Source of the DNA: an uncultured virus (IMG/VR IMGVR_UViG_3300042691_034458)
Lineage: Duplodnaviria > Heunggongvirae > Uroviricota > Caudoviricetes
Length of the DNA stretch: 64,000 bases
Direction: 5' to 3' (one strand)
IMG/VR virus record: IMGVR_UViG_3300042691_034458
Coordinates: 1-64,000 of that record
Part shown: piece after piece, positions 1-64,000 of the stretch
How positions within the stretch are numbered: the stretch's first letter is position 1
How the letters are laid out: each line of letters starts with the position of its first letter
The notes under the pieces: generated by a model
Databases searched by the model: none
What the model saw: only the letters and a program-made list of their open reading frames with translations
Told to the model about the DNA's origin: nothing
Position numbers and translations under genes: made by a program

Positions 1-1
1 T

Positions 2-337
2 GTTGGGGGAGATTTGAGTTTAGTAGGAACACCAATTCAATCCTTACCGGATAATCTTCATGTTGGGGGATATTTGGATTTATATGGAACACCAATTCAA
101 TCCTTACCGGATAATCTTCATGTTGGGGGAAGTTTGTATTTAAGAGGAACACCAATTCAATCCTTACCGGATAATCTTCATGTTGAGGGAGATTTGTTTT
201 TAGGTAAAACACCAATTCAATCCTTACCGAATAATCTTGACGTTAAGGGGACAATTTATATTAAAGGAACACCATTAAATGATAATGATGAATTGGTTAA
301 GAAATATGAAGAAAAATATAGAATTATTAGAGTTTAA
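2..337 (+). CDS. 5'-truncated 20-aa leucine-rich-repeat protein (LPDNLHVGGxLxLxGTPIQS family), copy A
   Basis: Frame is open from position 2 (VGGDLSLVGTP...). Four 60-nt repeats plus a C-cap matching that of 47779..48540. The true start lies upstream of the window. Confidence 0.85.
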   Translation, partial: VGGDLSLVGTPIQSLPDNLHVGGYLDLYGTPIQSLPDNLHVGGSLYLRGTPIQSLPDNLHVEGDLFLGKTPIQSLPNNLDVKGTIYIKGTPLNDNDELVKKYEEKYRIIRV

Positions 338-364
338 TAATAAACACATAACACACATAAAAAA

Positions 365-673
365 ATGGGAATATTTGAACTAGTTAATACATTATTTGTA
401 TTATCATCGTTAGTTGTCGTTGCTTCAGAATATGCAAGCAAATATACAAAAGTTAAAGGAACGTTATCACAAATCCAATCTTGGGTAATTTCAATCCTAA
501 TTGGTATTTTTTGTGCATGGTTAAACTTTGGAGTATTCAATGGTGTGGACACCAAAGGGGGCATTCTCTATGGAATATTAATCGGATTAATATCAAATGG
601 AATATTTGACATGTCATTCGTTAAACAAATCTTAACAATGATTGGTGCTAGAGCAAATACTTTAAAGGATTAA
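365..673 (+). CDS. Small membrane protein, putative holin
   Basis: 102 aa with about three hydrophobic segments and a basic C-terminus; converges on a putative cell-wall enzyme. Confidence 0.5.
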   Translation: MGIFELVNTLFVLSSLVVVASEYASKYTKVKGTLSQIQSWVISILIGIFCAWLNFGVFNGVDTKGGILYGILIGLISNGIFDMSFVKQILTMIGARANTLKD

Positions 674-1278
674 ACGATATCTTTACTTTCAATTAAGGTG
701 TAGGTAAATCTATTACCGTGGATATTTCTTGCTTTATTTAAAATTGTCATAAATTCATTAAAGTCTTTGACTCTTTTAAATACAGAACATCCTTCGCTCC
801 AATCGTTTACAAATTGTGATTCAGTTTTTGGATTTGAACGATGTATATTAATACCAAAAACACCCTCATGAATTGTTGCGGGGTCCATATCAAATTTCAT
901 ATCTTTATTTTTATCACGATAAACTTTAACAGGTCTGTCTTGACATAAAGCATCATATTTTCCTTGGTGCTTTCTTATAATATATGCACTTCTATATTGA
1001 CCCGGAACAAGAATTGCAACACCCCTTGTATTACTAAATTCTCTCACAGCTTTTGTTCCCGGATCTGTGGTAATATCCCACTCATGATATTTCCACACAC
1101 CATTTTCTTTATATGTTAATGTTAATTTATCATCAAAAACATTTGTAACTCTTGAACCCGGTCCTGAGTTTCTAATGCTAACAACGTTAACATCAAATCC
1201 TTTATTTGAATCATCATTAAACCAAACATAACCTTTTGATTTAAGAGCGTTTTCTATTTTTTCTTTTGAGTATAACAT
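670..1278 (-). CDS. Putative peptidoglycan-acting cysteine peptidase (YkuD/L,D-transpeptidase-like), possible endolysin
   Basis: GINIHRS...WSEGC His/Ser-x-Gly-Cys motif; ATATTTAT motif upstream on the same strand. Confidence 0.55.
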   Translation of the reverse strand: MLYSKEKIENALKSKGYVWFNDDSNKGFDVNVVSIRNSGPGSRVTNVFDDKLTLTYKENGVWKYHEWDITTDPGTKAVREFSNTRGVAILVPGQYRSAYIIRKHQGKYDALCQDRPVKVYRDKNKDMKFDMDPATIHEGVFGINIHRSNPKTESQFVNDWSEGCSVFKRVKDFNEFMTILNKARNIHGNRFTYTLIESKDIV

Positions 1279-1296
1279 GTGATATATAGTTTAACC

Positions 1297-1304
1297 ATAA
1301 ATAT
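1297..1304 (-). promoter_or_regulatory. ATATTTAT putative late promoter
   Basis: Oriented motif about 18 nt upstream of ATG 1278; recurs before many genes. Confidence 0.65.
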
Positions 1305-1353
1305 TATTGATTTATTTTTTATATAATTTATTTTTTCATAAAAACTTAAACAA

Positions 1354-1596
1354 ATGTCAATATTAAAAGAAGAAATCAAAGGAACGAAGATTTATAATGA
1401 AATTCAATCTTCAAATATTGTGAGAACAGAATATGATACACAAACTGAAATTATGATAGTTGAATTTAAAAATGGTTCTAGGTTTGAGTATGAAAAAGTA
1501 CCCCATAAAATATATTCTCAATTTAGATTAGCTGAATCGCAGGGAAAGTTCTTTTCATCCTCAATATCAAAAGCATATAAGTATAAAAAAATTTAA
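1354..1596 (+). CDS. KTSC-domain protein
   Basis: SSNI..xYD....LxVEFKNG..Y.Y..VP..Y..F..AES.GKFF pattern typical of KTSC. Confidence 0.85.
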   Translation: MSILKEEIKGTKIYNEIQSSNIVRTEYDTQTEIMIVEFKNGSRFEYEKVPHKIYSQFRLAESQGKFFSSSISKAYKYKKI

Positions 1597-1623
1597 TAAA
1601 TTTAAAAACTTATTGGTTACCAT

Positions 1624-1631
1624 ATATTTAT
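1624..1631 (+). promoter_or_regulatory. ATATTTAT putative late promoter
   Basis: 21 nt upstream of ATG 1653. Confidence 0.65.
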
Positions 1632-1652
1632 GGTTAAAGCTTTTTTAAATAT

Positions 1653-3644
1653 ATGAGTGAAGAATCGAAAATAATTTCATCGTTTTCATTACAAGAAACA
1701 TTAAATCCGAAAATTTGGGATAATTATAAAAATCCTGAAAAAGCTTCGCTTAAACCAGAAATAAGAAAGAAACTTCTTGAGATTGCTCATGAGTTTATGG
1801 ATTTTATTGATATTGAGTTTTTTGTTGATGATATTATTTTTACCGGTTCTCTTTCAAATTTTAATTGGTCAGATTTTTCTGACGTTGATTTACATCTTGA
1901 AGTTGATTTTACCCAGTTTGATACTGATTCAGTTGAGTTATATCGTGAACTGTTTAATTTAAAAAAACTCTTATTTAATACCAATCATGATATTACCATA
2001 AAGGGGTTTGAGGTTGAGCTTTATGTTCAAGATATTATTGAACCCCACACAAGTGGTGGGATTTATTCGGTTCTTTTTGATGAATGGACGGTTGTACCAC
2101 AAAAAAAAGATGTTAAAATAGATAGGAATCTTTTAAAGAAAAAAATTAAAACGTGGACCAATAAAATTGATGAAATTACCGAACAAGTTAAAAATGGTGA
2201 TTATGACGAATCAATTTTATTAATTAAAGAATTAAGAGATAAGATTAAAAAATATAGAAAAGCTGGTCTTGAAAAGAATGGTGAATTTTCATATGAGAAT
2301 TTGGTATTCAAATACTTAAGAAGGGGTAAATATATTGAAAGATTAATAGACTTATCCAATCAATTAAAAGATAAAAAGCTGTCTTTAGAATCGTTAAATG
2401 AAGCTAAATTAATTGGTGGTGATTTTAAATGGGGTGGTGGACCAAAAGAACACGGTAAAAGAGCATTCGGTAATTGGCAATCTGATAACGCTTATGATTT
2501 AATGGCTCCGGTAGGTACGCCCGTTTATTCATTAACTGATGGGACAATCACAAAAACATATTTCACTGAAGGAGGTGAAAGTGGAAAACAAACTAAAATC
2601 TATGGTTGGCAAGTAACTATAAAAGGTGATGATAATAATTTTTTTTATACCCATTTAGGTGAAATAAATCCAAACATAAAGGTTGGTAATAGAATTTCTA
2701 AAGGTGATTTAATTGGTACAATTGGCGCACCTACAAGTGGTAGAAAATGGTATCCACATTTACACATTGCGGTTCAAAATGGTGATTTAAAATCATACAT
2801 AAATGATACGGCAATTATAAAAAAAGAAGAAAGTATTTTTGATAAGATTTTAAAGTTTTTAGGTCTTGAAGGATTAATAACATCAGAAGAAACAAATTTT
2901 GTTAAAGAGTTAGAAAGTTTAATACAGTCAAATACTGAGTTAAAATGGGAAAAAAATAAAAAGATAGAATATAATGATAATACTAAAACACTGCAAAGCA
3001 TTCTACAATTATTAGGATATTCTTTACCCAAATGGGGTGTTGATGGAAAGTTTGGTCCTGAAACAAATACGGCTGTTATTAATTTCCAAAAAGAAAATAA
3101 TTTAACACCAAATGGTGTTGTTGATAACATCACACTTAAAGTAATTCTTAAAGAATTATCAAAAATTGATTTGAATCAAGATAAAATTAGTGGAATTCAA
3201 AAAAATAAAGAAAATCTAAAAATAAACCCAACAAGTAATAAAAATAAAATTTTAAAGTTTTTAACCGATAAGGGATTAACAATAGAACAAGCATCTGGAG
3301 TAGCTGGTAATTTACAAGCAGAATCTAATTTTAATCCGAGTGCTGTTGGCGATAATGGAACATCTTTAGGTATTGCTCAATGGCATAAAAGTAGAAAAGA
3401 TAATTTAATTAATTTTTGTAATTCAAAAAAACAAAATTCAGAATCACTTGATTGTCAATTAGATTTCTTGTGGAGTGAGTTAAATACAAAATATTCAAAT
3501 GTTTTATCCTCTATTAAGGCAAGTAACTCTGCTGGTGATGTAGCTGAAATTTTTGCATCAAAATACGAAAAACCAAGTAGTACAGATTATAGTAAAAGAA
3601 TAAATTTTGCAGAAAAAATATATAGTGATACAACAATTTCTTAA
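1653..3644 (+). CDS. Multidomain protein: pol-beta-type nucleotidyltransferase + M23 peptidase + PG-binding domain + phage tail lysozyme
   Basis: TGS...SDVDLH (NTase); AYDLMAPVGTPVY...YTHL...PHLH (M23); LQLLGY...GVDGKFGPET..AV..FQ..NL..G.V (PG_binding_1); GVAGNLQAES.FNP.A...GIAQW (Phage_lysozyme2-like). Confidence 0.8.
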   Translation: MSEESKIISSFSLQETLNPKIWDNYKNPEKASLKPEIRKKLLEIAHEFMDFIDIEFFVDDIIFTGSLSNFNWSDFSDVDLHLEVDFTQFDTDSVELYRELFNLKKLLFNTNHDITIKGFEVELYVQDIIEPHTSGGIYSVLFDEWTVVPQKKDVKIDRNLLKKKIKTWTNKIDEITEQVKNGDYDESILLIKELRDKIKKYRKAGLEKNGEFSYENLVFKYLRRGKYIERLIDLSNQLKDKKLSLESLNEAKLIGGDFKWGGGPKEHGKRAFGNWQSDNAYDLMAPVGTPVYSLTDGTITKTYFTEGGESGKQTKIYGWQVTIKGDDNNFFYTHLGEINPNIKVGNRISKGDLIGTIGAPTSGRKWYPHLHIAVQNGDLKSYINDTAIIKKEESIFDKILKFLGLEGLITSEETNFVKELESLIQSNTELKWEKNKKIEYNDNTKTLQSILQLLGYSLPKWGVDGKFGPETNTAVINFQKENNLTPNGVVDNITLKVILKELSKIDLNQDKISGIQKNKENLKINPTSNKNKILKFLTDKGLTIEQASGVAGNLQAESNFNPSAVGDNGTSLGIAQWHKSRKDNLINFCNSKKQNSESLDCQLDFLWSELNTKYSNVLSSIKASNSAGDVAEIFASKYEKPSSTDYSKRINFAEKIYSDTTIS

Positions 3645-3686
3645 TTTTTTTAAAATCAACTATATTTATATATAAAAAATAATAAA

Positions 3687-3860
3687 ATGCCAGAAACAGT
3701 ATCAGCGGGAACTTATAACTATGTAATACAAGATTGCGCTTGTACGGGTAATACTCAGTTTTATTCACCACATCCTGAATATGTTAACCCAAAGAATGGT
3801 GATACCGTTGTTCAAATCTCTTCCATTGAGCTTGGTGGGTTCAATGGATTAAATAATTAA
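3687..3860 (+). CDS. Small 57-aa protein not in the ORF track (MPETVSAGTYNYVIQDCACTG...GGFNGLNN)
   Basis: ATG 3687 to TAA 3860, A-rich leader, ATATTTAT at 3662-3669; fills the gap between two genes. Confidence 0.7.
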   Translation: MPETVSAGTYNYVIQDCACTGNTQFYSPHPEYVNPKNGDTVVQISSIELGGFNGLNN

Positions 3861-3872
3861 AAATATAAAAAA

Positions 3873-5060
3873 ATGGGAACATTAAAACCAGTAGGTAGTG
3901 AAAAATTACAGGGGGCGGATAAAATCGCTCGTATTATGGAAATTGCCAGATATAAAGAAGCTTTACCTAATCAAGAAAAAAATTTACAAACAGAATCATT
4001 TTCAGTTCAGTTAGCTGATGGTAATACCTATAGAATTTTATACGAGAAGAACGGCTATATTATTCAGAAATCTGTAAATGAATCATTTGATTATATTGAA
4101 CCGATGAAGAATAGAAAATATTATTCATCATATTCTGACGCATTTAAAAGAGTAAATTTGATTGCTAAGGAATTAAATACTTTGTATGAAAATAAAGACG
4201 GTGTTTCATTATTTGGTGAACAAAAAAAGTTCGTTTTAAAGGCTCCAACACCTCCCGCACCAGAAATGGCTCCCGAAATTAGTGCTCCAGCACCTAATTC
4301 CGGAATACCAGAAACACCTGCGGTTGATGATATTTCTTTAGATATTGAAACACCTTCTACTGATTTAGCGGAACCAATGACCGGTGAAGTTCCTTCAGAA
4401 ACAGGTGAAGTATCGTTTAAACAAATACAAAAATTAACCGGAAAACTTGCTCAAAAATTAAGAGAATTTAAAGTTTCTGGTGAAATGTCATCAAAAGATA
4501 TAAAATACGTTGTTAATTCAATATTATCTGCTTTGGATTTAACATCGCTTGAGGAGGAAGATAAAGAAGAAATTTTATCAAGATTTGATAGTGAAGATAT
4601 GGATATTGACATAGAAACTGACATGAGTGCTGAAGCTGGTCTTGAAACACCGGAAGAGGAAATTCCTATGGGTGAAGGTTGGGATGTTGAGGAATCATAT
4701 GAGGAGGTTGAGGAGGAAGAATCACCTGAAAATAAATTCACAAAAGATATTATGGATTCAATTTTTTCAGAATCAAAAGTTGAATCTACATTAACAAAGT
4801 ATTTTGAAAAAACAAAATCAGAAATTTTAAGTGAACAGAAAAAATATAATCAATTTAAGGAAAGTTTAAAAACTAAAATTAAACAAGAATTAAGTGAAAT
4901 TAAAAAATTAGCTGAGAATACTAATCAAGAAAAAAATGCTAAAACTTTCTTACGTGAGAACCCTACTTTTAACTTTGTTGGAAAAACTAATAAGAAAAGT
5001 TTAGTGTTTGAAAATAAAGGCGAACAAATAAGAATCACAAAGGAAGGTAATGTATTATGA
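3873..5060 (+). CDS. Acidic head-module protein of unknown function
   Basis: 395 aa ORF with Pro/Glu-rich linkers, in the operon leading to terminase. Confidence 0.75.
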   Translation: MGTLKPVGSEKLQGADKIARIMEIARYKEALPNQEKNLQTESFSVQLADGNTYRILYEKNGYIIQKSVNESFDYIEPMKNRKYYSSYSDAFKRVNLIAKELNTLYENKDGVSLFGEQKKFVLKAPTPPAPEMAPEISAPAPNSGIPETPAVDDISLDIETPSTDLAEPMTGEVPSETGEVSFKQIQKLTGKLAQKLREFKVSGEMSSKDIKYVVNSILSALDLTSLEEEDKEEILSRFDSEDMDIDIETDMSAEAGLETPEEEIPMGEGWDVEESYEEVEEEESPENKFTKDIMDSIFSESKVESTLTKYFEKTKSEILSEQKKYNQFKESLKTKIKQELSEIKKLAENTNQEKNAKTFLRENPTFNFVGKTNKKSLVFENKGEQIRITKEGNVL

Positions 5061-5458
5061 GTCATCTAGTATATGTGAACGGGTTAGGACCAAATTATAA
5101 AGGTGAACATATATATGAATTTATTTTTTCAGAATCTGATGAAATTAGTGGTGATTATTGGGACGCAAAACCATCGCATGGTCAACCAAAACCTCCAGAT
5201 TTGGAGTATGTAAAAAAAGTTGGTATACTTAGAAATAGTGGTGTTATTTTTGACTTAATACAGAACTCTGACGTTTTTGGAATGGAAGACGCTGTAGATG
5301 GTATTATAGCATTAGCTTGGGAAAACGACGAAACTAAAACTAATTTTAAAAAATTGGTATTCTTATTTGGTGAAGAAGAAAAAATTATAAAAGATAAACT
5401 ATATTCAAGAGATTTAATTCTTGAATTTGAAAAAGAAATGAGTTATGAAATCGATTAA
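5057..5458 (+). CDS. Hypothetical protein
   Basis: ATGA overlap with the upstream gene. Confidence 0.75.
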   Translation: MSHLVYVNGLGPNYKGEHIYEFIFSESDEISGDYWDAKPSHGQPKPPDLEYVKKVGILRNSGVIFDLIQNSDVFGMEDAVDGIIALAWENDETKTNFKKLVFLFGEEEKIIKDKLYSRDLILEFEKEMSYEID

Positions 5459-6143
5459 AGAAAAATACAACGAATTAATTCAAAAAGGTTTTTCCAAAAA
5501 AACCCTTTATTCTTTAAATGAGACTGAACTTTCAGATCTTCATAAGCTAATTACTGAACAAGTAAAACAAACAACTAAACAAGTTACAACCACAACAATT
5601 CCCTCGTCTGTTGCAAAATCAACCGGTGCTAATGTTGGTAATGTCGATATAAAACAGGACGCTTCCGGAAATATTGTTGCAACAAAAATGGAGGGTGAAA
5701 TGAAAGAAGGTGGAAAGAAAAAAGTAAATCCTTGGGCGGTTTGTACTTCAAATATGGGTAAAAAGTTTGGTACAACTGAAAGAAGTGAGTGGAATAAAGA
5801 ACAAATGGATGAATATGAGCGTTGTATTATGGATGTTAAAAAATCCGCAAAAAAATATAAGAAAAAAATTGATGAAGAATTGGAAAAACAACTTGTAAAG
5901 TTAGTTGAAAAGCATATCTCACCAAGAATGACTAAGGGTGATTTACTTAATTTAATTGAGCAAGGAACAAAAGAAGCGCCAACAAAACCTAAAGAAAAGG
6001 AAAAGGAGCGTACAAAACCTTGGCATCCCGGAAGAGATCCCCGTCCCGGTGTTGAACCAGCACCGAAAGCTAAAAAATCGGATGAGAAGAAAAAAGAGGA
6101 TATTATGAAAATAATTGCAAAAATATTAAACAATAATGAGTAA
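5445..6143 (+). CDS. Basic hypothetical protein, possible internal head protein
   Basis: Overlapping operon gene with several (I/L)-x-E motifs (LITE|Q, LIE|Q) and a Lys/Pro-rich tail. Confidence 0.7.
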   Translation: MKSIKEKYNELIQKGFSKKTLYSLNETELSDLHKLITEQVKQTTKQVTTTTIPSSVAKSTGANVGNVDIKQDASGNIVATKMEGEMKEGGKKKVNPWAVCTSNMGKKFGTTERSEWNKEQMDEYERCIMDVKKSAKKYKKKIDEELEKQLVKLVEKHISPRMTKGDLLNLIEQGTKEAPTKPKEKEKERTKPWHPGRDPRPGVEPAPKAKKSDEKKKEDIMKIIAKILNNNE

Positions 6144-7380
6144 AAAATTTAAATTATCTGAAGCTCCGGTTGATTATGGTGATTATCCGGAAAGAATGGA
6201 CCCAGAAACTGAAAGAAAAGTTTCAAGTCCCGAAAATCCATTTGCAAAAGCATTAAGAGGTGGTGTTTCTGATGTTGAAAAATTAATCGGTTCTCGATTT
6301 AAAAAAGTCGTTGATAAACTCAAAGCTGCGACTGGAATTGAGGATTTGAGCAATCATGAGGTTACTAGTAGCTTGGTCAAAGATTTGTTTAATAATATAA
6401 ATAGCGTTGTTCAAATTGAATCGAGATATAAAGAAGAGTTAACAGAATTAGCGATTAAATTAGCGATAGACGCTGCTGATGCTGAAGAAGATTGGTATGA
6501 GATTGAGGCTCGTCTTAATCCGATTGGGATTGATACTTCAAAGTTTAGATTGAAAAAAGAAGCGCCGCCCAAATTTCAACCCTCAACTTCATTTGAAATG
6601 GATACTTTAACAGATGAGGAAAAATTTGAATTAGAAAAGGCAAAAAGAAATATAATTAATGCTATTGTACAAGGCTCATCAAAAAAAGGACATTATATTT
6701 TTCAATTACCAGAAGTTAAAGAAAAGTTAGATGAAATTAATCCTTCGTTATATGATTTTTACTCTAAAATAATGGCGGTTAATGATATTATGTATTTTAC
6801 TATGGATAAGCTTATTGAAGCTGCGAGTAAAACTGGTCGGGGTGTTGCTGGTAAAGTACAAACAATGAGTAATGATGATGAAGACGATGAAAATGCACCA
6901 GACATAAAAATTGTTGCTGAAGGATTAATGTTTCCGATATTAGTTCATGAAATAATAAAAGGTATTGAGGAAGCAAAAGCTAAATATGGTTTACCCGAAG
7001 ACCCTGAAATGGCGATGAAAGTTATGGGTCAAACAGATGTTCTTTCTCAGGAACCCATGCAATTAAGAATTGGACCTGAATTAGTGGAGAAAATAAAGTT
7101 TGCGTTACCCGCAGAAATTTTTGAACCCGAAAATAAAGGTTTAATTAGCTTTTTCCAAACTGAACTTTATTCTTTACCAGCTAAAGAATTCTTAGATGTT
7201 ATTAGTGATATTGTTTCTGAAAATGATGCTGAGAATAGAAACGGAATAAAAAAATTCAATGATTTATTGAAAATTGCAAAAAACAAAAAAAACCAATACG
7301 ACAAATCAAAAAAATCAACTGATTCGGGTGATGATGAGGATGAGGAATTTGGTTCATTTTTAAAGGACTTAGGTTTATAA
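6136..7380 (+). CDS. Hypothetical protein upstream of terminase
   Basis: 414 aa ORF coupled to the upstream gene. Confidence 0.75.
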   Translation: MSKKFKLSEAPVDYGDYPERMDPETERKVSSPENPFAKALRGGVSDVEKLIGSRFKKVVDKLKAATGIEDLSNHEVTSSLVKDLFNNINSVVQIESRYKEELTELAIKLAIDAADAEEDWYEIEARLNPIGIDTSKFRLKKEAPPKFQPSTSFEMDTLTDEEKFELEKAKRNIINAIVQGSSKKGHYIFQLPEVKEKLDEINPSLYDFYSKIMAVNDIMYFTMDKLIEAASKTGRGVAGKVQTMSNDDEDDENAPDIKIVAEGLMFPILVHEIIKGIEEAKAKYGLPEDPEMAMKVMGQTDVLSQEPMQLRIGPELVEKIKFALPAEIFEPENKGLISFFQTELYSLPAKEFLDVISDIVSENDAENRNGIKKFNDLLKIAKNKKNQYDKSKKSTDSGDDEDEEFGSFLKDLGL

Positions 7381-7416
7381 AATCACTCTATTAGTTATTC
7401 TAATAGATAATATATA

Positions 7417-9186
7417 ATGCAAGGATTAACAAAAGAGCAATTAGCGTTAGAGTATGTTAGGTGTTTAAAAAGCACACCATATGCACTTAAAACGTATTTA
7501 CAAACATATGATAACACGGTACAAAAATATGTCCCTCTTGAGCTATTCAAAGACCAGCAACAACTAATCAACGATTATGATACGTTTGAAGAAAACATTG
7601 CGTTAAAATATCGTCAAGCTGGCGTATCAACAGCTACAGCGGGTTGGGCTTCAAAAATACTTGCTTTTGCGAAAAAAGAAAAACCTGAAAAAATTCTAAT
7701 TATTGCAAACAAATTGGATACCGCCGTTGAGATGGCGAATAAGATTAGAAGTTTTATTGACCAGTGGCCTAAATGGGTTGGTATTGAGTTTTCAGATGAA
7801 AAGAACGCTGCTAGACATTTTAAATTAAATAATGATAGTGAGGTTAAAGCTGTTGCCACTTCTAAAGATGCTCTTAGAGGTTATACACCAACAATTCTTA
7901 TTTTTGATGAGGCAGCTTATATTGAAGCTGATGATGATTTCTGGGCTGCTTGTATGGCATCTCTTTCCACCGGTGGTAAAGTCATTGTAATATCAACACC
8001 AAACGGATTTGATCCAATTTATTATGAAATTTATGACCAATCAATTCGTAATATGAATAACTTCAAAATTACAGAAATGTATTGGTATAGAGATCCCAGA
8101 TATACAAAAGATTTATATCTAGTTAAAACAAATGATATCGTGGATTATCTTTTAAATAGAGAAGAAAGAAAAGATTTAGAAATTATTGATTTTTCACATA
8201 TAAGTCCACATGAAAGAGATTTTAATATAATCAAGGATTATATTGGTCAAGGGTTCAAACCATGCTCAACATGGTTTGAAAATATGGTTAAAAAATTAAA
8301 ATATGATAGAAGAAAAGTTGCACAAGAACTAGATTGTCAGTTTTTAGGTTCAGGTGACAACGTTGTAGATTCAACAATTCTTGAAGATATTAGAGAAAAT
8401 CAAGTTTGTGAGCCAAAATATAAAACAATGGGAGGTTCTTTATGGGTTTGGAAAGAACCCGAACTTGGTCATAAGTACGTTTGTGGCTTGGATGTCTCAA
8501 GAGGAGACAGTGATGATTTTTCAGCTTTTCAGATAATTGATTTTGAAACCAGAGAACAAGTTGCGGAATATCTTGGTAAAGTACCACCAGATGTGATGGC
8601 GGAAATAGCGTATAAGTGGGGAACAACATATAACGCTTATATTGTTATTGATATTACCGGTGGTATGGGGGTTTCTACTGCTAGAAAATTACAAGAATTA
8701 AATTATAAAAATTTATATATCGATGGGCTTGAGCTTGGTAATAAATGGAAATATGATGCAAAAGCACTTGATAAAATTCCCGGTATTAATTTCAATAATA
8801 AAAGAGTTCAGATTATTTCTTCATTTGAGGAGGCTTTAAGACATAAATTTAAAGTTTATAGTAGTAGATTATTAAATGAGTTAAATTCATTTGTTTATAT
8901 TAATGGTAGACCTGATCACCAAAAGGGTCGTCATGATGATTTAATCATGTCAATTGCTATGGCAATTTATGTTTCCGAATTTTCTTTCACACAATTAGAA
9001 AAAGTTACGGAACATACGAAAGTTATGATTGAATCATGGCAAGTTAATACATATGAACCAAAACAAACTTCACAATTCTTTAATCCAAGCGTATCTTTTA
9101 CTGATGATAAAAGTATATATAGAAATAACCCAACAAGAAAAGACTATGAACAACATTCTTGGTTATTTGGTGGGATAAGAAGGTAA
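7417..9186 (+). CDS. terL: Terminase large subunit (T4 gp17-like)
   Basis: LKYRQAGVST Walker A variant, ILIFDEAA Walker B, ISTPNG, nuclease GLDVSRG..DFS and HDDL.MS motifs; followed by portal. Confidence 0.95.
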   Translation: MQGLTKEQLALEYVRCLKSTPYALKTYLQTYDNTVQKYVPLELFKDQQQLINDYDTFEENIALKYRQAGVSTATAGWASKILAFAKKEKPEKILIIANKLDTAVEMANKIRSFIDQWPKWVGIEFSDEKNAARHFKLNNDSEVKAVATSKDALRGYTPTILIFDEAAYIEADDDFWAACMASLSTGGKVIVISTPNGFDPIYYEIYDQSIRNMNNFKITEMYWYRDPRYTKDLYLVKTNDIVDYLLNREERKDLEIIDFSHISPHERDFNIIKDYIGQGFKPCSTWFENMVKKLKYDRRKVAQELDCQFLGSGDNVVDSTILEDIRENQVCEPKYKTMGGSLWVWKEPELGHKYVCGLDVSRGDSDDFSAFQIIDFETREQVAEYLGKVPPDVMAEIAYKWGTTYNAYIVIDITGGMGVSTARKLQELNYKNLYIDGLELGNKWKYDAKALDKIPGINFNNKRVQIISSFEEALRHKFKVYSSRLLNELNSFVYINGRPDHQKGRHDDLIMSIAMAIYVSEFSFTQLEKVTEHTKVMIESWQVNTYEPKQTSQFFNPSVSFTDDKSIYRNNPTRKDYEQHSWLFGGIRR

Positions 9187-9198
9187 AAAAGATATAAA

Positions 9199-12100
9199 AT
9201 GGAAGATGAAAAACTAACAATATGGCAACGACTTTCTAAAGGATTTGGTCCAAACTCATTACTTGGACAAGAAAGTCCAACATTTAAATTTGATAAGAAG
9301 GTTTTATTAAAAACACCGAATAAGCAAGAGTACGAAAGAGAAAAACTCCAAGCACAACAAACAGCTTATTTAACATACCAATGGAGTAAGATTGAAAATA
9401 ATTTATATACACAATCAGTATATTATGAACCCACTAGATTAGCATCATATTATGATTATGAGAGTATGGAATATTTTCCGGAAATTTCAGCAGCATTAGA
9501 TACATTTTCGGAAGAATCTACAACGCCAAATCAAGATGGTCAAATGTTACAGATTTATTCTGAATCAAAAAGAATTAAATCAATTTTAACAGATTTATTC
9601 TATAATCAATTAGATATTAACACAAATCTACCCATGTGGACAAGAAATACTTGTAAGTATGGTGATAATTTTGTGTTTTTAAAACTAGACCCAGAAAAAG
9701 GTATTGTTGGTTGTTTTCAACTACCAAATATTGAAATTGAACGTATTGAAAAGGGGATGGTTAAACGTCCGGGTGGGACACCAAATAGCGACCCAGAAAA
9801 TAAACAAATGAAATTCTCTTGGAAACAAAAAGATTTAGATTTTAATACTTGGGAGGTCGCACATTTTAGATTATTGGGTGATGATAGAAAATTACCATAC
9901 GGTACTTCGATGTTAGAAAAAGCGAGAAGAATTTGGAAACAATTAGTTCTTGCTGAAGATGCAATGTTAATTTATAGAACATCTAGAGCACCGGAAAGAA
10001 GAGTATTTAAAGTTTTTGTTGGTAATATGGATGATAAAGATGTTGAAGCATATGTGCAAAGATTTGCAAATAAATTTAAGCGAGACCAAGTAGCGGACCC
10101 AAAAACGGGTAATGTGGATTTACGTTTTAATCAAATGGCGGTAGACCAAGATTATTTTGTACCGGTTAGGGATATTGCTGCACCTAATCCGATTGATACA
10201 TTACCGGGAGCGTGTATTGATTTAAATACCAGAATTCCCCTTCTTGATGGTAGAACTTTAACTTTACAACAAATAATTAATGAGTGGGATAATGGTAATA
10301 GAAACTTATGGGTTTATTCTTGTGACCCAAATACAGGGTCCGTACATCCGGGTATGGTAACTTGGGCTGGTGTAACAAGAAAAGACGCTGAAGTTATTAA
10401 AATTACATTAGACAATGGTGAAGAGGTGATTACAACTCCAGACCATAAATTTGTTCATAGAACTAGAGAATTTGTTGAAGCGAAAGATTTAATTGTTGGG
10501 GATAGTTTAATGCCTTTTTATTCAAGAACCGAAAAAATAAAGACCAACACTAATGATTATCACCAAATTTTTGATAATGAAAAAAATCAATGGGTTTTTA
10601 CGCATAGAATGGTAAAAAACAGTACTGTTGGTAGTTCTTTAGTAAAAGAATGGGTTTTTAATTCTGAATTTAAAAATAAAGATAAAAAAATAATTCACCA
10701 TAAAGACCATAATCGCTTTAATAATAATCCAAATAATTTACTAATAATGAATGGTGAAGACCATTTAAAATATCACCAACATATCATAAAAGAAACGATT
10801 TGGAAAGATATTGAACTTAATAAGAAAAAAATTTCAGAAGGTATTAAAAATTATTTAAATAATCTTTCTTCAGATGAATTACAAAAAAGACATGAAAGAA
10901 TTAATAATCCAATATCAAAAGCTAAAACAACTAAAAAGTTATTGGAATGGAATAAAAATGATGAAAATTTAAAAAATAAAGGTAAAAAAATTTCAAAAGC
11001 TTATACAGAAGAAAGAAAAAATAAGATAAAGGAATTAAATTTAATAAGGTGGTTGAATGATGATTATCGAAATAAAGTTTTTTCTAAAAAACAAACAATA
11101 ACATTTGATGATTATATATATAATTCATTTGTTAGTGAATTTAAAAAGACTTTACGTGCTGATTTAGCGTTAAAGAACTTAAATAATTCTTTTGAATTTA
11201 TTTCACATTTTAAACAAATTAATGAGGAAATTAGAAGTTCGTTAACAAACTTAAATGAATTCACGCAAAACCATGTAGATAAAATGGTTAAACAACAAGG
11301 GTTTAAAAATTTTACTGAATGGAAACATTTTGAGTGTAAAAAGAGAGGATTTAAAAATATTCGTCAATGGAAATATAATGTTGAGAAAGAAATTTATTTT
11401 AACCATAAAATAACAAAAATTGAATGGTTAACAAATAAAATTGACACTGGTACGATTACGGTTGATGGTAATGAATTATATTCAAAATCTCACACTTTTG
11501 CTATTGAAAGTGGTATTTTTATTAAAAATTCTAACCTTTCTGAAATTGCAGATATAGAATACATCCAGAAAAAACTTTTAACAGCATTAAGGATACCAAA
11601 AGCGTTCCTTGGGTTTGAAGAAGTTGTTGCTGATGGTAAAAATCTTGCGTTACAAGATATTCGTTTTGCTAGAACAATTAACAGAATACAAAAAAGTATG
11701 TTAGCGGAATTAAATAAAATTGCTATTATACATTTATTTATTTTAGGTTTTGAAGATGAACTTTCTAACTTTACATTAGGATTAACAAACCCATCAACAC
11801 AAGCTGATTTATTAAAGGTTGAGGTTTGGAAAGAGAAAATCTTACTTTATAAAGACGCTGTTGCAGGAATTGAGGGTATTGCACCAACTTCACATTCTTG
11901 GGCTAAAAAACATATTCTTGGTTTCTCGGATGATGAAATTAAACTTGATATTCAACAACAAAGAATTGAAAAGGCGGTCGCAAAAGAACTTGAGAACACA
12001 CCAAATGTGATTGTAAAAACAGGTATTTTTGATAGTGTTGATGCAATCTACGGTCAAAAAGGTGGTGGTACTCAAGCTGGAACTCCCCCTCAAGAACCAA

Positions 12101-12339
12101 CATCTGATATGACAATGCCTGAAACTAGTCCAGCATCATCACCATCAATAACTCCACCAGAAGCTCCTGAGAGCGCACCAACTGAAACTCCAACAACAGT
12201 ACCTGAATCAAAACAGGAAAGAGTAAATATTTTACTTGAAGGTGGTCTTTTAAATGAAGATGAAGAAATCGATTTGAGTAAAGCTAGAATTCAATTAGGT
12301 GAAATGGAAGAACATTTAAATAAACTTCTAAAGTCGTGA
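9199..12339 (+). CDS. gp20: Portal vertex protein (T4 gp20-like) containing an intein
   Basis: EDAMLIYRTSRAPERRVFKV.VGN, DYFVP and IDTLPG motifs; 607 aa after removing the 439-aa intein. Confidence 0.93.
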   Translation: MEDEKLTIWQRLSKGFGPNSLLGQESPTFKFDKKVLLKTPNKQEYEREKLQAQQTAYLTYQWSKIENNLYTQSVYYEPTRLASYYDYESMEYFPEISAALDTFSEESTTPNQDGQMLQIYSESKRIKSILTDLFYNQLDINTNLPMWTRNTCKYGDNFVFLKLDPEKGIVGCFQLPNIEIERIEKGMVKRPGGTPNSDPENKQMKFSWKQKDLDFNTWEVAHFRLLGDDRKLPYGTSMLEKARRIWKQLVLAEDAMLIYRTSRAPERRVFKVFVGNMDDKDVEAYVQRFANKFKRDQVADPKTGNVDLRFNQMAVDQDYFVPVRDIAAPNPIDTLPGACIDLNTRIPLLDGRTLTLQQIINEWDNGNRNLWVYSCDPNTGSVHPGMVTWAGVTRKDAEVIKITLDNGEEVITTPDHKFVHRTREFVEAKDLIVGDSLMPFYSRTEKIKTNTNDYHQIFDNEKNQWVFTHRMVKNSTVGSSLVKEWVFNSEFKNKDKKIIHHKDHNRFNNNPNNLLIMNGEDHLKYHQHIIKETIWKDIELNKKKISEGIKNYLNNLSSDELQKRHERINNPISKAKTTKKLLEWNKNDENLKNKGKKISKAYTEERKNKIKELNLIRWLNDDYRNKVFSKKQTITFDDYIYNSFVSEFKKTLRADLALKNLNNSFEFISHFKQINEEIRSSLTNLNEFTQNHVDKMVKQQGFKNFTEWKHFECKKRGFKNIRQWKYNVEKEIYFNHKITKIEWLTNKIDTGTITVDGNELYSKSHTFAIESGIFIKNSNLSEIADIEYIQKKLLTALRIPKAFLGFEEVVADGKNLALQDIRFARTINRIQKSMLAELNKIAIIHLFILGFEDELSNFTLGLTNPSTQADLLKVEVWKEKILLYKDAVAGIEGIAPTSHSWAKKHILGFSDDEIKLDIQQQRIEKAVAKELENTPNVIVKTGIFDSVDAIYGQKGGGTQAGTPPQEPTSDMTMPETSPASSPSITPPEAPESAPTETPTTVPESKQERVNILLEGGLLNEDEEIDLSKARIQLGEMEEHLNKLLKS
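10213..11529 (+). mobile_element. Intein (439 aa) with HNH endonuclease, in portal
   Basis: Starts CIDLNTRI after DTLPGA; block B TTPDHKF; HNH motif IHHKDHNRFNNNPNNL; ends HTFAIESGIFIKN/S. Confidence 0.9.
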
Positions 12340-12366
12340 TATTTATTTAAAAATATATTTTGAAAA

Positions 12367-13074
12367 ATGAAAACCTTTGGAACTATAAAAACAAAAATTG
12401 AGGATAAATTAACTGATTCCTACAAAAAAAATACATTTAAAAAAGAATTAAAGAAATTTAAAACACTTGTTTTAGAAGATAAAAATGTTGTGCAAATTTA
12501 TCACATTTATGACAATTTATCTAAACCTCAAGGATATTCCGAAGAAACATCAAAATTATTTTTAGATGAAGCAATTAATATGGTTAAAAAATCAATCGAA
12601 AAAACTGATTTTAAAAAATTAAATGAATGGATAAGTGATGTAAAATCTGAAAACAGATATTCACATATTGATATGATTGTTGAGGGTAAAGTCCAACAAA
12701 TTGAATCTATTATTAATAGTAAAAAATTAATAATTGAAAATTTACAGAAAAAACAAGATAAGAAAGAGGTAATTAATCTACCACTAAAAACTATGTTAGG
12801 TGTAGCAAATAAAGCATTAAATTCAATTGTGTCTAATTTGAATGAGGAAGAGAAAAAAGAGTTAACTCATATTATTTCTTTATCTGAAAATGATATAAAA
12901 ATTCAATTTAGTGATTTAAAGGAAAGTACAATAAAAAAATTAGAAAGTTTATTATTAGAACAAACTGATGTCGAGTTGGTTAATAAGATTCAAGATACTA
13001 TTACAAAAATAAAAGATGAGACTCCCGGAAGTTTAAGTCTATATAAGTTACTAACGTTAAATAAAACATTTTAA
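12367..13074 (+). CDS. Hypothetical head-module protein
   Basis: 235 aa between portal and protease; ATATTTAT at 12339-12346. Confidence 0.75.
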   Translation: MKTFGTIKTKIEDKLTDSYKKNTFKKELKKFKTLVLEDKNVVQIYHIYDNLSKPQGYSEETSKLFLDEAINMVKKSIEKTDFKKLNEWISDVKSENRYSHIDMIVEGKVQQIESIINSKKLIIENLQKKQDKKEVINLPLKTMLGVANKALNSIVSNLNEEEKKELTHIISLSENDIKIQFSDLKESTIKKLESLLLEQTDVELVNKIQDTITKIKDETPGSLSLYKLLTLNKTF

Positions 13075-13081
13075 AAAAAAT

Positions 13082-13110
13082 TTGTTAATTCAGTATTTGT
13101 TTTCTATACT
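13082..13110 (+). promoter_or_regulatory. Possible sigma70-like promoter TTGTTA-N17-TATACT
   Basis: Correct spacing upstream of 13145, but the AT-rich background weakens it. Confidence 0.3.
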
Positions 13111-13144
13111 TTAAAAAATAAACTTTTATGTGAGATGAGTATAG

Positions 13145-13615
13145 ATGAAGACAGGAAAAACATTAAAACTAACCGGTTATAATAATATAAAAGTTAGTTA
13201 CGGTACGGTGGATTTTAAAAATTTTAAATCGTTATATTTAAATATTCAAAGTTGGTTGCAACCAAAGATTGATTTGGAAGATTGGGATCGAGTCGTGGGT
13301 AATTTACGAAAAGATGTAAAGCACGTAATTCATGATATATTAAATCCAATTTTTTTTGAAAATAATTATATTGTTGATTTGGATTTAAGAACTAGCGGAA
13401 TCCAATATGGAAAAAGGAGTTTTATGAATTTAGAAATAACACTTTACGTTAAAAACAATATAAACTTTAAATCAAGTGAACTTAGAAATGAACTTAATTA
13501 CATTTCAAGAACAATAAATGATAATGTCTTTTTAAATAATAAATATTTTACATATTCAATAACAAAAAAGATTACACAAGAAAATATATTAGAAAATACA
13601 CATATTTATAGATAA
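13145..13615 (+). CDS. Hypothetical protein
   Basis: 156 aa ORF in the head module. Confidence 0.75.
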   Translation: MKTGKTLKLTGYNNIKVSYGTVDFKNFKSLYLNIQSWLQPKIDLEDWDRVVGNLRKDVKHVIHDILNPIFFENNYIVDLDLRTSGIQYGKRSFMNLEITLYVKNNINFKSSELRNELNYISRTINDNVFLNNKYFTYSITKKITQENILENTHIYR

Positions 13616-13625
13616 AAAATTATCT

Positions 13626-14348
13626 ATGAAAATCTTAGGACCAAACGAAATAGGACAAAGAGGTATTCTTATTGAAATGGATGCTGGTTATATTTCACCA
13701 AGTGATGAACGTAATTTAGCAATCATTAAAGAATCTAAAAACTTATTGGATTATTCAAAACCATTTGAATTTTATGCTGTATTACAAAAATACGGAGTAC
13801 CAAACAGAAATGGTAGAATTTATCCTGAAAGTATATTAAAAAGAGAATCTGAAAATTATTTAAAATTAATCAAACAAGGGAAAGCTATGAGTGAATTAAA
13901 TCACCCAGAATCTTCCCTTATTGATTTGGATAGAGTTTCACATCTTATTACAGATATGTGGTGGGACGGTCATATTTTAATGGGTAAATTAAAGTTATTA
14001 ACATCACCCGGATTCCATGAAAGAGGTATTGTATCAACAAAAGCGGACATTGCTGCTAATTTGTTAAGACACGGTGCAACTTTGGGTATTTCCTCAAGAG
14101 GTGTTGGTTCATTGGTTAAAAAGGGTGAACAAAATGAGGTTCAATCAGATTTTGAATTAATTTGTTTTGATTTGGTATCATCACCTTCAACACCGGGTGC
14201 GTATCTCTTTAGTGATGTTAATGATAGAAACAAATTTGAAGAGAATATTGAGGAAGAGAAAAAATTGAGACAGCAGCCTATTTCAGATAAAAAAGAAATT
14301 AAGTCACTTGACTTAATGAAAAGATTATCCGATTATTTGGGAAAATAA
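13626..14348 (+). CDS. gp21: Prohead core protease (T4 gp21-like)
   Basis: NRNGRIYP, ELNHP, GISSRGVGS and FDLVSSPSTPGA motifs; ATATTTAT at 13602-13609. Confidence 0.93.
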   Translation: MKILGPNEIGQRGILIEMDAGYISPSDERNLAIIKESKNLLDYSKPFEFYAVLQKYGVPNRNGRIYPESILKRESENYLKLIKQGKAMSELNHPESSLIDLDRVSHLITDMWWDGHILMGKLKLLTSPGFHERGIVSTKADIAANLLRHGATLGISSRGVGSLVKKGEQNEVQSDFELICFDLVSSPSTPGAYLFSDVNDRNKFEENIEEEKKLRQQPISDKKEIKSLDLMKRLSDYLGK

Positions 14349-14365
14349 TCTAAAACATTTTAAAA

Positions 14366-14581
14366 ATGAACGAAAATCAAAAGTATTTTGTGGCAAAAGT
14401 TTCTTTGGACATTCCAGATCTTGACAGCGGTAGAATTAAAACAAAAAAAGAAGAGAAATTAGTTATGGGATATTCCGTAACTGATGTTGAAGCTAAAATT
14501 ACAAAAAAATATGAAGGATTTCCTAGTGATTGGAGAATTACTGCGGTAGTTGAGAGTAAAATAGATGAGGTGATAAGTTAA
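14366..14581 (+). CDS. DUF4494-like small protein
   Basis: YF.AKV....KEE.LV.GYSVTDVEAKIT pattern resembles the Bacteroidota DUF4494 family. Confidence 0.5.
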   Translation: MNENQKYFVAKVSLDIPDLDSGRIKTKKEEKLVMGYSVTDVEAKITKKYEGFPSDWRITAVVESKIDEVIS

Positions 14582-14602
14582 TAACTTTATAAATAATTTA
14601 AT

Positions 14603-14631
14603 AAAAAGAGGACATTTTGTCCTCTTTTTTT
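14603..14631 (+). terminator. Rho-independent terminator
   Basis: AAAAAGAGGAC-atttt-GTCCTC followed by a T tract. Confidence 0.85.
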
Positions 14632-14685
14632 GTTTTTTTATGATTTTTTCAAATTAGCACATATTTATTGTTAAAAATATAATAA

Positions 14686-16233
14686 ATGTCAGAAAAAAAA
14701 TCATTAGTAGAAGATACTCTAATCCAAATGAGAAATTTGGAGGAAGCTATCCAAGAAAATGCAAAAGGAATACTTGCTTCAACCATGAAGGAAGAAATCA
14801 GTGATTTAGTAAAAGAGTCTTTAAATGAGACTGAAACAGAAGAGGAAATGGATGAAATGGAAATGGAGTCCAAGACCGATGATAAAGTTGACGAGCAAGA
14901 GTCATCCGATTTAGAAATGGACATGGATATGGAAGATGAAGTTAGTGACGAATCTGAAGAAGAGTCTGATGAAGATTCAGAAGAGATGATGGGCGCTGAA
15001 ATGAATCTTGACATGGACGTAGAAGATGAAGTCCCGATGGACTTAACAAACGCATCAACAGAAGAGCTTTTAAAAGTTTTTAAAGCTATGGGTGAAGAAG
15101 ATGGTATTATCGTTAAAAAAGAAGATGATAAAATCCATCTAAAAGATGATTCAGAAGGTGTTGAATATATGATTGATTTAGGAGAAAGCATTAATGAACA
15201 ACCTCTTGATTTGGGCGATGAGTCTGAGGAAGAAGAATTTGACTTTAATTTAGATGATGAATCTGAAGATGAGGAATTTGAATTCGATGAGTTTGAAGAA
15301 AGAATGCCAATGCGTAAATCACATAGAATTCGCAAAATGAAAAGAGATGAAGAAATGCATGAACAATCATTTGCGGATGAGACAGAGTCTGAAAAACAAG
15401 CCGATATTGATGCGATGTTAGACGATATCTTTAATGAATCAGAAGTATCTGAGGAGGAAGAGGTTGTCTATGAAATTGAGCTAGATGAAGAGGATGATAA
15501 TGAAGATATGACGGAAGAAACTGAAGAAACAGATGAGGAAATGAATGAAACCTATGATTTAGAGGAAGCATTCAAACCAAAAATGTTCAAAGGTAAAAAT
15601 CCTGAAAATAAAACAAATAAAGGTCCGAAAAAGATGTTAATGAAAAAACCTACCGGAAAAATGTTTGGTATGACACCAAAAATCGGTAAAACAACAAAAA
15701 CATCGGAATCTGATGTAAAGAAAGTTGAGACCAAAGAAGCAGCAAGAACCTTGGGTATGGGTAGTAAATTTAGAAAAGGTGGTTTACCAAAACCTAAAGC
15801 TGCCCCAAGACATCTCGGAGAAGATTTTGATTTTGAAGCGATGAACGCTGAGTTAGTTTCTTTAAGAGAAAAAAATGAAGAATATAGAAAAGCATTAAAT
15901 ATCTTCAGAGAAAAACTTAATGAGGTTGCTATATTCAATTCAAATCTTGCTTATGCGACAAGACTTTTCACCGAACATTCAACTTCTAAGCAAGAAAAAA
16001 TTAATATTCTTAGAAGATTTGATGGTGTTGAGACAATTAAGGAATCTAAAAATCTTTACACAACAATAAAAGAGGAATTAAGTTCCAAGGGTGTTACACC
16101 AATAACCGAATCGATTGAGTCAAAAATTGAAAAAACTCCATCTAGCGGTTCTGCGGCTAATTTGATTGAGTCAAAAACTTATGAGAATCCGCAGTTCTTG
16201 AGAATGAAAGACCTCATGAATAAAATAAAATAA
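14686..16233 (+). CDS. Prohead core scaffold protein (gp22-like position and composition)
   Basis: Extremely Glu/Asp-rich with a coiled-coil C-terminus, between protease and MCP; ATATTTAT at 14661-14668. Confidence 0.8.
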   Translation: MSEKKSLVEDTLIQMRNLEEAIQENAKGILASTMKEEISDLVKESLNETETEEEMDEMEMESKTDDKVDEQESSDLEMDMDMEDEVSDESEEESDEDSEEMMGAEMNLDMDVEDEVPMDLTNASTEELLKVFKAMGEEDGIIVKKEDDKIHLKDDSEGVEYMIDLGESINEQPLDLGDESEEEEFDFNLDDESEDEEFEFDEFEERMPMRKSHRIRKMKRDEEMHEQSFADETESEKQADIDAMLDDIFNESEVSEEEEVVYEIELDEEDDNEDMTEETEETDEEMNETYDLEEAFKPKMFKGKNPENKTNKGPKKMLMKKPTGKMFGMTPKIGKTTKTSESDVKKVETKEAARTLGMGSKFRKGGLPKPKAAPRHLGEDFDFEAMNAELVSLREKNEEYRKALNIFREKLNEVAIFNSNLAYATRLFTEHSTSKQEKINILRRFDGVETIKESKNLYTTIKEELSSKGVTPITESIESKIEKTPSSGSAANLIESKTYENPQFLRMKDLMNKIK

Positions 16234-16256
16234 ACCTAAAAAACAATTAAAAAACA

Positions 16257-18116
16257 ATGGGTGCATTATTAGAAAGCGGTCTTGTTGGTAACATTGGTCT
16301 TAAGCATCTTAAGGTTATCAAGGAAGACACAATTAACAAGTGGGACAAATTAGGATTCTTAGAGGGTCTTAGAGGTCACTTAAAGGAAAACATGGCTCAG
16401 TTGTATGAAAACCAAGCTTCACATCTTATTAACGAAGCTGCTTCAACAACTGATAGCGGTTCATTTGAAACCGTAGTTTTCCCGATTATCAGAAGAGTTT
16501 TCTCAAAACTCTTGGCGAACGATATCGTATCAGTTCAAGCCATGAACCTTCCTATCGGTAAGTTATTCTACTTTATTCCGAGAATTCAGGGTTATACCGG
16601 CGCTACTGCTGATGCCGCTATCCCCGGTGGTTTCTCAGATTCAGGTCAGCACTACGCTCCGGTTGGTTCTCCCGGTAACTATCCCGGAGATCCTAACACT
16701 GGATATCCCCCTGCTTCAAATGCTTATGGAAAGAATCTTTACGATCTCTTCTATGAGGGTAATGAGCCGGGATTAAATCCTGCCGGTCTTTTCGATTACT
16801 CAAAGGGTAGATTCCTCATCGTAACTGCTAACACACAAACTGTTGCTTGGAGCGGTTCTGACCTTATCGCTTCTGCTTACACCGCTGGTGAATTCAGAAA
16901 GATTTTAGTCGCTCTTTCAGGTTTCTCAACTGTAGGTGCTGGTAAGCTTATTGGTCCTGATGGTCAAGAAATGGATACAGAGTCATTCTTGTCAGATCTT
17001 ACTCTTTATACTTCAAACGCAACAGTTGCTTCACAATTAGGTACTTCGACAATAACTCCTCTTCTTTACAGAGTTGTAACTCAGAAGTATGGTAAGGGTA
17101 TTGTTGAGTACGGTACCACAACTCAGGCTCCGTTTAACAGAACTACAACTGGTGGAAATGGTGGTTACTTTGATAACATCTGCTCACCGACCGGTATCAT
17201 TTACCTCGAAGTTGACGCTCAAGTCCCTGTTTGTATTTCATGTAATAACGCTAACACAATTGATGGTTACTCTGGTGCCACTATTACATCTGCCGCTTGG
17301 TCAGGTTCATCTGGAAGTGGTCAAATTATGGCAGCTTGGAAGCGTTACGAAGAACTCGAATTTGAAGACAAGATTGGTGAAGTTTCGTTTGACCTTCAGT
17401 CAGTAACTGTTTCAGTAACTGAAAGAAAGTTAAGAGCACAATGGTCACCTGAACTCGCTCAAGACGTTGCGGCTTTCCACAACATTGATGCTGAGGCTGA
17501 ATTAACCGCTCTCTTATCTGAACAAGTTGCTGCTGAAATCGACAGAGAAATCTTAAGAGATTTAAGAAAGGGTGCTGCTTGGACATTAAGATGGGATTAC
17601 AATGGTTGGAAGAGATTAGGTACCGCTGCTGTTCCTTATACCCAAAAGGACTGGAACCAGACCCTCATCACCGCTATCAACCAAATCTCAGCACAAATCC
17701 ACAAGTCAACCTTAAGAGGTGGTGCTAACTGGATTGTTGTATCATCTGAAATCTCAGCTATCTTCGACGATCTCGAATACTTCCACGTTTCAAACGCTGC
17801 TCCTGAACAGGATCAGTACAACATGGGTATTGAGAAAATCGGTACATTAGCTGGAAGATATCAGGTTTACAGAGATCCTTACTTCCCACCCAACACTGTG
17901 TTGCTCGGTCACAAGGGAACCTCTCTCTTAGATACTGGTTACGTCTACGCTCCGTATGTACCTCTCCAGTTAACTCCGACAATGTACAATCCGTTCAACT
18001 TTACCCCGATTAAGGGTATCATGACCCGTTACGCCAAAAAAATGGTAAATAACCGGTTCTATGGTAGAATTACTGTTGACGGTGTTCGTTCATTTGACTT
18101 AAGAGAATTGAGATAA
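16257..18116 (+). CDS. gp23: Major capsid protein (T4 gp23-like)
   Basis: FPIIRRVF..L.ANDIVSVQAM, RKLRAQWSPELAQD..AFH.IDAEAEL, EIDREI, YAPYVPL and GIMTRYA motifs; optimised codon usage. Confidence 0.96.
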   Translation: MGALLESGLVGNIGLKHLKVIKEDTINKWDKLGFLEGLRGHLKENMAQLYENQASHLINEAASTTDSGSFETVVFPIIRRVFSKLLANDIVSVQAMNLPIGKLFYFIPRIQGYTGATADAAIPGGFSDSGQHYAPVGSPGNYPGDPNTGYPPASNAYGKNLYDLFYEGNEPGLNPAGLFDYSKGRFLIVTANTQTVAWSGSDLIASAYTAGEFRKILVALSGFSTVGAGKLIGPDGQEMDTESFLSDLTLYTSNATVASQLGTSTITPLLYRVVTQKYGKGIVEYGTTTQAPFNRTTTGGNGGYFDNICSPTGIIYLEVDAQVPVCISCNNANTIDGYSGATITSAAWSGSSGSGQIMAAWKRYEELEFEDKIGEVSFDLQSVTVSVTERKLRAQWSPELAQDVAAFHNIDAEAELTALLSEQVAAEIDREILRDLRKGAAWTLRWDYNGWKRLGTAAVPYTQKDWNQTLITAINQISAQIHKSTLRGGANWIVVSSEISAIFDDLEYFHVSNAAPEQDQYNMGIEKIGTLAGRYQVYRDPYFPPNTVLLGHKGTSLLDTGYVYAPYVPLQLTPTMYNPFNFTPIKGIMTRYAKKMVNNRFYGRITVDGVRSFDLRELR

Positions 18117-18141
18117 TAGACTCAAAAACAACAAAATAAAG

Positions 18142-18169
18142 AAGGCGGGAGATTTCTCCCGCTTTTTTT
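18142..18169 (+). terminator. Rho-independent terminator after MCP
   Basis: GCGGGAG-attt-CTCCCGC followed by T7. Confidence 0.9.
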
Positions 18170-18190
18170 ATTTATATTTTTCATGGTTAA

Positions 18191-18222
18191 TTGACGATTC
18201 TATGGATTAATGTTATATTTAT
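18191..18222 (+). promoter_or_regulatory. TTGACG-N17-TATATT sigma70-like promoter overlapping an ATATTTAT motif
   Basis: Both elements lie just upstream of ATG 18236. Confidence 0.5.
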
Positions 18223-18235
18223 TAAAAAGGTAAAA

Positions 18236-19663
18236 ATGAAAAAAATAGAACCAACAAAAGAACAAGTAGAAGAAATGCTACATTTATATAATGTCGAGTT
18301 ACTTGGTTCTCCGACAATAGCGGAAAAAATGGGGCTATCAAAACCAACTGTAATACGTATCCTAAAAGAAAATGGTGCTAAGTTTGGACCGTCTGGTAGA
18401 AAATTTAAAGGGGGTAAATCAGTTTCCGATAAAAAATACCGAACTAAAAAAGAAGTTGTTGATAGAATAAAAAGTTATTTTAAAAATTGGTCAAAAGAAA
18501 ACAAAGAACATTTAAATGAATATTGTAAAAATTGGACTGAAAAAAACATAGAAAGGGTAAGAGCAAAAAAAGCCCAATATGAGCGAGAGAAAAAAGCAAA
18601 AGACCCCAAATACAAAATATCCAGCGTATTTAGAACCGCACTATATACAGCGTTAAAAGAAAAGGATATTCTTAAAGATAAAAAATGTTTTGAGTTATTA
18701 GGTTACACTAAAAATGATTTAATAAAACATTTAACTAAATTACTAGAACCCGGAATGACCTTAGAAAATTATGGTGAGTGGCATATCGATCATATAATTC
18801 CAATATCTAAATTTAATTACACCTCAACGCAAGATGATGAATTTAAGGAATGTTGGTCATTAAGTAATTTAAAACCCATGTGGGGTCCAGAAAACATTAG
18901 TAAGAGTGATAAGATTATTGCGCATCAATATAAAATAAGACAACAAAAAGAAATCGAACAACAAAATGCAATTGATTTTAATATTACAAAAGTAAGTTTA
19001 AAGAATTGTGAAATTAGACAGATAACTAGAAAAGAATGTGAACCAATCATAAATGAATATGAATGGTTAGGTTATCTTCCAAGATATACAAATTATTATT
19101 TTGGTATTTTCTTTAAGATTGACGATAGAGAAATTCTTGGGGGTGTTGTCGCATATCAACCCGAATATGGTGAGAATATGGGGGTATGGGATAAATATGG
19201 TTATACGGGTAAAATAATACAATTAAGCAGAGGTGTTTGTCTTTGGTGGACACCAAAAAATACAGCATCTTTCTTTATTACAAGAACAAATGAATGGTTA
19301 AAAAAGAATACACACTATAAGGTAGTTACAGCAACCGTGGACTCTTCCGCTGGTGAAATTGGTACTATATATCAATCAATGAATTGGTATTATGTTGGTA
19401 CGTTTGGTGGTAATATAACAAAAACCGGTAAAGAGAGAATTCGTTATGGTTATATTATAAATGGTAAGACATACAATCAAAGACATATAAGAAGTATGAT
19501 TGGTACAGCAAAAAAAGAAAATGTGTTAAAGCATTTTCCAGATGTTAAAATGGTTAATTTGGGTAGGAAAAAAAGATATTTTACTTTCTTAGGTAATAAG
19601 AAAGAAAACGAAGAACTATTCAAACCAATAAAAAATTTAATTAAGGAATATCCGAAACGATAA
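18236..19663 (+). CDS. HTH + HNH endonuclease fused to a Mom-like GNAT domain
   Basis: N-terminal HTH (PTIAEKMGLSKPTVIRIL); WHIDHIIPIS...NLKPMWGPEN.SK HNH; C-terminal LSRGV...PKNTASFFI...VD...GTIYQSMNW.YVG resembles Mu Mom-family proteins. Start reassigned from TTG 18191 to ATG 18236. Confidence 0.75.
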   Translation: MKKIEPTKEQVEEMLHLYNVELLGSPTIAEKMGLSKPTVIRILKENGAKFGPSGRKFKGGKSVSDKKYRTKKEVVDRIKSYFKNWSKENKEHLNEYCKNWTEKNIERVRAKKAQYEREKKAKDPKYKISSVFRTALYTALKEKDILKDKKCFELLGYTKNDLIKHLTKLLEPGMTLENYGEWHIDHIIPISKFNYTSTQDDEFKECWSLSNLKPMWGPENISKSDKIIAHQYKIRQQKEIEQQNAIDFNITKVSLKNCEIRQITRKECEPIINEYEWLGYLPRYTNYYFGIFFKIDDREILGGVVAYQPEYGENMGVWDKYGYTGKIIQLSRGVCLWWTPKNTASFFITRTNEWLKKNTHYKVVTATVDSSAGEIGTIYQSMNWYYVGTFGGNITKTGKERIRYGYIINGKTYNQRHIRSMIGTAKKENVLKHFPDVKMVNLGRKKRYFTFLGNKKENEELFKPIKNLIKEYPKR

Positions 19664-19665
19664 TA

Positions 19666-19908
19666 TTACCAAATTATTTTTTTCCAATCATCAATAAGTT
19701 TTTTTCTTTTTTCTTGGTCAATTCCAAGACTTTTTAAATCGTCCTCAATTTTTTGAACTAGTGTTGTTCTTTGTTCAATGATATTATCAACACCACCACC
19801 AAATGAAATTACCTTTCCAATTTTTGTTACATTAGATAAAACTTCATGGTATTCTTGGGATGTTAATCCGGTTAAATGAAAGTTTGCTTGATATAATTGT
19901 TCACTCAT
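19666..19908 (-). CDS. Hypothetical protein
   Basis: 80 aa, overlaps the upstream minus-strand gene. Confidence 0.6.
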   Translation of the reverse strand: MSEQLYQANFHLTGLTSQEYHEVLSNVTKIGKVISFGGGVDNIIEQRTTLVQKIEDDLKSLGIDQEKRKKLIDDWKKIIW

Positions 19909-20113
19909 TGGTCATTATATATCTTAAAGCTTTGGATACAACTTCACTCTCCTCAAGAGAAAAGACTCCTCTTGAGTGTGCTGCTTTTATTGCTTGATTT
20001 AAACAATAAATTGCTTGTTCATTTGTCATTCCATTTGAAAAAGCATCCAAATCATTATTTGAATAATAATTTATTGAATTAAATAACGTACCTATTGGTG
20101 TTTTTTCTTCCAT
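19901..20113 (-). CDS. Hypothetical protein
   Basis: 70 aa with an A-rich start context. Confidence 0.65.
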   Translation of the reverse strand: MEEKTPIGTLFNSINYYSNNDLDAFSNGMTNEQAIYCLNQAIKAAHSRGVFSLEESEVVSKALRYIMTNE

Positions 20114-20172
20114 TTTTATTTAAATATATAAAAATTTATCTCGCATTCAAGATATTTATTGTAAAAACTTTT

Positions 20173-21774
20173 ATGAAAGTTAAAAAAGAAATAATTTTTA
20201 GATTTTTGGATTTAAGATTTAGTCGATATACGTTGGTTAAATCAAAATGTTCTGTTACTGGTGATTTGAGTTTTATCGTACCAGCTTGGGCAATGTATGC
20301 AATTGAATGCGGTAATTACGAGACATTAAGTGAAGAGGAAATTGAAAGTCTTAATGATTTTTTGGATGATTTGGTTAAAACTTATGGTAATGCTGTGTTA
20401 GCTTTTGGGGATGAATCATATTTTTCAACAATCAATGATATTGATAATTTAGGTGGTGACGTTTTTCAGGCTAGTTTAGTTCCAAGTGTAGTAAATACCT
20501 ATATTGTGGATTTAAATAACGATAAATTAATAATGAAACACGAATTTAAAAGTAATTATGTTTTTTTTAAGGATATAATATTTGAAATGAATTCTATTTT
20601 TAGTTTAAAAGAAGACGATTACAATTCACTTAGAGAAATTATTAATGAGTGGGTTGAGGACAGATTTAATATACCAAGAAGTTTATCGACATTTCATACA
20701 TTCTCAAAAATAAATTATCGTAACGATTTAATTTCATGTATAATGCGTAAGGCAGTTGAGACAAAAAAACTAGATTATCTTAATAATAAAAAAAATAATG
20801 TTTCAGAAAATTCAAGTTCTAGATTTGCTGGTGAATATAATGGACCGATTGAGTTGGGTTTAAGAAAGTGGAAAAATCCTGAACTTAAACCTTTTAGTGA
20901 AATTTCTTCGCATTTAGCAAATAACGATAGTAAAAGCAAAACACTTAAAGATAACATAAAACGTATTGTTGGAATGTGGGAAAAAGGTTCAGATGGAACA
21001 TATGATATACCAACACATGATGTTGATACAATTAATGAGGATTTAGCTGTTTGGTTTGGTAAGAAAAAGAAACCAAAAGGTAGTAAACAACCACAAGGTC
21101 CGTGGGTTAATATTTGCAAAAAAGATAAAAATGGTAAACATCCCCCATGCGGTAGAGGTGAAGCAAAAACATCTGCATATCCAAAATGTCGTGGATATGC
21201 TGCTGCTAGAAGAATGTCAGATGAAGCAAAAAGAAAAGCTTGTTCTCAAAAAAGAAGAGCGGAAAAAAAAGAACCAAAAACTGGAAAAGGAAATAAACCA
21301 ACAATGGTTTCACATAAAAAGAAAGTTAAAATTAAGGAATCCGACCTTTATAATATTATAAAGCGAGTTCTTCTTGAGCAGGAGGAAGAAAAAAGAACTG
21401 TTACATTTCCTGCGGGAGCATTTAAATCTTTCATAACATCATCAAATGAAAAATTTGTTAAGATTCTTAATAACAAATATGATAGAGTTATTGTTAGTGG
21501 AGATTTGGATTTAGATGAGACAGATATTAAGATTTTACCAAATAATCTTGAAGTTAAGGGTATTCTCTTCTTAAGAGGGTCTTTGATTAAAGAATTACCA
21601 GAAAATCTTAAAGTTAATGGACAAATAGATTTAAGAAGTACTAATATTAAATCTTTACCGAATAATCTTGTACATGAAAAAGGTTTTATTTGGATATTAG
21701 ACACACCGTTAAATTACAATGAAGAATTAATAAATCATTATGTGGATAAAAATTACGGGTTTTATAGATATTAA
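20173..21774 (+). CDS. Mosaic multidomain protein ending in LRR module copy C
   Basis: Start reassigned to ATG 20173 (ATATTTAT at 20152-20159). Distinct segments separated by VSE|N, INE|D and LLE|Q; basic Cys-containing domain (WVNICK..PPCGR..YPKCR); C-terminal LRR paralogous to 47779..48540. Confidence 0.75.
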   Translation: MKVKKEIIFRFLDLRFSRYTLVKSKCSVTGDLSFIVPAWAMYAIECGNYETLSEEEIESLNDFLDDLVKTYGNAVLAFGDESYFSTINDIDNLGGDVFQASLVPSVVNTYIVDLNNDKLIMKHEFKSNYVFFKDIIFEMNSIFSLKEDDYNSLREIINEWVEDRFNIPRSLSTFHTFSKINYRNDLISCIMRKAVETKKLDYLNNKKNNVSENSSSRFAGEYNGPIELGLRKWKNPELKPFSEISSHLANNDSKSKTLKDNIKRIVGMWEKGSDGTYDIPTHDVDTINEDLAVWFGKKKKPKGSKQPQGPWVNICKKDKNGKHPPCGRGEAKTSAYPKCRGYAAARRMSDEAKRKACSQKRRAEKKEPKTGKGNKPTMVSHKKKVKIKESDLYNIIKRVLLEQEEEKRTVTFPAGAFKSFITSSNEKFVKILNNKYDRVIVSGDLDLDETDIKILPNNLEVKGILFLRGSLIKELPENLKVNGQIDLRSTNIKSLPNNLVHEKGFIWILDTPLNYNEELINHYVDKNYGFYRY

Positions 21775-22172
21775 CCCAAAGACTCCAAAATTCTACTTAA
21801 TGAGTGTTTAATATTTGAATTAATTTCCTTTTCCATTTGAAGTCTGCGTTTCTCAACTTCATTGTTAAACTCAGAAATAATTTTTTCATAATTTACGCCC
21901 TCCATAAAAATAGTATACGAATATACGTGGTTGACAATTTTTACCGTACCATCATGAATTACAATAAAAATACCGAGAGAATCGTTTTTAATATATCTTT
22001 TTTCACTAATTGGTGTTAAAAGGAGTGTAGTATCCTCTTTATGAATTAATTTCTCACAGATTTTAAAACATTTAAATTCATGTTGCTGTTTTTTTGTTAA
22101 AGCAACATTACCAAATCTTTTAAATTTAATATAATTTTTTTGAAAAAATCTTTTAATTTTATGTAATAGCAT
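21771..22172 (-). CDS. Hypothetical protein
   Basis: 133 aa, preceded by a Bacteroidota-type promoter. Confidence 0.7.
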   Translation of the reverse strand: MLLHKIKRFFQKNYIKFKRFGNVALTKKQQHEFKCFKICEKLIHKEDTTLLLTPISEKRYIKNDSLGIFIVIHDGTVKIVNHVYSYTIFMEGVNYEKIISEFNNEVEKRRLQMEKEINSNIKHSLSRILESLG

Positions 22173-22192
22173 GTTGGTTAATTAATTTAATG

Positions 22193-22223
22193 CAAAGATA
22201 TGGAATGTTTTTCAAATTCCAAA
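22193..22223 (-). promoter_or_regulatory. Bacteroidota primary-sigma promoter TTTG-N19-TATCTTTG
   Basis: Minus strand: TTTG at 22223-22220, 19-nt spacer, TATCTTTG at 22200-22193, 20 nt before ATG 22172. Matches the -33/-7 consensus. Confidence 0.7.
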
Positions 22224-22235
22224 ATATTTATGGAT

Positions 22236-23759
22236 ATGAAAAATATTTTAATAAATGATAATCAGTTAAAAAATTTGGTGGAATCAGTTAAACACATTTT
22301 AACTGAAGCCGATAAAAGAAATGTTATTATAGACAAAATTGGTTATTCAAAAGAATGGGCGGATGAGTTCCATAACTTAAGCGATAAATATTCTGTGTGG
22401 ATTGCTGACTCTTATCTAAAAAAGAAAATGTCTGATAATAACCGAACCAAAGAAGAAGTTTTAAAAAAAATAAATGAAAAAGGACCGGATGCAACATACA
22501 CTTGGTTTAATGGAATTCAAGCAACATATCAATATATTTTAGATTGGTTAAAGGTACCAAGAAGAGAAGAAATTGATTTACAAAATTTAACATATGATGA
22601 TGCTTATTTAAAAGCGCGTGAATGGCATGAATCATTAAAGACCGGTGAAACAAAAAAATATGAAGAAACGGGCGAAATTATAATTGATTATCGGAATTCA
22701 AGAGGGGTTGGTTATTATTGGGTCAATCGAAAAACAAAGTATTGTAGCGAAGAACAAAAAAGAATGGGGCATTGTGGTAAAACAGATTTGGGTGATACAT
22801 TATTTTCATTAAGAAATGTTAATGAATTTGGTGAAGGACAAAGTTTTATTACAATAGCCTATAAAAATGATGGTACCGTTTATGACTTCAAAGCATCGGG
22901 TAATCAAAAACCATCACCAAAATATCATAAATATATTATAGACATTTTAACTCAGGATAAATATCCAATTAATAATTTATCAAGTGCTGGTCATTCACCA
23001 GAAACAAATTTTAAAATTTCTGATTTAAAACCAGAACAAATTGAATATGTGTACTCGAAGAATAAAGCATTAAAATATAATATTAATGATAAATCATCGC
23101 ATCCATATATTGTTAAAGATATTTTAGACGGTAAACTAAATTTATCAAATTACTCAAAATCAGACCAAATTGATTTGATTAGAGCATCGAATGAGAATCC
23201 AAAATTAATGGAAATATTTAAAAACGAATTATCACATTTCAATAATTTATTATTGGGTAACACAAATAATATTAAGTTTATTGTTAAAAACTTTTTGGAT
23301 GTATTTAAAGATTTATTAATTGGTTATATTAATGAAAAAAATTATCCGCAGTTTAAACAAGCGTTGATTGTTATTAGTAGACTATTAAATGATTATAGGA
23401 TAAATTTAATTGAACCATTTTGCGGAATTTTAGGAAAAGGTTTTACTAAATTTAAAAATAAGGAACTAGATATTATTAGTACCAGTGAAATTAACAGAGC
23501 AGTTTTAAGTTGCGCTAAAAAATATAAGTTAACCGATAAGTATGCTTATATATCTGATTTAAATAGACTTAATCACAGAATTGTAATTCCGGATGGTAAA
23601 GATAAAACGTTTGGTGTTATAGATGAGAAAGGAAATATAATTATAGGTTTTAATTATGTTAGCTTAAGTCTTAATAAAGATGGTAATTATATTGGTAGAA
23701 CATTAGGTAATGAAATTGAGGTATTGGACAAGACTGGAAATTTAATTATACCGCAATAA
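22236..23759 (+). CDS. Leader-bearing protein with PcfJ-like domain and C-terminal WG-like repeat
   Basis: Leader MKNILINDNQLKNL...ILTE|A; EEQKRMGHCG..LFSLR..ITI..K.SGNQKP; FGVIDEKGNII; ATATTTAT at 22224-22231. Confidence 0.65.
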   Translation: MKNILINDNQLKNLVESVKHILTEADKRNVIIDKIGYSKEWADEFHNLSDKYSVWIADSYLKKKMSDNNRTKEEVLKKINEKGPDATYTWFNGIQATYQYILDWLKVPRREEIDLQNLTYDDAYLKAREWHESLKTGETKKYEETGEIIIDYRNSRGVGYYWVNRKTKYCSEEQKRMGHCGKTDLGDTLFSLRNVNEFGEGQSFITIAYKNDGTVYDFKASGNQKPSPKYHKYIIDILTQDKYPINNLSSAGHSPETNFKISDLKPEQIEYVYSKNKALKYNINDKSSHPYIVKDILDGKLNLSNYSKSDQIDLIRASNENPKLMEIFKNELSHFNNLLLGNTNNIKFIVKNFLDVFKDLLIGYINEKNYPQFKQALIVISRLLNDYRINLIEPFCGILGKGFTKFKNKELDIISTSEINRAVLSCAKKYKLTDKYAYISDLNRLNHRIVIPDGKDKTFGVIDEKGNIIIGFNYVSLSLNKDGNYIGRTLGNEIEVLDKTGNLIIPQ

Positions 23760-24177
23760 TATCACCATCTTCTGTTACCATTATACCATCATCATATTTA
23801 AACGTTCCGTTATTACCCCTTATGTACCATTGATTTTTTTCTTGGTAAATACCAACATTTCTACAATTCAAAAATTTATTTAATCTATCTTTTGTTGTCG
23901 GTGTCCACCAACCTTTGGTATCTAATTTTATAATATTTGTGGGGTCTATTTTAATGATATATGTGCTATGGTATCTAATACCAATTTCGTTAATATCTGT
24001 TTTACTTAATAAAGTATTGTGACCAATTTTCTTACTTTCTCTATTACCTAACTCTTCTTTTAATTTATCATAATTTAATGATGTGCATGATAGATTAACT
24101 CTTTCTTTTATTAATCGTTTGGTTGAGTTAATCAAAGTTTCAAGTTGTGATTCTGTTATTATTATATTCTTTTTCAT
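23746..24177 (-). CDS. Leader-bearing hypothetical protein
   Basis: MKKNIIITESQLETL...LIKE leader, then a YHST...GWWTPTTKDRLN domain. Confidence 0.75.
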   Translation of the reverse strand: MKKNIIITESQLETLINSTKRLIKERVNLSCTSLNYDKLKEELGNRESKKIGHNTLLSKTDINEIGIRYHSTYIIKIDPTNIIKLDTKGWWTPTTKDRLNKFLNCRNVGIYQEKNQWYIRGNNGTFKYDDGIMVTEDGDIIAV

Positions 24178-24196
24178 TTTGTTAATAATTTATTAT

Positions 24197-25057
24197 TTAT
24201 TTATTTCTCCAACCACCACCTTGTTTTTTATACCATTTTGCCGCCCAACCACTAGCATAAGCCGAAGGCCAAACTTTATATTTTGATTTTGCTAAAGATT
24301 TTGCTTTTGACCATAGTTTTTTATTTGTTGGTTCACGTTTTGTTTCCTCATCCAATGGTCCAACAACAAATTCATCGTCCTCTTCATTCATCATAAAATC
24401 AAAAACTTGATCCAAATTTTCTGTTGCGGTTGTAATGTGGTCATCCGCCCAATCATGTCCATTTTGAAGTATGTCTTCAATCATTTGCGGTTCTAATGAT
24501 AATAGTTTATCAATCTGTCTTCGCATTTGCTTCAAGTTGCTAAAAAACATGTAATTACCTGTTTTTTGCTCTTGGATTTTTGCATTTATTAATTCTATTA
24601 ACTGCGATTCTGTTAATTTAATTGTTTTTTTCATTGTTATATTTCTATTTTCTTTTATTCCATCTCTTTTCTTTATTAAATCCGAAACTTTACCATGTGG
24701 GGGAAATTCAATAAACTTAAATAATTCTAATGCCCAACTTTCAACATAAGGTACAATTTCTTTTCTCTCAACACCCATAGCTGATGTGATATTATCTACT
24801 AACATACTTCGCATTGAGACCGAAGTTCTATCATGTTGTGTAGGTTCAAAACCTATTTCACTAAATTTTTGTTTTTCATTATAAAAAACTATTTCATTTT
24901 TAGCGTCACGTAATTCTTCTTCGGTATAGGATGGGTCAGCAAAAAGTTCAGGACCATAAGCTATTATCATAGCATTATAATATGTCATAACTAAACATTT
25001 AGATAATATAGCATCTAAATAAACATAAACCCCCCTCTTTATTTTTTCCGGATTCAT
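24197..25057 (-). CDS. Mosaic protein with internal leader and basic C-terminal WPSAYASG..KWYK..GG domain (DUF5872-like)
   Basis: Internal MKKTIKLTESQLIEL...IQE|Q at 24634; LDE|E before the basic domain. Confidence 0.7.
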   Translation of the reverse strand: MNPEKIKRGVYVYLDAILSKCLVMTYYNAMIIAYGPELFADPSYTEEELRDAKNEIVFYNEKQKFSEIGFEPTQHDRTSVSMRSMLVDNITSAMGVERKEIVPYVESWALELFKFIEFPPHGKVSDLIKKRDGIKENRNITMKKTIKLTESQLIELINAKIQEQKTGNYMFFSNLKQMRRQIDKLLSLEPQMIEDILQNGHDWADDHITTATENLDQVFDFMMNEEDDEFVVGPLDEETKREPTNKKLWSKAKSLAKSKYKVWPSAYASGWAAKWYKKQGGGWRNK

Positions 25058-26643
25058 TATTTCTTATTAACAATTTGAAATTTAATGGCTCTCTTATAAG
25101 TATCCTTTTCTCCACTAGTATTCACTTTTAAGTCAACAAAATATTCATTCGGGAGCTTATCTCTCATATCAAAAATAAAATAATATTCATTTGGTGTTCT
25201 ATTAACTAATGTCCAATCTTGAACCTGAACTTCGGTTTGACCCTCTCTCACATAAACTCTATAATAAACCTCAACATCGGTTAAAAGTTGTTGTGTTGTA
25301 TATGCTTTTTTAACAATAACACCAATTTTTCTAACATCAGTATTTAATATTTTTTCATCCTGTTTAATTCCATAAAAATCAAATCCTAAAATCGCGGGTT
25401 CTTTTGATTCAGTACCAATGTTAAAATAACTACCATAAGGTTTTATGATTAAATCATTTTCAACATTTGGTAATGGAATTCCATTGATTGCAATATTGCT
25501 CCAAACATCGGTATATTGACAAGGTGTTGTAATTCCTGTTATAGAGGGAATCGTTACCTCATATATACCTTTTGTTATTAAGCACGTTGTTAACCCCATA
25601 TAACCAGATATCGGGTCTCCATTGGTATCTAAAATTGATACAACTGGATTGTTATCAAAATTTACATAATCACCATTAACATATGCGTAAAGATAAAGTT
25701 TGTTTTGTCTGTACTGAACAAAATTATTTCTATCATCTTGTATTAAATCATCATAAACCGTCTCAAGATATGGTTCATAAAATGTTTGTGTGTGTCTGGT
25801 AAAGAATCCAACGGAATAATTTTCAGATAAGCCGGTTAAATTCTCAAGTTCAGGTTTAAATGCAATTCCCCAACCTGTAACACCCGTTAATGAACCATTT
25901 ATAATTGAATTTATTTCATTTGTCATATCAAATTCAATATCCTCATTTCCAAATTCAAAATGTTGGATATTGACAATGGTAATTGCGCTATAATTAATAT
26001 TTCCGTTATTCTCATTGTTATATATTCCCGGTTCAGACCAATAATCTAAAGTTGTTCTTTTTAACCAATTTGAGGGTCTCTGAGAGTATGACTTGTCTTC
26101 TGGTTCATAAAGTGGAACAGAAGCTCCCTGAGTCGAATTTAATGAGGTTGAGAAGTTATTATAATCATAACCAACACCTTCATCCCATAAAGCCAGTCCT
26201 TGGTCATAAATGCAAGTTGTTATTGCGGTTGGGTTTGGTATAATTGGGTCGCAAGGGTCAATTGGTGTTGGTATTGGATTTCCGCTAATTGTACATGCTG
26301 CAATTTGGGGAATTCTAAATAAAATTAAATCAAAAGATGTTGCTCTTCTTCTACCGGAAGAATCTAATATATTTAATAGTTCTTTGTCAAAAGCGGATGT
26401 ATTTGTCATACGTAACGTGTGGGTCATCGCTGTTGTACACCCAGTTGAAATTGTTGTTCCAGTTATCTTATCAATTAATGGTTCTAAGTCCAAATCAAAG
26501 ATAAATCTTGTATAACCTTTTGGAGCGATAGAATTGGGGTTTGTACCAAAATACAACTCAGTTACCGGATTTTGTCCGGTGTTTGTGCAATTATTGTAAA
26601 TAATGGTATTATTTCTGCTAAAATATGACCTGTGTATTGACAT
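25057..26643 (-). CDS. Putative virion structural protein
   Basis: 528 aa, Thr/Asn/Tyr-rich beta-type composition; ATATTTAT (minus) at 26660-26667; near the baseplate spike gene. Confidence 0.6.
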   Translation of the reverse strand: MSIHRSYFSRNNTIIYNNCTNTGQNPVTELYFGTNPNSIAPKGYTRFIFDLDLEPLIDKITGTTISTGCTTAMTHTLRMTNTSAFDKELLNILDSSGRRRATSFDLILFRIPQIAACTISGNPIPTPIDPCDPIIPNPTAITTCIYDQGLALWDEGVGYDYNNFSTSLNSTQGASVPLYEPEDKSYSQRPSNWLKRTTLDYWSEPGIYNNENNGNINYSAITIVNIQHFEFGNEDIEFDMTNEINSIINGSLTGVTGWGIAFKPELENLTGLSENYSVGFFTRHTQTFYEPYLETVYDDLIQDDRNNFVQYRQNKLYLYAYVNGDYVNFDNNPVVSILDTNGDPISGYMGLTTCLITKGIYEVTIPSITGITTPCQYTDVWSNIAINGIPLPNVENDLIIKPYGSYFNIGTESKEPAILGFDFYGIKQDEKILNTDVRKIGVIVKKAYTTQQLLTDVEVYYRVYVREGQTEVQVQDWTLVNRTPNEYYFIFDMRDKLPNEYFVDLKVNTSGEKDTYKRAIKFQIVNKK

Positions 26644-26732
26644 TCAAATCTGTTTTCTAATAAATATTGGGTTTTTAATTAAAATTGATTTGTTTCAAGA
26701 TATTTATATAATACCAAACCAACAACAACCAA

Positions 26733-27149
26733 ATGAAAAAATGTTTAATTTTTTTATTGTTTTTATTATTTGGTAATCTAGCTATATCTCAGGATAATAA
26801 AACTATGATGTATGTCAGAATAGTTGATAGTAATTTATTAAATCCTGTGGAGTGCGAAGTTCAGATTTGGAAAGAAACTGAAGGAGGAAAATACACTAGA
26901 GGGTCGATAGTTTTTATTCAGCAAGCAAAAATTTCATTAAGTAAAGGTAAATATACTTTTTATTTTAAAATTAACGATAAAATTATACATAAAGACTATA
27001 TTGAGGTTGGTCAGTATGATAATAGTATTATATATAATTTATACGCTAACCCATTAAAATTATTGGATGCCGATTTTAATCAAATTTCAATAATTACACC
27101 GGAAGTTCATAGATTTTTAAATCATAGAACGGTTTATATTGAATTATAA
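26733..27149 (+). CDS. Secreted protein with Sec signal peptide
   Basis: MKKCLIFLLFLLFGNLAIS|QD; own ATATTTAT at 26700-26707. Confidence 0.7.
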   Translation: MKKCLIFLLFLLFGNLAISQDNKTMMYVRIVDSNLLNPVECEVQIWKETEGGKYTRGSIVFIQQAKISLSKGKYTFYFKINDKIIHKDYIEVGQYDNSIIYNLYANPLKLLDADFNQISIITPEVHRFLNHRTVYIEL

Positions 27150-27150
27150 A

Positions 27151-28716
27151 TTAGTTAATTCTCACATTTTGATTTAAAATATTATCCGCAGCGTTTCTTA
27201 TTTTATTTAGAATGTCTTGTGACTGTATTCCAGTTGTGCTAACAGGAACCGGAGGTAATCCCGGAAATGGATGTACGTGGGTTGTTAAAAACTGAACGAT
27301 TAAATTTAATAAATCCATTAATTCCTCACCCCTTACCATTGAATTTGTCTTTGGTAATATTTCTGAATTCATTAGTTCTTGGGAAATTCCATATACCGTT
27401 CCATCAATATTTATCTTTCCTTTACTTGGTATTGTGGAATTATGTGATAATAAGACCAATTTATCTCCACCCATAATACCGACAGTTTGAGTTAATGGAC
27501 TTACCGATTTTTCAACATATTCCTCATTTGTAAATTGCAATGGTTTACCAAAACTATTTTTTGTATATAATACACCTGTACCAAATATTTTATCAGATGG
27601 TTGTAATTTTACATTAGAATAAATATAACTAACATTATTAAATTGAACCGAATATTGAATTGGGTCTTCGGTTGATATCCATTTATATGTTATTTTATTT
27701 GGTCTAAATGCTAACGGAAATACATTTGGTAATGTTATAGTTACACCTTGTGTTGTTGTAATTCTACCCTCATTATTTAATTTCTTTATTGTATCATTAA
27801 TGAATTGAGTTGTTAATTCTTTTGTTAAAGAATTAAATTGAACTGAAGTAACTAGTGTTATATCGCTAGGATTTAATTGCGTATCAACAGTAAACTCAAC
27901 ATTTTTTAGATATTCTATATTATCTTTTAATTGATATAAATCAATTGTTCCGGTAAAATTATTAGGTATTGTATTGTTTTCCGGATTAATAATTGACCAT
28001 TCCAATAAGAATTTAACTTGTGGTGAACCAGTTGTTATTTTTGTAAGCTTTCTCGTACCAACACTGTTTTCAGTTGTTCTATATGCGGAAAGTTGTAAGA
28101 ATGATCTTTTATCGTAATATCTAGGAAGTTGATTGATTTTTTGTGGAATGTTTCTACCTGCTCTTAAAATAACATCATCATCTTTGACGATAATATCACA
28201 AGTTCCTCTACCAATAATTGCGTTGTCTCTTGGTTCAGGATAAACACCTTTACTGAAATTATTATAATATTCATCAGTTCCCGGTTTTTTAATGTCGGGT
28301 AATGGTTTAACTTGCGTACCCTGTGAGGTGTATTTTCTGGAACTTAAATAACTTTCAAAACTTGATGCAACAGGTGAAGAAAATCCTCCCTGAACGTAAT
28401 ATTTATTTTGATATGGAAATTCTTTATCAGCATAAAAAATATTTACAGATTCCTGAGTTTCAGGTTGTTGATTTATAAAAAATGGTAATAGTGGTAAACA
28501 TAAAAACGGATCTCTAGTAGTCCACTTATATAATTCTGGAATATCTTCTTCAGTATCTTTTGTTGTTTTCTTTAATTCTAAAGCATCGCTCCATACAGCT
28601 TGAACAATTTGTACTTTATTGTCTAATTGTGAGACAGCACGAATTCTTCCCAATAACAAAGGATCTTTATTATCAATGACAATTGCGGGAAAAATTATTT
28701 GATTTTTATTTTTCAT
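27151..28716 (-). CDS. Baseplate hub/central spike protein (gp5/gpV-like)
   Basis: N-terminal OB-fold motif VIDNKDPLLLGRIRA...P...E.V.I; C-terminal RGEEL...THVHP His-x-His apex motif. Confidence 0.75.
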   Translation of the reverse strand: MKNKNQIIFPAIVIDNKDPLLLGRIRAVSQLDNKVQIVQAVWSDALELKKTTKDTEEDIPELYKWTTRDPFLCLPLLPFFINQQPETQESVNIFYADKEFPYQNKYYVQGGFSSPVASSFESYLSSRKYTSQGTQVKPLPDIKKPGTDEYYNNFSKGVYPEPRDNAIIGRGTCDIIVKDDDVILRAGRNIPQKINQLPRYYDKRSFLQLSAYRTTENSVGTRKLTKITTGSPQVKFLLEWSIINPENNTIPNNFTGTIDLYQLKDNIEYLKNVEFTVDTQLNPSDITLVTSVQFNSLTKELTTQFINDTIKKLNNEGRITTTQGVTITLPNVFPLAFRPNKITYKWISTEDPIQYSVQFNNVSYIYSNVKLQPSDKIFGTGVLYTKNSFGKPLQFTNEEYVEKSVSPLTQTVGIMGGDKLVLLSHNSTIPSKGKINIDGTVYGISQELMNSEILPKTNSMVRGEELMDLLNLIVQFLTTHVHPFPGLPPVPVSTTGIQSQDILNKIRNAADNILNQNVRIN

Positions 28717-28913
28717 TATTTTACTCTAGAAGTATACTCTGTATGTATTTTATTATAAGTTTCTTCAATTAAATCTAAGTGTTTTGATAATTTAATAATT
28801 AAATTTTTTGTCTCTTCAAAATCATTATTTAATGAATCCATAGCCATCGTCAAGTCTTTATTTGACGAATTTTTATATTCACTAATTATTGAATTTAATT
28901 TTTCTTTATCCAT
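28716..28913 (-). CDS. Small coiled-coil protein
   Basis: 65 aa, TAATG-coupled to the spike gene. Confidence 0.65.
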   Translation of the reverse strand: MDKEKLNSIISEYKNSSNKDLTMAMDSLNNDFEETKNLIIKLSKHLDLIEETYNKIHTEYTSRVK

Positions 28914-28918
28914 TTTAA

Positions 28919-30829
28919 TTATGCTTTAATTCCATACAATTTTATTGGTGCTGGTGCTGGTAATAAAACATTAACAACACCATTTTGAATGTCTTCGTTT
29001 TGCACTCCAGTGATTTCAGCAAATTTTGATGCTAACATTAAATTTGGACTACCATCTGGCATCGGTCCTGTTGGTAGTCCTAATCTTTGATATTCAGTGA
29101 TAACATTTGTAAATGCTCTAGAATTGTCAAAGCCGGGTCTTAGTGGTGCCGCAGCTAAAAGAGGTGTTGGTATATAAAAAGGAGTACTTCTTGTTGCTAA
29201 TGATAAAATTTGTAATATCTCATCAACAACACTCTTACATCTTCTATAATCAGAAACTAAATTTGCAACGACTAACGCTAATTCAATTAAAGATAAAATC
29301 ATAGCATATCTTTTAGTAATGGCATTTCTTGCTAAATCACCAATAATCGCTTGCACTAAAATTCTTAAATCTTTTACTATAATATCAAACAATTCTTTAA
29401 CAAAAATTGCAAAAATTTTAGAGGTTAAATTAACCATTAATTTAATATTCTTTTTTATAAATTCGGTTAAATTGGTGAACTCATAAACAAATGTTTTACC
29501 TAATGCTAATGACATAACAACAAAAGGAAAAAGAATTTTTGGTGTTAAAAGTGCTAAAACAACCGCTCTAGGTAATGATTTTAATATATCTGTATTAATA
29601 CTAACTTCTAGTCCTGTCGGTAAAGTAATACCGCCCCATCCTTGGCTTTGTAATAAAGTCTGAGTTAATGAATCTGTTATATTATCTTCAGCATTTGGGT
29701 CCGAAACAAAGTTCATTTGATTAATTAAATCAAATAAAGAATCGATATCCACAGGAAATTTAACATTATCACAATCAGTAAATTCAACAACACCTAACTG
29801 AATATCTGATATTCTAGCATCAATAGTTCTTAAATCAATTTCCGTTAATTCAAAAAAACTTTGGTCAATTGCGTCAACTTCTGGTGTTTTTGCAATTCCG
29901 CTAACATCAATTTCACGATTAAAATCAAAACATAACCCTAAAATTCTTTGCAAACGAAGTAAAAATTTACTTTGTTCCTCCATATCCGACATAAGTTTAA
30001 TTGATATTGCGCCAGTCAATATTTCAATAATTTGAGCTAAGATATTTTTCGACTCAATCACTTTTATTTTTCTAAAGTAGTCAGCAAAAAATTCGGATAC
30101 TTTTGGGTTTGGTCTATTACCCAATGTAACAATAAACGATTCGGTTTGATAATTAAATGGTGGTGGTAATGTTGCTGTTGGGTTAAAGGTAATATCAAAT
30201 AATGATTGATTAGAGTAACCTAAATAGGATGAACCAAAATTCTGATTAAAATAATTAGGGTTTGTGTTTTGTGTTGCATAATAAAAACTTCTATTTAAAC
30301 TGAACGGTGATGTTCCAATCGATGTACTATCCGATTTTTCATAAAAAAGTTTACCAGTTACTGAATTCGGTTCTTGTTTAAGTTGTTTAAATAAATCAAT
30401 CGACCAAAGAGGTACTGTGACCTGTATTCCCTGTTGATATTCTTCTTGCTCAGAACAACCAAGAGCATTTATCATCTCATCCTGTAAAAGTTTCATTATT
30501 TTTGGACTACTTCTATTTGCTGAAGCAATTAATGCTTTTTTAATATAGTTAAGTGTTGTTGAGTTACCCTGAGCACCTCTTCCGTTCGGATTAAATTTCG
30601 CAAAATCTAAAAGTCTATCAAATTGATTTTTTACCTCCTGTTCATATTTTTTAGTCACGTTACTTAACCCATCCGGTAAGCCTTTATTAACGAGCCTATC
30701 GGCCTGTGTTAAGTTATTACCAGCGGACTTTTTTAAACTTTTAATATCGTCAGTGACTTGCTTATATGTTGCATAAGCCTTACTCTTCTCTTCAACTTCC
30801 CTATAAGAGCTTTCTAAATCTGCCGCCAT
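28919..30829 (-). CDS. Hypothetical protein, probably structural
   Basis: 636 aa ORF in the late operon, with hydrophobic helices in the C-terminal half. Confidence 0.7.
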   Translation of the reverse strand: MAADLESSYREVEEKSKAYATYKQVTDDIKSLKKSAGNNLTQADRLVNKGLPDGLSNVTKKYEQEVKNQFDRLLDFAKFNPNGRGAQGNSTTLNYIKKALIASANRSSPKIMKLLQDEMINALGCSEQEEYQQGIQVTVPLWSIDLFKQLKQEPNSVTGKLFYEKSDSTSIGTSPFSLNRSFYYATQNTNPNYFNQNFGSSYLGYSNQSLFDITFNPTATLPPPFNYQTESFIVTLGNRPNPKVSEFFADYFRKIKVIESKNILAQIIEILTGAISIKLMSDMEEQSKFLLRLQRILGLCFDFNREIDVSGIAKTPEVDAIDQSFFELTEIDLRTIDARISDIQLGVVEFTDCDNVKFPVDIDSLFDLINQMNFVSDPNAEDNITDSLTQTLLQSQGWGGITLPTGLEVSINTDILKSLPRAVVLALLTPKILFPFVVMSLALGKTFVYEFTNLTEFIKKNIKLMVNLTSKIFAIFVKELFDIIVKDLRILVQAIIGDLARNAITKRYAMILSLIELALVVANLVSDYRRCKSVVDEILQILSLATRSTPFYIPTPLLAAAPLRPGFDNSRAFTNVITEYQRLGLPTGPMPDGSPNLMLASKFAEITGVQNEDIQNGVVNVLLPAPAPIKLYGIKA

Positions 30830-30838
30830 AATAAATAA

Positions 30839-31207
30839 TTATTTTAACTTATATGACGTATTGTCAGAAATATTCTCAATATCTTTTTTCATTAAGTTTT
30901 CAATTAATGTTGGATCAATGTCAGCTAAATTATAATCCTCTTGTTTTCCGGAGCTTTTTTCCCAAATGGACGCTTGTAATTTAGCTAAGGATAGTTTTTT
31001 TTCAACAACATCATTAATTATTTTTTGTTGTTTTTCAATAACCGGCCCAATCGTTTGCATGTCCTCAGGATCCTTTAACATTACCAACATTTTATTTTGA
31101 ATTCTAATAGCGGTATTTCTCTGCTCAACGAGTTCGTTGTAGATTTCCTGCATCATTGCAAGAATCGATTCCTTTGTTAGATTTATTTCTTTTTTCTTCC
31201 CTGACAT
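30839..31207 (-). CDS. Coiled-coil hypothetical protein
   Basis: 122 aa; ATATTTAT (minus) at 31212-31219. Confidence 0.7.
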   Translation of the reverse strand: MSGKKKEINLTKESILAMMQEIYNELVEQRNTAIRIQNKMLVMLKDPEDMQTIGPVIEKQQKIINDVVEKKLSLAKLQASIWEKSSGKQEDYNLADIDPTLIENLMKKDIENISDNTSYKLK

Positions 31208-31218
31208 AATTATAAATA

Positions 31219-31950
31219 TTAGTCTAACATATTTTTTAAAGTACCATTATATAGTATTTTAAACTTCTTTATTGAAATTCGTATTTCTTTTGTTGATAAA
31301 TTTGTTAGTTCTCTTAGTGTTAATAAAATTAAATTTTTATTAAATTTATTATTTCTTGTTTCATAAAATAAAGATTGATAATTTGAAAATAACTCTATTA
31401 GACCATATGCTAATTTTTTTTCATTCTCATTTAGATTTGAATTTTCCGCAAAATTGATTAAATCAGATAAATATGTTTTAACAATATCTTCTTCATCAAT
31501 TTCATAATTCTCTATTAAATAAGACATTTCATAATTATTCTCTAGACTACTACATACATCTTCATAAGAAATTTTTTTATTTTTTTCTTTCTGATCTTTA
31601 ATGATTTGACCCATTAAATAATTTTTACAAATTGTGCCAAAATAAGAATATGCTTTCTTTTCTCTTGACGGTTTGAATTTATCAACTTTAGTCATTAAAA
31701 AAGAATGTGTGTCTGTATGAATTTCTTTAAAATCCATATCTTTTCTATATAACTTATATCTTCTTATGATAGAAGATATCATTTTGTCAAGAGGGTGTCT
31801 TAAATACTCGTTGTATATCTTATTCTTTTCTTCAATTGTTGTTGCGGATAAGAACACTCTAACCGCGTGTTCTTGTTCCTCACCAAAATAATTTTCTTTT
31901 TCTATTTGTTCACCTCCTGTTTTAGTAACCTTTTTTGGTTTTACAGGCAT
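31219..31950 (-). CDS. gp55: Phage late-transcription sigma factor (T4 gp55-like)
   Basis: NYF...; KVDKFKPSREKKAYSYFGTICKNYL resembles the gp55 region-2 motif. Confidence 0.75.
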   Translation of the reverse strand: MPVKPKKVTKTGGEQIEKENYFGEEQEHAVRVFLSATTIEEKNKIYNEYLRHPLDKMISSIIRRYKLYRKDMDFKEIHTDTHSFLMTKVDKFKPSREKKAYSYFGTICKNYLMGQIIKDQKEKNKKISYEDVCSSLENNYEMSYLIENYEIDEEDIVKTYLSDLINFAENSNLNENEKKLAYGLIELFSNYQSLFYETRNNKFNKNLILLTLRELTNLSTKEIRISIKKFKILYNGTLKNMLD

Positions 31951-32756
31951 TAAACTTCTTGTTGTTCATATTTTATGCTTCTATCTTTTGTGAAGAAATA
32001 TTCTTTTTTAGCAATATTCACCCAGAATTTAACCTCGTCTTCAGTAAGGACATTTTCACCATTCTTATAATTCCAAAAAATAGAACCTTCTCTTAAATTA
32101 ATGTGTTTATAACCAACTCTAGGTATAGTCATTATTTTTGCTGAGTTATATGTCATTCTTAACAAGAACTCATAAACGAAGGTTAATTTCATTGATGCTT
32201 TGAACATTCCAAATTCCATTACTTTGTCACGTTTAATAACCATTCCAGATGTTTGGAAATTTTGATAATTTTGTAATGTTTCATTTGTTAAAATACCCAT
32301 TTCCATTGCAAAGTTCGCAGCAAATGTTGCTTCATTCGTGAAACCCGCAAAAGTACCCTTCGAGTCAACATCAACAACAATTGGAAGAAATGCTTGAACA
32401 TCTGGATAGATTTCAGCATATTTCTTAACATTTTTAAACCAAATGCTAGAGTATTCATCATCAAATTCAAAAAATGAAACCCATTCAGATGATGACGATT
32501 CAATACCTAAGTTAACTTGGGATGCAAAGTTTGGAGTTTCGTTATATTCAACAAGTTTAACATTTAACTCACCAAAATCAGTTTCTTTTAGTTTACCAAC
32601 TAACTGTTCCTCAGTTGTATGTACGATAATTAATTCGTTAATACCAACTTGTTGTGTCTGTAATGATTTAATTGCTTTTTCAAAATATTCATTAAAATCT
32701 TTTACCAAAGCTGATTTAATTGGTAAAATGACGGATACGTTTAATTTGTTTTCCAT
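31950..32756 (-). CDS. Glycosyltransferase, GT2/GT-A fold
   Basis: VSVILPI, VNLGIE...WVSFFEFDDEY, YEFLLR motifs. Confidence 0.8.
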   Translation of the reverse strand: MENKLNVSVILPIKSALVKDFNEYFEKAIKSLQTQQVGINELIIVHTTEEQLVGKLKETDFGELNVKLVEYNETPNFASQVNLGIESSSSEWVSFFEFDDEYSSIWFKNVKKYAEIYPDVQAFLPIVVDVDSKGTFAGFTNEATFAANFAMEMGILTNETLQNYQNFQTSGMVIKRDKVMEFGMFKASMKLTFVYEFLLRMTYNSAKIMTIPRVGYKHINLREGSIFWNYKNGENVLTEDEVKFWVNIAKKEYFFTKDRSIKYEQQEV

Positions 32757-32757
32757 G

Positions 32758-33825
32758 TTATGCTTCGACTGTTTCGTTAAGTTTATTTAATTGTGAGACA
32801 AATGATTCCTTTCTTGAATTTAAATAAGAATCAAAAAGTTCAATTACTTTATTATCAAACTTTTCAGCATCTGAGAATTGTGCTGCGGTTTTTTCAATTT
32901 CATCAAATAGTTCTGGTTTAATATTATCTTCAATCCAGTTTTGAACAAAATCAGCGGTAATATCAGCTAACTGTGTTGGGTTTTCCAACCAAATACCATT
33001 TTCTTCTTTCATCCAAGAAGGAACCAAATTTGGGACTTGTCCAATAACCGGAACACCAACCTTCATTGACTCCAATGGGAATGTACCAAAAGCACTTGTT
33101 GGGTCAATCCAAACGGAAAGGAAGCAATCTTTCAATCCATTTGCGAATTCTTTTTCAGTTAAACCTCTTAAATCTCTAAATGTGACCCATCTAAACTGGG
33201 GATATTTTAAGTAGAATGTTTTAATGAAATTTAAACCATCTCTTTGCTCTCTAGCATGTACAGCAACAATCGGTTTTGCGGGAAGAGTTGCTTTTTCAAA
33301 AGTGTCGGGAATATATGGTTCCAAAATATCAATTGAAGCGGTTTTCATTATTTTTGAAATGAAATCCTTTTGAGTTTCAGAAGTTGTAATACACTTAACA
33401 AAACCATATTGCATCCAAGTTGCACCCGGTTGTAGTGTTTCCATCATATGGTCATATGCTTGACAAAGAACAATTTTACCGCAAGGTAAGTTTTTAACTT
33501 GGTCCATAACGAAAGCAAATATTTCCGGAATTACAAGATAATCTTCGGGTGAAATTTCTAAGCTAGTACCCTCAATAGATTTGTGTGGAAGTTCCTTCAT
33601 ATAATCATCACCCAACCAATTTGCAACACCAACATAATCGGGTTTTTCATGAAGAATTATTGCATTATAACCCGCTCTTTTTAAGGTTAACGCCATTTGA
33701 TAAATATATCTAATGGAACCTTTAGCATTTCCTTTAGTATCTTGAACAAAGAAATAAATTTTAGAATTTTTTTGTTCTATATTTGAAATAGAATTTTTTA
33801 ATTTTTCAACAACACTATTATCCAT
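32758..33825 (-). CDS. Glycosyltransferase, GT-B (GT4-like)
   Basis: GSIRYIYQMA N-terminal loop; AFGTFPLESMKVGVPVIG motif. Confidence 0.75.
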   Translation of the reverse strand: MDNSVVEKLKNSISNIEQKNSKIYFFVQDTKGNAKGSIRYIYQMALTLKRAGYNAIILHEKPDYVGVANWLGDDYMKELPHKSIEGTSLEISPEDYLVIPEIFAFVMDQVKNLPCGKIVLCQAYDHMMETLQPGATWMQYGFVKCITTSETQKDFISKIMKTASIDILEPYIPDTFEKATLPAKPIVAVHAREQRDGLNFIKTFYLKYPQFRWVTFRDLRGLTEKEFANGLKDCFLSVWIDPTSAFGTFPLESMKVGVPVIGQVPNLVPSWMKEENGIWLENPTQLADITADFVQNWIEDNIKPELFDEIEKTAAQFSDAEKFDNKVIELFDSYLNSRKESFVSQLNKLNETVEA

Positions 33826-33826
33826 A

Positions 33827-34087
33827 TTAAATTTTGTTAAGTATTTTATGTTTTATTAATGTATTAAAAGCTAGCTTAAAGGGAATAGAAATTGATTGTC
33901 CTTTTAAACCTAATGTTTCATCAATTTGTTCTTCATTAGAAAGAATGACTTCAATCATCGCTTTAATAACTTCAAATTTAACCGCGCTTATACTGAGTTC
34001 AGTTCCACCAGATACGCTTGGTAATGCGACATATTCATCAAATTGGTCTATGTCAATGTAATATGCGTCTCCAAAAAGTTTAATCAT
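33827..34087 (-). CDS. Hypothetical protein
   Basis: 86 aa, coupled within the operon. Confidence 0.7.
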   Translation of the reverse strand: MIKLFGDAYYIDIDQFDEYVALPSVSGGTELSISAVKFEVIKAMIEVILSNEEQIDETLGLKGQSISIPFKLAFNTLIKHKILNKI

Positions 34088-34748
34088 TTTTTAATGTTTT
34101 AATAATTCCTTCCAATTCCTTAATTTTATTTATTTCGTATTTTGAAGGAATATGTTTATTATATTCTTGATTGAATTTTATAACTGTTTTGTTGGATGGG
34201 TGATTTACGAGTAAGTCAGGGTTAGCTGTGATTAGAACATCAATTTCATCCCACATTGAATTGATTGTGGAATTACTGTAAAATCTTATGGTCTCAATTA
34301 AGCAACCAAACTTGGACAAAAAGAATAATGAAGCTGGTTTTGATTTACCGATTTCATCTGAAACAATAACCAAATCATGTTCATCTCGCAAATTTCGATA
34401 AATATCATTTAAATCATTAAATGAGAAGTATTCAATAGAGGGCGCATGACCAAATATTTGCATGGGAAATTCTTCGTACATAAATGAGTATAATTCATCA
34501 TCATTTCTAAATGCGAAATGTTCTTTAAGATTTAAAGACGTTATTGGTCTTTTTATTTCATAGGTAAAGTTATCTTCAGCACTTACTTCGGTAAATGTTG
34601 CTTCATCAGTATCTAAACTGGACTCACCTTCATGTTGTTTTAATGGTTGTTCTTCAACATCTTGCTCAAGATAGGTTTTTTCATAGATTTGAACAATCTT
34701 ACCAAGAGTATCTCTTAAAACACCATTTAATTCAATACCAATTCTCAT
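34080..34748 (-). CDS. 5'(3')-deoxyribonucleotidase-like HAD-fold protein with degenerate catalytic motifs
   Basis: IGIELNGVLRD in place of IDxDGVLxD; DVLITANP in place of DxLIDD.P. Confidence 0.65.
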   Translation of the reverse strand: MRIGIELNGVLRDTLGKIVQIYEKTYLEQDVEEQPLKQHEGESSLDTDEATFTEVSAEDNFTYEIKRPITSLNLKEHFAFRNDDELYSFMYEEFPMQIFGHAPSIEYFSFNDLNDIYRNLRDEHDLVIVSDEIGKSKPASLFFLSKFGCLIETIRFYSNSTINSMWDEIDVLITANPDLLVNHPSNKTVIKFNQEYNKHIPSKYEINKIKELEGIIKTLKND

Positions 34749-34881
34749 TAATACTTTTTATGAAAAATTAAAAAGTAATTTTAATAACTAAATAGTTATT
34801 ATTTGTAAAACGATATTTTTCTATTTATATCTAAAATATAATTTTTATTTTATATTAAAAATAAACATATAATTTATAATT

Positions 34882-35175
34882 ATGGAAAAAATTGAACAGC
34901 ATGAACTGTCTTTAAAAATTAAAGCGATGTTTAATGATGAACGTAACAAGACAAAAAAAGAAGAAAGACCTGAATTCTTATTTTGTAATCACACAAAGGA
35001 AGTTAAACAAGTTTTAATTGATTCAGCGGATGTTATTTTTAATAAGTTACTTGATAGTTTATCTTATTGCGATGAGGGAACAATTAGAAATAACTTAAAT
35101 TCATTTATAAATGATTTGGTTTTGTATGTAGAAAAAGAAGTTAATGCTATTCTTATTGAAGAAAAGAAAATTTAA
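34882..35175 (+). CDS. Hypothetical protein
   Basis: 97 aa ORF followed by a terminator. Confidence 0.6.
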   Translation: MEKIEQHELSLKIKAMFNDERNKTKKEERPEFLFCNHTKEVKQVLIDSADVIFNKLLDSLSYCDEGTIRNNLNSFINDLVLYVEKEVNAILIEEKKI

Positions 35176-35192
35176 TAAAAAAGTTTAAAAAC

Positions 35193-35230
35193 AAAAAATA
35201 AATCCCATAAATTGTGGGATTTATTTTTTT
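35193..35230. terminator. Bidirectional rho-independent terminator
   Basis: AAAAAATAAATCCCAT...GTGGGATTTATTTTTTT between convergent genes. Confidence 0.85.
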
Positions 35231-35248
35231 AGAAAAACGAAGCAAAAA

Positions 35249-37069
35249 TTAAGATTGGTATCTTTTTAATATTTTGGATATTATAGGATTTCTGACAATA
35301 TCTTCTTCGGTAAATTCAAATAATCCGATTTCATCAATATTTTGTAATCTTTTCATTGCATCATATAAACCCGATTTTTCTAATTGTTTAAATTTATCAG
35401 ATTGCTCAACATCACCAATTATAAAGAATTTACTATTATGACCTATTCTTGTTAAAATAAGTTTCATTTCCGCAGGTGTACAGTTTTGACTTTCTTCAAG
35501 AAGTAAAATTGAATTTTCAACCGAAATTCCGCGAATAAATGAAATTGACATAACTTCAATTATGTTAAAAAACTCTAATTTACCAGCAACACCTTCACCT
35601 AATATTTTATTTAATAAATAAAATGATGCGTACATATATGGGTTCATTTTTTCTCGTTCATTTCCCGGAAGCGAACCTAACCTGCTTTCACCACCCTCTA
35701 CGGCTGGTCGTATAATTATAATTTTTTCATATGGTGTTGTGGGATCTAATATTAATTCTATTGCAGTTCTTAATGTGAGGTGTGAATTATGTGTAACTAT
35801 AAAATTATCCGTTAAATAAAGACCTTTTTCTGAATTAACAGTAATACATTTAGCTTCTTTATTACCAATAAATTCAACATTTGTTATATATCGTTTTGGT
35901 AAATATCTACTTTTTGGTTTGACCAATTTTAATTTTCTTTTTAATCTAAAAGGAGTAATTTCGTTTGGTAAACAAATACATAATTCGTATGCTAATAATC
36001 CCATAATTTTTTCGCCTTCTTTATTTCTATAAAATGGTTGTTTTAACCATCTTTTAACAACACCACCTAAACTATTAACTAAAAAAACCATATCATCTGC
36101 TAATTTTTTAGATGTGGTTGTAAAAAATACTGAACCAGATTTTGAATCTACTGTACCGTCAGTATCCATTAGACCTTGTAATAGAGAAATTCTATTTTCA
36201 ATCGAATTGAACATATATTCATAAGGTATAAATTTATTTTCACTTTTTTTATAAAGTAAATTTAATTGGTTTAGCTCATTCAAAAATTCGTTTTTCCCGT
36301 TCTCACCAATAATTGAATATTTATATTTACCTTTTGGTTTGTTTAGGTGAATATTTTCTGGAATTAAAGCTTTTATGTTCTCAACAATTTCATTATCTGC
36401 ACATGTAAACGTAATGTATTGTGTTAATCCCCCATCACCAATAAGTACCCCCAATATATATGGGTCAATTAATAATTTTTGTTCATTAAATTGAACAGGT
36501 TTTGTAACTGGAATTGAATGATTTTTATCACCTCTTTTTGTTGTTAATGTTTCTTTAATTTTTTTTAGTGTTTTAACACTATAATCTTTTGGTGAAGAAA
36601 TTCTTTTATTTAATCTATTTTCACCGACTCGTTTTCTGGCATTTCTCTCATAATAAGTTTTTGTATACCATAAATGATCTTCACATGATTCGGTAAAAGT
36701 ACCGTCATTAAATAATACTCTATAAATCGGCTTTTCCCCTTGTGGATGAACCGCAATAACCTCAACCGGGTTTCCATTTTCATCAATAACAAAATCTCCT
36801 ACGACTATATCACCCATATTAACCATTCCGGTGGGTGTAATTATTTTGGCATCAATTGGTTGTGCTTTTCCTGTACCAGCACTTCCTGAACAAATTGTAA
36901 TTTCTTTTTCTTTTAAGAGTTGATAAAATTTTTTTTGGTTTTCGTTTAAAAATTTTTCTTTTGGTCTTTTTGTTATGATATTAGCAATTAAATCTTTCTT
37001 ATTTATTTCCTTTGGTTCTTCAGGAACTTGATTTACCGTTTTTGGTTTTGCTTTTTGTTTTGCTGGCAT
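35249..37069 (-). CDS. phoH: PhoH-family ATPase with intein
   Basis: GSAGTGK/S Walker A split by an intein; RPAVE, LGSLPG, FIRG, EESQN, LTRIG, GDVEQSD and DIVRNP motifs; 246 aa after splicing. Confidence 0.93.
   Translation of the reverse strand: MPAKQKAKPKTVNQVPEEPKEINKKDLIANIITKRPKEKFLNENQKKFYQLLKEKEITICSGSAGTGKAQPIDAKIITPTGMVNMGDIVVGDFVIDENGNPVEVIAVHPQGEKPIYRVLFNDGTFTESCEDHLWYTKTYYERNARKRVGENRLNKRISSPKDYSVKTLKKIKETLTTKRGDKNHSIPVTKPVQFNEQKLLIDPYILGVLIGDGGLTQYITFTCADNEIVENIKALIPENIHLNKPKGKYKYSIIGENGKNEFLNELNQLNLLYKKSENKFIPYEYMFNSIENRISLLQGLMDTDGTVDSKSGSVFFTTTSKKLADDMVFLVNSLGGVVKRWLKQPFYRNKEGEKIMGLLAYELCICLPNEITPFRLKRKLKLVKPKSRYLPKRYITNVEFIGNKEAKCITVNSEKGLYLTDNFIVTHNSHLTLRTAIELILDPTTPYEKIIIIRPAVEGGESRLGSLPGNEREKMNPYMYASFYLLNKILGEGVAGKLEFFNIIEVMSISFIRGISVENSILLLEESQNCTPAEMKLILTRIGHNSKFFIIGDVEQSDKFKQLEKSGLYDAMKRLQNIDEIGLFEFTEEDIVRNPIISKILKRYQS
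35786..36865 (-). mobile_element. Class 3 (Ala1, WCT) intein with LAGLIDADG endonuclease, 360 aa
   Basis: Starts AQPIDAKI; block B DHLW; block F EAKCITV; ends IVTHN/S; ILGVLIGDG and LLQGLMDTDG motifs. Confidence 0.9.
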
Positions 37070-37156
37070 TAAATTTTTTGATTTTTTTAATTATTATTTA
37101 TATATAAATATAAATCAAAACTAAAGTAATAAAAATTATTACTAATGTTTTTTTAT

Positions 37157-37759
37157 TTAATTTTTAAACTTATATAAACATAAACCAACGGAATCAAATT
37201 TTAAATTATCAAAATTTGAATTTTTTTTGTTTGCATGAAGTTGTTCTTGTAAAATCCATTTTTTAGATTTTTCCATGTAATCTTTTATGATTATGGATTT
37301 GGTTGAATAACCTTTATCATACGGTCTATAATAATCCCAATCATGCATACAAAAATATGTTCCATCTTCTATATTTTGCTCTAATAATATGATATCATCA
37401 TATGCTATATTTGGGTCTTCAGGTCCGTCAAACATTATAAAGTTGGGCTTAATATTTGATTCTAATAAATTGACGAGCATTTTTTGTGACTGCTCTTTAA
37501 AATACTTTACAAATGGAAATTCATTAAAAAACTCTTCTGTTGGTTTTCTTATTGGATCACAAGTAAAAATTTTCGAATTTAAATTATTATTTTTTATTGA
37601 TTGAGATATAAAATAAGTAGAACCTCCACCGTCACCAGTACCAACCTCAAAAATAATATTAGGTTTTATTTCCGAAATCCAATTATATAATTTATATCTT
37701 TCATATGGTAACATTTCACCATTATATGTTATTTCTCTAAAATTTATTTTTTCATCCAT
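37157..37759 (-). CDS. Class I SAM-dependent methyltransferase
   Basis: IFEVGTGDGGGST, IMFDG and MHDW motifs (Methyltransf_24-like). Confidence 0.8.
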   Translation of the reverse strand: MDEKINFREITYNGEMLPYERYKLYNWISEIKPNIIFEVGTGDGGGSTYFISQSIKNNNLNSKIFTCDPIRKPTEEFFNEFPFVKYFKEQSQKMLVNLLESNIKPNFIMFDGPEDPNIAYDDIILLEQNIEDGTYFCMHDWDYYRPYDKGYSTKSIIIKDYMEKSKKWILQEQLHANKKNSNFDNLKFDSVGLCLYKFKN

Positions 37760-37762
37760 ACT

Positions 37763-38392
37763 TTAATTTATTTGTAAATTATCAATAAAAAGGTAATCAT
37801 GTACCACAAATTTATCTATTTTAGAATAGTTGTTTTTTTTCATAAAATCAAAAATTTCATCTTTATGTGTCGCCTCTATTAAAATATACTTAGGTCTGTA
37901 TTTTTTAATATTCATTCCCATTAATACTTCTAACTCATGACCCTCAACATCCAATGAAAAAAAATCAATTTTTTCTACTTTTTTTTCGTCTAAAATTGTT
38001 TCTAGTTTTTTTGTTGTTAAACTTAAAACATTTTTTTTTAAACTTTGACAGCGTTCGCCTTCTATTATCCAATCATTATCAGCGTCTTCTGATTTTCTAG
38101 AATTTTTTATAAAAGACATTAGATTAACATCATAAAAAATAATTTCTTCATTTTCTGTATTTGATAGACAACAATTATAACAATTTGAGTTTGGTCTATT
38201 TTTTTTCATTAATTCAAATTTATGTGGTAATGCTTCTATTAAGATACCGCTCCAATTTTTATAGAATTCTAAATGCGCTGTATTTGATTGAAACATTCCA
38301 TCATTTCCTCCAACTTCTATATAAAACCCAAATTCAAAATTTAGGTACCTATCAATAATTTGTTTATCTATTTTTTCAACACCATAATACAT
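37763..38392 (-). CDS. FkbM-family methyltransferase
   Basis: YIEVGGNDG..SNT, WSGILIE and IDFFSLDVEGHELEVL motifs. Confidence 0.9.
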   Translation of the reverse strand: MYYGVEKIDKQIIDRYLNFEFGFYIEVGGNDGMFQSNTAHLEFYKNWSGILIEALPHKFELMKKNRPNSNCYNCCLSNTENEEIIFYDVNLMSFIKNSRKSEDADNDWIIEGERCQSLKKNVLSLTTKKLETILDEKKVEKIDFFSLDVEGHELEVLMGMNIKKYRPKYILIEATHKDEIFDFMKKNNYSKIDKFVVHDYLFIDNLQIN

Positions 38393-38394
38393 AC

Positions 38395-39198
38395 TTATAA
38401 TTCTTTAGATTTATTTTTTATTAAATTTAACCAATAACTATATTTTAAACTTTCTCTGCTATTATTTTTTACTTTTTTTATTTCATTTTTTATAAAAACA
38501 AAATCTTTTAATTTTTCTTCATCGTTAATATAAACAACTGGTAAATTTTTATATATTTTTTCATATATTATTTTGTAATCATTAAATGGTCCTACAACTA
38601 TTGGTATGCCTCCGAGATAAAGAGTTTCATATGTACGAATACATTCAATTCCATTTCCTCTTGGGGAGATTACACCAAGATATGATTTTACATAATTACT
38701 AAATTCTTTAAAAGAAATTTCATCATAAGAATCTACATAATCAAGTTCATTACAAATATTTTTTATTTTTTGTCTTAAATCATAATTTGTATTTACCCTA
38801 AAATTAGAAATCAATTTTTCTTTTATTATTGGCTGCGGAATCAAATGTGGGTTTAGTAAATATTCTTTTTTTTCAAAAATACCTTCATTTATTATACCAT
38901 GACCTAATCTAATAGGTAATATATCTATTTCAATACCCAACGGTATTGGAGTGACTTTATCACTATTACAATTTGTGTTAGTTGCAAAAATGTGATAAAC
39001 ATTTTCAGGACATAAAGATAATCGTCTATCGTCAAAAGTTATGTCACCATTTGCTATTATTAGAACACACTTATTATTTTTATTTTTTAATCTTATAAAT
39101 TCTTTTTCTATAAAATCTATTTTACAAAAAACTATTTTTTCGTCATCATGTAAATCATTACAGAACCTAGTCATTTGAATTAACTCATGATTAATCAT
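38395..39198 (-). CDS. Exostosin/GT47-like glycosyltransferase
   Basis: ISPRGNGIECIRTYETLYLGGIPIV motif; start probably ATG 39198 or 39201 rather than TTG 39237. Confidence 0.7.
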   Translation of the reverse strand: MINHELIQMTRFCNDLHDDEKIVFCKIDFIEKEFIRLKNKNNKCVLIIANGDITFDDRRLSLCPENVYHIFATNTNCNSDKVTPIPLGIEIDILPIRLGHGIINEGIFEKKEYLLNPHLIPQPIIKEKLISNFRVNTNYDLRQKIKNICNELDYVDSYDEISFKEFSNYVKSYLGVISPRGNGIECIRTYETLYLGGIPIVVGPFNDYKIIYEKIYKNLPVVYINDEEKLKDFVFIKNEIKKVKNNSRESLKYSYWLNLIKNKSKEL

Positions 39199-39676
39199 CA
39201 TTATTAATTTTTTTTTTAATTTTAGCAGGGTTTCCAAAAACTAAACTATTATCTGGAACATCTTTTGTAACGACAGAACCAGCACCTATTAAACTATTTT
39301 CACCAATAACTATACCGCAAATTATAACACTATTAGCACCAATTGAACATCTTTTCTTAAATAAAGTTTTTCTAAACCTATCATTATTTTTCCAATCACC
39401 ATCAACTTTTGGTCTATAATCATTTGTTGTTACCGTATTTGGACCTAAAAATACGTTGTCCTCTAATGTAACACCCTCATAAATTAATGAATTATTTTGT
39501 ATTTTACAATTATTACCAATAATAACGTTTGGACCGATATAAACCCCTTCACCAATAGTACAATTTTTACCTATTTTTGCGTTTTTACAAACATGTGAAA
39601 ATGCCCATATTTTAGTATTTTCACCAATATCTTCTGTCTCAACTATTGATGTTTCATGTAAAAAATAATTTTTCAT
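39191..39676 (-). CDS. Hexapeptide-repeat sugar N-acetyltransferase (WbpD/FdtC-like)
   Basis: IGENTKIWAFSHV, IGKNCTIG, TND..P and GAGSVVTKDVP..GNPA motifs. Confidence 0.9.
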   Translation of the reverse strand: MKNYFLHETSIVETEDIGENTKIWAFSHVCKNAKIGKNCTIGEGVYIGPNVIIGNNCKIQNNSLIYEGVTLEDNVFLGPNTVTTNDYRPKVDGDWKNNDRFRKTLFKKRCSIGANSVIICGIVIGENSLIGAGSVVTKDVPDNSLVFGNPAKIKKKINNDD

Positions 39677-39678
39677 AA

Positions 39679-40467
39679 TTAGATAAATTTTGGAATATTA
39701 AAAAATAAATTATCTAAATAAGTTTTATGATGATTATAAGGTCTACATGCATGACATTCTATAAAGAAATTAGAATTTAATTTTGATATATCATAAGATA
39801 CTTCATTATGTCTATGACAATCAATTCGTCTATTTAAAAAAGTTGACGCTAAACTCAAGCTTGAAATTCTTGATTTATCTTCAAACGAGGAAAGTATTTT
39901 ACAACTATAAGCTTCATCCGTACCCCATTTATCTCCCCACATTGTTTTAAGATTTAAAGAATTTATTTTTTTTATTTCCAATTCAAATGATTCTTCAAAT
40001 TTATAAATATCACAAAAAGTCTGTCCTTTTGCAATATGATATGCTGAAGGACTAAATCCTCCTTCATCCCATTTTTTGGGATATTTGTTTTCAAATTTAT
40101 ATTGGTCGTCAATTAACATAATATAATTATTTTCGTCAATTAAGTTAATAGTTTCTTTAAAAAAATAAGTCCCTAATGGTATTTGATCAATACCCATTAT
40201 AATACAAGTTTCACTTGGATAAAATTTAGTAAAATAAAATAAAGCCCAAGTGTATTGCCATTCTGAGATATTAGATATTTTTTTCTCAATTAAAATTTCA
40301 CCGTATTCAGTAGATAAATTTGCATTTTTTAATTCATCTTCTTCACCAAAAAAGATTAAAGTTGGGGTTATGCCGAATTTTTCTTTATAAGTATATGATA
40401 AATTATTCCAAAAATCATAATATAAAGGGTTATTATTAGTTACTAATATTACTCTATCTATTTTCAT
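39679..40467 (-). CDS. Putative glycosyltransferase (GT-A-like)
   Basis: GIDQIP DxD-like motif and WGTDE; lies inside the glycan cluster. Confidence 0.5.
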   Translation of the reverse strand: MKIDRVILVTNNNPLYYDFWNNLSYTYKEKFGITPTLIFFGEEDELKNANLSTEYGEILIEKKISNISEWQYTWALFYFTKFYPSETCIIMGIDQIPLGTYFFKETINLIDENNYIMLIDDQYKFENKYPKKWDEGGFSPSAYHIAKGQTFCDIYKFEESFELEIKKINSLNLKTMWGDKWGTDEAYSCKILSSFEDKSRISSLSLASTFLNRRIDCHRHNEVSYDISKLNSNFFIECHACRPYNHHKTYLDNLFFNIPKFI

Positions 40468-40473
40468 TTGTTA

Positions 40474-41283
40474 TTAATTAATTTGTACATTATGACTTGC
40501 GTGATAATAAGAAATTGTTTTACATTCACTGTAATGTTTTTCGTTAATTAGCGTTGATAAAATCATACCCCAAATAGGTAAATCGCCCCATCTATTACTA
40601 TATATTCCGTGAGATAAATCAATTTTTTTTAAAATTTTATTCAAAATTTTATTATTTCTTAAAAAGTCAACATTAACAATCATAAAATTAGTATAAGGAC
40701 ATTTGATATTATTAAATGTTTTATGTGGCTGAATATTTGTTTCAATTAAAAATTCGTTTAATAATCTTTCAAGACCCACAATAACTCTACTATCATCTTG
40801 ATCTTGAAATTTTGGGCTTACAAAATAAATTTCTTTTTCATTCATCTCATTTAAAATATTATTATCAAATTTGGTAATAAAACAATCTTCATCAATTCTT
40901 ATAATAAATTTATAATCCTTAAGGTATTCTAAAAAATCTATTGACCAAAAATGACACATATGTTTATAACCTAACGGAAAATGTGAGGATAAAAAATTAG
41001 GAGGACATAAATCATTATTAATTATATTTTTATTATTATCGAACGCTTTTTTATTTCCACATTCTTTAACATTTTTAAAAATTAAACTTTGTTTTGAATT
41101 ATTGGAAATATATAATTGATGATCTTCCGGAATATTTCCTTCATGAAATATTACCATATCAAAATCAAAATTAGATTTACTAATTATATTTTCATAAATT
41201 AATGTATTACGTTTAATTAACGAATTATATTGTGATACATTTTCATAGCCTCTAGTTAAGACTGTTATCGCTATTTTGTTCAT
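40474..41283 (-). CDS. KRE2/Mnt1-like alpha-mannosyltransferase (GT15-like)
   Basis: GYKHMCHFWS, RIDED, YTNF and NRWGDLPI motifs match KRE2-family hallmarks. Confidence 0.8.
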   Translation of the reverse strand: MNKIAITVLTRGYENVSQYNSLIKRNTLIYENIISKSNFDFDMVIFHEGNIPEDHQLYISNNSKQSLIFKNVKECGNKKAFDNNKNIINNDLCPPNFLSSHFPLGYKHMCHFWSIDFLEYLKDYKFIIRIDEDCFITKFDNNILNEMNEKEIYFVSPKFQDQDDSRVIVGLERLLNEFLIETNIQPHKTFNNIKCPYTNFMIVNVDFLRNNKILNKILKKIDLSHGIYSNRWGDLPIWGMILSTLINEKHYSECKTISYYHASHNVQIN

Positions 41284-41291
41284 ATCTTTAT

Positions 41292-42017
41292 TTAATTTTT
41301 ATACATAAAGTTTAATATATGTAAATCCTCGACATCACAAAAATCATATTGAGTCCTAATCCAATCACTTTCTTTTTTAGGGATACCGGTATCAGCTTGA
41401 CTTCTAACACACCTATCTTTCCAATCATCAAATGTTTTATGGTGATAATGATTTAATTGTGCAATATCGTCAGTCCCATTTTCATTAAATGGTCCAGTAA
41501 AATAATTTTTAGCTGTATTCATAATTTTTACATTCGGATAATGAGGACTAACCATAATACTATCTGATTGTAAATTTAGTATTGTTTTAATATGTTTATC
41601 AACATCTTTTTGTCTTATAGTAAATTGTTTAATTAATGAATTACTATTTTCACTTCTTGTCAACCTACCACAAGCGCCGAAAAAAACCCAATTAATTCCA
41701 ATACCATAAGGATTATTAAACTCGTTTATAAAATCTTTAATATTTTGATGTTTTTTTAAAACTAAAAATTCATCAACATCAAAGAAAGCTACCCAATCAT
41801 ATTTAGTTTTATATTTTTTAATAAAATCATTATACGCGGATATCTGTCTAGCAATACCATCATATTTTATTTTTTTAATAAAATCGTGTTCTAAATTACA
41901 AATCCAATCATTTTCATAAATGATTATATCATCAAAACCTAATTTTTTATGATACAATACCCATTCTTTTATATAGAAATCTTCCATTTTAGCTATACAA
42001 ACTAATGCAACTCTCAT
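41292..42017 (-). CDS. Glycosyltransferase, GT92/GT2-like
   Basis: YIKEWVLYH..LGFD.I.IYEN, WVAFFDVDEF and LNHY motifs. Confidence 0.85.
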   Translation of the reverse strand: MRVALVCIAKMEDFYIKEWVLYHKKLGFDDIIIYENDWICNLEHDFIKKIKYDGIARQISAYNDFIKKYKTKYDWVAFFDVDEFLVLKKHQNIKDFINEFNNPYGIGINWVFFGACGRLTRSENSNSLIKQFTIRQKDVDKHIKTILNLQSDSIMVSPHYPNVKIMNTAKNYFTGPFNENGTDDIAQLNHYHHKTFDDWKDRCVRSQADTGIPKKESDWIRTQYDFCDVEDLHILNFMYKN

Positions 42018-42018
42018 A

Positions 42019-42759
42019 TTATAACAATTTATTATAATTATTTATAAACTTTTGTTCACCAATTCCTTGTGTTTGATGACTATCAAATTGAAAATGTGTA
42101 ATTGTATTATTTAGTATTTTATATGGTATTTGATTTAACAAATAAAAAACACTAATACTTCTTTCAATCTCATGTCCGGAAAAAATTGATTTTTTAATAT
42201 CGTTAACTAAAATATCAACCCATTCCATGTATTCATTAAACCTATCAAGTTTAAACGTATGATTAGATGTCATACTGCAAATAGTATTTTTAGGTAAAGA
42301 CTCAATAAAATCAATTATATTAATATTATAGTTTTTAATCAAAGAAGTAATTAAATTTTGACTCCAAGGTGTATGACGTAAATATTCATATGAATGAACG
42401 TTATGTGGTATATAGCCAAAAATATCAAATTTTTTAGTTTCTATAACTTCATTTAAAATCTCCTCTAAATTAGATATTGTATTTATATCATATTCAAATA
42501 AGTTTATATACTTACCTTTAAGTAAATTATTTTTCCATAAAGCATACCAACCGGTATATGATGTTAATTTAGGATATTCTTCAATATTATTTTCTAAATT
42601 TCTTGCTATAATCACATTATCTAAATTTTCTAATTTAGATATATCGTTTTTACCTAAAAAAACATACGTTAAATTACTAAAATTATTAAATTTTTTATGT
42701 CTAATAAAATCTAAAATAATATCTTGATTATGAACAAATATAAATGTTTGAAACGTCAT
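42019..42759 (-). CDS. Putative glycosyltransferase-like protein
   Basis: FEYD and GHEIER motifs; lies inside the glycan cluster. Confidence 0.45.
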   Translation of the reverse strand: MTFQTFIFVHNQDIILDFIRHKKFNNFSNLTYVFLGKNDISKLENLDNVIIARNLENNIEEYPKLTSYTGWYALWKNNLLKGKYINLFEYDINTISNLEEILNEVIETKKFDIFGYIPHNVHSYEYLRHTPWSQNLITSLIKNYNINIIDFIESLPKNTICSMTSNHTFKLDRFNEYMEWVDILVNDIKKSIFSGHEIERSISVFYLLNQIPYKILNNTITHFQFDSHQTQGIGEQKFINNYNKLL

Positions 42760-42767
42760 GAATAAAC

Positions 42768-44267
42768 TTAATTAGTTATGAAAAACTTATTTAATTTTCT
42801 CATATTATCAATAACAAATGGTGCTAAATTTTTGTTATAGTCGTTATTCATTAAATAAGAATCCTCATCATTTTCTTTTCTAGTCTGAGACTCATAATGA
42901 TAAGAAACTAAATTACCATCCAAATAATTTTCAAAACCTAAAGTAAGGTAATTAAGATTTAATTCGACATCTTCAAAACATGATTGATATGTTTCATTAA
43001 ACATACCACATTTTTCAAATAAAGTCTTTTTAGTCATCATTAATCCGCCCGTATTACCAATTACTTTTTTAAGTGACGTTGAATGATTATAGTATGATTT
43101 AAATCCAACGTGTCCAAGAACAAATTTTTTATTCTTATCGAATCCTGCAAAGATTCCATCATGCTGAACCGTATTATCTCCGAAATGTAATCTACATCCA
43201 ACAGTTCCAGCTTTATTATTTTCTTTAAAAACTTTTAACATACCATAAATAACATTATTTAATAACTTAATATCGTTATTGCAAAATAATAAAAATTCAT
43301 AATCATTTGTAACATGATTTTTTACAACATCGTTATTAATTTTAGCAAAATTATAATAATCATATTCAATTAATTTAATATCACCGAGTGGTAAGATATT
43401 ATCTTTAATCCATTCTTTTTCATCCGCCGATGAACCAGTATCTGCAATAAAAATATCAAATAAGTTTGGATTGCAATGGTCATAAAAAGATTTAACACAA
43501 TCAAATAACATTTGAACCTTACCTTTAGTTGGGATTATTACCGCAACTTTACTGAAACCTTTTATTGACTTTTCTTTTATCTCAGGAACGAATATTTTTT
43601 CTGGTTTTAAATCTAATGGTAATTTACTTCCCCATTTTTCCAAGAATTTATTTTTGCTCTCCCAAAACTCTTGGTTTGGTTGTCCAATTGATTGATGTGT
43701 GATTTCAAAAGAAGATGTAACACCAATTTTAACTCCATCTAAATAATTAGGTACGCAAAATAAATGATCATAAAAATGGAATTTACCTATTGTTTCATCG
43801 AATCTATGTTTGATTTTATTTTTATCAAATGCAATAAACAATCCATCAATTGTTACAACGGGAATTAAAAATGGAAATTTTGGTGAATATTTACTTAACC
43901 ATTTCTTTTGACCCTCAGGGTGATGATAAACTTGACCAACCATTGTTTGTTGCATTCTTTCCCAATAAACACCTGATTCCGGAAAATAACAAGAACCAGC
44001 TTTACCAATTATACCAAAATCAGGATTTTCATTAAAATCTTTTGATAACTTTACTCCCCAGTTGGTTTCTAATTTTATATCATCATGAATCAAAACAACA
44101 ATATCATTGTTTGATTCTGAAATAATTTCATTATAAACAGTTGATAATGATTTAATTCCGGGATTAACTTTCTCAATAACTTGAACGTTTTTTAAACCAC
44201 AAGTATCGATGATGTATTTAGTAAAGTTTGGTTTACTAGATTTTGTACTATATCCGATTGTAATCAT
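42768..44267 (-). CDS. Two-domain GT2 glycosyltransferase
   Basis: VLIHDD...IDGLF..FDE..FHFYD (domain 1); VAVIIPT..DTGS..LFCNND..FEDVEL..HYES (domain 2). Confidence 0.85.
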   Translation of the reverse strand: MITIGYSTKSSKPNFTKYIIDTCGLKNVQVIEKVNPGIKSLSTVYNEIISESNNDIVVLIHDDIKLETNWGVKLSKDFNENPDFGIIGKAGSCYFPESGVYWERMQQTMVGQVYHHPEGQKKWLSKYSPKFPFLIPVVTIDGLFIAFDKNKIKHRFDETIGKFHFYDHLFCVPNYLDGVKIGVTSSFEITHQSIGQPNQEFWESKNKFLEKWGSKLPLDLKPEKIFVPEIKEKSIKGFSKVAVIIPTKGKVQMLFDCVKSFYDHCNPNLFDIFIADTGSSADEKEWIKDNILPLGDIKLIEYDYYNFAKINNDVVKNHVTNDYEFLLFCNNDIKLLNNVIYGMLKVFKENNKAGTVGCRLHFGDNTVQHDGIFAGFDKNKKFVLGHVGFKSYYNHSTSLKKVIGNTGGLMMTKKTLFEKCGMFNETYQSCFEDVELNLNYLTLGFENYLDGNLVSYHYESQTRKENDEDSYLMNNDYNKNLAPFVIDNMRKLNKFFITN

Positions 44268-44355
44268 TAAAATTTATTAAAAATATAAAAAATTTTCTTA
44301 AGAAAATCAATCTTTTTTTTTTGGATATATTTATAATGTATAAAACATTATAAAA

Positions 44356-44640
44356 ATGAGAACAAAAAATAAAAAACCAACAAGAATAACTGAAAAACAG
44401 TTAGTAGCAATACTTAAAAAAGTAATTAATGAGCAAGATTCTTCAGAATATGATGATAATGAAGATGAAAAAGAAGAACATATTAAATTTATTGAAGATG
44501 CGGTATATGATTCGGCAATGAGTATTATAGGAAATTTAATAGCGGTTATTGATGACAACTATGAAGAAGGTATTGTTTTTGCTTTAGAGGAATTGGATTC
44601 TATTAAAAAAATTATAATGGATGTAAAAACAAGTTATTAA
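44356..44640 (+). CDS. Leader-bearing acidic small protein
   Basis: RITEKQLVAILKKVINE|Q; ATATTTAT at 44327-44334. Confidence 0.75.
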   Translation: MRTKNKKPTRITEKQLVAILKKVINEQDSSEYDDNEDEKEEHIKFIEDAVYDSAMSIIGNLIAVIDDNYEEGIVFALEELDSIKKIIMDVKTSY

Positions 44641-44641
44641 T

Positions 44642-45055
44642 ATGAAAAATTTATTAAAAATTACAGAAGACGAAAAAAAGCATATTTTAACTATGCACAA
44701 AACCAAAATTAATGAAAGTGATTTTGGTAGAATTGCTGGCGCTATTGCGGCAACAGGAGCAATAATGACACTAATATTGGCGCAAAGAGCGGTCGATATT
44801 TATGATTCAGAAGGAAATTCTGTTGAGGCTAATGTTGGTGATACATATACTGGTATTGTAACTGAAATGGTAGCAAAACCAAAAATGGGATTTGTTGTTA
44901 AAATGGAAACAGATGATGGTCATACTTTAGATTTCATGACATATTACAATAATTTTGTAACAGGTGATAAAATTAAGGTTGTTATTGGACGAGAATTTAA
45001 TTCAGGTGGAATGATGGTGTTTCCTGATGTAACACACACAGAAAAAGTTAAATAA
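44642..45055 (+). CDS. Leader-bearing protein with one hydrophobic helix
   Basis: KITEDEKKHILTMH...INE|S followed by IAGAIAATGAIMTLILA. Confidence 0.75.
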   Translation: MKNLLKITEDEKKHILTMHKTKINESDFGRIAGAIAATGAIMTLILAQRAVDIYDSEGNSVEANVGDTYTGIVTEMVAKPKMGFVVKMETDDGHTLDFMTYYNNFVTGDKIKVVIGREFNSGGMMVFPDVTHTEKVK

Positions 45056-45076
45056 TAAGTTTTATATTTTTAATAA

Positions 45077-45114
45077 AAATTCCCCCACTAGTTTTTAGCT
45101 AATTGGGGGAATTT
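45077..45114. terminator. Hairpin terminator between convergent genes
   Basis: AAATTCCCCCA...TGGGGGAATTT inverted repeat. Confidence 0.75.
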
Positions 45115-45127
45115 ACTATTAAAAAAT

Positions 45128-45709
45128 TTAAATTCCAGTCGATCCAAACCCGTTTGAACCTCTTGTTTTTTCGTTTATTACGTCAACCTCAGAAACTGAA
45201 ACATAACCACCACAGATTGCAGGTGATAAAACACCTTGTCCAACCTTCATTCCCTTTTTAATAACAATATCATGACCATTGGTGTTAAACAATATAACTT
45301 TTACCTCTGAAGTGTATCCATTATCTATTGTCGCAGGAGAATTTAATACCATTAATCCCTGATTAATCGCTAGACCGCTTTTACTTCTAATTTGTAACTC
45401 ATGTCCAGCGGGTAAATCAAAAGCTAATCCAGTCGGAATTAAAGCCCTTCCAAACGGTCCAATTGTTACCTCTTCAGTCGAATGAAAATCAAATCCCGAA
45501 TCACCATCATAATTATATTTTGGTAAAACAGCATCGGGATGAAGTTTCTTAACGTTTAATTCAATTTTTGGTTGCGCCATGCTAAATAATGTTGTAAATT
45601 CATCAAGTTCAGAATCAATTTCATCACCAATAGTTTCTTGCCAATTAGGTGATTGCATTTTCTGTTTAAGTTGTTCTAATTTTTCTCTAAGTTCATCAAG
45701 ACTATCCAT
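45128..45709 (-). CDS. dut: dUTPase (trimeric) with N-terminal extension
   Basis: SGFD, RSKSGLA, TIDNGY, GQGV and RGSNGFGSTG motifs. Confidence 0.95.
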   Translation of the reverse strand: MDSLDELREKLEQLKQKMQSPNWQETIGDEIDSELDEFTTLFSMAQPKIELNVKKLHPDAVLPKYNYDGDSGFDFHSTEEVTIGPFGRALIPTGLAFDLPAGHELQIRSKSGLAINQGLMVLNSPATIDNGYTSEVKVILFNTNGHDIVIKKGMKVGQGVLSPAICGGYVSVSEVDVINEKTRGSNGFGSTGI

Positions 45710-45710
45710 G

Positions 45711-46409
45711 TTAATTTAATTTTTCAAGTTTAGATACGACCATCATTAATACCTCGACATCTTTCTCACAATATTCAGCAATTTCTTTAGTCCCCTTGCT
45801 CCAATAATGTTCATGTACTTTACTTCCATTTACTTCACCAGTTTTAGATGAGTCAACACCAAGAGAAGCACACATTAATTCGAGAGTTGCGATTGAGAAA
45901 TTATTACCATATTGCCAAAAATCTTTTGTATCAATTGCTTTAACCTCCCAAGGTTTTGTATCAAATGCGGGAAGAATAGCTGGTGGTTTTATTCCATTAA
46001 TAATCATTCGTTTACATAGCATTGGGATATCGAATAATTTAATATTATGACCACACAAACTAAAATCCATTTTTGCAACTTTATTAAGCAAAGCCTTAAC
46101 TTCACTTAATAATGTTTTTTCATCCTCATTTGAAAACGTTTGAATTTTAATTTCTCCATCAGGAGTTATAAAACCAAAGCTAGCAACAATTATTTTACCA
46201 AATTCAGGTAATAAAGCCGATTTACTTAAATAAAGTTCGTCAATTGTTAAATCTTTATCTTCAGGATATCGTTTTCTAAACCAGTCTTGGTATTTCTCAA
46301 ACTGAATCGCTAAACTTGGATGATTTTCCTTTAAGGTTGTGAAGTCTTTTTCAAGCCCAACCGTTTCCAAATCAAAAAAAAGGATTTTACTAATAGGTTT
46401 ATTAAACAT
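45711..46409 (-). CDS. PolB-related 3'-5' exonuclease
   Basis: FFDLETV, GHNIKLFDIP and YCEKDV DEDDy motifs. Confidence 0.9.
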   Translation of the reverse strand: MFNKPISKILFFDLETVGLEKDFTTLKENHPSLAIQFEKYQDWFRKRYPEDKDLTIDELYLSKSALLPEFGKIIVASFGFITPDGEIKIQTFSNEDEKTLLSEVKALLNKVAKMDFSLCGHNIKLFDIPMLCKRMIINGIKPPAILPAFDTKPWEVKAIDTKDFWQYGNNFSIATLELMCASLGVDSSKTGEVNGSKVHEHYWSKGTKEIAEYCEKDVEVLMMVVSKLEKLN

Positions 46410-46413
46410 TTTT

Positions 46414-47663
46414 TTAAATTATTGATTTATAAAATTCCGCTCTGTTTTTAGTAACAATTGATAATTCATATTTATCTTTGACTGTTTCATAAAGTCTTTC
46501 ACCAAGGTCTTTAGCCCAATTTGGATTTTGAATAAGTTTCTTCATGTACTTTGCCCAATCACCATGATTTCTATTTTCATTTACCAAAAGTGCATTACCA
46601 TCAACAAATTTACCATTTTCCAATGCATGGGTCAAGTCAATGGTATATGGACCAACATCTGAAGCTATAATTGCTTTCTTATAGAAACCCGCTTCAATAA
46701 CTTTAAGCTGCGATTTCATTCGATTAAACATATGATTCATAATTGGTGCTAAGGATACATCAAATTTTGTATAATTCTTTGCATATGATGTTATTGGTCG
46801 GGTCCAAACTCTTTCATATGGTTCATTCTTAAATTTAGTTGTATCAAATTCAACAAATTTATCCAATTCTTTTTTATATTCCGGTGAAACCAAATTGTAT
46901 TTATTTGTAAAAATTTCTTCATATTTAACCCACACCGTTTCATGTGGTTTAATTGGTCTTTTCTTTTGTTCACCAGTTTGCTGATTAATTTCAGTTATTT
47001 CACCTCTAGTATCAAAACCACAAAGGAAAACTTTCATTTTATCTTTTTCTGATGAAAGTGCGTTAAATGTACCATCCAACAATTTTAAATCATGTAAGTG
47101 AGATGAACCACCTAACCAACCAAAACGAAGTCTCTCATCTTCTTCTGTAACACCTTTAAATTGTTCTGTTTTTGTATCAATTGCATTTGGAAATACAACA
47201 ACATCATTATGGAATTTTCTTATTTGGTCAGCAAAAATTTCTGTTGTTGTTGTAATATATTTTGCATATCTAAGACTTTCAATAATCTTCTCATTAATTT
47301 TATGTTGTACAATTACCGAATGCAAAGGATGTTCTTTTGTGGGTAACCAATAATCATCGATATCTGCAATCGTGATAATACCCATATTGTTAAGCATTTT
47401 AACAATTTCTGGAGACCTATCATAATCTCTACCAATACTTCGATGGTAGTGAACAATTTGATATTGCTTCCAATAATTTAAATTATCAACTTGTGGGTCG
47501 TAATCGATATCCACATGAAAATCATCCGGATACATGTTTTGTAACATTATGTGGGGGTCTACTGATCTGTAGGAACCTAACCAACCCCCGAACGGTCAGA
47601 TGGGAGTACTAAGACTCGAATCTTTTCACGACCGTTAAGGGGCGAAATTTGTGTGTTTGTCAT
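46414..47663 (-). CDS. GT-B glycosyltransferase split across two frames (28-codon N-terminus 47663-47580, TAG at 47579-47577, body continuing in the -1 frame from 47577)
   Basis: Upstream ORF MTNTQ...KIRVLVLPSDRSGVG* supplies the missing first beta-strand and Gly loop. The downstream frame reads GSYRSVDPHIMLQNMYP...DIDDYW...GWLGGSSH...FNRMKSQLKVIEAG. Confidence 0.75.
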
Positions 47664-47778
47664 CTTTATCTATAAGATATAGTAATAATTTATTGTTTTT
47701 ATAAATTATAATCAAAATTTTTGATTAGTTCAAGTTTTTTATAATTTATTTTTTTAAACCAATAGAATATTTATAATT

Positions 47779-48540
47779 ATGAAAAAGATAAAATTAACAG
47801 AATCAGATTTATATAGAATTGTTAGAAAGGTTCTTCTTGAGCAAGAGGAAGAAAAGAGAAGTTTTACATTTTCTCCGGGAACATTTGCGTCTTTTATAAC
47901 ATCATCATCAGGTGAAAGATTTGTTAAACATCTTAATAACAAATATGATGAGGTTATTATTAATGGTGATTTGGATTTAGATGGAACACCAATTCAATCC
48001 TTACCTGATAATCTTCATGTTGGTGGGGATTTGAATTTATATGGAACACCAATTCAATCCTTACCGGATAATCTTTATGTTGGGAGAAATTTGGATTTAA
48101 GAGGAACACCAATTCAATCCTTACCGGATAATCTTTATGTTGGGAGAAATTTGGATTTACAAGGAACACCAATTCAATACTTACCGGATAATCTTCATGT
48201 TGGGGGAAGTTTGTGGTTAAATGGAACACCAATTCAATACTTACCGGATAATCTTCATGTTGGGGGAAGTTTGGATTTAAGTGGAACACCAATTCAATCC
48301 TTACCGGATAATCTTTATGTTGGGGGATATTTGAATTTACATGAAACACAAATTCAATCCTTACCGGATAATCTTTATGTTGGGGGATATTTGAATTTAC
48401 ATGAAACACAAATTCAATCCTTACCGGATAATCTTTATGTTGGGGGGACAATTTATATTAATGGAATACCTTTAAATGATAATGATAAGTTGGTTGCAAA
48501 ATATAAAGAAAAATATAGAATTGATAGAGCACTTATTTAA
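47779..48540 (+). CDS. Leader-bearing 20-aa LRR protein, copy B (8 repeats plus cap)
   Basis: MKKIKLTESDLYRIVRKVLLE|Q leader; 60-nt tandem repeats; ATATTTAT at 47767-47774. Confidence 0.9.
   Translation: MKKIKLTESDLYRIVRKVLLEQEEEKRSFTFSPGTFASFITSSSGERFVKHLNNKYDEVIINGDLDLDGTPIQSLPDNLHVGGDLNLYGTPIQSLPDNLYVGRNLDLRGTPIQSLPDNLYVGRNLDLQGTPIQYLPDNLHVGGSLWLNGTPIQYLPDNLHVGGSLDLSGTPIQSLPDNLYVGGYLNLHETQIQSLPDNLYVGGYLNLHETQIQSLPDNLYVGGTIYINGIPLNDNDKLVAKYKEKYRIDRALI
47962..48480 (+). repeat. Tandem 60-nt coding repeats, near-identical to those at 1-290
   Basis: Constant GGAACACCAATTCAATCCTTACCGGATAATCTT(C/T)ATGTTGGG block plus a variable NNN-TTG-NNN-TTA-NNN segment. Confidence 0.95.
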
Positions 48541-49120
48541 CCTTCTTAGCCTTTGTAATTTTACCCTCAAAAATTGTTTTACCAACTTTGAACTGGATAG
48601 TTTCATTTACTTTTGATGTATTTTCAATCAATAACCCATTTTCCTCTAAAAGTTCTTCAAATACTTCGCGCATCATTGACTTTAATTCATTTTTATTCGG
48701 TAATGATGTAATTTGTTTTGATTGAACATTAGACGGAGTTTCTTGTCGTTTTGTACCCATCAATCTGCTAGCTTTCTCAACTAATTCATCAGATAGTGCT
48801 GTTGTTGGTGGTTGCGGTTGCTGAATGGGGTGTTCAATCATTAATTTCTTAATTTCATCTGGAAGTCTTGAATTTAAAATTCTATCCTTAACAGGAACCG
48901 CTGAATTAATTGGTTTTGGTTTTACTTGCTGTTCTGAAAGATATTCCTGTGGGATATTATATTTAACATCGGGAACTTCAAAATCGTCAACCTGAGGTCT
49001 TTCTACATTTATTCTAGTATTTTCACTTATTCCTATATCACTAGTCTGACCTCTAGGAATTTTATTGTGTTTATCCATTATTTTTTTGGATATCATTAGT
49101 TTTTCAATAAGTGCGTCCAT
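48533..49120 (-). CDS. Hypothetical protein
   Basis: 195 aa in a minus-strand operon. Confidence 0.75.
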   Translation of the reverse strand: MDALIEKLMISKKIMDKHNKIPRGQTSDIGISENTRINVERPQVDDFEVPDVKYNIPQEYLSEQQVKPKPINSAVPVKDRILNSRLPDEIKKLMIEHPIQQPQPPTTALSDELVEKASRLMGTKRQETPSNVQSKQITSLPNKNELKSMMREVFEELLEENGLLIENTSKVNETIQFKVGKTIFEGKITKAKKVK

Positions 49121-49125
49121 AGTTT

Positions 49126-49929
49126 TTAGAATTTAGCATTAATAATAAGACGATTCATGGATTTGTCACCAGTTCTGTTATAATTTGGTCTAACTTCATT
49201 AAATTTTTCATCGGTAGGGATGTAAGTCATGATTTTATCAACCCTAAATAAACGCCAACCCGGAAGTGGTTGTGTACCCAAAAAATCTGTGTGTGATGCA
49301 CCCAAAAAGTCCCAAGCTCTTAATACTTGATTACCAGCTTTTGAGTAACCAAAAGCAACAGGTTCAATTTCTCTATTACCTTTACCTCCGGGTTCATCAC
49401 CATCATAATACATGACCGTAATTCGTTTATTTTTTATCGAATCCATAATCGAATCAATTTTATTTCCAGTTTTTGGAACATCAGTTGGTATTTCTGGTTC
49501 ATATTCGTCTGGTCTAAAATTCTTGATTATAAGTTTAATCGCATCATCGGTATAACCAGCAGATTTTAAATCACCAACTAAATCTTCAGATGGTTCATAT
49601 TTTCTTTTGAATGTTGTTGTATTAATTAATTCTTTTGCAACAGCATCCATAAGATTTTTATCCATACCCGTATTTTTAAGTATGGATGCGGTAATTTTAC
49701 CAAACTCTTGAACAGTAATTCGCCCTTCTTTTATTGCGTCAATAAGTTCTTGACCTGTTTTAGCGACAACTGGATTACCTTCAGAATCTACGTAGGTAAT
49801 ACGTTTAAATCTTGAAACAGAATCTAATGCATTTTTGACAATATCATCGCTAACCCCCGCAAAAACATCTTCTCTTGCAGGAATTAATTGTTCAATAATT
49901 AAACCGGTTAGCGATTCAAGTAATCTCAT
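49126..49929 (-). CDS. WYL-domain protein
   Basis: C-terminal I...Y.G....G.REIEP..G....LRAWD...GWRLFRVDKI; short N-terminal LIIE|Q leader. Confidence 0.8.
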   Translation of the reverse strand: MRLLESLTGLIIEQLIPAREDVFAGVSDDIVKNALDSVSRFKRITYVDSEGNPVVAKTGQELIDAIKEGRITVQEFGKITASILKNTGMDKNLMDAVAKELINTTTFKRKYEPSEDLVGDLKSAGYTDDAIKLIIKNFRPDEYEPEIPTDVPKTGNKIDSIMDSIKNKRITVMYYDGDEPGGKGNREIEPVAFGYSKAGNQVLRAWDFLGASHTDFLGTQPLPGWRLFRVDKIMTYIPTDEKFNEVRPNYNRTGDKSMNRLIINAKF

Positions 49930-50222
49930 TGTCCAAAATCAGGATATGGCTTATTGTTGCTGTATTTATTAAATTTTAAATCACCAATTCTTTCGACATT
50001 ATCTGTTAAATTACCTGCGGCTGTGTTATAAACATCTAAATCACCACCGGTACCTTTACCTTTTTCATCTCCGTCAGCAAGAGCATTTGGATTAACATCC
50101 GAATATTCGTTCGTTTTCTTATAGTCGTTCTTTGGGAACAATTTTGCCCTTTCAGCTTCAGCTATCTTTGAAAGGTTATTATTTTCTATTTGATTTGTAT
50201 CAATTGGTTCTAAGTTTGCCAT
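49926..50222 (-). CDS. Hypothetical protein
   Basis: 98 aa, coupled within the operon. Confidence 0.7.
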   Translation of the reverse strand: MANLEPIDTNQIENNNLSKIAEAERAKLFPKNDYKKTNEYSDVNPNALADGDEKGKGTGGDLDVYNTAAGNLTDNVERIGDLKFNKYSNNKPYPDFGQ

Positions 50223-50683
50223 TATAGTAATTTTTTCATTAAATCATTTATTCTTTTTAGACTTTCAGTAACCTGATTATCAAATTTTTGAATCATTTTA
50301 CTGTTATTTGCATCGACTTTTGCAATGTTAGGAACAATGTCGATAAATTCACTATTATCAACAGTATATTCTTTTTTTCTATCTTGTGTTGTTTTTAGAG
50401 ATTCTCTTGACGAACCTAATGTTTGTTCAATCCAATTTTTAACTTTGTCTCCACCATTTAATACATAGGGAACATCTTCTTTTCTTCCTTGGTATTTATC
50501 GAACCAATTTTTCATTCTTTTCAATTGCTGATACGTAATTGAATTAGTATTTTGTAGTTCTTGGTTTCTTCTATAACCTTCAATATTAGAATCTGCATCA
50601 GGACAAAGACGGAAGCACACTTTTAAATGTTGTCGAAGATAGTCAGGAAATGGATATTTTTTACCATATAAATTACTGTTCAT
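50222..50683 (-). CDS. Hypothetical protein
   Basis: 153 aa, ends VTESLKRINDLMKKLL. Confidence 0.7.
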   Translation of the reverse strand: MNSNLYGKKYPFPDYLRQHLKVCFRLCPDADSNIEGYRRNQELQNTNSITYQQLKRMKNWFDKYQGRKEDVPYVLNGGDKVKNWIEQTLGSSRESLKTTQDRKKEYTVDNSEFIDIVPNIAKVDANNSKMIQKFDNQVTESLKRINDLMKKLL

Positions 50684-51518
50684 TTTTAAGTAAATTAAGT
50701 AACTCTTTTATTGATAAACCCTCTCTATTAGCCATTTTCTTTAAAGACTTCATATTCTTCATAAGAATTTTGCTAGCAGTTTTTTGTTCTTTAGGTCTTA
50801 CATCATAATCATCAACATATTTTTTAGTTAAGATGTCTTCAACCATTTTAACCATTTTTTCTTTTTGTTTTTCAGAAAGTGTCATTCTATCCACAAAACC
50901 TTCTTTATTTTTTATGCTATTAGGAGCTTTTTTTGTTTTATTACCCGAAGGGTCTTTACCAAATTGTTTTGTTCTTTTTTTAGCTTCATCTGATTCTAAA
51001 CCCATTTTTTCTAAATGTTTTTTAGTTTGTTTACCACTCATATTTTTTGTTTCATCATATCCGAAAGCATCTGAAAAATCGGTTTCCGTTATTTCGCCCT
51101 CATTATAATATGTTCTAAATCCTCGAAGAAGTGGATCATTTGTTTGTCTTGTTGCTGGAATTGTCTGATCAGTTGTTTTTCTTGGATGTTGTGTTAAATC
51201 CAAAATAGGAATTTTTGAAGAAGATAATGTCCCATCCGCATTTATAAATTCTTCAAGCTCATGTTTATCTTTTATTTTAATTAATTCAAATTTTTTCTTA
51301 ATGTCGTCTTTTGAATATTTTTTCTTTGATTTAGCGATTTCATATATTAATGATTTAATTTTTGGTAAATCTGAGGTTGGAAAATCGATTTTTACATCAT
51401 TTTTTCTAGCCTCACTTATTGTCGTCTCAACAGAAAAATATAAAGAAATTCTTTCTTTATTCTCTTTTAAGAAGAAATAATAAGGTTTTATAAAATATTC
51501 TTTGTTTGTATGAATCAT
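50673..51518 (-). CDS. Basic hypothetical protein
   Basis: 281 aa; ATATTTAT (minus) at 51534-51541. Confidence 0.7.
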   Translation of the reverse strand: MIHTNKEYFIKPYYFFLKENKERISLYFSVETTISEARKNDVKIDFPTSDLPKIKSLIYEIAKSKKKYSKDDIKKKFELIKIKDKHELEEFINADGTLSSSKIPILDLTQHPRKTTDQTIPATRQTNDPLLRGFRTYYNEGEITETDFSDAFGYDETKNMSGKQTKKHLEKMGLESDEAKKRTKQFGKDPSGNKTKKAPNSIKNKEGFVDRMTLSEKQKEKMVKMVEDILTKKYVDDYDVRPKEQKTASKILMKNMKSLKKMANREGLSIKELLNLLKNEQ

Positions 51519-51586
51519 TTTTCTTTTTAATTAATAAATATCATTCACTTTATATTTATCTATAAATACAAGAAAAAACACTAAAT

Positions 51587-53452
51587 ATGGCACAACAAAA
51601 TATAAATCAACACGTTTTTGATAAATTTTATTTATCGCCAATTAATGGAAATATGGATTTAAGTTTAGCGACAAATAATAATTATAATGAAGAGATTATA
51701 TTTTCAAATGAAGTAATTGCATATCTTGATGGTAATAGACTTCCATTACAATTCGATATTAATGATTTGGATTCTAACCCAGAATATACATTAATTTATA
51801 AACAATATAATCCAAATAATGTGTTATTATCAACAAATTATTGGAATCCAAATAATTTGGTTTTAACTTGTTCTACCATGTTTAACTTATGTGATATTGG
51901 TTTAACTGGAACAGATAATGGTTTGGTTGACCAAATGACCGGAGAAACAATAACCGTAACAAATGGTTTATTGCCGGATGTTGATAAATTTAATAGGTTA
52001 ATGTTTGACAGAAGAATGAAATTGTTTCAGGTAACAGGATATACTAGTTCACGAAATGAAAGATTTTCTGGCTATTCTGCGACAACATTATATGAGGTGG
52101 TTTCAAAGACAGGTACAACTGAAGGAGTTTATCATGAGCTTTATGGTGGTTTCTATCAAGGATTTTATAAACTATTTGGTTATGATTATCAAACAATGCC
52201 AACTAGAATGCCTAAAGGATGGACGGTTGAGTTGATGTTAAAACCTCGACTATACCCCGAATATTTTCCATCTAGTGGGGAAACAACTCTCAATGGGTAT
52301 TATCCTGAAAATAGTAATATGTTTTTTTATATGGGGACTAGAGCAGAAAATAAATATTATCATTATGCGGATGGTTCTCCTGTGTCAGATTCCGGGTATA
52401 CTAGAGCAACATCTGGTTTAACTTGTTTAAAAACCTGTGCTTGCTCAAATACTGCGGTAACAAATTCTGATTGTATTGAAGTTTATCCACCATCAGCGGT
52501 AACTGTTGACCATTCTTATGGTGGTTGTGGTTACTATAATGAAGTTGTTTTAGAACCGGAATTAGACCCCGCATGGGATAGTATATCAAATGCAATTTCG
52601 CTGAAGTTTTGTGGCAATTTATCAAATCCTAAACTCGGTGTTAAGGTATTAAGGTTCGTTGGGGATTGTGTTGTTACCGGAAGTTGTGAAACTACTGGTA
52701 CTACATATACAACAGGATACACCGTTACAGAATATTGTTCCCCAAATGGAATTTATGATATTTGTCCATCGGGTAGTTCTTTTGTACAGGTAGAACATTG
52801 GGTACAAATTGATGTTGTCTTTGAAAGGAATGCTTGGATGGATGAATGTGATTTAATTTATAAAGGAGGATTGGGTTCAATAACAAAATTTGAATATTTA
52901 GATTCACTTTTAGATAATTCTGTAGCGTTGGTTTCACCACCTATAACTCATCAACAAACAACCCCAGAACAAATAGAAATTGTAAAGTTAAATGAAGAAT
53001 GGTTGCTTGAGAAGAAGTATAGAATGGGAACCTTAAAGTTTTATGTAAATGGTAAATTATTCTACACAATAGAAGATTTTGAAGAAATAATCCCAAGAGG
53101 TGAAAATACTAGGAAAGAAAGACAAATCGGTGTACCGTTTAATATATCGGTTGGGGGCGGCACTCAAGGATTACACGAAGCATTAATTTTTACTGGGTGT
53201 GTAACTGGTTTAACAACAACATATAAACAAGACCCAGAATTAGTACCTAACCAAATTTTAAGTGCGACAACATTATCTGGGTTATCAACAAATATTTTAA
53301 TTGAACCCAATTTTGCGGGTAATTTTGAAGGAGCAATTGCTCAATTTAGAATGTATATAGAACCATTAAGTGCTGCACAAATCCAACATAATTTTAGAAT
53401 TTTAAAAGATAAGTTTTTACTATTCGATTATTTTTGCGATACTTGTAATTGA
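51587..53452 (+). CDS. Cys-rich putative virion protein with concanavalin/LamG-like features
   Basis: WTVELML.P, LKFYVNG, F.G.IAQFRMY..PLS..QI..NF; ATATTTAT at 51552-51559. Confidence 0.6.
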   Translation: MAQQNINQHVFDKFYLSPINGNMDLSLATNNNYNEEIIFSNEVIAYLDGNRLPLQFDINDLDSNPEYTLIYKQYNPNNVLLSTNYWNPNNLVLTCSTMFNLCDIGLTGTDNGLVDQMTGETITVTNGLLPDVDKFNRLMFDRRMKLFQVTGYTSSRNERFSGYSATTLYEVVSKTGTTEGVYHELYGGFYQGFYKLFGYDYQTMPTRMPKGWTVELMLKPRLYPEYFPSSGETTLNGYYPENSNMFFYMGTRAENKYYHYADGSPVSDSGYTRATSGLTCLKTCACSNTAVTNSDCIEVYPPSAVTVDHSYGGCGYYNEVVLEPELDPAWDSISNAISLKFCGNLSNPKLGVKVLRFVGDCVVTGSCETTGTTYTTGYTVTEYCSPNGIYDICPSGSSFVQVEHWVQIDVVFERNAWMDECDLIYKGGLGSITKFEYLDSLLDNSVALVSPPITHQQTTPEQIEIVKLNEEWLLEKKYRMGTLKFYVNGKLFYTIEDFEEIIPRGENTRKERQIGVPFNISVGGGTQGLHEALIFTGCVTGLTTTYKQDPELVPNQILSATTLSGLSTNILIEPNFAGNFEGAIAQFRMYIEPLSAAQIQHNFRILKDKFLLFDYFCDTCN

Positions 53453-53465
53453 TATCATTATTAAA

Positions 53466-53648
53466 ATGAGTTTTAACAAAAAAATTATTACTAAAGAAAA
53501 ATTAATTGAAGCTCTTAATAGTGAGATTTCATTAGAGAAATTTTTTTCTGCGGATTCAATAGTTTTTAAAGATGATTTATCTCATTATGCTTTTGGGTTA
53601 TTTAAAGAAGGATTCTCAAAAGAAGAAATTTTTAAAAAAATCTTGTAA
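53466..53648 (+). CDS. Hypothetical protein
   Basis: 60 aa ORF. Confidence 0.55.
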   Translation: MSFNKKIITKEKLIEALNSEISLEKFFSADSIVFKDDLSHYAFGLFKEGFSKEEIFKKIL

Positions 53649-53699
53649 ATAGTTGATTACTACGTATTATGAGTTAGTTTTAAATAACTCATAATTCAC

Positions 53700-56432
53700 A
53701 TGGAAAAAAAACTAAATATTTTAGCACACGCCTCTTTTATTGGTAAAACCGGTTATGCTAATCATGCTAAATCATTTTTTTGCGCGTTAAATAAGTATGC
53801 TAATGTTAAAGTTAGAAATCTGACAGTAGGTGATAGTTGGTGTGGATTATCGGAAAAACCTCATGATAAAGAAGAGTATTTTACCGATGAAATGCGTAAT
53901 ATGCTTATACTGCAAACATTATACGAACAAGATAATACAAGAAAAGATTATCCAATATACGGTTACGATGGGTCTTTCATTCCTGATATTCATATCGTTT
54001 TAAATGATGTTAATAACCCATATTTTTATGATAACTATGATGGATATCGCATAGCTTATAATGTTTGGGAATCAACGGAATACCCAAAAGATTTTTTTGA
54101 AAGATTATTTTATTTTCATGAGGTTTGGGTACCATCTAAATGGCAAAAAGATAATTTAATTAAACAAGGTTACCCAAAGGAAAGAATTTCGGTTGTTCCA
54201 GAAGGTGTTGACCCTGAAGTTTTTAAACCAACAAATGAAATTGATTTATCAGAAAAGTTTACATTTTTACTTTTTGGTAGGTGGGAATATAGAAAATCAA
54301 CAAGTGAAATAATTAGAGCGTTTAATGAAGAATTTAAAAATGAGGATGTTAACTTAGTTGTTTGTGCAAATAATCCATTTGCTAATGATGGGTTTAAAAC
54401 AACTGAAGAAAGAATAATTGCAAATGGTTTGGAAAATAAAAATCTTAAAATAGTTAATTTTCCAACTAGAGAAGAATATATTAATTATTTAAAAAATGGT
54501 CATGTTTTTATTTCATGTGCTAGAAGTGAGGGGTGGAATCTACCTTTAATAGAAGCAATGGCTTGTGGTACGCCATCAATTTATTCAAACTGGGGAGCAC
54601 AACTTGAATTTGCTGATGGATTAGGAATTCCTGTTAAAGTTACTGATTTTGTTTCAGCTAAAAACCAAGATAATTCATTTGTTGGCGATTATATAGAACC
54701 AGATTTTAACGATTTGAAATTAAAAATGAGAATGGTCTATAATGATTATAAATCATTTAAAGAAAATGCTTTATTAGAATCTGAAACAATTCACAGAAAT
54801 TTTAATTGGGATTTGGTGGCTAAAAATGCTAATAATATTTTACAAAAAAAGGTAAATGACTTTGTTTTTGTTACTACCGGTAACGAAAATTATATGCCTC
54901 TTATTGAATGTTTAGTTAAGTCTTTAAATGAGTTTTCAAAATTTAAAATTATTGTTTATGGGATAAATTGTGATGTACCATTTGATTATCCAAATTTAAT
55001 AAAAAGAAGATTAAATATTGAAGAATACTCAGAACATGATAGGTGGTTTTGGAAGCAATACGCATGTATTGAGTCAATTAACGAATCATTTGAAAATTTT
55101 GTTTGGGTTGATGGGGACGTTGTTGCAAATTTTAATATTGATAATATAATCAATTATTTCCCTTATGTTGGGAATTATCCGCTATCTGACATACACAGAC
55201 AAAAAGAATTCTATGGATTTTTTTATGAAAATGGTGTTAAATATGAGCAACTATTTAATGAAAATCTTAGTAAATACTTAAATGTTACACCACATTTACC
55301 ATTTATGCACGTTTGTCTTTTCATTTACAATAAAACCTGCAAATGGTTTTTTGATGAGATTATAAACCTCTATAAATCAACAGATTTAAATAAATATAGG
55401 CATTTATTCTTATGGAATGATGAAGGTGCTGATAATGCAATTAGATCGAAGTTTAATTTAAAAAACCATTTACCGTTATCTAATTTTGATGTTTCATCAT
55501 ATGATGGCGAATCATATGAGTTTATTAATAACCAACTATCTGATTTTTATACATTTTGGGAGAAAGATGGTCCATATAATTTTAATAAAATTTATGGACT
55601 TCAATATATTCCTGAAAATAAAAAAGATATTATCTACTTCCACGGTAACAAAAATGTTGACGCAGCAAATAAAATGATTGATTTTATTAAAATAAAAAGA
55701 GACAATTCTTTTTACGAATCAAATAATTTTTATACTTCAAAAAATGTAATAACAGATTTTAGTGATATAAAAAATATTGAGGGCGGAACTATTTGGGTTG
55801 CTGAAAATTACGGTTGGTCACACGCAATATATCATGAAATTTATAACTTACAGGATTACTATTTAAGTAGAAAAAAACAAATAAATGATGGGGATATTGT
55901 TGTTGATTTAGGAGGTAATATTGGTATCTTCAATAGATGGGCTTATTCACAAGGAGCGTCTAAAGTTATCTCATTTGAACCAGATAGAAGATATTTTGAA
56001 TTATTGAAGAAAAACACAAGTCCTAATTCAATTCTTTTTAATGCGGCGATGTCTGATAGGATTGGGGAGTTGAGTCTATTTGAGAGCGACCATTTGGGTG
56101 GTTCAAATATATTTGGTGTGCCTAGTAACACAAAAAATTACAAGGTCCGGACTTATACATTAGATTTTTTATTTGATACAGATTTAATTACTCACATTGA
56201 CTTTTTAAAGGTTGACGTTGAGGGTGCAGAACATCTAATTTTTAAAGGAATTAGCGATAACAATTTATCTAAAGTTAAAACTATTTCAATGGAATATCAT
56301 CACTCACATTTTAATTTTGATGAAAAATTACGTGATGATTTTATTAATAGATTTGTTAGTCTTGGCTTCAATTCTTATCTTTTATTTATGGGGACAAATA
56401 ATGCATTACAAATGATATATTTTTATAGATAA
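53700..56432 (+). CDS. Three-domain protein: GT4 glycosyltransferase + GT-A-like domain + FkbM methyltransferase
   Basis: TGYANH, RSEGWNLPLIEAMACG (GT4); WVDGD and WNDEG (GT-A); VVDLGGNIG, FEP and LKVDVEGAE (FkbM). Confidence 0.85.
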   Translation: MEKKLNILAHASFIGKTGYANHAKSFFCALNKYANVKVRNLTVGDSWCGLSEKPHDKEEYFTDEMRNMLILQTLYEQDNTRKDYPIYGYDGSFIPDIHIVLNDVNNPYFYDNYDGYRIAYNVWESTEYPKDFFERLFYFHEVWVPSKWQKDNLIKQGYPKERISVVPEGVDPEVFKPTNEIDLSEKFTFLLFGRWEYRKSTSEIIRAFNEEFKNEDVNLVVCANNPFANDGFKTTEERIIANGLENKNLKIVNFPTREEYINYLKNGHVFISCARSEGWNLPLIEAMACGTPSIYSNWGAQLEFADGLGIPVKVTDFVSAKNQDNSFVGDYIEPDFNDLKLKMRMVYNDYKSFKENALLESETIHRNFNWDLVAKNANNILQKKVNDFVFVTTGNENYMPLIECLVKSLNEFSKFKIIVYGINCDVPFDYPNLIKRRLNIEEYSEHDRWFWKQYACIESINESFENFVWVDGDVVANFNIDNIINYFPYVGNYPLSDIHRQKEFYGFFYENGVKYEQLFNENLSKYLNVTPHLPFMHVCLFIYNKTCKWFFDEIINLYKSTDLNKYRHLFLWNDEGADNAIRSKFNLKNHLPLSNFDVSSYDGESYEFINNQLSDFYTFWEKDGPYNFNKIYGLQYIPENKKDIIYFHGNKNVDAANKMIDFIKIKRDNSFYESNNFYTSKNVITDFSDIKNIEGGTIWVAENYGWSHAIYHEIYNLQDYYLSRKKQINDGDIVVDLGGNIGIFNRWAYSQGASKVISFEPDRRYFELLKKNTSPNSILFNAAMSDRIGELSLFESDHLGGSNIFGVPSNTKNYKVRTYTLDFLFDTDLITHIDFLKVDVEGAEHLIFKGISDNNLSKVKTISMEYHHSHFNFDEKLRDDFINRFVSLGFNSYLLFMGTNNALQMIYFYR

Positions 56433-59167
56433 TGGCGCACGTAGAACAAAGAAATTTTTGCATTAAAGTAAAAGAAAAGTTTCCTGATTTTTTTAAAAAT
56501 AAAAAAGTCTTGGATATTGGTTCATTAGACATAAATGGTAGTAATCGAGATTTATTTGAGGATTGTGATTATATAGGATTAGACGTTGGTGAAGGTAGGA
56601 ATGTCGATGTGGTATCTGTTGGTCATTTATATGATGCTCCAGATAGTTTTTTCGATACGATTATTTCTACTGAAGTCTTTGAACACGATATGTTCTATGA
56701 GGAAACCGTTAAAAACATAATGAGAATGTTAAAACCCGGTGGCTTATTTGTATTTACCTGTGCCGCACCGGGAAGACCGGAGCATGGAACTAGACGATGT
56801 GGTGAAGAGTGCGCTCCATTATTGATACAAATTTCAGAAGAATGGGCTGACTATTATAAAAATTTAGATAGCCATGATTTTAAAATTATACCAAGTTTTA
56901 ATGAAACATTTCCCGATGGTTATTTTGAATTAAATAATTTATATCTAGAAATACCATCTGATTTGTATTTTTATGGTATAAAAGGTGGTGAGAAATATTA
57001 CATAAATAATATTGTTACAGAATACAATAAACCAGAATTTAATGAACATATTTTTGTTATTGATTCTTGGCCTGACGATGAAAAAAAAGAAAATGATTTA
57101 GTTAATTTAATTAAAAAATTAAAATCATTTAATATTCAAATTTTACTAGCCGGACATTATCCGATTAAAGAAGAAATACAAAAAATGGTGGATTATTATA
57201 TTTTTGATAAAAATAATCCATTATTACTTTCTAGTGAATTTAATTCGTTTGATGTTGGTAGTGGAAGATGGGCAGAAACTTCAGAATATAGAATAGATAT
57301 GTCAATGGTCTTTCATCATGATTATGCAATATGGGAAACAATGAGAACGGCATTTAATTTTTGTAAATTTTTAAATAAAAAATACATTCATTTCTTAGAA
57401 TATGATAATAATCCAAATGTTTTCCAATATAAACAATGTTTTATTGAACAAATAATTAATCATGATGCAATCATATACGAATATAGTTTAGATTCAGCAA
57501 AAAATTTAAATCCATATTGTGCCACTTTTATTTTTTCAATAAAAACAGATATCGCATTAAAATTAATTTCACAAATAAATTCAAAAACGGAATATTTTAC
57601 TAACAAACCTAAAGGTTGGCAGTTAGAGCGAGTTTTTTTAGAAAAATTAACTAATGTTACAAATAACATAAAACTTTCAGAATATATTGCAAATGAAAAT
57701 GAATTAAATACTCAAGCAGTTTGGAATAGAGATGGTATAGTTAAAAATGGTGCAATATTTCAATCCTACTTAGCTGTTGATTATAAAAATCATTTATATT
57801 TAGAACTAATATCTGGTTTTGATAGTAAAAAAGCTGATAAAGATTATATTATAGAGATTGAGTATCTTTCAACAAGAAAGTTTATAACATTAAAAAAAGA
57901 TAACATGATGATTGTTCCGTTAGGGGAATATCACGTTGGAGGTTATGTTAAATTATATTATGAGGGGGTTTTAATTTTTAATGAATTTCTATATAAATCA
58001 GCAAAAAAATTTAGAGAAGTGAGTTCAATTATTTTAAAAAATGAGTCACTACCTGAACCCAAAATTAATATTAATTTTATTGATGGGGCGTTTGTTGAAA
58101 TATTAGATGATATTGATTCTAAATATGATGTTGAATTTATAGATAAGCAAACAAATCGTGTAATTTTTGGAACAACAATAAAAAATAATTGTTGGGCTAA
58201 ATGTAATAAAAAATATTTTATTGATTGGAAAATCAAAATTAAATCACAATACGGTAAAGAATATACATATGACTTAGATTTAAAAAATCAAAATGTTTTG
58301 ATTTCATTTGAGTCTAAATCCTTAGGGGATACTTTAGCGTGGATGTCATATGTTGAGGCTTTCGGTATCAAACACGGATGTAATGTTATCTGCTCAACAT
58401 TCCACAATGATTTATTTGTAAACCAATATAAAAATATTAAATTCGTTAAACCGGGAAATACAGCTAGTAATATAATTGCTCTTTATAGATTAGGTGTTTT
58501 TTATAATGGAAATAATTTTAATGAGGAATATCATTTAATGGACCCAAAAAAGGAACCACTATTAAAAATAGCTTCCGACATATTGGGATTAGAATATAAA
58601 GAATTAAAACCAAGTCTTCCCGTTTTATCAATAAAAAAAGAAAAACGAGTTTGTATAGCAACACATTCAACCGCACAATGCAAGTATTGGAATAACCCAA
58701 CTGGTTGGCAAGAAGTTGTTGATTTCTTGATAGAAAATGGATATGAAGTTAGATTGTTGTCAATTGAAGAAGATGGATATATGGGTAATAAAAATCCTAT
58801 CGGTGTTACACAACAACCAAAAGGTGAAATAACAGATGTCCTTAAAACATTACAGGAATCGGAATTTTTTATTGGTATTAGTAGCGGACTAAGCTGGTTA
58901 GCTTGGGCATCTGGAATTAAAACAATACTAATATCCGGTTTTACTGATAAATATTTAGAACCATTAAATGATATTTATCGGGTAATAAATAAAGAAGTAT
59001 GTCATGGGTGTTGGCACACACATAAATTTGACGCTGGCGACTGGAATTGGTGTCCAATACACAAAGGAACATCTAGAGAATTTGAATGCTCTAAATCAAT
59101 AACCGCAGACCAAGTTATTAATTTAATTAAAAATGAAAATTTATGTTCAAATTGCGTCATATCGTGA
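56432..59167 (+). CDS. SAM methyltransferase + middle domain + Aah/TibC-like protein O-heptosyltransferase
   Basis: VLDIGSLDING..STEVFEH..LKPGG; INFIDGAFVEI...SKSLGDTLAW...FIGISSGLSWLAW...CHGCW..WNWCP.HKGT.REFECSKSIT. Confidence 0.85.
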   Translation: MAHVEQRNFCIKVKEKFPDFFKNKKVLDIGSLDINGSNRDLFEDCDYIGLDVGEGRNVDVVSVGHLYDAPDSFFDTIISTEVFEHDMFYEETVKNIMRMLKPGGLFVFTCAAPGRPEHGTRRCGEECAPLLIQISEEWADYYKNLDSHDFKIIPSFNETFPDGYFELNNLYLEIPSDLYFYGIKGGEKYYINNIVTEYNKPEFNEHIFVIDSWPDDEKKENDLVNLIKKLKSFNIQILLAGHYPIKEEIQKMVDYYIFDKNNPLLLSSEFNSFDVGSGRWAETSEYRIDMSMVFHHDYAIWETMRTAFNFCKFLNKKYIHFLEYDNNPNVFQYKQCFIEQIINHDAIIYEYSLDSAKNLNPYCATFIFSIKTDIALKLISQINSKTEYFTNKPKGWQLERVFLEKLTNVTNNIKLSEYIANENELNTQAVWNRDGIVKNGAIFQSYLAVDYKNHLYLELISGFDSKKADKDYIIEIEYLSTRKFITLKKDNMMIVPLGEYHVGGYVKLYYEGVLIFNEFLYKSAKKFREVSSIILKNESLPEPKININFIDGAFVEILDDIDSKYDVEFIDKQTNRVIFGTTIKNNCWAKCNKKYFIDWKIKIKSQYGKEYTYDLDLKNQNVLISFESKSLGDTLAWMSYVEAFGIKHGCNVICSTFHNDLFVNQYKNIKFVKPGNTASNIIALYRLGVFYNGNNFNEEYHLMDPKKEPLLKIASDILGLEYKELKPSLPVLSIKKEKRVCIATHSTAQCKYWNNPTGWQEVVDFLIENGYEVRLLSIEEDGYMGNKNPIGVTQQPKGEITDVLKTLQESEFFIGISSGLSWLAWASGIKTILISGFTDKYLEPLNDIYRVINKEVCHGCWHTHKFDAGDWNWCPIHKGTSREFECSKSITADQVINLIKNENLCSNCVIS

Positions 59168-60380
59168 CCCGCAATTAATTCCGACAATTAAAAATTTATT
59201 AGAAAATTCAAAAAATCCAGAAAATTTAAGGATTGGTATTGCTAGACAATATCATCCAGAAGATAAATTTGATGATTTGTCTGAGTATGATAACGATGAA
59301 CGATTTAGAATTTTAAATATTCCATATGAAGAATCTTTAGGTGTTTGTTGGGCTAGACATTTGATTCAACAACTTTATGATAATGAGGAATATACCCTTC
59401 AGATAGATTCTCACATGAGATTTGAAAAAGATTGGGATGAAACATTAATTAATATGCTTGAAGGATTAAAAAAAGATGGTTATAGAAAGCCACTATTAAC
59501 AGCATATGTACCATCATTTAATCCTGAAAATGACCCTAATGATAGAGTCAAGGTTCCTTGGCGGATGGTTTTTGATAAGTTTACACCAGAAGGTGTTGTA
59601 TTTTTTCTTCCTGAGGTTATCCAAAATTGGAAACAATTAGATAAACCAATTCCTGCTAGATTTTACTCTGCACATTTTTGTTTTACAATTGGACAATTTG
59701 CGTTAGAGGCGCAACATGACCCCGAATATTATTTTCATGGTGAAGAGATTTCTATCGCAGCAAGAGCATATACACATGGATATGATTTATTTCATCCGCA
59801 TAAGGTCATTCTTTGGCATGAATATACTAGAAAGGGTAGAACAAAGCATTGGGACGATATACAAAATTGGTCAGCTTTAAACAAAGAATCACACAGAAGA
59901 AATAGAGTATTATTTGGTATGGATAATGAAATTCAAAACATTGATTTTGGTAGATTTGGTTTTGGTAAATTAAGAACTTTAAGAGATTATGAAAAATATG
60001 TTGGTTTATTATTTGAAAAACGTGCTATACAGCAATACACGTTAGATAAAAAATATGCACCAAATCCATATACATTTAATGATGAAAATGAGTGGAAAAA
60101 TAGTTTTGCATCAAAGTTTAAATATGATATAAAAGTTCCAAAAATTAATTTACAAGAAAAAGATTATGAGTTTTTTGCTATTGCTTTTCACGACAAAAAA
60201 GATGAAACGTTATACAGAAAAGATGCAGACAAGATTGAAATTTTTAATTCTTTTAAGACAGTTGATGACTTTATAACAATTAGGAGAGAATTTAATAATG
60301 AACAAATTCCGGCGTATTGGGTTGTTTGGCCTTATAGTAAAACAAAAGGATGGTGCGATAGATTGGTAGGTGAAATTTAA
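59133..60380 (+). CDS. GT60-like (Skp1-type) polypeptide GlcNAc-transferase
   Basis: IYVQIASYRD, QIDSHMRF..WD, FHGEE..AR.YTHGYD.FHP and WHEY motifs. Confidence 0.85.
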   Translation: MKIYVQIASYRDPQLIPTIKNLLENSKNPENLRIGIARQYHPEDKFDDLSEYDNDERFRILNIPYEESLGVCWARHLIQQLYDNEEYTLQIDSHMRFEKDWDETLINMLEGLKKDGYRKPLLTAYVPSFNPENDPNDRVKVPWRMVFDKFTPEGVVFFLPEVIQNWKQLDKPIPARFYSAHFCFTIGQFALEAQHDPEYYFHGEEISIAARAYTHGYDLFHPHKVILWHEYTRKGRTKHWDDIQNWSALNKESHRRNRVLFGMDNEIQNIDFGRFGFGKLRTLRDYEKYVGLLFEKRAIQQYTLDKKYAPNPYTFNDENEWKNSFASKFKYDIKVPKINLQEKDYEFFAIAFHDKKDETLYRKDADKIEIFNSFKTVDDFITIRREFNNEQIPAYWVVWPYSKTKGWCDRLVGEI

Positions 60381-60412
60381 TTATTTGATATATTTATTAT
60401 TAAAAATAATAA

Positions 60413-60778
60413 ATGGAATTCTTTATTAAAAAAAACGCAACACTTCCTGTTTTAAAAATGCAAGTTTTAAATAATGGTAGGCATGAATATAAAACATTTA
60501 TGAATTTACTTGAAACTGCGACAATTTCATTTACAATGATTAATGAAGCTACTGGAATACCAAAAATAGCAAATGCTCCAGCATATATAACAGATAAAAT
60601 TTTTGAAAATCCTAATGCTGATAGGGAATATTATGTTTATTATCTTTTTTCACAGAAAGACACTAATAAGGTAGGACGTTATCAGGGTCAATTTGTACTA
60701 GCCTTGAATAACGGGACATTAATTTGTCCAATCAGAGAGGATTTATACATAAATATAACGGATAGTACAATTTCATAA
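60413..60778 (+). CDS. Putative baseplate/fibre-attachment protein (BppU N-terminal-like)
   Basis: F.IKKN.TLP.L...Y.F...DT...G.Y.G.F......P pattern; ATATTTAT at 60390-60397. Confidence 0.6.
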   Translation: MEFFIKKNATLPVLKMQVLNNGRHEYKTFMNLLETATISFTMINEATGIPKIANAPAYITDKIFENPNADREYYVYYLFSQKDTNKVGRYQGQFVLALNNGTLICPIREDLYINITDSTIS

Positions 60779-60780
60779 AA

Positions 60781-61281
60781 ATGAATTTTTTTATAAAAAA
60801 AAATGCAACACTACCATTTTTGGTATTAAAAATAATTAAAGGTGAGGTAGATGATTTCTATGAATATTTTGATTCATTATCTTCAACCACAATTAATTTC
60901 TCAATGAGAGATACTGAAACAAAAAAATTAAAAATAGTTAATGATTCATGTAACATAGAAAAAAATGAAAATGAAGAAAGAGATGAATATTTAATTTATT
61001 ATCAATTTAAAAATCACCATACCAAATTAATAGGTCGCTACGAAGCGGAATTTAATATTCAAGAAAATCAAAAAAAAATAGGTTTACCATTAAAAAATAA
61101 ACTCTATATTAATGTTGTTGATAGTTTTGCGGCAAATAATCTTTCATATAGTTCTACTACAGCAACAATAGTAAGTAATAATTGTTGTGTAACATCTATA
61201 ACACAAGAAACTTTCTTCTTATTAACAGAAGATAATATAATACTTGCAACTGAAGATGGTGAAAATATTCTATGGATATAA
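60781..61281 (+). CDS. Tandem paralog of 60413..60778 with fibre-type tail (LLTEDN..LATEDG)
   Basis: Shares FFIKKNATLP and GRY..LYIN..DS with the upstream gene. Confidence 0.65.
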   Translation: MNFFIKKNATLPFLVLKIIKGEVDDFYEYFDSLSSTTINFSMRDTETKKLKIVNDSCNIEKNENEERDEYLIYYQFKNHHTKLIGRYEAEFNIQENQKKIGLPLKNKLYINVVDSFAANNLSYSSTTATIVSNNCCVTSITQETFFLLTEDNIILATEDGENILWI

Positions 61282-61302
61282 TATTTATATTTAAAAAAGA
61301 TT

Positions 61303-62571
61303 ATGGCTAATAAAAAAATTAGTAACTTACCTGAGTATAACACACCACAACCAAATGATGTGTTACCAATTGTTAATGTTGCTAATAGCGTAACACAAAA
61401 AGTACTATTTTCAGCAATTAGTCAAACAATAACATCAGGATTAGTTGATGTTTTTGTGACTGGTGGTACTTATTCAGCTGGAACAGCAACATTTATAAAT
61501 AATACTGGCGGAACGTTTAGTGTTAGTGGCTTTACCGATAGTCAAGCAGGTTCCTCAGGAACATCAGGGACAAGTGGCTCATCTGGCTCTAGCGGAACAT
61601 CAGGGATAAGCGGCTCTTCAGGAAGTTCTGGAACATCTGGTACAAGTGGTTCATCAGGAAGTTCTGGTACAAGTGGTTCATCTGGTAGTTCAGGAACATC
61701 TGGAACAAGTGGTTCATCAGGAAGTTCTGGTACAAGTGGTTCGTCAGGTTCTTCAGGAACAAGTGGTTCATCTGGTAGTTCAGGAACATCTGGAACAAGT
61801 GGTTCATCAGGAAGTTCTGGTACAAGTGGTTCGTCAGGAAGTTCTGGTACAAGTGGTTCGTCAGGTTCTTCAGGAACAAGTGGTTCATCAGGAAGTTCTG
61901 GTTCTTCAGGTACAAGTGGAATAAATGGTTCTTCTGGAACATCAGGAACAAGTGGTTCATCTGGTAGTTCAGGAACATCTGGAACAAGTGGTTCATCAGG
62001 AAGTTCTGGTACAAGTGGTTCATCAGGAAATTCTGGTTCTTCAGGAACAAGTGGTTCATCTGGTAGTTCAGGAACATCAGGAACAAGTGGTTCATCAGGA
62101 AGTTCTGGCACAAGTGGTTCGTCAGGTTCTTCAGGAACAAGTGGTTCATCTGGTAGTTCAGGAACATCTGGAACAAGTGGTTCATCAGGAAGTTCTGGTA
62201 CAAGTGGTTCGTCAGGTTCTTCTGGTACAAGTGGTTCATCAGGAAGTTCTGGTTCTTCAGGTACAAGTGGAATAAATGGTTCTTCTGGAACATCTGGTAC
62301 AAGTGGTTCTTCAGGAAGTTCTGGTACAAGTGGTTCATCAGGTTCTAGCGGAACATCTGGCACAAGTGGTTCTTCAGGAAGTTCAAGTGTTACTAATTTT
62401 CCGGTAACTTTTAATAATTCTGGAAGTGGAAATGCATCTGGGGTTAATTTTGATGGTTCTGTTGCACGAACTGTTAGTTTTAATACAATAGGTGCAAATA
62501 AAGTAATAACCTCTGGTACCGCTGCTCCGACCGGAGGTAATGATGGAGACATCTATTTACAATTTACATAA
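61303..62571 (+). CDS. Putative fibre protein with Gly-Ser/Thr-Ser collagen-register repeat
   Basis: KISNLP....D.LPIV N-terminal fibre motif; 93 G-X-Y triplets; C-terminal SGTAAPTGGNDGDIYLQ; ATATTTAT at 61281-61288. Confidence 0.8.
   Translation: MANKKISNLPEYNTPQPNDVLPIVNVANSVTQKVLFSAISQTITSGLVDVFVTGGTYSAGTATFINNTGGTFSVSGFTDSQAGSSGTSGTSGSSGSSGTSGISGSSGSSGTSGTSGSSGSSGTSGSSGSSGTSGTSGSSGSSGTSGSSGSSGTSGSSGSSGTSGTSGSSGSSGTSGSSGSSGTSGSSGSSGTSGSSGSSGSSGTSGINGSSGTSGTSGSSGSSGTSGTSGSSGSSGTSGSSGNSGSSGTSGSSGSSGTSGTSGSSGSSGTSGSSGSSGTSGSSGSSGTSGTSGSSGSSGTSGSSGSSGTSGSSGSSGSSGTSGINGSSGTSGTSGSSGSSGTSGSSGSSGTSGTSGSSGSSSVTNFPVTFNNSGSGNASGVNFDGSVARTVSFNTIGANKVITSGTAAPTGGNDGDIYLQFT
61549..62385 (+). repeat. 9-nt-period GSS/GTS coding repeat with a 351-nt higher-order duplication
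   Basis: Gly at every third codon over 837 nt; the GIN variant recurs at 61918 and 62269. Confidence 0.95.
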
Positions 62572-62580
62572 TCGCTCAAT

Positions 62581-62760
62581 ATGATTAAAATAGAAAAAAA
62601 TACAGAAGTAGAATCAAACATAAACTACATAACTTGTGAAAGTGGGGAATTTAACGATACCGATTTAGTTAAGTGTAGACTTAAAACCAAACTTTCAGAA
62701 AACACCGTTATGTTTCTAGTATCACAAATAAAAAACACAACCAATGAAAGTAGCATTTGA
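62581..62760 (+). CDS. Small 59-aa protein not in the ORF track (MIKIEKNTEVES...)
   Basis: ATG 62581 to TGA 62760; fills the gap and overlaps the next start. Confidence 0.55.
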   Translation: MIKIEKNTEVESNINYITCESGEFNDTDLVKCRLKTKLSENTVMFLVSQIKNTTNESSI

Positions 62761-64000
62761 ACAGATATTTAATGGGTCGCTAGACCAAGTTGCAATAGGT
62801 GGTGCTTATGACGCAACAAAAATAAACAGAGGTAAGCATACAGGACAATTCAATCTTGGAGCAAACGCGATTGATAAATTCGTAGGTCCAGCACCTGTTG
62901 GTGTTGCTAACTTCGGTCAATCATCATTAGCTATACCCTCTCAGTTTGTTCATCCAGTCAAAATAACAGACGATTTATTTTGGATTTTTGGTGCGGATGT
63001 TGCTAGTGCAGGAGCTACACGTAGAGTCCAATTATGGACTTTTGTCCCTTCTACCAATACGTACACTTTTATAGGCGCAATTACTTGTACATTTCCTACC
63101 GCTACTGCTCATACAGTAAGAGGCATTCGTGTTATTCTTGAAAACTACACAACAGGTACAGTAGGTGTAAGCGGTACGGCAGTAACAGGTTCGGGAACCA
63201 CTTGGAATACAGACAGACTTTCTGTAGGTTCACGCATAGGGTTTGGTTCTACCAATCCTAATAATATTACACAGTGGTTTCAAATATCTGCTATTGGTTC
63301 TGATACAACAATCACGTTGACAACTTCAGCAGGAACAGTAGCATCAGGGACACCTTATGTCATTCAGGATTTAATGATTGTGCAAGCTACAACCAACGCA
63401 ACTGTTACTAATGGTGGATTGTTTGTGACAAAAGGGTTACAATATGGCGATTTCCAAAATCCAGCAATAGTCATTCCTGCTGCTACTACCGTTGATAGGA
63501 TAAAGGCGGTGTATTGGTTGAAAGATGCGGCCACTATAACGAATGACGTTATTGGTGGATGTGCCTTAGGAGATAGAGATAGTTGGACTCAACAATACAT
63601 CTATTCTACTGAAGGTGCATCAACTACATTAGCGATTTACCGATATAACATTAGAGCGGCTCTTACTCCAAGTGCGGGTGCATTTACACTTACTGGGACA
63701 GATATTGTTATTACGGGAAACCAAGCAGTAACGGGTAACATTTCTCAGTTTAACAATGGTAGAGTGGCTACATTGCAACACGGAGCGGGCAGTGGTGTTC
63801 CTTCTTTATACCTATTCACTACTACTCGTATTATTCGTGTTCCTATTTCAAACATAACAGCAGGTAACACTTCCTTTGTTGCAGATACTATGAGCGAAGT
63901 CGTTCCGGGCGGTACTGAAACAAATGTTGCTATTGGCACATTTGCTACATTTGATGTTGCTCAATCAATGGATAAACTTGTTATCGCTGGGGGGGCAGGC
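62744..64000 (+). CDS. 3'-truncated tail fibre/receptor-binding protein (at least 419 aa), not in the ORF track
   Basis: ATG 62744, open to the window end; TGTVGVSGTAVTGSGTTW fibre motif; Thr/Gly/Ala-rich and higher GC. Confidence 0.8.
   Translation, partial: MKVAFEQIFNGSLDQVAIGGAYDATKINRGKHTGQFNLGANAIDKFVGPAPVGVANFGQSSLAIPSQFVHPVKITDDLFWIFGADVASAGATRRVQLWTFVPSTNTYTFIGAITCTFPTATAHTVRGIRVILENYTTGTVGVSGTAVTGSGTTWNTDRLSVGSRIGFGSTNPNNITQWFQISAIGSDTTITLTTSAGTVASGTPYVIQDLMIVQATTNATVTNGGLFVTKGLQYGDFQNPAIVIPAATTVDRIKAVYWLKDAATITNDVIGGCALGDRDSWTQQYIYSTEGASTTLAIYRYNIRAALTPSAGAFTLTGTDIVITGNQAVTGNISQFNNGRVATLQHGAGSGVPSLYLFTTTRIIRVPISNITAGNTSFVADTMSEVVPGGTETNVAIGTFATFDVAQSMDKLVIAGGAG

What the first reader, a model, noticed from the sequence alone, without database searches (positions are those of the whole stretch)
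47548..47663. Glycosyltransferase interrupted at GGT-TAG-GT inside a GC-rich structured element: candidate programmed bypass or -1 frameshift
Seen (minus strand): ATG 47663 opens 28 codons ending ...TCG GGG GTT GGT TAG. A second GGT starts 5 nt after the first (47577-47575), in the frame of the 377-aa GT body. A matched-codon hop gives the seamless ...PSDRSGVG-SYRSVDPHIMLQ. The segment 47551-47650 is 50% GC by hand count, far above its AT-rich flanks. It has mutually exclusive pairings: CCCC-TT-AACGGTC (47642-47630) with GACCGTT-C-GGGG (47597-47586), or GGGGGT (47589-47584) with ACCCCC (47558-47553) enclosing the stop. Established: T4 gene 60 bypassing uses a Gly take-off codon, UAG, a stem-loop and a matched landing codon. 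Inference: recoding that throttles this enzyme. Alternatives are a -1 slip or phase variation on the G5 run, a 5-nt excision scar, or an assembly error.
Basis: partly seen in the sequence, partly recalled or inferred. Interest (0 to 1): 0.8.

Follow-up and report, generated by a model that had tools for sequence, protein, structure and literature searches.

The report
Five-base ribosome hop in phage glycosyltransferase
A lake phage's sugar-transferase gene is broken by five real bases that start with a stop codon; over a hundred related versions and a strongly conserved RNA hairpin just upstream indicate that ribosomes are pushed across the gap, a miniature of the rare T4 gene 60 hop that nobody has yet tested at the bench.

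Summary
The 5-nt break is real: it is identical in two other viral contigs and in contigs of three RNA-library runs. Of 228 distinct homologous junctions, 112 carry a 5-44-nt gap at this codon, in all three frames and with all three stops. Skipping from a Gly/Ser codon to a matching codon (same residue in 109 of 112) restores the uninterrupted length exactly. All 45 non-redundant gapped versions have a ~60-nt hairpin closing on the take-off codon, with compensatory changes at three wobble positions; 7 of 98 ungapped versions fold comparably. The hairpin ends 5-7 nt before the landing codon in 33 of 44. The cassette travels with a homing-endonuclease-like gene, which this locus lacks. Best reading (0.85): hairpin-driven translational bypass that tolerates a selfish insert. 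No protein product has been shown. The scan reported this family before on other DNA (e1-5369304, e1-5375126); six literature searches found no description. Verdict: a new variant of T4 gene 60/MobA-type bypassing, not a member of that family.

The parts
47580..47663 (-). Upstream ORF of 28 codons: N-terminal extension, then strand b1 and the PSDxxGVG loop of the glycosyltransferase, ending in the take-off codon
   Evidence: 24-28 codons to Val in 112 of 112 gapped junctions against 16-17 in 109 of 116 ungapped; b1 = residues 4-9 in the model of an ungapped homologue
47630..47643 (-). 5' arm of the driver hairpin, encoded in the N-terminal extension
   Evidence: pair probabilities 0.89-1.00 for 13 of 14 positions, one unpaired; partner covariation
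47584..47597 (-). [quoted passage not shown]
   Evidence: synonymous bias in gapped versions, e.g. GGG at codon -2 in 88 of 112 against 10 of 116
47580..47582 (-). Take-off codon GGT (Gly28)
   Evidence: GGY or AGY in 112 of 112 gapped junctions; pyrimidine-ending in 67 of 111 ungapped Gly codons
47577..47579 (-). Stop codon TAG directly after take-off; its last base is the first base of the landing codon
   Evidence: a stop follows take-off in 6 of 6 and 9 of 10 gapped junctions of the two (overlapping) searches that did not ask for a stop
47575..47577 (-). Landing codon GGT, 5 nt after take-off; decoding would resume at 47574
   Evidence: first two bases match take-off in 110 of 112
46414..47574 (-). 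Body of a GT-B fold, GT4-like glycosyltransferase (386 codons plus stop; the hop product would be 414 aa)
   Evidence: PHROG 7162 glycosyltransferase E 5e-43; weak PF13692; model of ungapped homologue pLDDT 93, Foldseek best hits GlgM, MshA, BshA, PglA
47779..48540 (+). 253-aa repeat protein on the opposite strand, standing where relatives have the homing-endonuclease-like gene; unrelated to it
   Evidence: further copies at 84-88% identity elsewhere in G001
48533..49120 (-). 195-aa gene of unknown function that resembles the usual upstream neighbour of the GT gene
   Evidence: N- and C-terminal likeness by eye to the 115-member neighbour cluster; no Pfam or PHROG hit

Best explanation
The gap is a programmed translational bypass (stop-hop) left by a homing-endonuclease cassette. 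Origin: a free-standing NUMOD3/Vsr-like endonuclease gene inserts just upstream of the GT gene and replaces its 5' end, to about 30 nt past the junction, with its own version: an N-terminal extension, recoded wobble positions and a 5-15-nt insert. The insert probably spoils the endonuclease's own target (inferred by analogy with MobA). Decoding: the ribosome reads 28 codons and stalls with peptidyl-tRNA-Gly on GGU and UAG in the A site. The 5' arm of a ~60-nt hairpin is already outside the ribosome; the 3' arm is still inside. Zipping the last 11-16 pairs pulls mRNA out, moves the ribosome forward and covers the way back. The tRNA re-pairs on the GGU 5 nt on, 6 nt past the helix end, and decoding resumes, giving a full-length 414-aa GT4-like enzyme. 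This locus has lost the endonuclease but keeps hairpin and gap. Shown by sequence comparison: gap, matched codons, stop, hairpin, covariation, mosaic spread, endonuclease linkage, purifying selection. Inferred: that ribosomes hop, that zipping drives the hop, and the immunity role.
For: One rule explains 112 junctions with gaps of 5,6,7,8,9,11,12,14,15,44 nt in all frames (74/32/6) and all stops. Take-off and landing encode the same residue in 109 of 112; 6 of 8 Ser take-offs land on Ser AGY; 49 pairs differ only by C/U at the wobble base, which fits tRNA re-pairing better than a DNA or RNA repeat. Codons between the stop and the next ATG are under protein selection: R, S, P, H in 45 of 45 with 5, 6, 4, 2 synonymous codons, while an ATG lies within 12 codons in only 14 of 45. 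dN/dS of the body is 0.03-0.13 in 14 gapped pairs. Hairpin: mean -30.1 kcal/mol, z<-2 in 45 of 45 gapped against 7 of 98 ungapped. With the register fixed on invariant bases only, free positions -7, -4, -1 form Watson-Crick pairs in 33, 38, 33 of 40 (p 0.0002 each), also within ten structural classes (p 0.0001, 0.0013, 0.0001). Helix end to landing is 5-7 nt in 33 of 44; gap length rises with helix reach, rho 0.69. Endonuclease gene is the nearest upstream ORF in 51 of 87 gapped against 4 of 95 ungapped loci, and 19 of the other 36 keep its C-terminal remnant. Near-identical bodies differ in gap state, with divergence ending ~30 nt after landing (L054/L053, L287/L144, L321/L139); 39 changes of state on a 172-tip tree. 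L178 and L200 keep an extension, lack the gap, and their hairpin has decayed. No deletion in RNA-library contigs.
Against: No protein, ribosome-profiling or reporter data. Most gapped junctions came from patterns that demanded a stop, so 111 of 112 is inflated; the unbiased counts are 6 of 6 and 9 of 10. Landing is imperfect in 16 of 112 (13 GGY to GGA, 3 change residue) and in L334, which my parser missed (GGT to GAT). Four ungapped loci carry the endonuclease with its motif intact, which a strict immunity role does not predict. Sequences are related, so counts are not independent events, and the ruler correlation is not phylogenetically corrected. RNAalifold on the MAFFT alignment found only 4 pairs (-0.12 kcal/mol) because bulges shift the 5' arm; the covariation rests on my own anchored test. 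For this window's own lineage only near-identical copies exist, so its dN/dS (0.10-0.19) is against distant relatives near saturation, and its hairpin is among the weaker ones. RNA-library contigs may be DNA and drop rare variants.
Confidence: 0.85

Rival explanations
1. The gap is removed at the RNA level, by a micro-intron cut and ligated by a trans-acting enzyme guided by the hairpin, or by a hairpin-driven forward jump of RNA polymerase between the two GG repeats.
For: A strong conserved hairpin abuts the gap; direct GG repeats flank it; only assembled contigs, not raw reads, could be laid.
Against: 3 of 3 bridging RNA-library contigs keep the 5 nt. An in-frame stop follows take-off in 6 of 6 and 9 of 10 unbiased cases, even where the gap is in frame. 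The repeat matches at the level of codon wobble and switches between Gly and Ser. No conserved sequence or structure at the 3' boundary. No Rfam match beyond chance.
Confidence: 0.05
2. Each version is rescued by an ordinary recoding event: stop readthrough for in-frame gaps, -1 or +1 frameshifting for the others (here a -1 slip on the G5 run).
For: 68 of 112 gaps are 6 nt and could be read through; this window has a G5 run and an open -1 frame from it.
Against: Needs three mechanisms for one shared hairpin. It does not explain why a matching codon sits exactly where it restores homologous length. The G5 run is in 8 of 45. A -1 slip here would replace the Val that is invariant in 76 of 76 ungapped proteins and add two residues at the start of helix a1. 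No stimulatory structure downstream.
Confidence: 0.04
3. The gene is dead, or split: a 28-aa peptide plus a body re-initiated at ATG 47547.
For: The window has an in-frame ATG 10 codons after landing, giving a 377-aa ORF. Ungapped alleles are common, and the endonuclease could spread a harmful allele.
Against: That ATG is absent in 31 of 45 gapped versions; the residues between stop and ATG are conserved with full synonymous variation; bodies are under purifying selection; the short form would lack b1, the Gly-rich loop and most of helix a1.
Confidence: 0.04
4. The hop is real but has been kept as a regulator that lowers or times enzyme output, for example by sensing release factor, tRNA supply or ribosome load. 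This concerns purpose and is compatible with the best explanation's mechanism.
For: Hairpin and gap persist where no full endonuclease gene is the upstream neighbour (36 of 87). The phage encodes tRNA-Gly(UCC) and tRNA-Ser(UGA) but not Gly(GCC) or Ser(GCU), so take-off may depend on host tRNAs.
Against: Near-identical phages do without the gap; 116 of 228 junctions are ungapped; gain and loss are frequent; the hairpin must be kept anyway for the gene to work while the gap is there.
Confidence: 0.15
5. Assembly error or phase-variable homopolymer.
For: None found.
Against: Identical in L001 and L002, in G001 at 99.997% over 73,467 nt and in three RNA-library runs; four other 5-nt GGT-TAG-GT junctions differ in flanking sequence; the insert is not in a homopolymer.
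Confidence: 0.01

Closest known systems
Phage T4 gene 60 bypass and the MobA element (Manning and Atkins, 10.1101/2022.08.31.505936; Wills et al., 10.1101/2024.12.09.627546)
   Same: Matched take-off and landing codons with wobble allowed, mostly Gly; stop after take-off; N-terminal extension supplied by the cassette; free-standing homing endonuclease; repeated insertion at one site; loss of the endonuclease with the gap retained, then loss of the gap with the extension retained; a 5' stem-loop.
   Different: Gap 5-15 nt (one of 44) against 20-50; host gene is a GT4-like glycosyltransferase, not topoisomerase, and is not split into two genes; NUMOD3/Vsr-like nuclease as the rule; no take-off or A-site hairpin in the short gaps; no 3' barrier; no invariant nascent-peptide residue; the 5' stem is the dominant, covarying signal and reaches the take-off codon, whereas in MobA elements it is described as not well conserved; Ser AGY variants.
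Synthetic 'stop-hops' (9 nt for one amino acid), as reviewed in Atkins et al. 2016, PMC5009743
   Same: The 6-nt class (68 of 112 junctions) is exactly codon-stop-matched codon.
   Different: Those were low-level events in synthetic constructs without stimulators; the review passage says no natural in-frame stop-hop was known. Here it would be natural and hairpin-assisted.
Streptomyces phage phiHau3 terminase UUA gaps (Antonov et al. 2023, PMC10732093)
   Same: Short (7-10 nt) non-coding blocks in a phage gene at conserved junctions, with experimental support for bypassing at one site.
   Different: Triggered by a hungry UUA codon and proposed to be regulatory; three genes known. Here a stop codon, over 100 junction variants, and an endonuclease cassette.
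Magnusiomyces mitochondrial byps (as described in the introduction of 10.1101/2022.08.31.505936)
   Same: Mobile inserts made harmless by bypassing between matched codons.
   Different: 27-55 nt, unused sense codon instead of a stop, mitochondrial ribosomes, many genes per genome; here one site per genome (the only strong-hairpin candidate in 256 kb).

Membership tests
T4 gene 60 / MobA bypass element | Matched take-off and landing codons | tested here: met
   GGT/GGT here; same residue in 109 of 112, same G34-type tRNA possible in 96 of 112
T4 gene 60 / MobA bypass element | Stop or hungry codon directly after take-off | tested here: met
   TAG here; 6 of 6 and 9 of 10 in searches not requiring a stop
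T4 gene 60 / MobA bypass element | Take-off / A-site stem-loop with stable tetraloop inside the gap | tested here: not met
   Gap too short; gap bases mostly unpaired and A-rich; only the 44-nt L136 has a hairpin in the gap
T4 gene 60 / MobA bypass element | 5' stem-loop upstream of take-off | tested here: met
   45 of 45 with z<-2; covariation at three wobble positions
T4 gene 60 / MobA bypass element | Mini Shine-Dalgarno 5-7 nt before landing | tested here: inconclusive
   The G run ends 7 nt before landing here, but the same bases are the 3' arm and change to GGCG or GGAG with compensation in relatives
T4 gene 60 / MobA bypass element | Nascent-peptide signal with conserved residues | tested here: inconclusive
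   No invariant residue in the extension; the recurrent Pro sits on the C-rich 5' arm. Length to take-off is narrow, 24-28 codons to Val, so a peptide-length effect is not excluded
T4 gene 60 / MobA bypass element | 3' forward-slippage barrier | tested here: not met
   60 nt downstream: mean z 0.01, 2 of 43 with z<-2
T4 gene 60 / MobA bypass element | Insertion in the topoisomerase large-subunit gene, splitting it | tested here: not met
   Host is a GT-B glycosyltransferase
T4 gene 60 / MobA bypass element | One protein from two frames shown by mass spectrometry or reporter | not testable with these tools
   No proteomic or reporter data available
Programmed -1 frameshift | Conserved slippery run | tested here: not met
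   G5 in 8 of 45 gapped versions; 74 of 112 gaps need no frame change
Programmed -1 frameshift | Stimulatory structure just 3' of the site | tested here: not met
Vsr-like free-standing homing endonucleases (upstream gene of relatives) | NUMOD DNA-binding part plus C-terminal D..ExxGxxWH nuclease motif | tested here: met
   NUMOD3 in 7 of 7 scanned; PHROG 3339 'homing endonuclease' in 3 of 3; motif in 55 of 55. The label 'Vsr-like' is my reading of the motif against passages of PMC2677866; no alignment to that family was run
Vsr-like free-standing homing endonucleases (upstream gene of relatives) | Cleaves the insert-free allele and not the gapped one | not testable with these tools
   Indirect only: conversion-like tracts; 4 ungapped loci with the gene argue for caution
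Self-splicing or protein-spliced micro-intron | Joined RNA present in transcripts | tested here: inconclusive
   No deletion in 3 of 3 bridging contigs, but contigs show presence, not absence, and may be DNA

The most novel reading that the evidence does not exclude
This is a one-part bypass device: a single 5' hairpin, zipping as mRNA leaves a stop-stalled ribosome, is enough to move the ribosome a set distance, and the end of the helix acts as a ruler that places the landing codon about 5-7 nt ahead. It needs no A-site hairpin, nascent-peptide signal or 3' barrier, includes natural in-frame stop-hops, can be transplanted into other genes, and is a general way for free-standing homing endonucleases to alter essential coding sequence without introns or inteins.
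Probability: 0.45. Interest if true: 0.9.

Novelty: new variant of a known kind. Interest (0 to 1): 0.8.

Why it matters
Programmed bypassing is established for T4 gene 60 and its homologues, Magnusiomyces mitochondria and, with first experimental support, phiHau3. Wills et al. [quoted passage not shown] This family isolates that one signal in an 89-nt cassette, with dozens of natural compensatory variants and gap lengths from 5 to 15 nt, so the driver model can be tested directly. The 6-nt class would be a natural in-frame stop-hop, which the 2016 review says had no known case. For annotation, these genes are called with a wrong internal start or as broken.

Tried and rejected
Rfam scan of 47300-47900: two matches at E 1.1 and 1.7, far below gathering scores; chance. 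RNAalifold on the MAFFT alignment of 45 cassettes gave only 4 pairs because the 5' arm is out of register; replaced by an anchored pair test. Single-sequence fold of a homologue, started six residues late by my coordinate error, gave pLDDT 34 and was discarded; the alignment-based model was used. No solved structure by sequence for the GT alignment and only a weak I-TevI linker match (E 0.035) for the endonuclease. An internal Shine-Dalgarno 'spring' as in prfB (recalled, not from a call) was considered for the GGG at codon -2; compensated GGC variants favour the stem, though a double role is not excluded. A promoter-like site at 47733-47705 is no more than chance (1 found, 2.0 expected). Contigs of runs X2 and X4 both stop at 47676, 13 nt before the ATG, a weak hint of a 5' end; X1 runs on to 47758. 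Run X3 does not cover the site. A scan of the 256-kb record G001 for other NGY-stop-NG sites gave 6 candidates, only this one with a strong hairpin (-25.9; next -16.5). bS21 was found in 1 of 4 records (G002, a gapped relative), not in G000 or G001, which are incomplete, so the host is not established. tblastn of cultured and deposited phages gave only distant homologues (at most 33% identity); their junctions were not examined. Of 385 loci, 21 were not parsed: 2 further gapped (L334, L373), 3 ungapped variants, 1 truncated, 15 apparent chance matches; they are outside the counts of 112 and 116.

Full report
OBSERVATION. ATG 47663 opens 28 codons ending in GGT, then TAG; a second GGT five bases on is in the frame of the body. 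GC is 0.50. The upstream pairing is a true hairpin, 47643-47584: -25.9 kcal/mol, z -2.85, 0 of 200 shuffles. The proposed alternative pairing has probability 0.000. The break is identical in two other viral contigs and in 3 of 3 RNA-library contigs that bridge it, from three studies; a fourth run does not cover it. These contigs may be DNA and drop rare variants.

THE PROTEIN. The body matches PHROG 7162 glycosyltransferase. A model of an ungapped homologue built on 76 sequences (pLDDT 93) has a GT-B fold closest to retaining GT4-type enzymes such as GlgM, MshA, BshA and PglA. The 28 upstream codons supply strand b1 and the Gly-rich loop, and the gap falls at the start of helix a1. A protein started at ATG 47547 would lack these. 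The gene lies just upstream of an exonuclease, a dUTPase and a GT2 gene. Substrate and acceptor are unknown.

THE FAMILY. With the window, 364 of 385 were parsed into 228 distinct junctions: 116 ungapped and 112 gapped. Gap sizes are 5 (7), 6 (68), 7 (6), 8 (9), 9 (3), 11 (14), 12 (2), 14, 15 and 44 nt; 74 are in frame, 38 are not. Stops are TAA 54, TGA 52, TAG 5; one junction has a sense codon first. Three scans demanded a stop, so the fair counts are those of the two searches that did not: 6 of 6 and 9 of 10. [quoted passage not shown] Take-off is GGY or AGY in 112 of 112. Landing is identical in 47, differs by C/U wobble in 49, is GGA in 13, and changes residue in 3; six of eight Ser take-offs land on Ser. 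Two more gapped loci were missed by the parser: L373 (10 nt, matched) and L334 (9 nt, GGT to GAT, not matched).

THE GAP IS CROSSED IN FRAME. After landing, R, S, P and H are kept in 45 of 45 non-redundant versions with 5, 6, 4 and 2 synonymous codons, although an ATG lies within 12 codons in only 14 of 45. Bodies of 14 gapped pairs have dN/dS 0.03-0.13. For the window itself only distant comparisons exist (0.10-0.19, dS 1.4-2.2).

THE HAIRPIN. Every gapped version has an N-terminal extension (24-28 codons to Val, against 16-17 in 109 of 116 ungapped), and the extension encodes the 5' arm of a ~60-nt hairpin that closes on the take-off codon. Mean MFE is -30.1, z<-2 in 45 of 45; for ungapped, -9.3 and 7 of 98. 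Downstream RNA is unstructured in both groups (2 of 43, 4 of 98). RNAalifold on a plain alignment failed to recover the stem (4 pairs), because bulges shift the arm. I therefore fixed the register on four invariant bases and scored free positions in 40 of 45 sequences (5 ambiguous ones dropped): Watson-Crick pairs at -7, -4 and -1 in 33, 38 and 33 of 40, with four, three and four pair types, against 12.3, 27.8 and 14.8 in permutations (p 0.0002). The signal holds within ten structural classes. The first base of the take-off codon also covaries with the Gly/Ser switch (C-G 18, T-A 6). No ungapped sequence has the perfect anchor (0 of 115). Positions -8 and -9 show no excess. About 14 pairs (11-16) involve bases from -15 onward, and the last 15 nt add a mean -20.6 kcal/mol (-15.5 here). 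The helix ends 5-7 nt before the landing codon in 33 of 44 (mode 7; range 4-13), and gap length rises with helix reach (rho 0.69; not corrected for kinship). L178 has the same extension as gapped L310, lacks the gap and has a weaker, mismatched stem; L200 has decayed further.

ORIGIN. The nearest upstream ORF is a ~300-aa protein overlapping the GT start in 51 of 87 gapped and 4 of 95 ungapped loci with enough flank. It has NUMOD3, matches PHROG homing-endonuclease families and carries a D..ExxGxxWH motif in 55 of 55. Nineteen of the other 36 gapped loci keep its C-terminal remnant. Gap state changes 39 times on a 172-tip tree of the bodies (57 in shuffles, minimum 47). In 3 of 13 sister pairs examined the two genes differ up to ~30 nt past landing and are then nearly identical, as expected of a conversion tract; the other pairs are too diverged to tell. 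The window has no endonuclease here. A multi-copy repeat protein stands on the other strand, but the window's 75-nt cassette is 81-82% identical to six endonuclease-linked ones. I was led to look for the endonuclease and for Ser variants by earlier finding e1-5369304, and tested both. The four ungapped loci with an intact-looking endonuclease do not fit a strict immunity role.

MECHANISM. Shown: the anatomy above. Inferred: stalling at the stop, zipping of the arm still inside the ribosome, a forward slide, re-pairing on the matched codon. This is the driver model that Wills et al. propose for gene 60, in a stripped-down form. Rivals (RNA-level removal, case-by-case readthrough and frameshifting, dead or split gene, artefact) each fail on the spread of gap sizes, the codon-level match or the selection pattern. 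A regulatory purpose is possible but not needed. The host is not established. One gapped relative, G002, encodes bS21, and freshwater bS21 phages were predicted to infect Bacteroidetes (PMC9723584); I did not test whether this phage belongs to those clades.

COMPARISON AND NOVELTY. It works like T4 gene 60/MobA but fails membership: different host gene, no take-off hairpin, no 3' barrier, no invariant peptide residue. Six searches of the held library (0, 8, 1, 2, 2 and 13 papers) showed no listing that describes it; most subscription journals are not held. Papers seen: 10.1101/2022.08.31.505936, abstract and sections 3, 10, 12; 10.1101/2024.12.09.627546, abstract, introduction and section 18; PMC10732093, abstract and section 3.4; PMC5009743, six passages; PMC9723584 and PMC2677866, passages; all others as listings only. 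bioRxiv supplements were not seen. This scan noted the same family on other genomes (e1-5369304, e1-5375126) and similar short gaps beside endonucleases in other genes; those are unchecked notes, not support. This locus belongs to the shortest size class and has lost its endonuclease; the covariation and helix-to-landing counts are my own tests.

VERDICT. Real; most likely a hairpin-driven translational bypass (0.85); new variant of a known kind; interest 0.8.

Noticed in passing
window 47779-48540 (+): 253-aa protein of 23-residue repeats (..GTPIQSLPDNL..), with further copies at 84-88% DNA identity scattered over G001 and many variants in the RNA-library contigs. It stands where relatives have the endonuclease; it may be mobile or a diversifying paralogue family. 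Only a weak Pfam hit (PF20597).
   Followed up: partly
L136 (gap of 44 nt): The only long gap: a sense codon follows take-off, then TAA, then a GC-rich hairpin inside the gap, as well as the 5' stem. It looks like an intermediate towards a gene 60-type cassette.
   Followed up: partly
G001 2182-4325 and 31031-42026: 22 tRNA genes including Gly(TCC), Ser(TGA) and Ile(TAT), but no Gly(GCC) or Ser(GCT), the tRNAs expected to read the take-off codons.
   Followed up: no
window 61549-62342: Self-match at about 80% in inverted orientation over ~700 nt: an imperfect long inverted repeat or repeat-protein region.
   Followed up: no
L011, L034, L063, L163: Endonuclease gene overlapping the GT start with its motif intact, but no extension and no gap. 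Possibly an earlier stage of the cassette or loss of the gap by recombination.
   Followed up: partly
L053 upstream of the GT start: An ungapped allele preceded by what reads as a decayed endonuclease 3' end (..SYGYNLG*..), suggesting that some ungapped alleles are reversions.
   Followed up: no
window 37763-44267 (-) and 53700-59167 (+): Runs of glycosyltransferase-, methyltransferase- and acetyltransferase-like genes by eye (GT2 confirmed for 42768-44267), like the glycan islands that earlier findings describe in related phages.
   Followed up: no
L385 (G002 272389-272547): A complete 308-kb relative with an 11-nt gap encodes ribosomal protein bS21, which binds near the mRNA exit site (PMC9723584); whether it affects hopping is open.
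   Followed up: no

What the first reader, a model, noticed from the sequence alone, without database searches (positions are those of the whole stretch)
47779..48540. Hypervariable LRR family: constant DNA scaffold with three variable codons per repeat (VLR/TALE-like repertoire)
Seen: three dispersed paralogs (2..337, about 21316..21774, 47779..48540) built of 20-aa units. Copies A and B are nearly identical in DNA, including synonymous sites, across about 45 nt of each 60-nt unit, but vary at the x-L-x-L-x positions. A: DSV, YDY, SYR, DFG. B: DDD, DNY, NDR, NDQ, SWN, SDS, YNH, YNH. Repeat number also differs (B 8, C 3, A at least 4), and the caps are shared. Established: the xLxLx strand forms the concave ligand-binding face of LRR proteins, which is where lamprey VLRs diversify. 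Inference: a phage repertoire of modular binders shuffled by recombination between repeats. B and C carry the putative capsid-targeting leader, so they may be injected inhibitors of host defence proteins.
Basis: partly seen in the sequence, partly recalled or inferred. Interest (0 to 1): 0.85.

Follow-up and report, generated by a model that had tools for sequence, protein, structure and literature searches.

The report
Leader-tagged variable LRR family in phage
A large T4-like phage carries at least eleven scattered genes for leucine-rich-repeat binding proteins whose repeats are almost identical in DNA except at three surface codons, and all share a short N-terminal tag that may send them into the phage head.

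Summary
B (47779..48540) has eight 60-nt units. A (2..337) and the C module (about 21316..21774) are relatives, and a fourth copy lies at the end of the 73.5-kb record. A 256-kb assembly of the same phage (99.997% identical) holds at least 11 paralogs with 3-14 units each.

B is predicted to fold as an LRR solenoid (pLDDT 91.6); the nearest solved structure is Vibrio FlrP. Variability peaks at unit positions 3, 5 and 7, which are the canonical xLxLx strand. There pN/pS is 3.0, while constant codons show three-fold less synonymous change than the paralogs' own N-terminal regions. This indicates concerted evolution plus diversifying selection. Five of five bacterial and phage homologs checked show the same pattern, so it is a subfamily trait.

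The N-terminal leader is a portable tag. It also heads thioredoxin, DUF5872 and unknown proteins in large phages, and always ends in [L/I/V]-x-E, the T4 gp21-type cleavage motif. The window encodes that protease, and a promoter-like motif is shared with structural genes. Packaging and injection remain inferred.

Differences between samples fall almost only in these genes. Short-read assembly of such repeats is unreliable, so ongoing diversification is not shown.

The parts
47779..48540 (+). Gene B: complete family member, 253 aa (leader, N-cap, 8 LRR units, C-cap)
   Evidence: ORF; tandem repeat; AF2 pLDDT 91.6; LRR fold matches
47779..47841 (+). N-terminal leader, residues 1-21: amphipathic helix ending in L-L-E, a putative cleavable targeting tag
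   Evidence: Helix 8-23 in the model. The same leader heads non-LRR cargo. E21 and Q22 are invariant in alignment A1
47842..47961 (+). N-terminal cap of the LRR solenoid (one strand and two helices)
   Evidence: DSSP of the model: E28-31, H33-40, H45-55, E58-61
47962..48441 (+). Eight 60-nt LRR units; variable codons 3, 5, 7 of each unit
   Evidence: The only 2 differences from the sister assembly (48263, 48282) lie in unit 6
48442..48540 (+). C-terminal capping unit and tail, shared by the paralogs
   Evidence: Alignment A1
47767..47774 (+). Promoter-like motif ATATTTAT, 12 nt before the ATG
   Evidence: Of 127 occurrences in the 256-kb genome, 47 lie 8-45 nt upstream of a gene call on the same strand, against 8 of 127 for its reverse complement. 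It precedes the protease, scaffold, tail-lysozyme and collagen-fibre genes
2..337 (+). Gene A: 3' part only (4 units plus C-cap), cut by the contig start
   Evidence: Full-length form (272 aa) in the sister assembly
20173..21774 (+). Long ORF whose C-terminal module is family member C
   Evidence: The promoter-like motif lies 21 nt upstream of this ATG in the sister genome. phrog_23735 matches residues 310-371
21316..21774 (+). C module: internal leader-like segment, N-cap, 3 diverged LRR units, C-cap
   Evidence: leader HMM E 2.1e-08
44356..44640 (+). Small non-LRR ORF with a diverged copy of the leader and the promoter-like motif
   Evidence: weak, E 0.11; leader HMM E 4.5e-4
13626..14348 (+). 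T4 gp21-type prohead core protease (Peptidase_S77), the candidate enzyme for leader removal
   Evidence: Pfam PF03420 E 5.1e-22; phrog_207 E 5.7e-42

Best explanation
The window comes from a large (at least 256 kb) AT-rich phage with T4-type head genes. The phage carries a dispersed family of at least 11 small LRR proteins. Each has a 21-25 aa N-terminal leader, an N-cap, 3-14 units of 20 (sometimes 21) residues, and a C-cap.

Shown: the units form an LRR solenoid. Their DNA scaffold is kept nearly identical, including at synonymous sites, while codons 3, 5 and 7 (the canonical exposed xLxLx strand) and, less so, 1, 8 and 19 carry mostly non-synonymous differences rich in D, N, S, Y, W and R. 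Blocks and whole units are shared between paralogs.

Inferred mechanism: unequal crossing-over and gene conversion between units and paralogs homogenise the scaffold and reshuffle cassettes. Diversifying selection keeps the binding face varied. The result is a repertoire of binders with different specificities.

Further inference, less certain: the leader is a portable capsid-targeting and cleavage tag comparable to the T4 CTS. On this reading the proteins are made late, loaded into the prohead core, trimmed after Glu21 by the S77 protease, and delivered into the host with the DNA, where they bind host proteins.
For: Family and fold:
- 4 copies in the 73.5-kb record and 11 ORFs in the 99.997%-identical 256-kb assembly.
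- FlrP LRR at E 2.4e-29.
- AF2 pLDDT 91.6, pTM 0.82. Foldseek top hit is 8z5u FlrP (rmsd 1.5 A over 163 columns), followed by Leptospira, IpaH/SspH1 and VLR LRRs.

Evolutionary mode:
- Entropy is 2.59, 2.50 and 3.32 bits at positions 3, 5 and 7, against at most 0.73 at 14 positions (59 units).
- At positions 3, 5 and 7, pN is 0.55 and pS 0.18 (ratio 3.0).
- Constant codons have pS 0.045, against pS 0.134 for the leader plus N-cap of the same paralogs.
- 77 units comprise 65 distinct DNA units, and 10 unit types recur in more than one place. Exact shared blocks reach 123 nt (A-D), 119 nt (B-D) and 100 nt (A-P10). P10 has an internal 4-unit duplication.
- Relatives at about 93% identity have other N-cap types and unit strings at the same loci.
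- The 2 differences in 73,467 nt between two assemblies both lie in B unit 6.

Leader:
- The same N-terminus heads 3 non-LRR ORFs in this phage and unrelated cargo in other large viral contigs, including a thioredoxin (PF00085, E 1.3e-21) and a DUF5872 protein.
- All 14 distinct leaders listed end in [L/I/V]-x-E.
- T4 gp21 cuts after Glu at ITE and LTE, and T4 internal proteins share only a CTS (passages of PMC5694885, and PMC3012670).
- An S77 protease gene is in the window and in 3 of 5 other leader-bearing records; the 2 without it are 17% and 37% complete.
- The ATATTTAT motif is shared with structural genes.
Against: - No virion proteome, transcript or cleavage data exist; the phage is uncultured.
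- The leader has no sequence similarity to the T4 CTS. It is about twice as long.
- In C the leader is internal.
- That ATATTTAT marks late genes is inferred only from the genes it precedes.
- The mature proteins are mostly acidic (pI 4.7-5.6 for 6 of 9), which is not what is recalled for the T4 internal proteins.
- The Edwardsiella phage Edno5 homolog has no leader and sits in an early lambdoid operon, so this LRR type can work without packaging.
- Unit order, unit number and the between-sample differences come from short-read assemblies, which are known to misbuild such repeats (PMC11761791, abstract and passages).
- Exposure of positions 3, 5 and 7 was judged from the alignment to canonical LRRs and DSSP, not from model coordinates, which were not available to scripts.
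Confidence: 0.55

Rival explanations
1. The proteins are external virion adhesins. The conserved N-terminal helix docks them onto the capsid, collar or fibres, and the variable LRR face binds host or environmental surface structures, broadening or tuning adsorption.
For: The promoter-like motif shared with structural genes fits any virion protein. In phage Goslar a conserved N-terminal module (DUF7941) carries varied carbohydrate-binding and LRR/beta-helix domains proposed for host recognition (PMC13742148, passages). The window is rich in glycosyltransferases and has a collagen-like fibre gene. The weak Pfam match of B is to a putative adhesive domain (PF20597, 26.9 bits).
Against: The same leader heads a thioredoxin and small acidic proteins, which are unlikely surface adhesins. 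The family genes are scattered, not placed in tail or fibre modules. The invariant [L/I/V]-x-E end suits cleavage more than anchoring.
Confidence: 0.17
2. The proteins stay in the infected cell and are not packaged. They act as cytoplasmic binders of host or phage proteins, and the leader serves another purpose such as localisation, timing, turnover or a conserved translation-initiation region.
For: The Edno5 homolog lies between the immunity region and CIII/exo/bet, a typical early accessory position, and has no leader. Bacterial homologs carry a C-terminal domain instead of a leader. About 12-30 nt upstream of the ATG and the first codons are conserved at DNA level among paralogs.
Against: This does not explain why the leader always ends in the T4-protease motif at a fixed distance from the N-terminus. 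It also does not explain the co-occurrence with S77 protease genes.
Confidence: 0.2
3. The apparent between-sample variation (repeat number, chimeric N-termini, the two substitutions in B) is produced by short-read assemblers taking wrong paths through near-identical repeats. On this reading the family is diverse but static.
For: Both ends of the 73.5-kb record and the start of the 256-kb record break inside family genes. The variant contigs L012 and L013 start inside the gene and switch from A to D exactly at the shared 123-nt block. P10 appears with 14, 12 or 10 units in three assemblies, and the 10-unit form equals collapse of a perfect 243-nt duplication. Logan contigs break the array into 75-160-nt pieces. 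Illumina assemblies of such repeats are reported as unreliable (PMC11761791).
Against: This cannot explain the differences between units and paralogs themselves, the pN/pS pattern, or the different arrays in relatives at 93% identity. B was assembled identically three times, apart from 2 sites.
Confidence: 0.4
4. A targeted mutagenesis system, such as a diversity-generating retroelement, writes the variable codons.
For: Variation is confined to fixed codons in an otherwise constant sequence.
Against: No reverse transcriptase (PF00078) was found in the 256-kb, 85%-complete genome, while controls rang in 3 of 14 genomes. Variable codons differ at all three codon positions and involve all four bases, not adenines alone. 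There are dozens of targets rather than one variable/template repeat pair.
Confidence: 0.02

Closest known systems
FlrP, LRR protein of the Vibrio polar flagellar motor (PDB 8Z5U/8Z5W; bioRxiv 10.64898/2025.12.04.692373, passages read)
   Same: Closest solved relative: E 2.4e-29, 35% identity, rmsd 1.5 A. Same short unit with a V-G-G-x-L-x-L strand and an L-P turn; beta-solenoid LRR.
   Different: FlrP is a single periplasmic structural protein with a Sec signal that binds the flagellar rod. It has diverged repeats, no leader, no multigene family and no near-identical DNA units.
T4 internal proteins (IPI-III, Alt) with the capsid targeting sequence and gp21 processing
   Same: The logic is the same: unrelated cargo sharing only a short N-terminal tag, a T4-type prohead protease that cuts after Glu in I/L-x-E, and a proposed role against host defence (PMC3012670 and PMC5694885, passages).
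   Different: No sequence similarity to the T4 CTS was seen or tested. The leader is about 21 residues rather than about 10. The cargo is a repeat-protein family. Packaging and cleavage are untested here.
High-internal-conservation (HIC) repeats of fungal NLRs (Podospora HET-D/HET-E WD40)
   Same: Repeats kept 80-100% identical by concerted evolution. A few codons per repeat are hypervariable, under diversifying selection and on the binding surface. Repeats are gained, lost and shuffled between paralogs, and short reads misassemble them (PMC11761791, abstract and passages).
   Different: WD40 propellers in eukaryotic immune receptors, not LRRs in a phage. Their polymorphism has been verified by long reads and genetics.
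Lamprey variable lymphocyte receptors and repebodies
   Same: LRR solenoid with diversity on the concave xLxLx strand. Weak direct sequence matches (E 6e-6 to 4e-3) and fold matches.
   Different: Their units are 24 residues. VLR diversity arises by somatic cassette assembly in lymphocytes; here it is germline paralogs and recombination.
TALE repeats
   Same: Near-identical tandem repeats with specificity residues at fixed positions. That TALE arrays are recombination-prone is recalled, not checked here.
   Different: TALE repeats are alpha-helical, 33-35 residues long and read DNA bases. There is no fold or sequence relation.
Leaderless homologs: Edwardsiella phage Edno5 gp47 and bacterial 'LRR domain-containing proteins' (Methylocystis, Flavobacterium, Clostridia MAG)
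   Same: Same unit and the same constant scaffold with variable positions 3, 5 and 7, in 5 of 5 examined.
   Different: No leader. They have an extra uncharacterised C-terminal domain, occur as single genes, and in Edno5 sit in an early-operon position.

Membership tests
Leucine-rich repeat (LRR) superfamily | Tandem 20-30-residue units with the LxxLxLxx(N/C/T)xL core | tested here: met
   The unit has L4, L6, T9, I11, L14 and P15. HMMER aligns it to the repebody/VLR core. B itself reaches no Pfam LRR model; its only match over a cut-off is PF20597 at 26.9 bits. Homologs carry weak LRR_1, LRR_4 and LRR_14 matches, a few over the curated cut-off.
Leucine-rich repeat (LRR) superfamily | Solenoid fold with one beta-strand per unit forming a continuous sheet | tested here: met
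   AF2 pLDDT 91.6. The Foldseek matches at E <= 0.001 are LRR proteins, and the best is FlrP with TM 0.86 normalised to the target.
T4-type capsid-targeted (CTS) internal proteins | Short N-terminal tag shared by otherwise unrelated proteins of the phage | tested here: met
   The leader occurs on 10 LRR paralogs and 3 non-LRR ORFs in the 256-kb genome, and on thioredoxin, DUF5872 and unknown proteins in another 282-kb phage.
T4-type capsid-targeted (CTS) internal proteins | Tag ends at a prohead-protease site (I/L-x-E) and the phage encodes a gp21-type protease | tested here: met
   [L/I/V]-x-E occurs in 14 of 14 distinct leaders. S77 protease at 13626..14348. Actual cleavage was not tested.
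T4-type capsid-targeted (CTS) internal proteins | Protein present inside the mature head and ejected into the host | not testable with these tools
   The phage is uncultured and no proteome exists. tblastn with the first 62 residues (leader plus N-cap) found no deposited phage at E <= 5.
HIC-type repeat arrays (concerted evolution plus diversifying selection) | Repeats at least about 80% identical within and between paralogs, beyond what the age of the paralogs predicts | tested here: met
   TRF 91% matches. Constant codons have pS 0.045, against 0.134 in the leader plus N-cap of the same genes.
HIC-type repeat arrays (concerted evolution plus diversifying selection) | A few hypervariable codons with excess non-synonymous change on the binding surface | tested here: met
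   pN/pS is 3.0 at positions 3, 5 and 7. Surface placement rests on alignment to canonical LRRs, not on coordinates.
HIC-type repeat arrays (concerted evolution plus diversifying selection) | Repeat-number and repeat-order polymorphism in natural populations | tested here: inconclusive
   P10 appears with 14, 12 or 10 units, and there are A/D chimeras with identical flanks. These are short-read assemblies, and Logan contigs do not span the array.
Diversity-generating retroelement target | Reverse transcriptase and a template repeat; adenine-specific changes | tested here: not met
   No RVT_1 match in the 256 kb. Changes involve all bases.
TALE / VLR systems (membership, not analogy) | TALE: 33-35-aa helical repeat with a diresidue. 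VLR: somatic assembly from flanking cassettes | tested here: not met
   The unit is a 20-aa LRR. The genes are complete germline ORFs, most with a promoter-like motif directly before the ATG.

The most novel reading that the evidence does not exclude
A T4-like jumbo phage uses a portable, protease-cleavable N-terminal tag to load its head with a repertoire of at least eleven LRR binders. These binders are continually reshuffled by recombination and diversified on their binding face. They are injected ahead of gene expression as a ready-made, evolving set of inhibitors of host defence proteins. This would be a viral counterpart of an immune-receptor repertoire, with the same tag also delivering enzymes such as thioredoxin in related phages.
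Probability: 0.27. Interest if true: 0.85.

Novelty: new variant of a known kind. Interest (0 to 1): 0.68.

Why it matters
If the reading holds, three known ideas meet in one uncultured phage lineage: LRR binders, repeat arrays kept uniform by recombination but varied at a few surface codons, and tag-directed loading of proteins into T4-type heads.

It would show that phages, and not only cellular immune systems, maintain recombining repertoires of recognition proteins. It would also extend the T4 picture of diverse internal proteins behind one targeting sequence to a whole multigene family.

On the practical side, the leader is a candidate tag for loading cargo into large phage heads. The 20-residue unit is a compact natural scaffold with three to six specificity positions.

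The finding also warns that such genes break short-read metagenome assemblies, so their diversity is likely under-reported. I found no paper describing such a family in three full-text searches, in a library that lacks most subscription journals.

Tried and rejected
- Complex prediction of the first 62 residues of B (leader plus N-cap) with the scaffold-like protein (14686..16233) and the S77 protease gave no verdict (score 0.00, controls not run). This is no evidence either way.
- Public runs: 24 rows hold part of the stretch, all kept as Logan contigs. Laying 4 of them showed that no record spans the array. Pieces of 75-160 nt come from all paralogs together, so neither the 48263/48282 variants nor the unit order could be resolved.
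- ESM Atlas search with residues 1-62 gave no usable hit.
- tblastn of the first 62 residues (leader plus N-cap) against 50,697 deposited phage records gave no match at E <= 5.
- PHROGs found no family for B or A.
- Earlier findings of this scan: none for this genome or sequence.
- A DGR was rejected because no reverse transcriptase was found.
- An idea that contig-end copies A and D are two halves of one gene on a circular record was rejected. The sister assembly shows them as separate full genes at 42879..43694 and 116421..117536.
- Net charge and pI of the mature proteins were computed and judged not diagnostic.
- Rfam scan and folding of the GC-rich spacer upstream of B: no family, z -1.86.
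- The Arch Virol 2021 review of LRRs in dsDNA viruses was seen only as a reference in other papers and was not read.
Full report
**What the window is**

The window is AT-rich (25-36% GC) and has no tRNA genes. It encodes:
- a T4-type large terminase,
- a gp20-type portal,
- a gp23-type major capsid protein,
- an S77 prohead protease,
- an acidic scaffold-like protein,
- a tail lysozyme/M23 peptidase,
- a collagen-like fibre protein,
- PhoH,
- many glycosyltransferases.

The capsid protein is nearest (42-46% identity) to those of Microcystis phage Mel-JY01, Flavobacterium phage immuto and two huge uncultured phages.

The window is bases 1-64000 of a 73,467-bp IMG/VR record with an estimated completeness of 24%. 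A 256,029-bp record, G001 (85% complete), contains the whole 73.5 kb at 99.997% identity, with 2 mismatches and no gaps. I used G001 as the genome of the same phage.

**Checking the observation**

B is a 253-aa ORF at 47779..48540. It holds a 60-nt tandem array of 8.0 copies at 91% identity. A (2..337) is the 3' end of a gene cut by the contig start. The C module (about 21316..21774) has three diverged units and shares both caps.

Over the 12 units of A and B, 39 of 60 nucleotide columns are invariant, and 13 of 17 third-codon positions in the non-variable codons are invariant.

Three corrections apply:
- C is the C-terminal module of a 559-aa frame, 20095..21774. The promoter-like motif sits before the ATG at 20173, not before the internal leader.
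- A fourth copy, D, lies at 73061..73465 of the record and is cut by the contig end.
- A and D are not two halves of one gene. In G001 they are separate full genes of 272 and 372 aa.

**Size of the family**

G001 has 11 ORFs of the family, at 2-619 (cut by the contig start), 635-1111, 26444-27142, 42879-43694 (A), 64679-65131 (C module), 91139-91897 (B), 116421-117536 (D), 146940-147653, 152091-152846, 161169-162302 and 226950-227519. A weaker LRR-like ORF lies near 222.3 kb.

Ten of these paralogs give 77 units, of which 65 are distinct at DNA level.

Beyond this phage the repeat type is very common:
- 5,588 clusters at 50% identity match B at E <= 0.001, and 409 at E <= 1e-30.
- These include chromosomal proteins of Methylocystis, Flavobacterium and a Clostridia MAG.
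- They also include gp47 of the temperate Edwardsiella phage Edno5, at 59% identity over residues 78-222.

**Fold**

phmmer against PDB sequences finds the LRR protein FlrP of the Vibrio polar flagellar motor at E 2.4e-29, and repebodies and lamprey VLRs at 6e-6 to 4e-3. The FlrP paper was read in passages.

AlphaFold2 on a 16-sequence alignment gives pLDDT 91.6 and pTM 0.82.

Foldseek ranks FlrP first (rmsd 1.5 A over 163 columns), followed by Leptospira LRRs, IpaH/SspH1 LRR domains, SHOC2, and later VLRs and repebodies.

In unit numbering, L4, L6, T9, I11, L14 and P15 match the canonical LxxLxLxxNxLxxLP core. I could not read the model coordinates in a script, so surface exposure rests on this alignment and on established LRR structure.

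**Where and how the units vary**

Over 59 canonical units of seven paralogs:
- Amino-acid entropy is 2.59, 2.50 and 3.32 bits at positions 3, 5 and 7.
- It is 1.42, 1.59 and 1.78 bits at positions 1, 8 and 19.
- It is at most 0.73 bits at the other 14 positions.
- The variable residues are mainly S, N, D, Y, W, R, E, Q and V.

Nei-Gojobori counts over all unit pairs:

| Codon set | pN | pS | pN/pS |
|---|---|---|---|
| Positions 3, 5, 7 | 0.55 | 0.18 | 3.0 |
| Positions 1, 2, 8, 19 | 0.32 | 0.17 | 1.9 |
| 13 constant codons | 0.052 | 0.045 | 1.15 |

Synonymous divergence of the repeat scaffold is therefore about three times lower than that of the unique part of the same genes. That is the signature of homogenisation (concerted evolution), while the three face codons carry an excess of amino-acid change.

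These are crude counts on short, partly saturated units, not a likelihood test.

**Exchange between units and paralogs**

- Ten unit types recur as identical DNA in more than one place.
- Exact shared blocks reach 123 nt (A-D), 119 nt (B-D) and 100 nt (A-P10).
- The 14-unit paralog at 161-162 kb contains a perfect 4-unit tandem duplication.
- The two mismatches between the two assemblies of the phage both lie in B unit 6: 48263 Gly>Glu and 48282 Ser>Arg. The G001 version makes that unit's cassette match a unit of D that follows the same neighbouring unit. This fits a small conversion event or an assembly cross-over.

**Variation between samples and relatives**

Of the 43 IMG/VR loci, 33 align to G001 over at least 1 kb. 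In the 9 near-identical alignments that were not 100% identical, 208 of 211 differences lie inside family genes. Two more lie 3-4 nt before D's ATG, and one lies elsewhere.

The variants are not independent and many sit near contig ends:
- L012 and L013 are the same A-N-terminus/D-body chimera, joined at the shared 123-nt block.
- The 161-kb paralog was assembled with 14, 12 and 10 units in three assemblies.

Two more distant relatives (flanks 92-94% identical) have a different N-cap type and different unit strings at the orthologous loci.

B, in contrast, is the same in three assemblies of the near-clonal population, so nothing points to hypermutation.

A preprint on fungal NLR repeats of the same evolutionary type states that such arrays are recovered correctly by long reads but not by Illumina assemblies (PMC11761791, abstract and passages). 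The public runs I could lay are kept as contigs that shatter in the array. Ongoing diversification is therefore plausible but not shown.

**Not a retroelement**

No reverse transcriptase is found in G001. The variable codons change at all codon positions and involve all four bases.

**The pattern is a subfamily trait**

In all 5 homologs examined (Methylocystis, Clostridia MAG, Flavobacterium, one metagenomic protein and Edno5 gp47), entropy is highest at positions 3, 5 and 7. In 4 of the 5, most other positions are invariant.

What is special in this phage is the expansion to at least 11 genes, the greater diversity of the face residues, and the leader.

**The leader**

All paralogs except the cut one and C begin with the same 21-25 residues; in B the first eight are MKKIKLTE, and E21 and Q22 are invariant in alignment A1.

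Within the 73.5-kb record only family members match it strongly. A leader profile, however, also finds three non-LRR ORFs in G001. One of them is in the window at 44356..44640.

In other large viral contigs the same N-terminus heads unrelated proteins. In a 282-kb, 96%-complete phage at least seven ORFs carry it, including a thioredoxin (PF00085, E 1.3e-21) and a DUF5872 protein.

All 14 distinct leaders listed end the helix with [L/I/V]-x-E, at residue 20-22.

T4-family prohead proteases cut after Glu. T4 Alt is cut at ITE and LTE, and T4 internal proteins are a diverse set sharing only a capsid targeting sequence (PMC5694885 and PMC3012670, passages).

The window encodes an S77 protease. So do 3 of 5 other leader-bearing records; the two without it are 17% and 37% complete.

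These facts make a cleavable targeting tag the best reading, but no result shows cleavage or packaging. In C the segment is internal, which would fit processing of a longer precursor but is not what a pure N-terminal signal predicts.

**Expression signal**

An oriented motif, ATATTTAT, occurs 127 times in G001. Of these, 47 (37%) lie 8-45 nt upstream of a gene call on the same strand. For its reverse complement the figure is 8 of 127, and for four other AT-rich octamers it ranges from 9% to 33%, the highest being the overlapping TATTTATA.

The motif precedes the protease, scaffold-like, tail-lysozyme and collagen-fibre genes, usually 21-29 nt before the ATG.

Seven of nine leader-first paralogs have it exactly, only 12 nt before the ATG. 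One has a single mismatch, and one follows its neighbour without it.

I infer co-expression with virion genes, possibly on very short 5' leaders. That this is a late promoter is an inference from the genes it precedes.

**Function**

The shown facts support a repertoire of protein binders with different specificities. Where they act is open. I rank three readings:
- Packaged and injected binders, about 0.35-0.4 on its own. This rests on the portable tag on enzymes, the protease motif and the T4 precedent.
- Cytoplasmic binders, about 0.2. The Edno5 homolog is an early-operon gene without a leader.
- Surface adhesins, about 0.17. The Goslar DUF7941 family is the precedent.

**Novelty**

LRR proteins in phages, HIC-type repeats and the T4 CTS are each known. 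I found no description of a leader-tagged, multi-paralog, HIC-type LRR family in a phage in three full-text searches. The library misses most subscription journals, and I did not read the 2021 review of viral LRRs.

I class this as a new variant of known kinds, with solid anatomy and an untested mechanism.

Noticed in passing
window 1 and record end (73061-73465); G001 start: Both ends of the 73.5-kb record and the start of the 256-kb sister record break inside family genes. These repeats fragment short-read assemblies and probably hide similar families elsewhere.
   Followed up: yes
window-wide, e.g. 13600-13625, 14655-14685, 1620-1652, 61275-61302, 30839-31225 (-): An oriented promoter-like octamer, ATATTTAT, lies 12-45 nt upstream of many genes, including head, tail and fibre genes. 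It is 37% gene-proximal, against 6% for its reverse complement. A second class of genes has it only 12 nt before the ATG, suggesting near-leaderless mRNAs.
   Followed up: partly
L088:11367-11774 (G002, 282-kb viral record): A thioredoxin carries the same N-terminal leader as the LRR family. Several other leader-bearing small ORFs cluster around 151-155 kb of that record.
   Followed up: partly
window 9199-12339: The T4-type portal gene is 1046 aa. An intein-like insert matches Intein_splicing at 34 bits (just under the cut-off) and an HNH endonuclease domain, splitting the portal match.
   Followed up: no
window 35249-37069 (-): The PhoH-like gene is interrupted by a LAGLIDADG/homing-endonuclease segment, probably an intein. 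PHROG matches to intein-bearing terminases, primases and helicase loaders fit this.
   Followed up: no
window 18191-19663: A Mom-like DNA-modification domain is fused to an endonuclease VII-like N-terminal part. It suggests modified DNA in this phage.
   Followed up: no
window 37157-47547 (-) and 53700-60380 (+): Two large blocks of glycosyltransferase and methyltransferase genes, including 910- and 911-aa multidomain enzymes. B sits alone on the + strand between minus-strand genes.
   Followed up: no
window 47545-47665 (-): A GC-rich spacer of about 110 nt lies between B's upstream region and the start of the minus-strand glycosyltransferase gene. It folds at -33.1 kcal/mol but z is only -1.86, and there is no Rfam match.
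   Followed up: yes
window 20173-21300 (N-terminal part of the C-containing ORF): Upstream of the C module the long ORF has a basic, Cys-containing stretch (phrog_23735). It resembles the DUF5872-like motif seen on leader-bearing proteins of other phages.
   Followed up: partly
protein P0043 (176 aa, seen on 4 contigs, longest 155 kb): This protein joins the N-terminus and first units of the 161-kb paralog (minus strand) to the C-terminal end of A (plus strand). If real, recombination between inverted paralogs would invert about 118 kb of the genome. It may also be an assembly chimera.
   Followed up: no
window 61303-62571: A collagen-like G-x-y repeat protein (Collagen, E 1.2e-41) with many PHROG matches to tail-fibre families. 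It has its own internal DNA repeats of 9-90 nt periods.
   Followed up: no
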